Shown one piece after another: positions 1-24,000 of a stretch of 24,000 bases of DNA. Where the stretch lies: contig CAZYYK010000002.1 in assembly GCA_964651135.1 (NCBI GenBank), forward strand, positions 15,669 through 39,668. Reading direction: 5' to 3'. This DNA comes from an uncultured Gammaproteobacteria bacterium (GTDB lineage Bacteria; Cyanobacteriota; Vampirovibrionia; Gastranaerophilales; Gastranaerophilaceae). The notes below the pieces were generated by a model that did not search any database, was not told where the DNA came from, and saw only the letters and a program-made list of their open reading frames with translations. Within the stretch, counting starts at the first letter, position 1; every line of letters begins with the position of its first letter. The translations under genes were made by a program, and so were the position numbers.

Positions 1-234
1 ATCAATCAGGGCTCCTACTACTCCTCTCTCTACTCTGGGAATTGCAACCCAATATCTTTCCCAGCAGATGGCTTGGTTGAATCTAAGTAGGGGGATTTCA
101 TAGACTACATCTTCTTTGTATTTTATAAGGATTGCTTCCCCGTCTGATTCTGTACTGAATTCATCTAAAGAGCTCACCTCGGTTTCAAACTCCTCTAAGG
201 TTAAGGTTCTAACAGTATTATTCATCTTTTGCAT
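1..234 (-). CDS. hypothetical protein, partial (C-terminal part lies beyond the left window edge)
   Basis: The reverse-strand frame is open from ATG 234..232 to position 1 with no stop (78 codons, MQKMNNTVRTLTLEEFETEV...). A second in-frame ATG at 225..223 lies 9 nt after GAGGAG at 240..235. The ORF is absent from the track because it has no stop inside the window. Confidence 0.4.
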   Translation of the reverse strand, partial: MQKMNNTVRTLTLEEFETEVSSLDEFSTESDGEAILIKYKEDVVYEIPLLRFNQAICWERYWVAIPRVERGVVGALID

Positions 235-263
235 CTCCTCTGCTTCAATTCTCTTTAGCGCTC

Positions 264-314
264 TTTTCTTATTCATCCTTTTCTTATTCATCCTTTTCTT
301 ATTCATCCTTTTCT
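264..314. repeat. 15-bp tandem repeat TTCTTATTCATCCTT, about 3.3 copies
   Basis: Perfect copies lie at 266-280, 281-295 and 296-310, followed by a partial fourth copy. On the minus strand each copy reads GAA AAG GAT GAA TAA, so each carries an in-frame stop. Confidence 0.9.
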
Positions 315-517
315 CCTTTCCTTGTCTTTCTTACTACTCTCTCTCCTGTGTCTCTATCCACTTCATACCCCATTCTATAAGTCCATAGGGAGCAATCAGT
401 TAGGTCACATAATTCTACTTCTTTTCTCTGCTGGCAAGTACAGTCTAAGCATTTGGCTCTAATGGCTTGGGCTCTGGTTAATCTCCTGCTTTTCTTAGGG
501 GTTGTTTTCTTTGTCAT
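299..517 (-). CDS. small basic Cys-rich (zinc-ribbon-like) protein, function unknown
   Basis: The 72-aa ORF has a basic N-terminus followed by the Cys cluster KCLDCTCQQRKEVELCDLTDCSLW. Its TAA stop (301..299) lies inside the tandem repeat. Confidence 0.5.
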   Translation of the reverse strand: MTKKTTPKKSRRLTRAQAIRAKCLDCTCQQRKEVELCDLTDCSLWTYRMGYEVDRDTGERVVRKTRKGEKDE

Positions 518-532
518 AATATCTCCCTTTAT

Positions 533-1210
533 TTATTTTGCTTCATCACAGTAAATTTTATATCTACAGTATCTACAATTGGATGAACTGGGTTCTGCTA
601 TCGGTTCTTTGTTTAGAGCAAAAGCCTGCTCTGCAATCTGGATTCTTTTTAGGATGATATCTTTTTGTTCCTCTGTAGGTTCAAACACATAGGCTTTCTT
701 TAGGCATCTATCCCTGTTCTCATAGAGGAACATAACCTTAGGGATTCCAAAAGCGATAGAGTAGACGGTTGCTTGGTCATAATGGTCGGGGTCTACCTCT
801 TTTCTCCTATCCCATTTCGTGGAGGTCTCTGTCTTTATCTCTAAGATAAATAACTCATCCATAAATTCAATGATGCCATCACAACGAAAGGATAGGTGTC
901 TTTCTTTATCAAATAACTGTAGCTCCAGTCCTTCTCTGTCTCTGATTTCTAAATGGTCTAAGTTATTCTCTCCAATAAACTTCTCCACATCCACCCATTT
1001 AATCTTTTTAGACTGGGCAATCTGATGTTGTAACCTGTCATGCCTATCTGTGCCACTCTCTGTAATTCCAATCATATGATGCTCTCTTGGAGTGGGGTCA
1101 GTCTCATACCCACTTCTTTTGTAGAACATATTCCTTGCACATTTCATAGAGGAAGGGGCATAGGCTATGGAGGGTATCCTTAGTACATCTTGCTCCTGAA
1201 TACTTTCCAT
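533..1210 (-). CDS. PD-(D/E)XK nuclease, Cas4/RecB-like with 4-Cys cluster
   Basis: DGIIEF..ELFILEIKT fits the D...(D/E)xK core. One N-terminal Cys (SSMKCARN) plus the C-terminal CRYCRYKIYC matches the Cas4/AddB-type Fe-S Cys arrangement. The gene sits in the replication/recombination module. There is no Shine-Dalgarno before the ATG at 1210 (see finding). Confidence 0.7.
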   Translation of the reverse strand: MESIQEQDVLRIPSIAYAPSSMKCARNMFYKRSGYETDPTPREHHMIGITESGTDRHDRLQHQIAQSKKIKWVDVEKFIGENNLDHLEIRDREGLELQLFDKERHLSFRCDGIIEFMDELFILEIKTETSTKWDRRKEVDPDHYDQATVYSIAFGIPKVMFLYENRDRCLKKAYVFEPTEEQKDIILKRIQIAEQAFALNKEPIAEPSSSNCRYCRYKIYCDEAK

Positions 1211-1357
1211 GAGGGTTGAAAGAAAACTATATGCATATCCTCCTCTGGTTTGCTTGTCCTTTCTCTCTTCCCTCCATTCTCCATACCCCTCTTCAGTAGT
1301 TTTATCCTGAAGTTGTTTGATTATATCTCTTGGTTTAGCTATGTCAATACATCTCCT

Positions 1358-2407
1358 TTACTTTTCTCTTACACCCATCACGACTATCTTCACTGTCTCA
1401 TCTTTATTGTAAGCAAATAACATATCTTGATGTATCAGAATATAGATATCTTCTTCTAATTCATCTAAGAAAGAGATGAAGGTCTTTAGATGCTCTGTGG
1501 CAAATGTAGCTTGCACTTCTTCTCCCTCTCCCCTTATATCTATCTCCCTACATCCATTCTGTGCTAATAACTCCAGTCTATAAGGCGTTCTGTTGAACGA
1601 TAGGACTTCAGGAGTGTTGTAGGTCATCTCAGAAATTGCGTCTCTTAACTCGGTGCTACTGACCTCCCAGAAGCCTTCTTTAGATAAGAAAACATTCTCA
1701 ATATCCTGATAAGGGTAGTCTTTGGTAGGGTAGTTCCCACAATAGATAGAAGTATCTTCATGATTGATAGATAAAATACTCTCTGCATATTGTAAAATCT
1801 TTTCATCCCCTAAGAATGATTTCCCAATTTGATGGGGGATAAGAAAGCTCTTTGAGATAGGATTGTCCAACATCACCTTAGCAATGATGTAATTGTTCGT
1901 TGCATACACCCCCTCATTCGATACAAAAAGATTATTTAATTGGGGGATAGGAGAATCTGATAATTGTAATAGCTTAGGTAATAGTTTTTGATTCCTCCCA
2001 CTCTCTAATGATAGGTCTGCAATCTCCTTTATCTCCCCCTCTTTAGGGATAGGGGTTGCAGGTACAAATTCATTCCCTGTATCTACATAAGCAGGAAATT
2101 CATGAGAGCTACTTCCTGTCTTTAGAGTAATAAACCCTGTCTTATAACTAAGGGTAATCTCTTTGCTCTTTAGTTTTCTAAGAAGGGCTGTGAAGTCTTT
2201 GAAGTTAATTGATACGCTGGCTTCCCCTTCAAAAGGAATGTCAGCTAAGAAGATGGAGGTAACCTCTTGGTTGGTTACAGAAAACTTTACTCTTCCTTCT
2301 CCTCCCTCTATACCCAACATTTCTGCAATGGGGAGGAAAGAGAAAGTCTTAACAGAAATACTATCTCCTAATATTTTTAATTGTTTTACTAAATCATTTG
2401 CTTTCAT
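1358..2407 (-). CDS. putative DNA sliding clamp (DnaN-like), weak assignment
   Basis: The 349-aa size and the position between the polymerase and nuclease genes fit a clamp. The N-terminal region (FSFLPIAEMLGIEGGEGRVKFSVTNQEVTSIF ... FKDFTALLRKL) loosely resembles the first domain of beta clamps. The call rests on weak similarity only. Confidence 0.4.
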   Translation of the reverse strand: MKANDLVKQLKILGDSISVKTFSFLPIAEMLGIEGGEGRVKFSVTNQEVTSIFLADIPFEGEASVSINFKDFTALLRKLKSKEITLSYKTGFITLKTGSSSHEFPAYVDTGNEFVPATPIPKEGEIKEIADLSLESGRNQKLLPKLLQLSDSPIPQLNNLFVSNEGVYATNNYIIAKVMLDNPISKSFLIPHQIGKSFLGDEKILQYAESILSINHEDTSIYCGNYPTKDYPYQDIENVFLSKEGFWEVSSTELRDAISEMTYNTPEVLSFNRTPYRLELLAQNGCREIDIRGEGEEVQATFATEHLKTFISFLDELEEDIYILIHQDMLFAYNKDETVKIVVMGVREK

Positions 2408-2420
2408 CTATCTTTCCTCT

Positions 2421-2684
2421 CTAAGAAATAAAGTAATCGGGTTCAGAAGTCATATCCGTTATCTCTATCACCCCTATCTTGATACCCTGTCTCTCTATCT
2501 CTTTTGCCATTACAGATGTGTACAGTAGAGCTTGCTCAAAATCCATACATTCTACATTTTCCCATGAGTGAGTAACATATTCATCTGTGTCATCTCCCTC
2601 ATCAACAAATACCTGTATCCAATAGTCTTTCGTGGTTTTTATCTCTTGCGCTAATCTATTCTTTTTCAACCTTTTTCTATCCAT
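2421..2684 (-). CDS. hypothetical protein
   Basis: This 87-aa ORF is tightly packed between the polymerase and clamp-like genes and overlaps the polymerase stop by 8 nt. No motif was recognised. Confidence 0.5.
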   Translation of the reverse strand: MDRKRLKKNRLAQEIKTTKDYWIQVFVDEGDDTDEYVTHSWENVECMDFEQALLYTSVMAKEIERQGIKIGVIEITDMTSEPDYFIS

Positions 2685-4890
2685 TTAGTTCTTCCCACAG
2701 CTCATCTGTCATTTCTCCTGTCCATCTACTTTCAATCTCTACATCCACTGAGATGTCCATATCCATTTCTTTCCCTGAAGCTATCATACATTCTTCCAAT
2801 ATCTTTGCTCCTTCCTCTGCATATTCAATAGGAATCTGGGCTAAGATTTCATCATGGATAGGAAGAATAACTCTCCCACCAATCTCTCTAAATCTTTCAT
2901 TCTCATCAATGAGAAGTAAAGCAATCTTTGTCATATACGCAGCTGTTCCTTGGACAATGGAGTTAACACATTGTCTCTCTGCTTTTGCAATGTATCCAGA
3001 ATTGTCTTTAATTATCCACCCAGCATCACTGGCTTCTTCTATTAGTTTGTCCATCTTTATCTTCTTTTCACTAAAGGGTTCTCTGGCATTTTGAATCCGA
3101 TAATATCTCTTCTCCCAATACTGTCTGGTCTCAAAATCCGATTCCCCTTTCTTCTTTCTAATGGAAACTCTGGGCAAATTAATATCTGGCAATCTTCTCT
3201 TACTGCCTACATATGTATTAACATACCCGTATTGCTTTGCATGGTTAATAGAATCTTCCATGAAACTCTTTAGTTCGGGAAAGGCATCCATTACCTTGTC
3301 ATAAATATCTTGGGCTGTGTCTCTGCTAATTCCTAAGTCTTGTCCGATGGATGTAACTCCCTTACCAAACATAATACCCAATACTACTGCCTTTGCATTA
3401 CTTCTTCTTTCCTTCCCATCTGAAGTGTCGTCTAAACAATCTTCATAAGGAACTCCGTAAGCTAAGGATGCCATGGCTGAGTAGATATCTTTCCCTTCTC
3501 TAAAGGCTTCTAACATTTTCTCATCCTTCGACACATAAGCTGCAACCACCATCTCTTGCTTAGAGTAGTCACCAGAAATAAAGATATGATTTTCATCTGG
3601 AATTAAGGTCTTTCTGATAAACTTATCATGGCTGGGAATCTGCTGTAGGTTAGGGTCTTTGGAACTAAATCGCATGGTAACAGTTCCTGTAGGGTTCAGG
3701 CTAGTATGAAGTTTCCCATCTGTGCTAATCATCTCTGGTAGCTTCTCAATGAAGTTTTGTACTAAGGTAGTGTACCTTTTATATTCTAAAAGGGCTCGGG
3801 TGAAGGGAGTGCCTAAGCTCTCTAACACAAACTTATCTGTGCTTCTGGGTTTCTTTTTTGTTAGTGTATGCTTGTACTCCATAATATCATACATCAATAC
3901 TGCTAACTGTTCAGATGAATTGAAGTTAATCTCTTTGTCTAATTTCCCTTCCTCTTTCTTTTTCTCTATTTCTTCCTTGAAGGGGTAAAGAGATTCTAAT
4001 ATCTCTTCTTCGTGTCTTTTTATATTGGCTGTGTAAACATCTAAAATCTTTTGGTTTAACTCATAGTCAATATTAAATCCCACATCCTCCATCTTAGATA
4101 CAATATTTAATACAGGCATCTCTATATTCCAGAATACTTTTCCTACTTGCTGTAGGTCTTTTTTATTAAAGAATGGACGCTGAAACTCATACAACTTATA
4201 GGTCATATAAGGGTCATGAGCGGCATAGTACCTCATATTCTCAATGGGAATTAAGTTTACTGGGATGTTCTTGAATAAATCCTTAAAGTAAATGGGGTCT
4301 CCTTTTCCCTCACAAAACTCATCATACAAATCCTTTAAGCTATTGCTCTTTTGGTTCTCATTCAACATCCTCATAGCCGTATAGGTGTCATAGTATGCTT
4401 CTAAATCTACGCCAAATGTATGCCTAATAAATCTGGTATCAAATGTAGTGTTATGGAAGATGAGTTTCTCTTTTGAAATGGAGGAGAAGAAACGGGCAAC
4501 CTCTTCTTCAGATAATTGCCCGTCAATTCTTTCCTGTGTAATGTAACTAATGTGATTGACAGGGATGTAAACTGGGGGCAAGGTTGGGGTATACAAACCG
4601 GAGCCTACCACTTTATCACTAATGGGGTCTAATCCTGTGGTCTCAGTATCCAGTGCGGCAATTCCATTACTCTTAATCTCATTTGCATACTTTGTTAGTT
4701 CTTCTACATCTGTTATTAATCCGTAATCATACCCTTTCTCTTCTAAAATAGAATCCTTACTTCTTAACTCGTCCAGTGCTTTTAAGAAAGCATTAGACTT
4801 TACTGTCGGTTGAGATTTCTTCCTCTCTTGCTTTAGTTTGTCTAATACATCTTTGGAGTTTCTTCTTTCTAAACTAAAAAATCCCGTCAA
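2677..4890 (-). CDS. family A DNA polymerase with 3'-5' exonuclease domain
   Basis: Exo motifs are ALDTETTGLDP (ExoI), HNTTFDTRFI (ExoII) and YAAHDPYMTYKLY (ExoIII). Polymerase motifs are A ISGDYSKQEMVVAA, B RSNAKAVVLGIMFGKG and C LPIHDEILAQ. The start is TTG at 4890..4888, 8 nt after GGAAAGGGGGA. Confidence 0.93.
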   Translation of the reverse strand: MTGFFSLERRNSKDVLDKLKQERKKSQPTVKSNAFLKALDELRSKDSILEEKGYDYGLITDVEELTKYANEIKSNGIAALDTETTGLDPISDKVVGSGLYTPTLPPVYIPVNHISYITQERIDGQLSEEEVARFFSSISKEKLIFHNTTFDTRFIRHTFGVDLEAYYDTYTAMRMLNENQKSNSLKDLYDEFCEGKGDPIYFKDLFKNIPVNLIPIENMRYYAAHDPYMTYKLYEFQRPFFNKKDLQQVGKVFWNIEMPVLNIVSKMEDVGFNIDYELNQKILDVYTANIKRHEEEILESLYPFKEEIEKKKEEGKLDKEINFNSSEQLAVLMYDIMEYKHTLTKKKPRSTDKFVLESLGTPFTRALLEYKRYTTLVQNFIEKLPEMISTDGKLHTSLNPTGTVTMRFSSKDPNLQQIPSHDKFIRKTLIPDENHIFISGDYSKQEMVVAAYVSKDEKMLEAFREGKDIYSAMASLAYGVPYEDCLDDTSDGKERRSNAKAVVLGIMFGKGVTSIGQDLGISRDTAQDIYDKVMDAFPELKSFMEDSINHAKQYGYVNTYVGSKRRLPDINLPRVSIRKKKGESDFETRQYWEKRYYRIQNAREPFSEKKIKMDKLIEEASDAGWIIKDNSGYIAKAERQCVNSIVQGTAAYMTKIALLLIDENERFREIGGRVILPIHDEILAQIPIEYAEEGAKILEECMIASGKEMDMDISVDVEIESRWTGEMTDELWEELNG

Positions 4891-4913
4891 TCACATCATC
4901 CCCCTTTCCTTAG

Positions 4914-4942
4914 ATGATATCACACTTTCATTCTTTTGTCAA
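4914..4942 (-). promoter_or_regulatory. sigma-A-type promoter upstream of the DNA polymerase gene
   Basis: The minus strand reads TTGACA (4942..4937), a 17-nt spacer ending in TGTGA, then TATCAT (4919..4914). It belongs to the same family as the promoters at 10664, 15495 and 18446. Confidence 0.5.
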
Positions 4943-4945
4943 TTA

Positions 4946-5593
4946 TTAAAATCTGGGTCTACGTGTAGGTTCCTCTTCTGCATCTTCTTTTTCCCATCTT
5001 TGTTGCTCAGGGTTTCTTTCGATAGCAGCTACCATAGCATTAGCATCCATATGCCACACAGGAGAACCTTGTTTATCTAAAGAGATAACAGAATCTTTGT
5101 GCTCTGTCATATCTTTTTTATTCTCCCCTACTTTGTCAAACACATAGGTAGTTCTCTTATTTCCCTTTCGCCCATGTCTAGTGATTTCATAGGTGACTTT
5201 GGTGAGGTCTCCTTCTTTCTTCATCTCATCAATCAAGTTCAGATACCACTCATTCATCCCCCGCTCCCATACCTCTACTTGTTCTGTGTCATGGTTGTAG
5301 AGGTTAATGAAGATACGGTTGGTTGTAATGATTTCATCTTCACACATGGGGCAATCATCAATCGAATCTTCCCGCAAGCAATCTACTTTAGAGGGGAATT
5401 TGGACTTCTCATACTTGAATAGGTGGACTCGTCTGGTGCTTTCTCCAATCTCATCTTCATTGGAGTAGAGAAAAGTCACTTTCGCTTTGTCTTTATCGTC
5501 TACTAAGCGAAAGTAATTAATCTTTGGTCTCTCGTCATCTACAGCATCAGGGTCTACCATTCTTTTAAGAAATTTATCACTAATCTTTGCCAT
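4946..5593 (-). CDS. putative single-stranded DNA-binding protein (Zn-finger, gp32-like), weak assignment
   Basis: The 215-aa ORF has the Cys cluster VDCLREDSIDDCPMCED and a C-terminal acidic segment (WEKEDAEEE) ending in PRF. It sits between the primase/helicase block and the polymerase gene. Confidence 0.4.
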   Translation of the reverse strand: MAKISDKFLKRMVDPDAVDDERPKINYFRLVDDKDKAKVTFLYSNEDEIGESTRRVHLFKYEKSKFPSKVDCLREDSIDDCPMCEDEIITTNRIFINLYNHDTEQVEVWERGMNEWYLNLIDEMKKEGDLTKVTYEITRHGRKGNKRTTYVFDKVGENKKDMTEHKDSVISLDKQGSPVWHMDANAMVAAIERNPEQQRWEKEDAEEEPTRRPRF

Positions 5594-5596
5594 ATT

Positions 5597-6496
5597 CTAT
5601 ACCTCTCTTTTTATAATTCTTCTTTTAGTTTCTTTGTTTTCAAATCTCTGCTTTTCAAACTCTTCTTCTGTAATACCTTTCGGTAGTTCATCTAACTCTT
5701 CATCTTCTGCTTTCTCTCCTACTACTTCATCAGGCTTAATTAATCTTGGCTGTCTTGGTATCATAGGAACAAATGTTTCCTTCTTGGGGTTCCATTCACA
5801 AAATAACCCATCAATGTAAATCTTGGTCTTTCTTTCTTCTAAGGCTTTTTTCTCCACTAACTTTTCATCATACCTCATACGACCAGTCAACCATTCATCC
5901 CTCTTGATTCGATATAATTGTCTTTCCCTTAGTTTTTGTAATCTTTTCCTCTCTTCCGCTATTGTTAATTCAATCAACCTCTTCATTCTTGATGGGGAAG
6001 GTGCAAGGAATCGATAACGCATATAGTAGAAGCCCCTTTTGGTTCTTCTAAAGTTCATAATCCTTTTTCCAGAGGGGGTTTTATAGAGCGTTCGGTATCT
6101 TTTGTCTTGCTCATTAAGCTTCTTCCATGTATCTTTATGAATCAGAACCTCTAAGTAATCTCCCTTAACAGTTCTGATAGCAAATAGAGCTCTGGTAGAT
6201 GCTGGGAAGTGTACATGGACTGCTTGCTTCTCTAAGATTGTGAAATTATCCCACAACCACGTATAGTAAACATCCTCATGTAGCCACCCTTTCCGATTTT
6301 TTAATTCATCAGGTGGTACATCATTTGTTATCCTTAATTCTAATCCGTATTCTTTACATAGTTTTACAAAATATTGTAAAGCCTCTTTTGTGTCAACTCT
6401 TTTTACATTTTTATTCCTCCTTACTGGGTCAGGGGGCACACCCTCCTCAATATCCCCCAGTAATTTTCTCAAAGACATAGATACTATTTTTATCAC
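5597..6496 (-). CDS. hypothetical basic protein (replication-module member)
   Basis: This 299-aa ORF has a GTG start at 6496..6494 after AGGAAAG. It is very Lys/Arg-rich with a coiled-coil-like C-terminal half. No motif was recognised. Confidence 0.5.
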   Translation of the reverse strand: MIKIVSMSLRKLLGDIEEGVPPDPVRRNKNVKRVDTKEALQYFVKLCKEYGLELRITNDVPPDELKNRKGWLHEDVYYTWLWDNFTILEKQAVHVHFPASTRALFAIRTVKGDYLEVLIHKDTWKKLNEQDKRYRTLYKTPSGKRIMNFRRTKRGFYYMRYRFLAPSPSRMKRLIELTIAEERKRLQKLRERQLYRIKRDEWLTGRMRYDEKLVEKKALEERKTKIYIDGLFCEWNPKKETFVPMIPRQPRLIKPDEVVGEKAEDEELDELPKGITEEEFEKQRFENKETKRRIIKREV

Positions 6497-6512
6497 CCCC
6501 TATCTTTCCTAC

Positions 6513-6541
6513 AGTTTACCACATCTTTTATGAAATTGCAA
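6513..6541 (-). promoter_or_regulatory. candidate sigma-A-type promoter for the 5597..6496 operon
   Basis: The minus strand reads TTGCAA (6541..6536), a 17-nt spacer ending in TGTGG, then TAAACT (6518..6513). A degenerate CACACT box lies upstream. Confidence 0.4.
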
Positions 6542-6575
6542 ATATTATAGTGTGATAGAGTATTTTGTTATTTAT

Positions 6576-7496
6576 TTACCAGATTTTCTCTATTGGTTTG
6601 TTAGGGTAGATTTCATGTGCAACAAAATGCCTATGAATATCAATGTCTAACATCTCACCCACATCTTTGAAGGGGTGTGGGGCAGATAATTTCTTGACAT
6701 ACTTCTTATGGGAGATGGCTTGCTGAAGTTTTTCTGCTGCCTTACTTCCAGCTTCATCATTGTCTAAGCAGATATTAATTAATCTGTGATGGGAGTTCGC
6801 AAGATACTCTTCTTGTTCTTTGCTTCCCACCCCCTGTAAAGCTATGGCTGGGTAGCCCACAGACCACAGTCTTAGGGCGTCAAAATACCCTTCCACTACA
6901 GTAATTTCTTTTTCATCCCTTACTTGGTATTCCCCAAATGAAATTTTAGGTACAGAAAAATCATAAGGTGTCCTGAAATAGAATTTCTTAGAATCGATTC
7001 TTCTAACCCCATAACTAATCAATTGTCCAAACTGATTGACATTGGGGAAAATAACTTCTCTATCTGTTTCCACAATATAGAATTGATTAAATACTTCTTC
7101 TGTTACTCCCCTGAGATAGCAGTAGGTTTTTTCGTAATTGAATTCTAACTTATCCCTCTCTTGAATGAACTCTTGGATAGTTTTATATTCAGGTCGGAAA
7201 AACCCTCTCTGTAATTGGGCAAAATCTTTTAGTAAGTCTAAGTTCCATCTCCCTAATTCTTGGGCTTTATAGGATTCTTTTTCTTCTGCTGTTAGAAAAT
7301 CTGTGATATGTCCTTTAGCTTGACAGGTAAAGCAATGATACAGTCCTGTATCTAAATGAACTCCACAGCTAGCATTCTCTTCTTTACCCTCTGCATGATG
7401 GGGGCATTTAATCATTGCATTATTAGATACAATCTTCTCTACAGTAAATTCCAGATATTCAATTAAATCTAAGATGGAGTAGTTACTCAAGTTCAT
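6576..7496 (-). CDS. dnaG: DNA primase (DnaG-type, zinc finger + TOPRIM)
   Basis: The zinc finger reads CPHHAEGKEENASCGV..YHCFTCQAKGH. The TOPRIM motifs are ITVVEGYFDALRLW and CLDNDEAGSKAAEK. Confidence 0.85.
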   Translation of the reverse strand: MNLSNYSILDLIEYLEFTVEKIVSNNAMIKCPHHAEGKEENASCGVHLDTGLYHCFTCQAKGHITDFLTAEEKESYKAQELGRWNLDLLKDFAQLQRGFFRPEYKTIQEFIQERDKLEFNYEKTYCYLRGVTEEVFNQFYIVETDREVIFPNVNQFGQLISYGVRRIDSKKFYFRTPYDFSVPKISFGEYQVRDEKEITVVEGYFDALRLWSVGYPAIALQGVGSKEQEEYLANSHHRLINICLDNDEAGSKAAEKLQQAISHKKYVKKLSAPHPFKDVGEMLDIDIHRHFVAHEIYPNKPIEKIW

Positions 7497-7941
7497 TATC
7501 TTGCTCTCTTTCTAATCTCTCCTTCTCTTCCAATCTTTTTTGTCTTTCTTCTTTGCCTTGATAAAATTGCTGACTTAGGTCATCAGGGATTTCTCCCCTA
7601 TCTATAGCTTCTAAGAATTTATCTTCATCCCCATAGTTCTCTAATACCCATGCTTCAAATAGTAAAACTTCAAACCCACTTCTTACACAATCCCTATGGG
7701 GGCAGTGATGACAGTTAAAATTGCAAGGGGGTCTTATATCTTCTAACCTTGTAGCATAATATCTTTCTGCTTCAAATTCATTTTCAACGGTTTCAAACTG
7801 CTCTCCACATTCTACACAATTCATAACTCTTACATAGCCACGCTTGACAACTCTGGTACGAATTACTTTTGTATCGGGGCTGTCACACTGGGGGCATGGC
7901 ATACTCTCCCTTCTTGTTGTTTTTTTACTCTTCTTACTCAT
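7483..7941 (-). CDS. zinc-ribbon protein with NrdR-like N-terminal finger, no ATP-cone
   Basis: CPQCDSPDTKVIRTRVV...CVECGEQFETVE parallels the NrdR zinc ribbon (CPxCxxxDTKVIDSR...CxxCxxRFTTxE). A second Cys/His cluster is PPCNFNCHHCPHRDC. The ORF is 152 aa. Confidence 0.5.
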   Translation of the reverse strand: MSKKSKKTTRRESMPCPQCDSPDTKVIRTRVVKRGYVRVMNCVECGEQFETVENEFEAERYYATRLEDIRPPCNFNCHHCPHRDCVRSGFEVLLFEAWVLENYGDEDKFLEAIDRGEIPDDLSQQFYQGKEERQKRLEEKERLEREQDNELE

Positions 7942-9221
7942 CAGAAAATACCATCTCCATATTTCTCCCTTAGCTCCATTAAGTCTTGCTCTTCATTCGC
8001 TCTAATATCTTCATTGGTGCTATCCCTTTTGGGAATGAATGTAAAGATACCTTTATCTGGATTCCACGCATAGCGTACAGTCTCCCCAGAAGAGCCATCA
8101 CGATTCTTAATAGGGGTAATTTCCATTGCCCCATCTCTTTGTCTAATGGCTATTACTTTACTTGCATTAAAGGCAAGACCATCGCTATCTCTGATATCCT
8201 CTAATTCAGGATGTCCATCTTCATCCTTCTTCTTTGCCCCACCTCGGTTAGTTTGTACTGCTACAAGTACTGGCACTTGCAATTCTACTGATAGAGCCAT
8301 CAAATCCTCTGAGATGTTGGTTAGAGTAATGGTTTTTGTATCCCCTCTGTTGTATCTCTCATCTCGAATATAGGAAACTCCATCCATTACAATGATGTCT
8401 AACTTGTGAAACTTTGCCCATTGCTTAATCTTGGTTACTGTTACTTTGTTTCCAAAATCTCTGGGGGTGGAAACATAGAAGTGACCTTCCTTTTCCTTCA
8501 GTTCTTTGATGTATTGTTCATACCCCTCTTGTAGCTCTCCTCTAATCAATCCTGAGTTAGAGAAATTTCTATAGGTTGTATCAAATCGATATCCCACTCT
8601 CTCCCCACTCATTTCTGGAGAAATAAATCCAACCGTGTAACCCATTTCCCATGCACTGGTTAGGGTTTTGATAAGGAAGTAAGATTTCCCTTCCCCAGTT
8701 CTTGCTGTGACTACTGCATATTCTTCTCCTTTGTGCCACCCATTAATTAGATAATCTAATTCCTTAAACCCTGAGGGAATGTAGGTGGGGTTCTCTGACC
8801 TAAACAGCAATGAGTTAAGTCTCTTCTCTGCTTCTTTAATTAGGTCATGGGAATTGATGCTGTAGGTAGGATTAAACTTATCTAAGTTAGTTTTAAGAAA
8901 GTCTACTGCTGCATTCGAGTCATCTACAAAAAGCTTAAATGTTTTCTCTAAGACAGGTCTTAGTTCATTGTAAAGATTCTCTTCTCTGATTCTATCCACT
9001 AAATACTGCCTACCTTCTTTTGTTTCCACTAAAGGAAATTCGGGGAATTTTTCTAAGAAGGTTGCTTTGTCTGGAACGTTATTATATTTTTCATTGTGTT
9101 TTACAATGAATTGGTATTCTTCATTATGCTTAGGGAAGTATTCAGAACTAAGGTCAAAATCCTCTATAATTGAAAAATCTTTTTCATCTAATATTTTATT
9201 TAGAATTTGAATTTCAATCAT
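7941..9221 (-). CDS. dnaB: replicative DNA helicase (DnaB family)
   Basis: The ORF has Walker A VVTARTGEGKSYFL, GFISPEMS, Walker B-like DIIVMDGVSYI and QTNRGG. Its 426-aa size and N-terminal helical domain are typical of DnaB. Confidence 0.88.
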   Translation of the reverse strand: MIEIQILNKILDEKDFSIIEDFDLSSEYFPKHNEEYQFIVKHNEKYNNVPDKATFLEKFPEFPLVETKEGRQYLVDRIREENLYNELRPVLEKTFKLFVDDSNAAVDFLKTNLDKFNPTYSINSHDLIKEAEKRLNSLLFRSENPTYIPSGFKELDYLINGWHKGEEYAVVTARTGEGKSYFLIKTLTSAWEMGYTVGFISPEMSGERVGYRFDTTYRNFSNSGLIRGELQEGYEQYIKELKEKEGHFYVSTPRDFGNKVTVTKIKQWAKFHKLDIIVMDGVSYIRDERYNRGDTKTITLTNISEDLMALSVELQVPVLVAVQTNRGGAKKKDEDGHPELEDIRDSDGLAFNASKVIAIRQRDGAMEITPIKNRDGSSGETVRYAWNPDKGIFTFIPKRDSTNEDIRANEEQDLMELREKYGDGIF

Positions 9222-9871
9222 CTTCTGTCACTTCCTTTCAGTTCAATGATTTCACAAGAGCCTAAGATTCTGCTGGTAAGTCTATCCCCTAATTCATATT
9301 TTAATCTCTTGGGGTCTATGTTGCTTGTGTAGATAGATGTTTTTTTTGACAATACTCTGGAATCCACAATAGATAAGATTAGAGATAAATCATACCCATC
9401 TATTTTTAATTTATTTGCCCCAATATCATCAAATACTACTACATCTAAATTAGCTAAACCTTCTTTCAACCCACTCATATCTTCTTTAGAGTTAAAGCTA
9501 TCGTGGATTTGATTAATCAGAAGAGGCACATGAACGAAATACCCCCTCTTAACTAATCCATTTCCTGCCCAGATAGAATCAAAATAACGAAGGAGCATCT
9601 TAATTGCAATGGATGTTTTCCCTGTACCTGTAGTCTTTCCCCAGATATAAATGTTATCGCCATTTTTTACATGATCTACAATATTCTCTCTCCACTCATT
9701 AGCTTTCTTGTAAGATTCTACATCAATCTTATCTGGGTATATGGGGTTGTTTGTGTATCTGGATTCTGGTATCCCTGAATTATCTAAGAGATACATCATC
9801 TCCAAATACCTTACACATCCTTGGTTGCATTCTTCTTTCTGCCCGTAGAAAGGGCAGACTGATTTATACAC
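9218..9871 (-). CDS. AAA+ helicase loader (DnaC/DnaI/IstB-like)
   Basis: The ORF has Walker A IWGKTTGTGKTSIAI, Walker B VVVFDDIG and the N-terminal Cys motif CPFYGQKEECNQGC. It is translationally coupled to the helicase gene and starts at GTG. Confidence 0.7.
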   Translation of the reverse strand: MYKSVCPFYGQKEECNQGCVRYLEMMYLLDNSGIPESRYTNNPIYPDKIDVESYKKANEWRENIVDHVKNGDNIYIWGKTTGTGKTSIAIKMLLRYFDSIWAGNGLVKRGYFVHVPLLINQIHDSFNSKEDMSGLKEGLANLDVVVFDDIGANKLKIDGYDLSLILSIVDSRVLSKKTSIYTSNIDPKRLKYELGDRLTSRILGSCEIIELKGSDRR

Positions 9872-9936
9872 ACATCTTTCTCTGTCAAAAGGTTTAATGA
9901 CTCATCACTCCTTCCTTTCATTGTGACAGAAATATC

Positions 9937-10287
9937 TTACTGGTTGCCCTCCATTTCTTCATAGGCATCCATAATATCATAAGCTATTTGAGCTATGGTG
10001 TTGATAGCATACATTGCTTCATCTCGAGTTTTACAGTCCATTCTCAAGTTAACTTCAAGTTTACTTCCACATAGGAAATAAAATCTGGCTTCCTTTTGCT
10101 CTCCTTCTTCTTCCATTTGTAGAATGTGCTCCACACACTCATCAATATCTTCCACCACTGCCATCACATCCTTTACTTTGCGAAAATTTTTGGAGTCGAA
10201 ATATTGCTCACTCCTATATATCTCTGCACAAAAGATAATGGGGGTGTCGCCATTCATTCCGTATAGGTGTAACTTTTGATTGTCCAT
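9937..10287 (-). CDS. hypothetical protein
   Basis: I trimmed the track ORF 9937..10341 to the internal ATG at 10287. That ATG follows AAAGGAGAAAAGAA and lies downstream of the upstream gene's stop at 10302. The product is 116 aa. Confidence 0.5.
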   Translation of the reverse strand: MDNQKLHLYGMNGDTPIIFCAEIYRSEQYFDSKNFRKVKDVMAVVEDIDECVEHILQMEEEGEQKEARFYFLCGSKLEVNLRMDCKTRDEAMYAINTIAQIAYDIMDAYEEMEGNQ

Positions 10288-10301
10288 TTCTTTTCTCCTT
10301 T

Positions 10302-10598
10302 CTAATAGTCCGTATCTTCTACTACGTGTCTTGGTATGCAATCATCTTCTGTGCAATAGTTTCCCTGGATTCTTTTTTCAATCTCTAAATAGGGGATAAA
10401 GAGCTGATTATTCTCCAAGATTAGTTCTTTAACTTTCGCCTGTCCATCCTCTCTTACATACATTTTCATTTGTGTATCCCATCTGTACCCTAAAGAGTGC
10501 AGATATTGACTTGCATCCATTTCTGTTAGATAGGCTCTATGCTCCACATGACCTTCTTCGTTACCCTTCTCATAACAAATAACTACATAGATGTTCAT
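10302..10598 (-). CDS. hypothetical protein
   Basis: This 98-aa ORF is the first gene downstream of the promoter at 10664..10692. No motif was recognised. Confidence 0.5.
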   Translation of the reverse strand: MNIYVVICYEKGNEEGHVEHRAYLTEMDASQYLHSLGYRWDTQMKMYVREDGQAKVKELILENNQLFIPYLEIEKRIQGNYCTEDDCIPRHVVEDTDY

Positions 10599-10663
10599 TC
10601 CTTTTATTTTTTCCTCCTACATTTATTCAGCAAGGAGGGTGTCTCCCTCCTCACTGTATCTAT

Positions 10664-10692
10664 AGTGTACCACATATTTTCTTTCTTGTCAA
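10664..10692 (-). promoter_or_regulatory. sigma-A-type promoter (early-promoter family)
   Basis: The minus strand reads TTGACA (10692..10687), a 17-nt spacer AGAAAGAAAATATGTGG, then TACACT (10669..10664). It is near-identical to the promoter at 15495..15523 from -35 through about +10. A 7-bp GC hairpin (AGGAGGG/CCCTCCT, about 10633-10651) follows. Confidence 0.55.
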
Positions 10693-10730
10693 GTTTTTTA
10701 TCTGCTTCGTTACAAATATTAAGTGTACCA

Positions 10731-11993
10731 TTAAAAGATGCTTGGAATGGTTTTTGCTTGTATAATCCATGACTTCCTCCCACTAATCCTAGTCATATTA
10801 GCCATTTTAGGTGTCTTCATTCCTTTTGGTGCACTACTAAAATCAATTTTGTTTCCTTCTATGTCCATTAATATTGCATATCCAGTGGACATTCTACCTT
10901 TGATAAAATACTCATTGCCTAAATATTTCACCTTGTCAAATTTCCTAAATCCTTGTATTTTACCTGTAGGTATTCTTTGTTGACTTCTAACCCCCTTTGT
11001 TTGTTGGTAATCACCTTTAGGTATACACTTTTTTAATATTACTATATCTGATTTAAACCTAATATCTTTTCCTTGACTAGCAATCACCACAGCATCCATA
11101 TAATGTTCCTTTGGTAAGCCTATTACCTGTCTATGTTCTTTTGTGATAAAGCCAAAGGTTTCTTCTGCTTGTGGCAGTCGTCGGAGTAACTGTATTCTTA
11201 TGCTATTCATTTGGGTGGCATGTTTCAAATGTCCTTTAACTTTACCACCTTTTAGTACTATATCTCCCTTGTGCGCATGATCATGGCAAGTCTTACATAG
11301 TGTCATTAGGTTTTCTTGTTCATCTGAACCACCATCTTTCCTAAATACAATATGATGCACTTCTAATTTCTTTTCCTTGCTTTTACCTTTACAATTTTGG
11401 CAAGTATGATTATCTCTAGCTAAAACATATGCCTTAGTATTGGCAAACCCGTAGTTAATACCTCTTTGATACAACCACTTGTTTTTCAACACACTTGGAT
11501 TTTTCAAGGCATGAGGGTCAAATGTAGCAGTCTCTATTATTATTTTAGTTATGGGTAAAATAGTTTTAACAAAGTTAATCTCTTTCATATGACTGTCAAT
11601 TTTACTAATCATAGTTGGAGAGAATCTATCTATTTTAATACTGCTCTTTCTATTTAACCATCTTGGTTTCCTATATCTGGTCTTTCTACTCCTTCTATTC
11701 CTACGATATTTTGATCTCTGTGTCATTTTGTCTGATATGTCATTCCTAATTTCTACTTCTGATATATAGACAACTTCTTTCTTATCATTTACAACAGCAC
11801 TACCTATTTTACTACTTCCAGTATCTATTCCCAAAGTTAATTCTTGTGTATAATCAGTAGCCTCATAGAGTAACTTAATTGTAAATGGATTTCTTTTAAT
11901 ACATTTTGCCTTGGCTTGTTTTAATAATAATCTTGCTATTACTGGACTACAAGGCATTAAAGCTTTGTTTTCAGTTGATATTACATAAACCAT
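10731..11993 (-). CDS. iscB: IscB RNA-guided nuclease (RuvC split by HNH, Cas9-ancestor family)
   Basis: The 420-aa ORF carries, in order: a PLMP-like N-terminus (NKALMPCSP), RuvC-I LGIDTGSSKIGSAV and the Arg-rich bridge helix RSKYRRNRRSRKTRYRKPRW. These are followed by RuvC-II IIETATFD, HNH CQNC...LEVHHIVFRKDGGSDEQENLMTLCKTCHDHAH and RuvC-III EHYMDAVVIA. The C-terminus reads GFRKFDKVKYLGNEYFIKGRMSTGY. The RBS is AGGAGG, 7 nt before the ATG. Confidence 0.9.
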   Translation of the reverse strand: MVYVISTENKALMPCSPVIARLLLKQAKAKCIKRNPFTIKLLYEATDYTQELTLGIDTGSSKIGSAVVNDKKEVVYISEVEIRNDISDKMTQRSKYRRNRRSRKTRYRKPRWLNRKSSIKIDRFSPTMISKIDSHMKEINFVKTILPITKIIIETATFDPHALKNPSVLKNKWLYQRGINYGFANTKAYVLARDNHTCQNCKGKSKEKKLEVHHIVFRKDGGSDEQENLMTLCKTCHDHAHKGDIVLKGGKVKGHLKHATQMNSIRIQLLRRLPQAEETFGFITKEHRQVIGLPKEHYMDAVVIASQGKDIRFKSDIVILKKCIPKGDYQQTKGVRSQQRIPTGKIQGFRKFDKVKYLGNEYFIKGRMSTGYAILMDIEGNKIDFSSAPKGMKTPKMANMTRISGRKSWIIQAKTIPSIF

Positions 11994-12275
11994 AAATTAG
12001 CCTCCTAATAAATGCTCTACTATAAAGTAGGTTATGCGTATCTTATTACTTTGACCATAACAAGAATCCGTCCTCACTTCGATAATGATAAAATAGCTTA
12101 CATATATATTACACCGAGCCTTTCCATCAACTCTTCTTAATAATATATGACAGGGCAACAATCTAGTGCGTCAATTGAAGGTGTCATAACTATTCTATCG
12201 TAGCTAGTGTTTCTACTAGCTTAATCTGGTGAACTCAGGCTTTTGAAGCCACTACCCTTTAGGGTAGTTGGTAGT
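11994..12275 (-). ncRNA. candidate omega RNA (HEARO-type) of the IscB element
   Basis: This 282-nt ORF-free interval lies immediately 5' of iscB on the same strand, the canonical omega RNA location. It contains a dense set of hairpins. One is a 9-bp stem with one bulge at 12249-12271 (CCAACUACCC/GGGUAGUGG on the RNA strand). Others are GGCUU/AAGCC at 12238-12250, AGCUAGU/ACUAGCU at 12202-12221 and UAUGACA/UGUCAUA at 12146-12152 with 12182-12188. No covariance model was run. Confidence 0.6.
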
Positions 12276-14624
12276 TCACCTGATAGGGCATACTCCAGAT
12301 GCACATTCAGGGTCAGACTCTATATCTAGTTCTAAATCTTCAAACTCCTCCTCATTCTTTTCATACTTCTGAATTAGGTTGGGGTTAAAAGGTTTCAGCC
12401 CTTTCTTCATCTCTTTATATTCTTCTTCTGAGATAGCTTCATAAGGCATGAGCTGGTAGAATCCTCCATCATCTGGTAAGAAGGAAATCCCCACATAACT
12501 ATCCCAATTATTCCATAGCCACTCCTCTACATCATCCCACTCATCTGGTTTTACAGTCACCGTGATGGATGTATTTTGGTCTGTGTAGAAATCTTGGAAC
12601 ATCTTATAGGTTTCTAATTGCTCTACAGCTGTGAAGGAAGATTTGGTTCTTGTTACCCCACTTTCCACAGGGAATTCTACTACTTTGGTATTTACATTTT
12701 CCCCTTCTTGCCCTACTTCATTCTTAACTACCCAACCCAATTCCTCACAAACTTTGACAAGAGGGTCAGATGCAGAAATTCTGATTCTTCTGATAAAGAA
12801 GGGGGCGTGAGATGCATGGACTCCCGGGCTTACCCCTCCAAAAATCAAACCTAAAGTACCGTTGGGGGCTACAGTGGTAACATTGGTGGATTCATTTAGG
12901 TTATGGGTCTTGGCAATCTCTTTGTTAGCTTTATGAGCTACTTCTCTAAGTGAGGTGAGAATCTTTTCTTGTTCCTCTTTTGTAATGTTCGTTCGCTCTA
13001 CAAAATCTTTCCATCCAGTGATTCCACATCCAGTGAGTCTGTGTTCTTTTTGTACCCTATCCCATGTTGGTAGTTCAAGGTCTACCAACGTCATTCTATA
13101 TCCAGCTCTGGCTGATAGTTCCTGTGCCCTCTTAATTTTCTCTAAATCATAACCACCTTTCTCATCTACAAAAGAAGAGATGTTCAGGGAAGTGAGGTTG
13201 CAACATTGTCTGGACTTCAATAAGATTTCTCCACAAGCATTGGTTCCAGCAAACTCAGGGAATCTTTTTCTGGCTGCTTCCCCATTAATGATTCCCGGCT
13301 CTGCTGACAGTACCATAGTTTGGATAATGTCTTTTAGTTTTTCTCTGGTAGGTTTCTCATCAAATATAATACTGTTGTTTGACATCATTCTATGTAGTAG
13401 TTCTTCATTGGCTTTCCATTCCCCTTTCTTTTCATCTACCACATAGATATTGTCTTTGGCATGAATCATTTCTTCGTCATCTGGGTCAATAAAAGAGATA
13501 CAAGCACTTCTTCTTACTGCTCCTGATACTACATTCTCTGCAATGGAAGTACAGATATCCATTACATCAATGGGTTTTAATCTTCCCCCACTTTTAGTAA
13601 TGACTTTGTGAATCTTGTTGAACATCTTTTGGAGAGGCTTACTTCCACTGGCAAATCCACCAAACTTCATTAGTCTTTCTCCAGCAGGTCTTACATAATC
13701 ATAGTCAATGATAATGGTGTCAATAATTTTGTAAGCGTGCTGGGTATGAATTTCCATGAAGAAATCTAAGGCTTTGTGGAATCCTTCTTTGCTATCACCA
13801 ATGGTTAAGGTGGCTATATTCTTGTCTACAGTAAGCTGTGTGACATCCTCTCTGTCTTTCTTCTCTACAAAAGTCCATTGCTTATTAACTAAAAAAATGT
13901 CTGTGCGGAACTCTGGTAGTTTGTTGACGTATTTCTTTTGTGCCCCAATACCAATCCCCACTCCCAACATGAGAACATAGAACATCTCTCCAAAAATATA
14001 GATATCATCTACTGCTGTAAAAGAGCAGTTGAAGTTTTGTAAGGAAGATATTTTGGAGACTGGGCTCCCACCTGTGAATAGAGTTCTCCCACTAAGCTGT
14101 TGTCTACCATGATAAATGTTGTCAAACAACTCTTCTGCTTCTTCTTTTGTGCTGTAGGGAGAAAGGCTAATATTATAATCAACTGCTCTGGCAATGGATT
14201 CCCAGAATCTTTCTCTTCTCCCCTCTTCAGGAAGGTATCTACTATACGTTCTGTAGAAGGTGAAGCTAGCTACTTCATTGAGGGGGTCAGGAAGATGTTT
14301 ATACTTACTAAGAAACTCTTCACTAAGGAATTTGTATTTCTTTTCCTTCCCCACTTTTCTTAATCGATTCTTTTTAGAACGATACTCGATATAGTTCTTG
14401 GCTGTTTTGTAGAATCCTCCTGCCATTAACTTCTGCTCTACGAAGTCATGGATGTCGTTAACGGAAGGTAAGCCCATTTCTTTGCAATCTTTCTCTACTT
14501 CTTTGGCAATTCCTTTTATTTTGTCGGCATCTATCTCTTCTACATCTGCTGAAATGATGGCATTTACGATTTTATCTTTGTCAAACTTTTCGGTCTTTCC
14601 ATTTCTTTTTAGTACTTCTAACAC
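12276..14624 (-). CDS. nrdJ: class II (adenosylcobalamin-type) ribonucleotide reductase with N-terminal ATP-cone
   Basis: The ORF is 782 aa. Its N-terminus VLKRNGKTEKFDKDKIVNAI is ATP-cone-like. The active-site motif is TNACGEILL (class II NPCGEI type). The C-terminal redox pair is CASGVCPIR. No nrdB/F partner is nearby. The start is GTG at 14624..14622 after AAAGGAG. Confidence 0.8.
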   Translation of the reverse strand: MLEVLKRNGKTEKFDKDKIVNAIISADVEEIDADKIKGIAKEVEKDCKEMGLPSVNDIHDFVEQKLMAGGFYKTAKNYIEYRSKKNRLRKVGKEKKYKFLSEEFLSKYKHLPDPLNEVASFTFYRTYSRYLPEEGRRERFWESIARAVDYNISLSPYSTKEEAEELFDNIYHGRQQLSGRTLFTGGSPVSKISSLQNFNCSFTAVDDIYIFGEMFYVLMLGVGIGIGAQKKYVNKLPEFRTDIFLVNKQWTFVEKKDREDVTQLTVDKNIATLTIGDSKEGFHKALDFFMEIHTQHAYKIIDTIIIDYDYVRPAGERLMKFGGFASGSKPLQKMFNKIHKVITKSGGRLKPIDVMDICTSIAENVVSGAVRRSACISFIDPDDEEMIHAKDNIYVVDEKKGEWKANEELLHRMMSNNSIIFDEKPTREKLKDIIQTMVLSAEPGIINGEAARKRFPEFAGTNACGEILLKSRQCCNLTSLNISSFVDEKGGYDLEKIKRAQELSARAGYRMTLVDLELPTWDRVQKEHRLTGCGITGWKDFVERTNITKEEQEKILTSLREVAHKANKEIAKTHNLNESTNVTTVAPNGTLGLIFGGVSPGVHASHAPFFIRRIRISASDPLVKVCEELGWVVKNEVGQEGENVNTKVVEFPVESGVTRTKSSFTAVEQLETYKMFQDFYTDQNTSITVTVKPDEWDDVEEWLWNNWDSYVGISFLPDDGGFYQLMPYEAISEEEYKEMKKGLKPFNPNLIQKYEKNEEEFEDLELDIESDPECASGVCPIR

Positions 14625-14680
14625 CCTACCAACTCCTTTGATAATTTAGTGATAATTTTTTATTACCCCTATTAGGTAGC

Positions 14681-14707
14681 AAAAGGAACCCCCGTTAAGG
14701 GATTCCT
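14681..14707 (-). terminator. rho-independent terminator ending the 15450..14729 operon
   Basis: The minus-strand RNA folds as AGGAAUCCC-UUAAC-GGGGGUUCCU followed by UUUU. The 9-bp stem includes a U-G pair that only forms in the minus-strand transcript. Confidence 0.6.
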
Positions 14708-14728
14708 CTGCTATTTCTACTATTCTCC

Positions 14729-15253
14729 CTACAGTTCTGGGAGACCTTCTGCTACATCACTTTCTTCTGTGATGTTTTCTTCTTCTGTGATGTTTTCTTC
14801 TTCTGGGTTTGGAGGAAACTCCTCTTCGCCCATCATATCCATAATTTCTTGTGCGGTACTTTCATCTACCATTTCATCTTCTGGTTCTCCTTCCTCGTCA
14901 AACCCTTCAATCTGGTTCATAAGTCTTTGCATCACTTCAAATCCATTTAGACCATCTGGGAAGATTTCTTCTACTGTCTTTTCTCCTCCCACATTCTTCT
15001 TAGCAAACTTGCATAGCTCATGGATATTGATATCTCTGGTTTGCATCTGTAGTAGGTTTCTAAAGGACATGAGAAGAACCTTGGCTACGCTCTCTGTCAT
15101 TCCTGAAGCCATTCTATGGGTACCATTCTCTGTCGTTACATCCAACCAGTATCTGCCTTCATCCCTATCAACTCTGATGCAATGAATCTTTTCTGCAATA
15201 ACTACAAACTCATGGTTGTAGGAGGTGATATAGGTTTTCATTTCTTCTCCCAT
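14729..15253 (-). CDS. hypothetical protein with strongly acidic C-terminal half
   Basis: The 174-aa ORF has a C-terminus reading FDEEGEPEDEMVDES...EEEFPPNPEEENITEEENITEESDVAEGLPEL. It belongs to the early operon driven by the promoter at 15495..15536. Confidence 0.55.
   Translation of the reverse strand: MGEEMKTYITSYNHEFVVIAEKIHCIRVDRDEGRYWLDVTTENGTHRMASGMTESVAKVLLMSFRNLLQMQTRDINIHELCKFAKKNVGGEKTVEEIFPDGLNGFEVMQRLMNQIEGFDEEGEPEDEMVDESTAQEIMDMMGEEEFPPNPEEENITEEENITEESDVAEGLPEL
14762..14805. repeat. 18-bp tandem repeat TTCTTCTGTGATGTTTTC, about 2.4 copies
   Basis: Perfect copies lie at 14762-14779 and 14780-14797, followed by a partial copy. They encode the EENITE repeats of the acidic protein. 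Confidence 0.9.
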
Positions 15254-15255
15254 CT

Positions 15256-15450
15256 CTACACCGTTCCCAGTTTGTCAGAATGTACCTTCATGACTTCTTT
15301 TACTACTCGAGAAGTAACTTCTTCAATCACTTCTTTCAGATTGTCTTTATCTTCTACTACTACAACTTCTTTGTATTCAGCTCCAAAATAATCCTGATTA
15401 TTCTTTAGAGTAATTTTTGTGCTGAACTCTAACTCTTTTACCTTTGCCAT
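15256..15450 (-). CDS. hypothetical small protein
   Basis: I trimmed the track ORF 15256..15504. Its GTG start lies inside the promoter spacer. The ATG at 15450 (MAKVKELEF...) sits 8 nt after GAGGAG. The product is 64 aa. Confidence 0.5.
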   Translation of the reverse strand: MAKVKELEFSTKITLKNNQDYFGAEYKEVVVVEDKDNLKEVIEEVTSRVVKEVMKVHSDKLGTV

Positions 15451-15494
15451 TATTTTCTCTCCTCTCTTTCTTCTGTATTTCTTACGGTATACAT

Positions 15495-15536
15495 AGTGTA
15501 TCACATATTTTATCTTTTGTCAACTTTAAGTGGTGT
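15495..15536 (-). promoter_or_regulatory. sigma-A-type promoter with upstream ACACCACT box
   Basis: The minus strand reads ACACCACT (15536..15529), TAAAG, TTGACA (15523..15518), a 17-nt spacer AAAGATAAAATATGTGA, then TACACT (15500..15495). Confidence 0.6.
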
Positions 15537-15568
15537 GCTTGTACTTTACAATATTTTACAATTATTGA

Positions 15569-16048
15569 CTAAATTCCTAAGCGATTCAGTCTCTTTATCT
15601 TTTCCTCCTTCTCTGGGTCATCTATCTTGATATCAAACACTCCTCTCTTTAACCACTTCCTGAATTTCACTATCATGTGAACTTGGTCTCTTCTAAACCA
15701 TCTTCCTTTGATTCCTTTAGCATTATAGTTCCTGTAGTAGAAGGGGAGCTGGGGAGTGGTCTCAGGTTTCCAATACTCAGGGTTCTCGTACCAATTATAG
15801 TAATGCTTGAATCTTGTCATAGAGATTCCTGTTAGATTGGGTATGTGCCAGTGAGCGATAATAGGGAAACCAATTCTGGGTACTCTCTTGTTCATCTCCA
15901 TCCACTCAATTAGAACCTGATAATCTAAGGGTAAATCTGTATAGGGTCTTTCTAAGGATTGATTGATGACTGTATGGCTTACTGTTTTCTTTCCCTCTAC
16001 CTCATCTACCAAATCCCGTAGAAACTTTTTTACTAATTCATTCTCCAT
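15569..16048 (-). CDS. hypothetical protein (Trp/Tyr/Arg-rich)
   Basis: This 159-aa ORF has the RBS AAAGGAGGGGA before the ATG at 16048 and its own promoter at 16073..16116. No motif was recognised. Confidence 0.55.
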   Translation of the reverse strand: MENELVKKFLRDLVDEVEGKKTVSHTVINQSLERPYTDLPLDYQVLIEWMEMNKRVPRIGFPIIAHWHIPNLTGISMTRFKHYYNWYENPEYWKPETTPQLPFYYRNYNAKGIKGRWFRRDQVHMIVKFRKWLKRGVFDIKIDDPEKEEKIKRLNRLGI

Positions 16049-16072
16049 CTTCTCCCCTCCTTTTCTGTTTAT

Positions 16073-16116
16073 AGAATATCATATCTATTCAGGAAATGCA
16101 ACCCTAAAAGTGGTGG
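16073..16116 (-). promoter_or_regulatory. candidate sigma-A-type promoter with CCACCACT box
   Basis: The minus strand reads CCACCACT (16116..16109), 7 nt, TTGCAT (16101..16096), a 17-nt spacer, then TATTCT (16078..16073). It is divergent from the promoter at 16133. Confidence 0.45.
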
Positions 16117-16132
16117 ATGAGTATTTTCTTTT

Positions 16133-16175
16133 ACACCACTTCTAAATTGCTTTTCAGTTTATTTGTTTGTATAAT
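16133..16175 (+). promoter_or_regulatory. sigma-A-type promoter with ACACCACT box
   Basis: The sequence reads ACACCACT (16133-16140), 6 nt, TTGCTT (16147-16152), a 17-nt spacer, then TATAAT (16170-16175). Confidence 0.55.
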
Positions 16176-16181
16176 AAAGGC

Positions 16182-16362
16182 AAGGTAGCAAGGAGTGAAA
16201 TGTTAAAGACCCACTTACACCTACGGGAATATTCGGAACATATTCTAAACACAACTAATCAAGGGATTTCGCACACCGTCCACAAACTTCTTTAAGGTTT
16301 GTGGATGAGAGGACTGCTCCTTGCTTACCTACTCTTGAGGTTCTCGATGAGCCTCTTTTTTT
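16182..16362 (+). ncRNA. candidate structured small RNA (~180 nt), alternatively mRNA of a 31-codon sORF
   Basis: The unit is bounded by the promoter at 16133-16175 and the terminator at 16337-16362. A 13-bp closing stem pairs 16183-16195 (AGGTAGCAAGGAG) with 16317-16330 (CTCCTTGCTTACCT, one bulge). Internal hairpins are GAATAT/ATATTC (about 16227-16245) and CCACAAAC/GTTTGTGG (about 16280-16304). The sORF ATG 16200 to TAA 16295 (MLKTHLHLREYSEHILNTTNQGISHTVHKLL) has its AAGGAG buried in the closing stem. Confidence 0.4.
16337..16362 (+). terminator. rho-independent terminator
   Basis: The stem GAGGTTC (16337-16343) pairs with GAGCCTC (16349-16355), 7 bp including one G-U, with loop TCGAT. Seven T residues follow at 16356-16362. 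Confidence 0.65.
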
Positions 16363-16489
16363 ATACCTTGAATCAATTATATATTTATACATAAGTATGA
16401 ATAATTATATCACTTTATTATAAGTTTTTATTTTCTTATGTGCATCTGTGTGTACATAATAGTTAGTGTAAAAACGTGAAGAGCTTAGA

Positions 16490-16563
16490 TTTCAACGTTT
16501 AGTGATAAAAGCACTTTAGTCGGGTGGGGTGAATAAAATTCATTTCGCTATTTTTCAACGTTT
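16490..16563. repeat. direct 11-bp repeats TTTCAACGTTT (two perfect copies, 63 bp apart)
   Basis: The copies lie at 16490-16500 and 16553-16563, with a degenerate third copy TTTCAATGGTT at 16640-16650. The first copy can pair with AAACGTGAA at 16472-16480. Confidence 0.6.
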
Positions 16564-16656
16564 CTTACTTTTTAGGGCATTTTTAGTTGTAAATAGTGTA
16601 GTTTTTACAAGTAATGACAAAAGCTCACAAATGGCTTGATTTCAATGGTTACAGCC

Positions 16657-16699
16657 ACACCACTATAAAATTGACAAAACCTATTTTACGGTGTATAAT
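16657..16699 (+). promoter_or_regulatory. consensus sigma-A promoter with ACACCACT box
   Basis: The sequence reads ACACCACT (16657-16664), 6 nt, TTGACA (16671-16676), a 17-nt spacer ending in GTG, then TATAAT (16694-16699). Confidence 0.65.
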
Positions 16700-16815
16700 A
16701 AAGACACCCCGAAGGGAAAACACCCACCCGTAGGGTGGGGCTATAAATCTACCGCTGTATTTAATACCTGCTAAAACCATATAGCTATTATTTACTGTAA
16801 TATTTTTTAGCTGAG

Positions 16816-16850
16816 TCTTTTTCTTTTAATCTTTTTCTTTTAATCTTTTT
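16816..16850. repeat. 14-bp polypyrimidine tandem repeat TCTTTTTCTTTTAA, 2.5 copies
   Basis: Copies lie at 16816-16829 and 16830-16843, with a partial copy at 16844-16850. Confidence 0.9.
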
Positions 16851-16957
16851 AGGTTCACCAGAGTATAAGTATAGTTAGCATCGCTATAGTATTAGATTTC
16901 TCTCTTCCCCCAATCACTGACATGATTGGTAAAATATCTCCCAAATATTAGATGATA

Positions 16958-17007
16958 AAGTTATCAACATTTGCACCAACATTTGTGGATAACTTTGTTG
17001 ATAACTT
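16958..17007. promoter_or_regulatory. DnaA-box-like cluster inside a 12-bp inverted repeat
   Basis: TTATCAACA lies at 16961-16969 (+). TGTGGATAA at 16984-16992 is a perfect TTATCCACA on the minus strand. TGTTGATAA at 16996-17004 is TTATCAACA on the minus strand. A 12-bp inverted repeat pairs AAGTTATCAACA (16958-16969) with TGTTGATAACTT (16996-17007). The direct repeat CAACATTTG occurs twice between them. Confidence 0.5.
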
Positions 17008-17045
17008 AGGGGAATGAAGAATAACTACTAACACTACTACTACTA

Positions 17046-17088
17046 ACACCACTGAAAGATTGCTTTTTCTATAGATAGCAGATATACT
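17046..17088 (+). promoter_or_regulatory. sigma-A-type promoter with ACACCACT box, upstream of endonuclease gene
   Basis: The sequence reads ACACCACT (17046-17053), 6 nt, TTGCTT (17060-17065), a 17-nt spacer, then TATACT (17083-17088). Confidence 0.55.
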
Positions 17089-17135
17089 ACCCAAGTAGCT
17101 GAAGATGTGGAGCTAAGCAGCTTAGGAGTGATAAG

Positions 17136-17549
17136 ATGACAAATAAAATAGGATTAATGGGGGGAGCCTTTGTAATCGCTAACTTTATTGATATGGGAAT
17201 ACCAGTGTACACCCCAGTAGATAAGAGTGGTAAGGTAGATTTGTTAGCCTACTTTGATGGAGAGTATCAGAGAATACAAGTAAAGTCCAGTGGTACAGTT
17301 AGTTTGCATGAGACAGATGCCAGTAAAGGTATGTATACTTTTAAGTTAGTAGAGGATAATTTGAATAAGAATGGGTATAGTAAACACATATATACGAAAG
17401 ATGATATAGATTATTTTGCACTGTATCATGTTACCAGACACACTATGTTTCTCATTCCTGTAGAGGAAGCCCTTGCTCAAAATATTACTTTTAGTTTTGG
17501 TATTGGTGGTTATAATGATGAAATAGAGAGTGAGTATCGTTTTAATTGA
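17136..17549 (+). CDS. PD-(D/E)XK endonuclease of the group-I-intron-associated (I-Ssp6803I-like) type, free-standing
   Basis: The 137-aa ORF has the pattern G..G..V.......G..VY.P......VDLLAYFDGEYQRIQVKSS ... IDYFALY......FLIPVEE, matching my recollection of the PDDEXK_5 family (D...QxK core). The RBS GGAG lies 7 nt before the ATG. Confidence 0.55.
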   Translation: MTNKIGLMGGAFVIANFIDMGIPVYTPVDKSGKVDLLAYFDGEYQRIQVKSSGTVSLHETDASKGMYTFKLVEDNLNKNGYSKHIYTKDDIDYFALYHVTRHTMFLIPVEEALAQNITFSFGIGGYNDEIESEYRFN

Positions 17550-17625
17550 TTTCTTAGCAAGAATTCTCCCACTTATAGAAGGTGGGAGATGAATTGCTAA
17601 TATATTATTTCACAAGGAGGAATAA

Positions 17626-18357
17626 ATGAATTTTGAAGAAAGAGATAAAGTAAAAAACTTACTTAATGTAGGTGATAAAGGATATGTTCGCTTAGTAGAT
17701 ACACTAGGTAGCGATTTGACTGCTGCAAATGCAGCCAGAGTGTCTTATGCGAAGGAATCAAAAGAACTTAGTGATAAAGATATTCGTTTGATTCACTTCC
17801 TTGGTAGAGAAAATCATACTTCTCCTTTTCGCCACGCTATTCTTCAATTTGAAGTATACGCTCCTCTTATGGTAGCACGACAATGGTGGAAATACGTCAT
17901 TGGTTCACATCATCAAGAGGGCATTGCTGATAGTTTGAACGCTTGGAATGAGTCGAGTCGCAGATACATTGCTGAAGAAGTTGAATTCTACTTACCTAAA
18001 GAGGGAGAATGGCGTTCCGCTCCAGAGAACTCAAAGCAAGGTAGTGGAGAGCCTTTTGATACGGATAAAGGTAGGACTTTTACAGAATCGTTAGAGCAGT
18101 ATCAAGAATTAGGAAAACGTCTTTATAATTCAGTTGTTGCACAAGGAGTAGCAGTTGAACAAGCAAGACTTTTCCTCCCTGCATATGGACTTTATGTTCG
18201 TTGGTATTGGACTGCATCTCTTCAATCTGTATTTCATTTCGTAGATCAGAGAACTAAGCATGATGCTCAAAGTGAGATTCAAGATTACGCAAGGGTAGTA
18301 GAAACACTCGCAAAAGAACATTTTCCAGAATCTTTTATCGCTTTAGGAAAGAAATAG
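17626..18357 (+). CDS. thyX: flavin-dependent thymidylate synthase (ThyX fold) with atypical signature motif
   Basis: The ORF is colinear with Thermotoga ThyX as I recall it: GYVRLVDTLGSDLTAANAARVS, HTSPFRH, APLMVARQW, NESSRRY, EQARLFLP, DAQSEIQDYA. The RHR of the ThyX motif reads KYV here, and about 8 residues are inserted before NESSRRY. Confidence 0.85.
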   Translation: MNFEERDKVKNLLNVGDKGYVRLVDTLGSDLTAANAARVSYAKESKELSDKDIRLIHFLGRENHTSPFRHAILQFEVYAPLMVARQWWKYVIGSHHQEGIADSLNAWNESSRRYIAEEVEFYLPKEGEWRSAPENSKQGSGEPFDTDKGRTFTESLEQYQELGKRLYNSVVAQGVAVEQARLFLPAYGLYVRWYWTASLQSVFHFVDQRTKHDAQSEIQDYARVVETLAKEHFPESFIALGKK

Positions 18358-18432
18358 CAATTTTTTTAAGTGAGGTGAATTCATGGTGAAATCCAAGCAG
18401 TTCACTTGATTTCTCTCCAATTAACTAAAATA

Positions 18433-18474
18433 ACACCACTTAGAATTGACAAATAGAAAGATATGTGATATAGT
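18433..18474 (+). promoter_or_regulatory. sigma-A-type promoter with ACACCACT box
   Basis: The sequence reads ACACCACT (18433-18440), 5 nt, TTGACA (18446-18451), a 17-nt spacer ending in ATATGTGA, then TATAGT (18469-18474). A 9-bp leader hairpin TATAGCCTT/AAGGCTATA lies at 18495-18522. Confidence 0.6.
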
Positions 18475-18577
18475 ATAGATAGATGGGGAGGGGATATAGC
18501 CTTGACTACCATCAAGGCTATAAGATATTACCGTAAACAGAATGGGCTAAACCAGTGAAAAAAGAGGAGTCGGAAGA

Positions 18578-19396
18578 ATGAAATTAAACACCATTTCTAA
18601 TGAAGATTGTTTAGAAGGCAAGAAGCAAATGCAATTAGATGAAATTGAATTCAAAGAAATAACCAAAGAAGAAACAAAAGAGATTTTATTGAACTACCAT
18701 TATTTGCAAAGAATGCCTCCTTTGTCAGTAGCTTTTGGTGCTTTTCATTCAGGGAGGTTGGTCGGTGTCATGACTTTTGGGAAACCACCCAGCAACTCTC
18801 TTTGTAAAGGGGTGGCTGGTGAAAGTTTTTCAGGTAATGTATATGAATTAAATAGGTTGTATACATTTGAGGACACACCAAAAAATCTTGAGAGTAAATT
18901 TATATCCTACGCATTAAAAAAATTAAAACAACGGAACTGGATAGTAATTTCCTATGCAGATGAGTCTATGGGGCATAGTGGTTATGTTTACCAAGCGACT
19001 AATTGGATTTATACAGGTAAATCAGCTAAGCGAACAGATGTATACGTTGGGGAAAATGGACATTCGAGAACATATTCTAATTTTCAAAAAGACTTTGTTG
19101 TGCGAAAAGTTCGCTCCACCAAACATAGATACTTATACATATGTGGGGATAAAAATTTCAAAAAAGAAGTGTTGGAGAATCTGAAATACCCAATTATAAA
19201 TGAGTATCCTAAAGGTGAAGTTAGACATTATGAAGTTGGCGAAACAACGAATGATATTTTATACCACAAAAAGACTCATGAAATATTTACGGAAGATGAA
19301 TTTATTAAAAATCCGTCAAAATATCTTTCGGAAGATGAGTTAAATTACTATAAGAAATATTATTTGCCAGAATCAGAAGTGTTAACGTTATTCTAA
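18578..19396 (+). CDS. putative Mom-like GNAT-fold DNA-modification protein (adenine methylcarbamoylation family), moderate assignment
   Basis: The 272-aa ORF has the pattern LNYHYLQRMPP..FGAF..GRLVGVMTFGKP....ELNRL......N.ES.FIS.AL..L......IVISYADESMGHSGYVYQATNWIYTGKS. This matches my recollection of Mom-family/GNAT-like phage proteins. It was not verified by search. Confidence 0.45.
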   Translation: MKLNTISNEDCLEGKKQMQLDEIEFKEITKEETKEILLNYHYLQRMPPLSVAFGAFHSGRLVGVMTFGKPPSNSLCKGVAGESFSGNVYELNRLYTFEDTPKNLESKFISYALKKLKQRNWIVISYADESMGHSGYVYQATNWIYTGKSAKRTDVYVGENGHSRTYSNFQKDFVVRKVRSTKHRYLYICGDKNFKKEVLENLKYPIINEYPKGEVRHYEVGETTNDILYHKKTHEIFTEDEFIKNPSKYLSEDELNYYKKYYLPESEVLTLF

Positions 19397-19435
19397 AAAG
19401 AGAGAACAAAATAAAAACCAATGGATTTGGAGGGA

Positions 19436-19468
19436 AAGAAAAAGGAGATGAGAACTAACTCATCTCCT
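19436..19468 (-). terminator. rho-independent terminator at the end of the lysis operon (possibly bidirectional)
   Basis: A perfect 10-bp stem pairs AGGAGATGAG (19443-19452) with CTCATCTCCT (19459-19468) around a 6-nt loop. On the minus strand the stem is followed by TTTTT (19443-19439). Confidence 0.65.
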
Positions 19469-19505
19469 AATTTAATAACTTTACATCTTGAATGTAAAGA
19501 AGAAA

Positions 19506-20117
19506 TTAATCTCTGGATTGCACATGAACGTTTCCAGAACCTCCACCATCCAACATTTCTCGAATGGCTTCTACATCCTCATCATTACTTACATAATCCT
19601 CCTCCACTACATCCACAGGTACATTATGTGCATCCTCCCCAAATTCCTCTTTATACCCTTCATCAGGGAGTTCTTCAGGATATTCACAATCCTTTTGAAT
19701 GGGTACAGCAACAGGAACTACCTCTACATCACCATACTTTTTAGATTCATTGATTTGAGATTCAATCTCTGCTTCAATAAATACCGTAAAGTCTTTGTGC
19801 ATCTTTTCAACAGCTGCCCTACCTTCAGCATCTACTTGCTGTTCAACCAATTTCTTAGTTCGATAGAAAGCTTCACGCATTGCTTCCTCATCAAACTTTC
19901 CTTCCTTCTTCAGTTCATCAACAAATCGTTGATTGGTGAAGTTAATGGAACGGGCAATGGTTTGCAGTACCATTTGTACATTTTCTCGTACATCTTCATT
20001 CTTAATATTCTCCGTTTTCTTTAAGAAGAAATTAAGAGCTACCAGTACCAGAGCTACCAGTGCAGGAGAAAGTACAGCAATGGCAATTCCACCCAAAAAT
20101 CCAACATCCAAATTCAT
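19506..20117 (-). CDS. membrane protein, LL-H-type holin-like, with long acidic C-terminal tail
   Basis: The N-terminal TM segment is FLGGIAIAVLSPALVALVLVALNFFL. The helical region ending in FIEAEIESQI resembles the LL-H holin family. The gene lies directly downstream of the endolysin gene. The C-terminus is rich in D/E. Confidence 0.5.
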   Translation of the reverse strand: MNLDVGFLGGIAIAVLSPALVALVLVALNFFLKKTENIKNEDVRENVQMVLQTIARSINFTNQRFVDELKKEGKFDEEAMREAFYRTKKLVEQQVDAEGRAAVEKMHKDFTVFIEAEIESQINESKKYGDVEVVPVAVPIQKDCEYPEELPDEGYKEEFGEDAHNVPVDVVEEDYVSNDEDVEAIREMLDGGGSGNVHVQSRD

Positions 20118-20143
20118 AACATTACCTCCGTATATTTTATTTT

Positions 20144-21622
20144 CTAACCCTTAGCATTAAAGGGAACAGGAATAAATTCATTTTCCCAATCTTTTATCTT
20201 TCTATTATCCGCAATAAAAGCACTTACTGTTTTCTCATCTTCCTCTTTTCCTACCCCAACTTTAATGAAGATGTAGTAAGGATAGATGTTTTCATTCCCT
20301 ACATAGATGATTCTCTGGAACAGTTCTGTAGGAGTCATCCCATAGTCGAATTGTACAGCACCACTCACTTCTTTAATGATTTGATTCACATACTTTTGAT
20401 GGGATGCCTGAAGAGTGAATACACCAAATCTGGGTTGCATCTTGAGTAACTCTTCTTTTGTGAAGGCTTTATTGAGATAAATTTTCTTATCTTCTTCTTC
20501 CTTCTCTTTCTTTTTCACTTGCTCATCAAACAAATAAAGCTTATTTCTTTCAATGACATCATCTAATTTCTTCTTATAGTTAGGGTCAGTCGCATAGGTA
20601 CCAGTAAGAGCTTCTGTAGCTTCCTTATAATCCTTAGCTACTAACACAGGGGCATATAACTTTTCCCTTGTGGGGGTAGAAGTAAAGAATTTCCCATGGT
20701 CTGTAATGGACTCTTTCCAATCCTTATATTTTCTAAAGGAGGATTTAACTTCCCTCTTAGAGCCGTTAATATATTCAATAGAAACCTTATCATATACAGC
20801 CCCAGTCCACGGAGCAGATGCCTTAATCCCAAATATGTTATTAGCATGAACTGCCAACACACTATTCCCACTATCACTCTCTAAAATAGCTTGAGCTAAG
20901 GAGATAGAAGGTAACACTCCACTCTTGTAGTAATCAGCAATGATATCATCTCGAATCATATTGATAAAAGCGGGGGTAGTAAGAGTCGTTCTTTCTATCG
21001 GTTTAGTTTTTTTTACCCCATAGTGTTCAGCTACTACTCTTGCTACTTCTTTAGCTAAAGCATCTCTTTTATTCACTATGAAATCTCTATCCTGTCGATT
21101 AGTATGATAAGCAAACTCAATTAGCATCCCCATAGGAGCTTCACTTGCCCTTAACACACCAAAATAGTTAGATTGATAGGGGGGAGAAGTAACATTGGTT
21201 TTATATACATTATTATTATTCCATGTCCTAACTCCTCTATTCGGAGTACCTAATGCACTTATCGCTCTGGACAATTTCCATGCTAAATCATATCCAGATT
21301 GTCCTACACTCTTCCAAGGATTGGTATCAGGAAATATCTCAACTCCTCGAACATTAGAAGCCCCAGCATTGGAGTGGAGAGAAAGAAGTAAATCATATCC
21401 TTTCGCCATAGCACCCCTTTGAGCTAAGGTAGGATTCTCATGGATAGTTTTCCTTGTCCTTCCTACAGTAATTCCATAGGCTTTAAGCTCTCTTTCTAAA
21501 GCAATAGCCATATAGTAATTAGACTCCCCTTCATTTCCCGGGCTAAGAAATCCTCTATTATGAGAAGAACCAGAACCATGTCCGGGGTCTAACAATACTT
21601 TTAATTCAGCCATACTATTCAC
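20144..21622 (-). CDS. bifunctional endolysin: N-acetylmuramoyl-L-alanine amidase (Amidase_3) + glucosaminidase domain + C-terminal domain
   Basis: The amidase motifs are KVLLDPGHGSG, LLLSLHSNAG, VEIF and LIEFAYHTN. The glucosaminidase motif is SLAQAILESDSGNS..ANNIFGIKA. The ORF is 492 aa, with RBS AAAGGAGGTG. Confidence 0.85.
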   Translation of the reverse strand: MNSMAELKVLLDPGHGSGSSHNRGFLSPGNEGESNYYMAIALERELKAYGITVGRTRKTIHENPTLAQRGAMAKGYDLLLSLHSNAGASNVRGVEIFPDTNPWKSVGQSGYDLAWKLSRAISALGTPNRGVRTWNNNNVYKTNVTSPPYQSNYFGVLRASEAPMGMLIEFAYHTNRQDRDFIVNKRDALAKEVARVVAEHYGVKKTKPIERTTLTTPAFINMIRDDIIADYYKSGVLPSISLAQAILESDSGNSVLAVHANNIFGIKASAPWTGAVYDKVSIEYINGSKREVKSSFRKYKDWKESITDHGKFFTSTPTREKLYAPVLVAKDYKEATEALTGTYATDPNYKKKLDDVIERNKLYLFDEQVKKKEKEEEDKKIYLNKAFTKEELLKMQPRFGVFTLQASHQKYVNQIIKEVSGAVQFDYGMTPTELFQRIIYVGNENIYPYYIFIKVGVGKEEDEKTVSAFIADNRKIKDWENEFIPVPFNAKG

Positions 21623-21660
21623 CTCCTTTTATAGTAAAATAGATTAATACACTAAAGTAT

Positions 21661-21702
21661 ATCATACCACACTTTAACAATAAATGCAATTTTTGTGGTG
21701 TG
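21661..21702 (-). promoter_or_regulatory. candidate sigma-A-type promoter with CACACCAC box upstream of endolysin gene
   Basis: The minus strand reads CACACCAC (21702..21695), AAAAA, TTGCAT (21689..21684), a 17-nt spacer ending in TGTGG, then TATGAT (21666..21661). Confidence 0.5.
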
Positions 21703-21729
21703 AATTTTTACAGAAGCATTACAGAAGCA

Positions 21730-22134
21730 TTACATAAACAGATTAGGGAAAGCAACCCCTAACAAGTAGGTGACAAAAGCAGCTGTAATTGCCCATATAA
21801 TCTTACTTTCCACGGCTCTTCTTTTCGATAAAGGTTCAGAAAGGTGGTCATCTATTCTCATATCTCTAATTTCCTTCATCTCTTCATTATTTTTTTGAGC
21901 CATTTCTCTAAGGAGAACTGTTAACTCTTTAATTTCAGTTTTAATTTCACGTAGAGCCTGTTCCACTGTCATACCTTGTTGCTTCAGTAATTCCACATCC
22001 GTATCTAATCTCTTAATGGCAACTTCTGAACTTCTTACATCAGCTTTTAATTCATCCAATTCTTCACTTAGGGAAAGAACATCCTTATCTAAAGCACTTA
22101 CTCTTTCTTCTACTCTTGGTAATCTTTCTTGCAC
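21730..22134 (-). CDS. XhlA-like lysis-associated membrane protein (coiled coil + C-terminal TM)
   Basis: The 134-aa ORF has an N-terminal coiled coil (RVEERVSALDKDVLSLSEELDELKADV...) and a single C-terminal TM segment (IIWAITAAFVTYLLGVAF). It lies immediately upstream of the endolysin, as in PBSX-type cassettes. Confidence 0.5.
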   Translation of the reverse strand: MQERLPRVEERVSALDKDVLSLSEELDELKADVRSSEVAIKRLDTDVELLKQQGMTVEQALREIKTEIKELTVLLREMAQKNNEEMKEIRDMRIDDHLSEPLSKRRAVESKIIWAITAAFVTYLLGVAFPNLFM

Positions 22135-22178
22135 TGAGACCCCACCTCCTTTTTGTATATTTTATACTTAACTACCAT

Positions 22179-22529
22179 TTAGCAGACCTTGTCCACAATA
22201 TCAACCACTATCTTAAAAGGTTTATTATTCACCCATGTCCTAACAATGCTTCTTTCAGCATTAGAATATTCAATATCATAACTATAAGAACCTGTTGCTA
22301 AGTTTTCTGTATCTTGTGGGTCTATTTGAATGATTGCTGTACCATCTTCTCTAATCACTGCCCTCTTACAGAAAGCATACACTGAGTCCTTACTTCTTTT
22401 CTTTACCCCAAAATGTATTACAGAATCAGGGGGAAAAGGAATTTTAACACCTTCTTTATAATTACTAATAGAAAGAGCAAAACTATCCCCCCTGACTAAT
22501 GTAATGGCAAGGGTTTTATTATCAATCAT
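22179..22529 (-). CDS. hypothetical phage protein (beta-rich, possibly structural)
   Basis: The 116-aa ORF has the pattern LVRGDSF.L.I........F..DSVIHFGVKK......K.AVIREDGTAIIQIDPQDTENLATGSYSYDIEY, reminiscent of small Ig-like phage virion domains. No firm family was assigned. Confidence 0.4.
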   Translation of the reverse strand: MIDNKTLAITLVRGDSFALSISNYKEGVKIPFPPDSVIHFGVKKRSKDSVYAFCKRAVIREDGTAIIQIDPQDTENLATGSYSYDIEYSNAERSIVRTWVNNKPFKIVVDIVDKVC

Positions 22530-22726
22530 CTAATCAACCCCATTATTGTAATTACTGTAAATTTTCCCATTGTCCGTCTTTTAGTACAAACACATCTTCA
22601 ATAGGCTTCCATACACCATCTTTCAACACGAAACCAGACTCAGCTTCCATCCACTGACCATCCCACAGGATGCGCTGGTTTTTAGGGTTCGGGGTAGATG
22701 TAGGGCCACCTCCTAGAAAAATATTC

Positions 22727-22864
22727 TTACTTAGGTATTCTAGGTGTTGTCATAATCATACCTTTTTCATCTACTGTAATTCTTTTCAAGGTTACCATAG
22801 TATCTAAATAATCTTCTTCAATCCTATTCATAATCCACATATTCAATAGAAAAGCATAAATCAT
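22727..22864 (-). CDS. XkdX-like small phage protein (45 aa), below the ORF-track size cutoff
   Basis: The ORF runs from ATG 22864..22862 to TAA 22729..22727 and reads MIYAFLLNMWIMNRIEEDYLDTMVTLKRITVDEKGMIMTTPRIPK. The W..g.i..E..l...V...rIT.dE pattern resembles the XkdX family. Its start abuts the stop of the upstream ORF. Confidence 0.4.
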   Translation of the reverse strand: MIYAFLLNMWIMNRIEEDYLDTMVTLKRITVDEKGMIMTTPRIPK

Positions 22865-22865
22865 T

Positions 22866-23180
22866 TTACATACCTCCCATTAATAAGAACAATAAAGTAT
22901 CTTCTGCCATTTGTAGCCTCTCTTCCAAATCTGGTGTAGGCAATAATCCTTCTTTTGCAATAGCTAAATTCAGCCATTTATCATAGTTGTATTCCACATC
23001 TAGCTTTAATCCCTCCCTATAAGGTACTTCTATTGAATAATAATCATACTCGAATATTATTCCTACCTCATCTTCTTGTGTTTCTACTTCTCTGATGTTA
23101 TTAAATAGAGAAATAATAGCATTATCTCCCACCTTATCAACTTCAAATAGCCTTGGCTTTATTCCGCTTTCTGCTTTCAT
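22866..23180 (-). CDS. hypothetical phage protein (occupies the XkdW-like slot before the XkdX-like ORF)
   Basis: This 104-aa ORF overlaps the 3' end of the RT gene by 38 nt. No motif was recognised with confidence. Confidence 0.45.
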   Translation of the reverse strand: MKAESGIKPRLFEVDKVGDNAIISLFNNIREVETQEDEVGIIFEYDYYSIEVPYREGLKLDVEYNYDKWLNLAIAKEGLLPTPDLEERLQMAEDTLLFLLMGGM

Positions 23181-24000
23181 TACTAACCACCTCTTTCATG
23201 TCTTTTATATCTACATAAGGTTTTATATTTTTAAGATAATAATTGTATGAATTACTATGTTTTAACCACCCTAAGTAACTCAACATAGCAGCGCTATCTT
23301 TAAAATTTAATTTTTCTTTCTTGTAAATCTTTTTAGCCCTTCTCTTTATTCTTAATGCGTTTCTTTTTCTCATCGTTACATGAGTTCTGTAAAATTTAAA
23401 GCCTAGAAAATCTAAAGGTCTTTTATCTAACCGATATACTTGCCAATTATGTTTTAAGTTTAATCCTATGGTTTCTAAATATATTTCTATTTCTTTTCTT
23501 GCTTTGTGTAGTTTCTTCTTGTTGTTTCCAAATAATATGCAGTCATCCATGTACCTAACATAATATTTAATATTCAACTTTTCTTTAATCATATGGTCGA
23601 ACTCTTGTAAGTAGAAATTAGCTAACCATTGAGAGGTATAGTTGCCTATAGGCAATCCTTTTTCTACACTATCGATGATTGCATCCAGTAGCCAAAGTAA
23701 GTCTTTATCCTTAAATTTCTTCCTAAGAAATTCTTTAAGGACATCATGATTAATTGAAGGATAGAATTTAGTAATATCTATTTGTAGTACATATTTAGTA
23801 TGTTTTCTATCTCGTTTAACCCATCTTTTAACTCTCTTTTGTGCATAATGAATACCACGTTTTGGGATACTACCACAAGAATATTCATACATTCCTTTAG
23901 CCATATAAGGCTCTATAATTTGCATGATTGCCCAGTGAATACATTGGTCTGGATAAAATTTAGGCTTAAATATAACCCTTTCCTTGCCACTGGCACCATC
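23143..24000 (-). CDS. diversity-generating retroelement (DGR) reverse transcriptase, N-terminus beyond the right window edge
   Basis: The frame stays open upstream of the track ATG to position 24000 (...DGASGKERVIFKPKFYPDQCIHWAIMQIIEPY, RT motifs 1-2). Other motifs are KFYPSINHDVL and GLPIGNYTSQWLANFYL (the DGR-specific IGxxxSQ in place of QGxxxSP). RYMDDCILFG, LKHNWQVYRL..LDFLGFKF and LSYLGWLKHSNSYN are also present. The ORF is colinear with Bordetella phage BPP-1 Brt as I recall it. Confidence 0.85.
   Translation of the reverse strand, partial: DGASGKERVIFKPKFYPDQCIHWAIMQIIEPYMAKGMYEYSCGSIPKRGIHYAQKRVKRWVKRDRKHTKYVLQIDITKFYPSINHDVLKEFLRKKFKDKDLLWLLDAIIDSVEKGLPIGNYTSQWLANFYLQEFDHMIKEKLNIKYYVRYMDDCILFGNNKKKLHKARKEIEIYLETIGLNLKHNWQVYRLDKRPLDFLGFKFYRTHVTMRKRNALRIKRRAKKIYKKEKLNFKDSAAMLSYLGWLKHSNSYNYYLKNIKPYVDIKDMKEVVSNESRKRNKAKAI

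Follow-up and report, generated by a model that had tools for sequence, protein, structure and literature searches.

A decayed IscB element at the 3' end of a phage nrdJ gene as a candidate TnpA-independent, RNA-guided homing or exclusion nuclease

Gene Organization of the Locus

The window, i.e., the whole 24-kb stretch of DNA that was analyzed, carries on its minus strand an nrdJ-like gene, an inserted element with an omega RNA and an iscB gene, and a promoter for the downstream operon. Their features are as follows.

12276..14624 (-): nrdJ-like class II ribonucleotide reductase gene (Pfam and PHROG matches)
12280..12295 (-): guide segment, directly 5' of the scaffold and inside nrdJ
10705..12279 (-): whole inserted element, 1575 nt (1578 nt with the duplicated CAG), from comparison with 21 empty loci and contig L044
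12015..12279 (-): omega-RNA (HEARO) scaffold (Rfam match and covariation), whose first nucleotide is the RE-side transposon terminus
12001..12006 (-): ribosome-binding site AGGAGG, 7 nt 5' of the iscB ATG, read from the sequence
10731..11993 (-): iscB, intact, 420 aa (ORF listing, domain and structure matches)
10705..10731 (-): tnpA stub of nine codons (MVHLIFVTK, 27 nt), colinear with the tnpA start of relatives
10702..10704 (-): CAG, copy of the 3 nt at 12282..12280 that precede the element (comparison of empty allele and window)
10697..10701 (-): ATAAA (TTTAT on the other strand), putative TAM/TnpA target motif (flanks of relatives)
10664..10692 (-): phage promoter for the downstream operon, TTGACA-17-TACACT with TG upstream, best match in the scanned region (10/12)

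The nrdJ gene matched the Pfam domains ATP-cone, RNR_Alpha, RNR-II_ins_dom, and Ribonuc_red_lgC as well as PHROG 367 (1e-167). The promoter at 10692..10664 was found again at 15523..15493, in line with the near copy noted in a preliminary description of this DNA; it was present in all empty alleles described below and is unaffected by the insertion. As that description had also stated, no promoter for the omega RNA was found in a promoter scan of the region, and no terminator was found between nrdJ and iscB. IscB omega RNAs in general rely on read-through from the upstream gene (PMC10055086).

IscB and Its Omega RNA

The 420-aa ORF contains RuvC-I (GIDTGS), an Arg-rich bridge helix, RuvC-II (IIETATFD), an HNH domain (HH..N..H), and RuvC-III (HYMDAVV), i.e., a split RuvC domain with HNH between RuvC-II and RuvC-III. 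It covered the whole Pfam RRXRR profile (PF14239, positions 1–174 of 174, 1.6e-52), matched Pfam HNH (PF01844, 6.9e-12) and, among solved IscB structures, matched OgeuIscB (PDB 7xht/7utn) at 1e-37. Residues 1–111, the PLMP/RRXRR region with RuvC-I and the bridge helix, correspond to OgeuIscB 3–115. In the alignment, D57, E154, H213/H214, N228, H237, H297, and D300 fall on IscB catalytic positions, and they were unchanged across 26 homologs. Judged by these matches, the ORF is confirmed as a full IscB; the preliminary description was right in this, in the presence of all catalytic-looking residues and in the omega RNA on the same strand. The comparison with OgeuIscB, which it had also proposed, held for residues 1–307 only. 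For residues 308–420, the C-terminal, TAM-reading region that is conserved inside the family, the profile search gave no detectable OgeuIscB match, which counts against the homing reading set out below. An AlphaFold (AF2) model of IscB was too poor for use (pLDDT 50). The dN/dS of iscB versus its relatives was 0.09–0.12, so that at a ratio of about 0.1 the gene is, by this estimate, under purifying selection within the family.

Upstream of iscB, the Rfam HEARO model (RF02033) matched at 12279..12070 (-) with 115.4 bits (E 1.6e-23; gathering score 83 bits) over model positions 1–211 of 211, a score on par with those of the relatives' RNAs. RNAalifold on 13 relatives gave 68 pairs, 39 of which showed compensatory changes, and two covarying hairpins beyond the Rfam model stretch the scaffold to about 12015. 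The covariance model thus bears out the structured HEARO RNA that had been placed in the 282 nt at 11994–12275, but the scaffold starts at 12279 and includes the nrdJ TGA. The 40 nt 5' of GTGAAC differed in 13/13 relatives and therefore represent flank, i.e., guide. Here, the guide segment GAGTATGCCCTATCAG is the final 16 nt of nrdJ (12295..12280), at the nrdJ 3' end as anticipated, and it occurs once in the 24-kb window.

PHROGs and GenBank label such genes plainly as 'HNH endonuclease', which would suit a protein-only HNH homing endonuclease or, alternatively, a nuclease-dead domesticated regulator. Such a reading has next to no probability, as it is refuted by the full-length RRXRR/RuvC match and the RuvC D-E-H-D residues as well as by the HEARO RNA above threshold with covariation.

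Insertion Site and Loss of the Far Transposon End

The interval is missing from 21 sibling loci and is therefore an insertion, as had been proposed, and alignment with these loci placed its exact ends at 12279 and 10705. The empty allele reads TATCAG-ATAAAAAAC and the window TATCAG-element-CAG-ATAAAAAAC. The right end, expected at about 10693–10705, was found at 10705, or at 10702 counting the duplicated CAG. The left end had been placed right after the nrdJ stop codon; the insertion point, CAG^ATAAA, actually precedes the last 4 nt of the original nrdJ ORF (AG^ATAA), and a new stop was supplied. Accordingly, the nrdJ 3' end is AGA TAA in the empty alleles versus AGG TGA in the window, the present TGA (12278..12276) being donated by the element, whose first bases are GTGA. 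The insertion leaves both the protein NrdJ and the promoter further downstream intact. The geometry given earlier is also amended: GTGA is the element's own start and not a target motif, and the TAM lies on the element's far side.

The RE-side junction, CAG/GTGAAC, falls exactly at the start of ATAAA in the empty allele, where ATAAA includes the original nrdJ TAA stop. As the empty allele also contains ATAAA, the motif is part of the target, and from the flanks only it is the predicted TAM. At this junction the insertion adjoins the family target motif with no canonical target duplication, as in IS200/IS605 insertions. Canonical IS200/IS605 insertion does not include the additional CAG of the far junction. 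According to a passage in PMC12477157 that cites Altae-Tran 2021, the HNH domain of IscB cuts the target strand 3 nt upstream of the TAM. The right junction starts with CAG/ATAAA, i.e., 3 nt upstream of the putative TAM, and the 3-nt CAG duplication, located where HNH would be expected to cut, may thus be a scar of repair.

In 16 of 17 relatives, RE/omega RNA comes first, followed by iscB, tnpA (or what remains of it), the LE hairpin, and ATAAA, which directly follows the far end (16/17) and precedes variable sequence; in 16 relatives, the nucleotide with which the element ends next to ATAAA is T or A and never G. The RE-side hairpin is present in the window at 12268..12251. The LE hairpin CCACTAGCCTAAAGGCATAGTGG, kept by 16/17 relatives, was not found in the whole window with up to 3 mismatches allowed, and no stable fold was found in the element's 49-nt tail. 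This loss of the TAM-side transposon end is absent from the preliminary description. Its statement that tnpA is missing holds for a functional gene, as no ORF of the window was recognized as Y1_Tnp, but it overlooked the 27-nt stub after iscB (10731..10705), whose ATG overlaps the iscB stop (TAATGG) and which retains tnpA codons 1–9 only. Relative L015 retains an apparently complete tnpA reading frame, the tnpA frame of L014 is much longer than in the closest relatives, and the tnpA genes of the others have internal deletions. The insert is an IscB element of the IS200/IS605 type that has decayed and become fixed in a phage whose hosts are of the Clostridia type. With the LE hairpin and most of tnpA lost, TnpA cannot excise or move it.

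The far end is likewise absent, through plain deletion, from the chromosomal relative L011. This speaks against the homing reading and, with assorted tnpA deletions as the rule in the family, for a dead-end passenger: a host IS would have entered the phage via TnpA in trans, its far end would have been deleted, and it would have no effect on inheritance, although IscB may still be made. We consider this unlikely. A plain deletion requires that the lost end finished in CAG, and none of the 16 relatives' ends finishes in G (0/16). The intact iscB with every catalytic residue, the undiminished omega-RNA score, and the preservation of NrdJ and the downstream promoter also argue against it.

Occupied and Empty Alleles Among Sister Phages

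Two occupied loci, the window and contig L044, were found, together with 21 empty sibling-phage loci. The occupied copies are 99.2% identical and derive from a single insertion event; repeated homing was not observed among them. Their IscB proteins have only 3 amino-acid differences and, because of this, selection on iscB inside the phage is not measurable, which leaves room for a passenger. Of the empty loci, 18 are type 1 and 3 are type 2. Type 1 matches the guide GAGTATGCCCTATCAG perfectly, such that the 16-nt guide followed by ATAAA is exact in 18/21 empty loci; in the carrier, the element separates the two. Carrier and target share >95% identity in their flanks over kilobases. The locus shows features expected of a homing endonuclease gene: a presence/absence polymorphism (2 vs. 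21 loci), an empty allele that holds the predicted recognition site, and a self allele that is disrupted. The type-2 empty allele, GTCAG GTGAAAAAAC, has a seed mismatch and GTGAA as at the occupied site, as expected for a resistant allele or a footprint. The perfect guide and ATAAA match to the common empty allele and the resemblance of type 2 to a response to cutting both argue against the passenger reading, while the rarity of the occupied allele (2 contigs vs. 21 loci) favors it.

Proposed Mechanism

The reading that we hold to be the probable one, as predicted from sequence, is that the decayed element serves as a TnpA-independent RNA-guided homing or exclusion nuclease between co-infecting phages. 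It would have entered by the normal route at the extreme 3' end of nrdJ, beside TTTAT (which reads ATAAA on the iscB strand), and would have kept its omega-RNA end, the intact iscB, and nine tnpA codons while losing the remaining tnpA and the far-end hairpin. Read-through from nrdJ would yield an omega RNA with the last 16 nrdJ nt as its 5' guide, followed by the scaffold. The purifying selection on iscB in the family, its good ribosome-binding site, and the terminator-free stretch between nrdJ and iscB speak for this reading. In an insert-free sister phage, the guide match directly abuts ATAAA, and IscB-omega RNA should cut there. The carrier would be spared because its guide match runs into the GTGAA of the element and ATAAA sits 1.6 kb away. 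GTGAA and ATAAA differ by two purine transitions only, and discrimination between self and non-self is an assumption. During co-infection, the cut genome would be repaired from the carrier and the element copied in (TnpA-independent homing), or it would be lost (exclusion). The match of guide and ATAAA to 18/21 empty loci gives the homing or exclusion role first suggested in the preliminary description in silico support, not proof. A strong drive would be expected to be commoner than 2 contigs vs. at least 21 empty loci.

The same targeting logic would serve a pure exclusion weapon, by which insert-free competitors are cut and then degraded and the element is hardly copied, if at all. Few occupied alleles would suit poor copying, and homing endonucleases can kill divergent competitors (PMC13565253). 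The >95% identical kilobase flanks, however, favor recombinational repair, and the duplicated CAG suggests at least one repair event that copied the element, such that a weapon of this kind appears quite improbable.

More tentatively, the locus may capture RNA-guided homing in nature together with an ensuing arms race, as read from the scar junction, a resistant allele, and recurrence in Staphylococcus Silviavirus. In this case, the junction of tnpA codon 9, CAG, and ATAAA would be a scar left where IscB had cut a naive phage genome at HNH position -3, with the left side copied from an element-bearing phage and the right side end-joined. Such repair would have stripped the transposon end and left a free-standing TnpA-independent RNA-guided homing endonuclease. 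The type-2 (TGA-type) empty allele, with its GTG footprint, destroyed TAM, and seed mismatch, would be a resistant survivor that lost the element. A transposon accessory would thereby have become a phage homing gene, independently also in Silviavirus.

Comparison With Known Systems

The accepted role of IscB and TnpB is an auxiliary one, the restoration of the transposon following its excision by TnpA. In the geometry of IS200/IS605 elements, the scaffold comes from RE, the guide lies outside, the TAM lies 5' of LE, and transcription starts from outside (PMC10055086). Similar to ISGst5 with GstIscB (Meers et al., 2023, PMC10055086) and to OgeuIscB, the phage copy has the same architecture and catalytic residues, and a HEARO-type omega RNA directly upstream takes its guide from the flank beyond RE. 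Similar to ISGst5, it has an AT-rich 5-nt motif on the LE side (ATAAA here, ATGAA, i.e., TTCAT, in ISGst5), and its omega RNA is predicted to need outside transcription (PMC10055086). Different from ISGst5, however, the phage copy has neither LE nor tnpA, and because both are gone, the published 'restorative homing' role, the re-cutting of the donor joint after TnpA excision, is inapplicable. Also different from IS200/IS605 IscB elements, it lies in a virulent-looking replication module, and the empty allele in other phage genomes is the only target that is plausible for it. Compared with OgeuIscB (496 aa), the 420-aa protein has a shorter C-terminal domain that is unalignable to the TAM-interacting domain.

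Similar to the 'intronless homing' of free-standing phage homing endonucleases such as T4 Seg/Mob (PMC13565253), a nuclease gene present or absent in relatives lies among conserved phage genes of a nucleotide-metabolism/replication module, with intact flanking genes and the gene-lacking allele as the target. Recognition, however, would be by a 16-nt RNA guide and a 5-nt motif rather than by protein contacts, and self-protection is predicted to come from the insertion splitting the guide match from the TAM, as in intron homing and unlike Seg/Mob. In 'transposon non-restorative homing', IS605 elements spread among plasmids in a TnpB-dependent, TnpA-independent manner; of IscB and TnpB, only TnpB has been shown to drive spread from one homologous replicon to another by itself, and only on plasmids. 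In phages, such spread is considered theoretical (PMC13565253). Here, too, the prediction is that the nuclease cuts the empty site at the orthologous position of a homologous replicon and that the element is copied in during repair. Different from that concept, our results describe a natural phage population with occupied, susceptible, and apparently resistant alleles, and a phage element that would have become dependent on the non-restorative route.

The locus provides a natural example of an element that a transposase is physically unable to move and whose guide is still aimed at the insert-free sister allele, with susceptible, occupied, and apparently resistant alleles co-existing in metagenomes. 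It suggests how an RNA-guided nuclease may uncouple from transposition, a step towards CRISPR-Cas9, and why elements may sit harmlessly at gene ends, as ATAAA holds a TAA stop that GTGA replaces in frame.

HEARO RNAs in Silviavirus phages, including VL10 and CIFT_MFB_MRSA12, were noted previously (PMC13346280). Seven Staphylococcus Silviavirus records carry IscB, no transposon far end, and a recoded target duplicate, and about 45 relatives are without the insert; this independent parallel speaks for the homing or exclusion reading. As these phages are cultured, the idea is directly testable. Similar to the element in the window, the Silviavirus insert combines IscB with a HEARO-like RNA, is present in some and absent from other close phages, adjoins ribonucleotide reductase genes, has no tnpA and no far-end hairpin, and has a guide flank that equals the empty allele. 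The two proteins are, however, only 27% identical, and the Silviavirus HEARO match is weak (32.5 bits). Moreover, the target duplication in Silviavirus spans about 20 nt and carries synonymous recoding, in contrast to the 3-nt duplication found here.

IscB Protein and Omega RNA

The window protein and its RNA are true members of the IscB and HEARO families. They lie in an insert at the end of nrdJ, whose features and flanking features are as follows.

12276..14624, upstream of the element: class II RNR gene (nrdJ), with ATP-cone and B12-RNR insertion domain
12295..12280, minus strand: guide segment GAGTATGCCCTATCAG, which occurs once in the window
12279..10705, minus strand: insert of 1575 nt
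12006..12001, minus strand: ribosome-binding site of iscB, AGGAGG
11993..10731, minus strand: iscB, ORF of 420 aa (10731..11993)
10692..10664, minus strand: downstream phage promoter TTGACA-17-TACACT (31-nt copy at 10662-10692)
15523..15493, minus strand: second promoter copy, 31 nt

The 420-aa ORF had been described as an IscB with all catalytic-looking residues, and Pfam search confirmed this with matches to RRXRR (1.6e-52, whole profile covered) and HNH (6.9e-12). Among solved IscB structures, it matched OgeuIscB (1e-37, improved to 4e-50 with a profile built from 26 homologues) and HfmIscB (over residues 3-385). The catalytic positions aligned to those of OgeuIscB were RuvC-I D57, RuvC-II E154, HNH H213/H214, N228 and H237, and RuvC-III H297/D300, and these residues were invariant throughout the family. 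In the search of the 26-homologue profile against the PDB, the OgeuIscB alignment stopped short of the C-terminal domain of the window IscB. The alignment thus gave no basis for carrying the TAM specificity of OgeuIscB over to it. The AlphaFold2 model from the 26-sequence alignment had a mean pLDDT of 50. The dN/dS of iscB against its relatives was 0.09–0.12. Exact look-up of the protein sequence found no record, and the nearest IscB proteins, with identities of 87–89%, were from Clostridiaceae and Tissierellaceae MAGs.

The structured RNA proposed 5' of the ORF was identified by Rfam as HEARO (RF02033) at 12279..12070 on the minus strand, covering the full model (115.4 bits; gathering threshold, 83; E 1.6e-23). 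HEARO was the sole Rfam family above threshold in the entire 24-kb window. The RNAalifold fold from 13 related loci contained 68 pairs, of which 39 had compensatory changes, and added two hairpins outside the Rfam model. Thus, the omega-RNA scaffold extends to about 12015, immediately before the ribosome-binding site. In agreement with the preliminary description, which saw no obvious promoter for the RNA, the promoter scan showed no promoter-like site 5' of the omega RNA, and no terminator was found between nrdJ and the omega RNA. This fits transcription of the omega RNA from nrdJ; as a published rule, transcription of IscB omega RNAs depends on the upstream gene (PMC10055086).

Insertion Alleles at the nrdJ End

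Sibling contigs were gathered through NrdJ variants of one 90% cluster; their source samples include SRR28154261, SRR3184649 and, for L037-L043, the ERZ226661xx time series. Among them, the nrdJ-end site had three states.

States of the nrdJ-end site in sibling phages (slashes mark junctions)
Empty type 1: n=18 (L037-43, L046-48, L051-58); …GAGTATGCCCTATCAG ATAAAAAACTTGACA…; NrdJ end I-R-stop (AGA TAA)
Empty type 2: n=3 from two samples (L001, L049/L050); …GAGTATGCCCTGTCAG GTGAAAAAACTTGACA…
Occupied: window and L044; …CCCTATCAG / GTGAACTACC … iscB … ATGGTACACTTAATATTTGTAACGAAG / CAG / ATAAAAAACTTGACA…

Comparison with the 21 empty loci established the proposed insertion and set its limits at 12279..10705, with a CAG on either side (12282..12280 and 10704..10702). 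The occupied sibling L044 was 99.2% identical to the window and had the same junctions. The entry point was four bases ahead of the original nrdJ ORF end, where the 5' bases of the element, G-TGA, convert AGA TAA to AGG TGA and leave the NrdJ protein unaltered. The downstream promoter was also unaffected by the insertion. This promoter had been reported as a near copy of another one, and both 31-nt copies, at 10692..10662 and 15523..15493, were recovered; the chance expectation for such a pair in the window was none.

A TAA stop is part of the motif ATAAA, and GTGAA at the element terminus gives an in-frame TGA or completes a TAG (window 12276-12282; L005:4330-4340). At two loci, nrdJ of the window and a Pirin gene of the related locus L005, the upstream ORF kept the same final residue after insertion. 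Such in-frame stop replacement could explain why insertion at gene 3' ends, a position that would also secure read-through transcription, does no harm.

Element Geometry and Loss of the Transposon End

The element family was compared at 17 related loci, of which 13 could be compared at the upstream end. The 5' start was GTGAAC in 12 of these 13 and TTGAAC in the other, and the sequences upstream of it were mutually unrelated. In copies still bearing a tnpA start, this start overlapped the iscB stop (TAATGG). The tnpA frame was apparently complete in L015, and that of L014 was much longer than in its closest relatives; most other relatives had internal tnpA deletions and a few had no tnpA left. 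In 16 of the 17 relatives, the far end had a conserved hairpin (CCACTAGCCTAAAGGCATAGTGG); roughly 18 nt beyond it came an invariant ATAAA, followed by variable flank.

For IscB elements, Meers et al. (PMC10055086) established that the RE of the transposon gives rise to the omega-RNA scaffold and the flank beyond RE to the guide, and that the TAM is the TnpA target motif 5' of LE, which is the far side in the iscB orientation. For instance, the TAM of GstIscB, TTCAT, reads ATGAA on the iscB strand (PMC10055086). By the same logic, we infer ATAAA (TTTAT for TnpA) as the putative motif of the window IscB family. Its position exactly at the junction in the empty allele proves that ATAAA belongs to the target, so the original insertion was canonical. 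A rival reading, with GTGA as TnpA target motif and NWRRNA, the TAM of OgeuIscB (GTGAAA versus GTGAAC), was discarded on two grounds: the type-1 empty alleles show that GTGA was brought by the element, and Meers et al. (PMC10055086) put the TAM beside LE, on the far side.

The preliminary description saw no tnpA. A functional tnpA is indeed absent, but a nine-codon stub (MVHLIFVTK) remains after iscB. The far-end hairpin was absent across the whole 24-kb window. Thus, the window element, which lacks both the LE and the tnpA of a functional IS200/IS605 transposon, is not TnpA-mobilisable. The far end was also lost in L011 (4258-4700), a chromosomal relative from a Tissierellaceae MAG with 87% identity, where hairpin and ATAAA were absent and tnpA remnants ran into unrelated sequence, so plain deletion can also cause far-end truncation. 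Several close IscB relatives were in phage-like settings, with a holin neighbour or on IMG/VR contigs of 29–135 kb (L061:1866-2240, L009, L027, L028, and L031). In L027, L028, and L031, the far-end hairpin was within about 20 nt of iscB and no tnpA remnant was present.

Guide, Target and Proposed Function

In 18 of 18 type-1 empty loci, GAGTATGCCCTATCAG was intact and directly followed by ATAAA. In the carrier, the scaffold DNA starts right after the guide with GTGAA, and ATAAA is 1.6 kb distant. Since, in every family member, GTGAA adjoins the guide DNA of that element and ATAAA follows its far end, we infer that the enzyme must discriminate the two motifs. GstIscB is reportedly highly sensitive to TAM mutations (PMC10055086).

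The best-supported mechanism, as deduced from sequence comparison, is that IscB with omega RNA derived from the nrdJ transcript would cut insert-free sister genomes during mixed infection, after which the element would be copied in by TnpA-independent homing or the competitor would be lost. The homing or exclusion role first suggested for the element is supported by the intact guide match and ATAAA in the 18 type-1 loci, with a corrected element geometry. The element is an OMEGA nuclease unit without a transposase link that apparently persists as a homing or exclusion gene of the phage. Its proposed function is similar to that of a free-standing phage homing endonuclease, from which it differs in RNA-guided recognition. 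Spread into homologous phages is termed 'non-restorative homing' in a 2026 review, where it is theoretical and the experimental support cited is for TnpB on plasmids only (PMC13565253). Our literature search found no study of phage-borne IscB function.

Type-2 Allele and Right Junction

The minority empty allele has GTCAGGTGAAAAAAC (L001:6463-6500, L049, and L050) where others have ATCAGATAAAAAAC. Relative to type 1, AT is changed to GTG, which produces precisely the GTGAA found at the protected occupied site, retains the first three element bases and destroys ATAAA. An additional A-to-G change five bases from the motif creates a seed mismatch, in a region where TAM-proximal pairing matters (PMC9640706). 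The allele is derivable from the occupied one by deletion of the element between GTG/AA and AT/AA. Together, these features make it look like a footprint that is also resistant, and the type-2 allele may be an excision or deletion footprint resistant to IscB. No co-conversion tract joined the occupied and type-2 alleles, whose flank SNP patterns were mosaic. L001 was at first considered the ancestral empty site; this was dropped as the 18 other loci put the GTGA form in the minority, and L001 was reread as a footprint or resistant allele.

The CAG at the right junction repeats the trinucleotide that adjoins the element on its left. In 16 of 16 relatives, the final element base before ATAAA was T or A, never G, which makes simple internal deletion an unlikely source of this CAG. 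That the CAG is a tnpA Gln codon reached through two deletions is improbable, and an origin by aberrant TnpA excision at a pseudo-site has a similarly low probability, the hairpin that would support it being absent. Citing Altae-Tran 2021, PMC12477157 reports that IscB cleavage falls 3 nt upstream of the TAM on the target strand, and 8 or 12 nt upstream on the other. After such a cut and 5' resection, the TAM-side end of a type-1 genome would start exactly with CAGATAAA. The left end would invade an element-bearing genome and copy the RNA gene, iscB and 27 nt of tnpA, and the nascent strand would then be joined without homology to the other end of the break. A full-length ancestor at the nrdJ site would read …LE/ATAAAAAAC. 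There is about an even chance that invasion and copying followed by non-homologous joining account for the two junctions as well as for the missing transposon end. Each coincidence behind this reading is ~1 in 64 alone. The process would be comparable to abortive gap repair and to the illegitimate one-sided repair known from T4 intron homing.

OMEGA Nucleases in Other Phages

Seven Silviavirus records contained an IscB of 27% identity accompanied by a weak HEARO match, and about 45 relatives were without it. For instance, it was present in Staphylococcus phages VL10 (L062:1700-3260) and CIFT_MFB_MRSA12, and absent from phage Remus (L063:1060-1130). The site is between a small ORF and a RusA-like resolvase gene, adjoining the RNR beta subunit gene. 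The left junction continues the empty-allele sequence. At the right junction, the 5' end of the resolvase gene is duplicated and synonymously recoded (ACAAATAGTAAAAAA to ACAAATTCGAAGAAA), and its new ATG shares bases with the IscB stop. Neither tnpA nor a transposon far-end hairpin was present at this insert. Thus, two unrelated groups of phages contain IscB units that lack a TAM-side end. HEARO has been mentioned, without analysis, in Staphylococcus Silviavirus genomes (PMC13346280).

Siblings with NrdJ variant P0126 (7 contigs) contained a 371-aa TnpB (OrfB_IS605, Cas12f1-like TNB; L046:4746-6215 and L047:4571-6040). It lies between the promoter and a 98-aa gene, in the intergenic region corresponding to window 10599-10700 and some 60-100 bp away from the IscB site. 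It takes the place of about 30 bp that comprise the hairpin and RBS region. One short spacer therefore hosts either OMEGA nuclease type among relatives. One type-1 sibling had a further TnpB gene (400 aa, interrupted by the contig end), ~1.5 kb upstream of its nrdJ (L052:1-921).

Genomic Context

The neighbours of the element form a phage replication and nucleotide-metabolism module, which also encodes a DnaC-like loader, DnaB helicase, primase, PolA, sliding clamp, ThyX, endolysin and a Mom-like protein. Megablast of 7 kb of the window against GenBank phages gave no match, hence no close DNA relative. The sibling phage contigs originated from biogas and other anaerobic metagenomes; scans of viral and metagenome contigs for patterns of the nrdJ end and the promoter recovered one contig only.

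On the opposite strand, the window encodes a Mom-family protein (18578-19396, plus strand, 3e-39), ThyX (17626-18357, plus strand, 7e-34) and a PD-(D/E)XK_5 nuclease (17136-17549, plus strand), which hints at DNA modification in this phage. A 260-aa ORF close to the window edge (23143-23925, minus strand) matched reverse transcriptase RVT_1 (4.6e-18), and no template/variable repeat pair of at least 40 nt was found in window 16000-24000; the ORF may belong to a DGR, a retron-like element or another system. A loose likeness to the tnpA stub (ATATTGTAA.G..AAGCA), ~25 nt upstream of the 15.5-kb promoter copy, is probably chance in AT-rich DNA. Finally, a distant NrdJ homologue with 45% identity (L002:6001-9273) spanned 3273 nt for 782 aligned residues and thus had ~900 additional nt, which may be an intein or intron.

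Follow-up and report, generated by a model that had tools for sequence, protein, structure and literature searches.

Reverse Transcriptase and Adjacent Genes

The minus strand at the far end of the analyzed stretch of DNA (24,000 nucleotides, hereafter the window) encodes the C-terminal part of a reverse transcriptase (RT; 23143..24000) of the type found in diversity-generating retroelements (DGRs), of which 285 sense codons and the stop codon are visible. Its reading frame, translated from window positions 23143-24000, is free of stops up to the window edge, and the initial annotation was right to let it run past position 24000; since the related full-length RTs in our homologue comparison comprise 355-357 aa, some 71 N-terminal codons would lie beyond the edge, and the complete protein is predicted to have about 357 aa. 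The visible part contains the segments ERVIFKP (23962-23982) and YPDQCIHWA (23929-23955) and includes three sequence motifs that align with those of Brt, the RT of phage BPP-1: motif 3, QIDITKFYPS (23755..23784), which contains the first catalytic aspartate and corresponds to KSDFSKFFPS; motif 4, LPIGNYTSQ (23629..23655), which bears the [I/L/V]GxxxSQ signature of DGR RTs and corresponds to IPIGSLTSQ; and motif 5 of the palm, YVRYMDDCILFG (23527..23562), which contains the catalytic YMDD and corresponds to ARYMDDIVVLG. Both LPIGNYTSQ and YMDD, on which the initial annotation had relied, were thus recovered in place in the minus-strand translation. The C-terminal region comprises the segments LNLKHNWQV (23437-23463), LDFLGFKF (23392-23415), and LGWLKHSNS (23248-23274).

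The RT matches the Pfam family RVT_1 (E = 4e-19) and PHROG 1423 'Reverse transcriptase' (E = 6e-99), and has 4065 homologues at E ≤ 1e-3. Its best match in the PDB, extending over the full length, is 8ub7_A (2.7e-30, 109 bits), a chain with 100% identity to BPP-1 brt. The proposed colinearity of the C-terminal region with Brt is real: a full-length relative with 95% identity to the window RT (P0130) is aligned by phmmer with residues 4-316 of the 328 residues of this chain. Synonymous changes predominate among the codon differences from relatives (82 synonymous and 23 non-synonymous against locus L092; 90 and 32 in a second comparison), which indicates purifying selection on the RT.

Over 38 nt (23143-23180), the 3' end of the RT gene overlaps with the start of the downstream gene, as had been annotated; this gene encodes an acidic protein of 104 aa with a pI of 4.2 (22866..23180, minus strand), and the overlap implies that it is co-expressed with the RT. 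The next ORF on the same strand encodes 45 aa (22727..22864) and occupies the position of XkdX-like genes. The downstream side of the RT in the window consists of small ORFs followed by the lysis cassette, which is composed of an endolysin gene (20144-21622) and a holin-like gene (19506-20117), and no tail gene is present anywhere in the window.

A template repeat (TR) and a variable repeat (VR) had been reported as not visible in the window, and comparison with the TRs of relatives agrees with this: no TR- or VR-like copy, including a remote VR, was detected there, and the best match at non-adenine positions (35/79) is at background level, as against 74-79 of 75-79 positions in control loci. 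Neither a spacer RNA, as searched with Rfam, nor a target gene is present in the window. Exact DNA patterns from the window found no match in viral, metagenome, or genome collections. Looking up the 104-aa ORF and two versions of the RT with shortened N-termini as exact proteins was equally negative, as was a megablast search of the window against cultured phages. A contig with 99.99% identity to the window (L004), reached via a 116-aa neighbour, ends at window position 22964, and several contigs, this one included, break at or near the cassette; SRR8925813 contains a contig with this degree of identity.

Repeat Pair, RNA Elements, and Target Gene in Related Loci

The partners of the RT had been expected just past position 24000, with a tail-fibre-type gene as the diversified target, and relatives with 85-96% identical RTs support this by analogy: in their loci, VR, TR, and RT follow one another in this order directly upstream. 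Mismatches between the two repeats fall at TR adenines in 18/18 cases in L002/L003, 19/19 in L005, and 27/28 in L006, and in 16/17, 20/21, 24/26, and 22/22 cases in further loci of the same identity range. The search for a repeat pair with adenine-biased mismatches that the initial annotation had suggested was also run on more distant relatives. A repeat pair of approximately 110 nt was identified just upstream of the RT in 67 of the 82 loci with enough upstream sequence, and the mismatches are located at TR adenines in 894 of 932 cases, the TR being the RT-proximal copy. A clean TR/VR pair under the criteria used here is missing from 15 of the 82 loci. Tandem VR-like repeats occur in some of these 15 loci, and the LBR48 record begins just upstream of the RT. 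Throughout the family, the TR ends about 100-140 nt before the RT start. VRs of the relatives vary between samples and their TRs are nearly constant; for instance, L005 and L092-L096 have nearly identical TRs, with VRs that all differ at adenine positions.

The 3' ends of the repeats (e.g., GGGTCTCGAC) are GC-rich and invariant between TR and VR in the relatives. In addition, a GC-rich hairpin follows the VR in 46/61 loci versus the TR in 2/61; it is formed by a G5/C5 stem with a loop of 4-5 nt and is located 20-30 nt past the VR. The structured RNA RT-18 of Rfam was found between TR and RT in all 7 of the 7 family loci tested, and the matches to this motif (RF03021) directly 5' of the RT start in the relatives score 52-67 bits versus a gathering score of 41.3.

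The RT-distal copy, the VR, constitutes the 3' end of a tail-fibre-like gene in the relatives, ending 1-21 nt from the stop codon of a target ORF of 350-1036 aa. A profile of the target C-terminus matches TaqVP (5VF4) at 1e-6 and Mtd at 0.05, both at their VR regions, which suggests a C-type-lectin-type VR domain in the relatives. The description of the RT as the end of a tail module therefore applies to the relatives, whereas in the window no tail gene is found there.

Assignment of the Reverse Transcriptase to the DGR Class

We consider it highly probable that the window ORF is the RT of an avd-less phage DGR with the order 'target - TR - RT', cut 71 codons from its start. The DGR call, which goes back to the initial annotation, is upheld by the IGxxxSQ form of motif 4, by Brt as the nearest relative of solved structure, and by the adenine-specific TR/VR pairs in orthologous loci. 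GxxxSQ is characteristic of DGR RTs, and GxxxSP is typical of group II and retroviral RTs (PMC11054128). The PDB matches rank Brt (2.7e-30) before a group II RT (1.7e-18) and a 'retron-type' RT (1.3e-17), so that, among the prokaryotic RT classes, the known DGR RTs appear to be the nearest to the window RT. Its closest phage relatives in tblastn searches are Lactobacillus phage LBR48 (55%), Butyrivibrio phage Arawn (46%), crAss-like phages, and Faecalibacterium phage FP_Epona, all of which have this gene order in common, and both BPP-1 and FP_Epona, which are published DGR phages, are among the phage matches.

That the gene belongs instead to a phage-borne defence-associated (UG/Abi/DRT) or retron system, and to no DGR, is very improbable. 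The PADLOC matches that could suggest such an origin (generic 'RT', 109-123 bits; RT_UG17, 100-104; Drt3a, 87) are confined to the shared RT core, for example to positions 21-298 of 429 in UG17, and the NCBIfam models remain far below their cut-offs: Drt3a, Drt2, and Drt5 score 76.7, 55.1, and 40.4 bits against 200, 390, and 550, and the retron models NF038233 (retron St85) and NF038237 score 69.9 and 26.7 bits against 235 and 450. One JGI homologue is named 'retron-type reverse transcriptase' by its source; however, no retron msr/msd RNA was found by Rfam within the window, and a defence or retron RT would accord neither with IGxxxSQ as motif 4 nor with the adenine-specific repeat pairs at orthologous loci. 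An even less probable origin of the protein is a group II intron that had inserted into the late region and encoded it as its maturase. The top-scoring NCBIfam model is indeed the group II RT/maturase TIGR04416, and group II RTs rank second among the PDB relatives, but the TIGR04416 score of 121.6 bits falls far short of the 300-bit cut-off, and the RT, with approximately 357 aa, lacks both a maturase (X) and an endonuclease extension and is colinear with Brt at its C-terminus. Moreover, RNA domains of group II introns were not detected by Rfam in either the window or nine related loci, although RT-18 was found in the latter, and intron domains V-VI would not fit behind the RT, whose stop codon lies within the downstream gene. 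Scores below the family cut-offs and missing partner RNAs were the grounds on which all three rival identities (group II intron, retron, and DRT/UG) were rejected.

RT-Overlapping Gene Family and Modular Exchange

In 56 loci, homologues of the 104-aa protein overlap with the 3' end of the RT gene, and this is their only position in these loci; when genomic contexts are seeded by the 104-aa family itself, the RT is always directly upstream. The placement of the RT within the late operon, as proposed in the initial annotation, is thus supported as far as the overlap and co-expression are concerned; however, the overlapping gene is linked to the RT everywhere and is not part of a generic late-operon backbone. 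The 45-aa ORF travels with both genes: L001-L003, L005-L007, and L092-L099 all have an ORF of 43-45 aa behind the RT-coupled gene, and the equivalent position in FP_Epona is annotated as 'XkdX family protein', the match of the 45-aa ORF itself to phrog_29872 being weak (E = 0.0097). Megablast comparisons place the junction between this DGR cassette module and the phage backbone, a mosaic breakpoint zone, at 22614..22764. A relative that shares the backbone (L002) matches the window at 95% only up to position 22613, and in relatives that share the cassette (L005-L007, L092-L096), the match (85-90%) begins only at 22743/22764 and extends to 24000. The RT gene and the two genes behind it, encoding 104 and 45 aa, are thus exchanged as one module between phage backbones.

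Long forms of the 104-aa family (140-180 aa, median 162 aa, pI 4.7) contain a C-terminal PF16778 domain (Phage_tail_APC, tail assembly chaperone). Codon differences between the 104-aa gene and its relatives comprise 25-40 synonymous versus 14-19 non-synonymous ones. The AlphaFold model of the 104-aa protein (pLDDT 79.5) consists of four strands and three helices and has no fold match in the PDB, the best having E = 0.09 and a TM score of 0.26. Its BFVD fold matches are proteins of 111 and 114 aa in two crAss-like phages, the same two in which ORFs of 111 and 114 aa overlap the RT stop; one of these phages, cr55_1, has a second 111-aa CDS, so that the protein matched there may be a different one from the RT-adjacent gene product. 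The crAss-like ORFs share an in-register 'NIEEV...Y.YE' motif with the 104-aa family, and hhalign also aligns the two in register at E = 0.05-0.1, which is not significant. No sequence match was obtained between the family and the proteins of cultured phages or the second fibre-chaperone pair in L006, and no homology is detectable with the RT-downstream ORFs of LBR48 and Epona.

Most likely, the 104-aa gene encodes a partner of the diversified fibre of the fibre-assembly-chaperone type, which is translated together with the RT. A tentative further proposal, somewhat doubtful in our view, is that the acidic RT-overlapping gene goes beyond a chance-placed fibre chaperone and is a dedicated component of avd-less phage DGRs. 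Such a component could replace Avd in cDNA synthesis or homing, or it could be a chaperone specialised for the folding of the ever-changing fibre tip.

The accessory protein Avd is present in about 74% of DGRs and hence is not universal. The initial annotation had expected an Avd partner; in the relatives, however, none was found. No avd-type Pfam hits were obtained for the genes within ±10 kb of the RT in L001-L003, L005-L006, and L092-L096, and neighbouring genes of the relatives gave no Pfam or NCBIfam match to Avd, direct scans included. VR and TR are spaced by 160-280 nt in the relatives, and avd would not fit between them. Avd proteins are poorly conserved, and a very divergent one is conceivable. 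As an Avd analogue, the 104-aa protein was discarded, its AlphaFold model being mixed beta/alpha and not a four-helix bundle. The biochemical priming mechanism of BPP-1 depends on Avd and is not simply transferable to the present system, since no Avd was found.

Predicted Cassette Layout and Activity

By analogy with the relatives, the minus strand past position 24000 should contain, in order, the remainder of the RT gene, an RT-18-type RNA, the TR, the G5/C5 hairpin, and the VR. The RT-18-type structured spacer RNA should be located about 220-295 nt past the edge, the TR of approximately 110 nt about 330-440 nt past it, and the VR about 540-645 nt past it. The VR should correspond to the last 36 codons or so of a tail-fibre-like receptor-binding protein of approximately 500-560 aa with a C-type-lectin-type tip. 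If the mechanism is carried over from the Bordetella phage paradigm, the TR and the spacer would be transcribed together, and the RT would copy this transcript into cDNA, misincorporating at template adenines. The cDNA would then replace the VR, with guidance presumably from the hairpin and from the 3' end of the repeats, which is conserved and GC-rich; the fibre tip, and hence the host range, would be diversified, and the TR would stay intact.

We infer that the window genome has the same upstream parts as its relatives and that its DGR element is active. A decaying or inactive remnant, in which the TR or VR has been lost or the RT is untranslated, appears unlikely. The part upstream of the RT is outside the window, and fragmented or deleted RT genes are known in some phage DGRs (PMC11054128); against a remnant, all catalytic motifs are kept, the 285 visible RT codons are stop-free, and the codon differences from relatives reported above are predominantly synonymous. 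The codon at the RT start position, which is GTA in L005-L007 and ATA in L092-L096 and thus neither ATG nor GTG, bears on the same question and may mean that the RT is expressed weakly or in an unusual way in this clade. However, the VRs of these GTA/ATA-start relatives differ from one another at adenine positions and their TRs are nearly constant, which indicates recent activity.

The phage represented by the window thus very probably diversifies its receptor-binding fibre, and host-range predictions and assemblies should therefore expect a hypervariable region at this locus. For the DGR lineage of the window, RT-18 of Rfam can be identified as the motif of the spacer between TR and RT, and the conserved RT-overlapping family provides a concrete candidate for the helper of mutagenic homing in systems without Avd. 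Beyond this, the find is of modest interest, since DGRs are already on record from phages of gut Firmicutes, as is the TR-RT architecture without avd.

Comparison with Known DGR Systems

The DGR of BPP-1 (mtd - avd - TR - brt) resembles the system studied here in its RT, which is homologous over the whole length and shares IGxxxSQ and YMDD. The relatives of the window further share with BPP-1 the adenine-specific differences between TR and VR, a receptor-binding tail gene that ends in the VR and whose tip matches the VR region of Mtd, a hairpin that follows the VR, and a structured RNA that separates TR from RT. In contrast to BPP-1, the relatives have no avd between the target and the TR or nearby, and their spacer RNA is RT-18, whereas that of BPP-1 is RT-10, which was placed between TR and RT by Weinberg et al. 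(2017; PMC5737381). Other differences are the small acidic gene over the RT stop, the Firmicutes-type hosts, and the low similarity of the RT to Brt, which amounts to 109 bits (E = 2.7e-30) over the full length. RT-18 was not assigned specifically to DGRs, and a DGR role of further RT motifs was treated as speculation (PMC5737381).

The avd-less arrangement of the relatives is the already described TR-RT architecture (PMC5758913; PMC5883640 for Epona). Architecture A1, found in 75 of 372 DGRs by Wu et al. (2018), who inferred Avd-independent mutagenic homing (PMC5758913), likewise has target, TR, and RT on one strand without avd, HRDC, or MSL; however, no accessory gene is listed in the A1 scheme, whereas an RT-overlapping gene is conserved here. 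A relationship of the 104-aa family to CH1, an uncharacterised accessory in DGRs of Bacteroides, is conceivable. CH1 is an acidic protein of 160-169 aa with a pI of 4.7 that has been reported only from a Bacteroides lineage (PMC5758913), and the long forms of the family resemble it in size and pI.

The closest parallels in gene order are FP_Epona, described as a DGR phage without Avd by Cornuault et al. (PMC5883640), LBR48, and Arawn, in which a tail or fibre gene, the TR, the RT, and a small ORF overlapping the RT stop are followed by an XkdX-like ORF and then by holin/endolysin genes. TR/VR mismatches are at adenines in 13/13 cases in Epona and 9/9 in Arawn. However, the RTs of these three phages are only 39-55% identical to the window RT, their RT-downstream ORFs show no detectable homology to the 104-aa family, and the spacer RNA of Epona is RT-4, as opposed to RT-18 in the relatives of the window.

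The reverse transcriptase gene and its class

The minus-strand ORF at 23143-24000 comprises 285 sense codons and a stop, and its frame is open to the window edge. Its translation contains all the motifs named in the initial annotation, including LPIGNYTSQ (23629-23655), YMDD (within 23527-23562) and, 3' of YMDD, WQV, LDFLGFKF and LGWLKHSNS. With matches to Pfam RVT_1 (E = 4e-19) and PHROG 1423 (E = 6e-99) and 4065 homologs found by database search, the ORF is assigned by sequence to the reverse transcriptases (RTs) at a level far above chance. Its full-length relatives have 355-357 aa, and thus ~71 RT codons are absent from the window. Codon comparison showed that its differences from relatives are mostly synonymous.

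The RT had been ascribed to a diversity-generating retroelement (DGR), and this assignment holds: the top PDB relative is the DGR RT of Bordetella phage BPP-1, and loci with 85-96% identical RTs carry pairs of template and variable repeats (TR and VR). Residues 3-323 of P0130, a full-length relative with 95% identity, align with residues 4-316 of 328 of 8ub7_A (2.7e-30), a chain 100% identical to BPP-1 brt, while the next PDB match is a group II RT (1.7e-18). Group II maturase, retron RT, and Drt2/3a/5 identities were rejected, as the NCBIfam models all score far below their cut-offs, and an Rfam search of the window found no intron or retron RNA; a defense RT was likewise rejected, since the PADLOC matches are confined to the RT core. 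The nearest RTs among cultured phages belong to Lactobacillus phage LBR48 (55%) and Butyrivibrio phages (46%), followed by crAss-like phages, Faecalibacterium phage FP_Epona, and Bordetella phages. Judged from these comparisons, the gene encodes an avd-less phage-type DGR RT that the window edge cuts short; the original finding is correct but ordinary, being of a type already known.

In the closest relatives, the RT start codon position follows the Shine-Dalgarno sequence AGGAAGTGA and is occupied by ATG in locus L001, GTG in L002, GTA in three assemblies (L005:9692-9697, L006:9692-9697, and L007:90-95), and ATA in five (L092:2082, L093:8970, L094:1798, L095:2001, and L096:289). The ~95 codons after the GTA or ATA stay open and conserved; due to the non-standard start codon, gene callers give RTs of just 250-262 aa.

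Template and variable repeats in related loci

The DGR partners were read from relatives. A direct repeat pair of ~110 nt is present in eight loci with 85-96% identical RTs; the RT-proximal copy ends ~118-124 nt before the RT start, and the start of the distal copy lies a further 206-213 nt upstream. Mismatches fall almost exclusively at adenines of the proximal copy (L002, 18/18; L003, 18/18; L005, 19/19; L006, 27/28; L092, 16/17; L093, 20/21; L094, 24/26; L095, 22/22). A wider scan took in the 82 related loci whose upstream sequence was long enough (RT identity 38-96%), most of them from MAGs of Clostridia and Bacilli, with Levilactobacillus and three cultured phages also represented; 67 of the 82 have a TR/VR pair, and 894 of 932 mismatches occur at TR adenines. 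The TRs are near-identical across L005 and L092-L096, and the VRs there all differ, at adenine positions, a pattern that in sequence terms is the signature of ongoing diversification.

Upstream of the RT, ten loci (L018, L022-L024, L028, L033, L040, L042, L044, and L045) carry a 110-170-nt unit in at least three diverged tandem copies instead of a single clean TR/VR pair, and mismatches between these copies are not limited to adenines; such arrays could represent several VRs or C-terminal modules that have been repeated. In some relatives (L002:10001-11314 and protein P0011), no stop codon interrupts the reading frame from the TR through the spacer into the RT, and gene callers therefore give 437-439-aa "RTs" that start with a TR-encoded peptide; L001 and L005-L007 have two stops there.

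The VR always closes an ORF of 350-1036 aa in the related loci. A profile of the last 200 residues of this ORF matches two DGR variable proteins in the VR region, TaqVP (5VF4, 1e-6) and Mtd (0.05). In 46 of 61 loci, the VR is followed at a distance of 20-30 nt by a G5/C5 hairpin; such a hairpin follows the TR in only 2 of 61. No VR-like copy lies within the window; mapping L006 onto it predicts an RT-18 RNA ~220-295 nt, the TR ~330-440 nt, and the VR ~540-645 nt past position 24000.

The gene overlapping the RT stop and the exchangeable cassette

As initially described, the RT end overlaps the next ORF (22866-23180, minus strand) by 38 nt. This ORF encodes an acidic protein of 104 aa (pI 4.2), whose differences from relatives are mostly synonymous in codon comparison. 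Its homologs, collected with phmmer, jackhmmer, and HMM searches, are present in 56 of the RT-anchored loci, where each extends over the RT stop with a 22-64-nt overlap; elsewhere in these loci there is no homolog except for one weak match to the C-terminal domain alone. Conversely, contexts seeded by the family itself (P0142, P0194, P0220, and P0228) have an RVT_1 gene directly upstream with a 38-47-nt overlap; the only exceptions are four short contigs that do not extend that far. Long forms of the family (140-180 aa, median 162 aa, mean pI 4.7) carry an extra C-terminal tail-assembly-chaperone domain (PF16778) and are named tail assembly chaperone by some sources. We read the 104-aa gene as a fiber-chaperone-type partner co-translated with the RT; a putative true retrohoming role is possible.

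An Avd-like bundle was rejected for this protein, whose AlphaFold model (pLDDT 79.5) instead combines four strands with three helices. The model has no PDB fold match, and its BFVD matches are uncharacterized gut-phage proteins and, at weak scores (E = 0.008 and 0.024), proteins of 111 and 114 aa from the crAss-like phages cr55_1 and cr50_1. In both phages, an ORF of exactly this length overlaps the DGR RT stop (cr55_1, L100:4516-4851, 17-nt overlap; cr50_1, L101:1572-1916, 26-nt overlap) and has a "NIEEV / DIEEV ... Y.YE" motif in register with that of the 104-aa family; hhalign between the two groups was not significant, and since a further CDS of 111 aa exists in cr55_1, the BFVD match there may not be to the RT-adjacent ORF.

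At least four distinct phage backbones share an identical protein of 104 aa. A mosaic junction lies at 22614-22764: up to 22613, the backbone on the lysis side has 95% identity to L002, and from 22743/22764 the cassette has 85-90% identity to contigs that are otherwise unrelated (L005-L007, 90% from 22743). Thus, the RT, the 104-aa gene, and the adjacent 45-aa ORF (22727-22864) constitute one exchangeable module. Contig L004, 99.99% identical to window positions 12179-22964, ends inside the 104-aa gene; many other assemblies are likewise interrupted at the cassette or beside it (L001, L007, L008, L016, and L096-L099), and several contigs begin within ~200 nt of the RT, consistent with a failure to assemble the TR/VR repeats and the hypervariable VR.

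Genomic surroundings of the cassette

The RT was initially placed at the end of a tail module; however, none of the 24,000 nt of the window encodes a tail gene, and the RT is followed by small ORFs and lysis genes, namely an amidase/glucosaminidase endolysin (20144-21622) and a holin-like gene (19506-20117). Beyond these lie a plus-strand block (17136-19396) encoding a PD-(D/E)XK nuclease, ThyX, and a Mom-like protein, and then a minus-strand replication module. The 272-aa Mom-family protein (18578-19396; PF25680, 3e-39) adjoins ThyX, a hint of base modification in the phage DNA. The 1.1 kb between the two blocks (16049-17135) have no ORF of at least 80 aa and no tRNA, and contain only short repeats, including TGTATAATAAAG(G/A)CA twice.

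Within the replication module, a 420-aa minus-strand ORF (10731-11993) combines RRXRR (PF14239, 1.6e-52) and HNH domains, with a HEARO RNA (RF02033; 115 bits vs. a gathering score of 83) upstream on the same strand (12070-12279). By these matches, the region 10731-12279 resembles an IscB-omegaRNA (OMEGA) element. The ribonucleotide reductase gene immediately precedes it, and the RNA 5' end overlaps the stop of that gene by ~4 nt.

Comparison with known DGRs

An Avd accessory gene had been expected next to the RT; however, the VR-to-TR spacing of 160-280 nt in relatives is too short for a gene, and no gene within 10 kb of the RT in close relatives matches an Avd-type family. This arrangement matches the published accessory-free TR-RT architecture, which was found in 75 of 372 DGRs, with one lineage wholly without avd (PMC5758913); phage Epona is a further published case in which a search found no Avd (PMC5883640). 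The RNA between TR and RT is RT-4 in Epona, whereas Rfam RT-18 (RF03021) occupies this place in all seven family loci tested. In BPP-1, RT-10 was located between TR and RT by Weinberg et al., who guessed that other RT motifs also serve DGRs (PMC5737381). The Avd-dependent priming worked out for BPP-1 is not to be assumed for the predicted DGR that includes the RT of the window.
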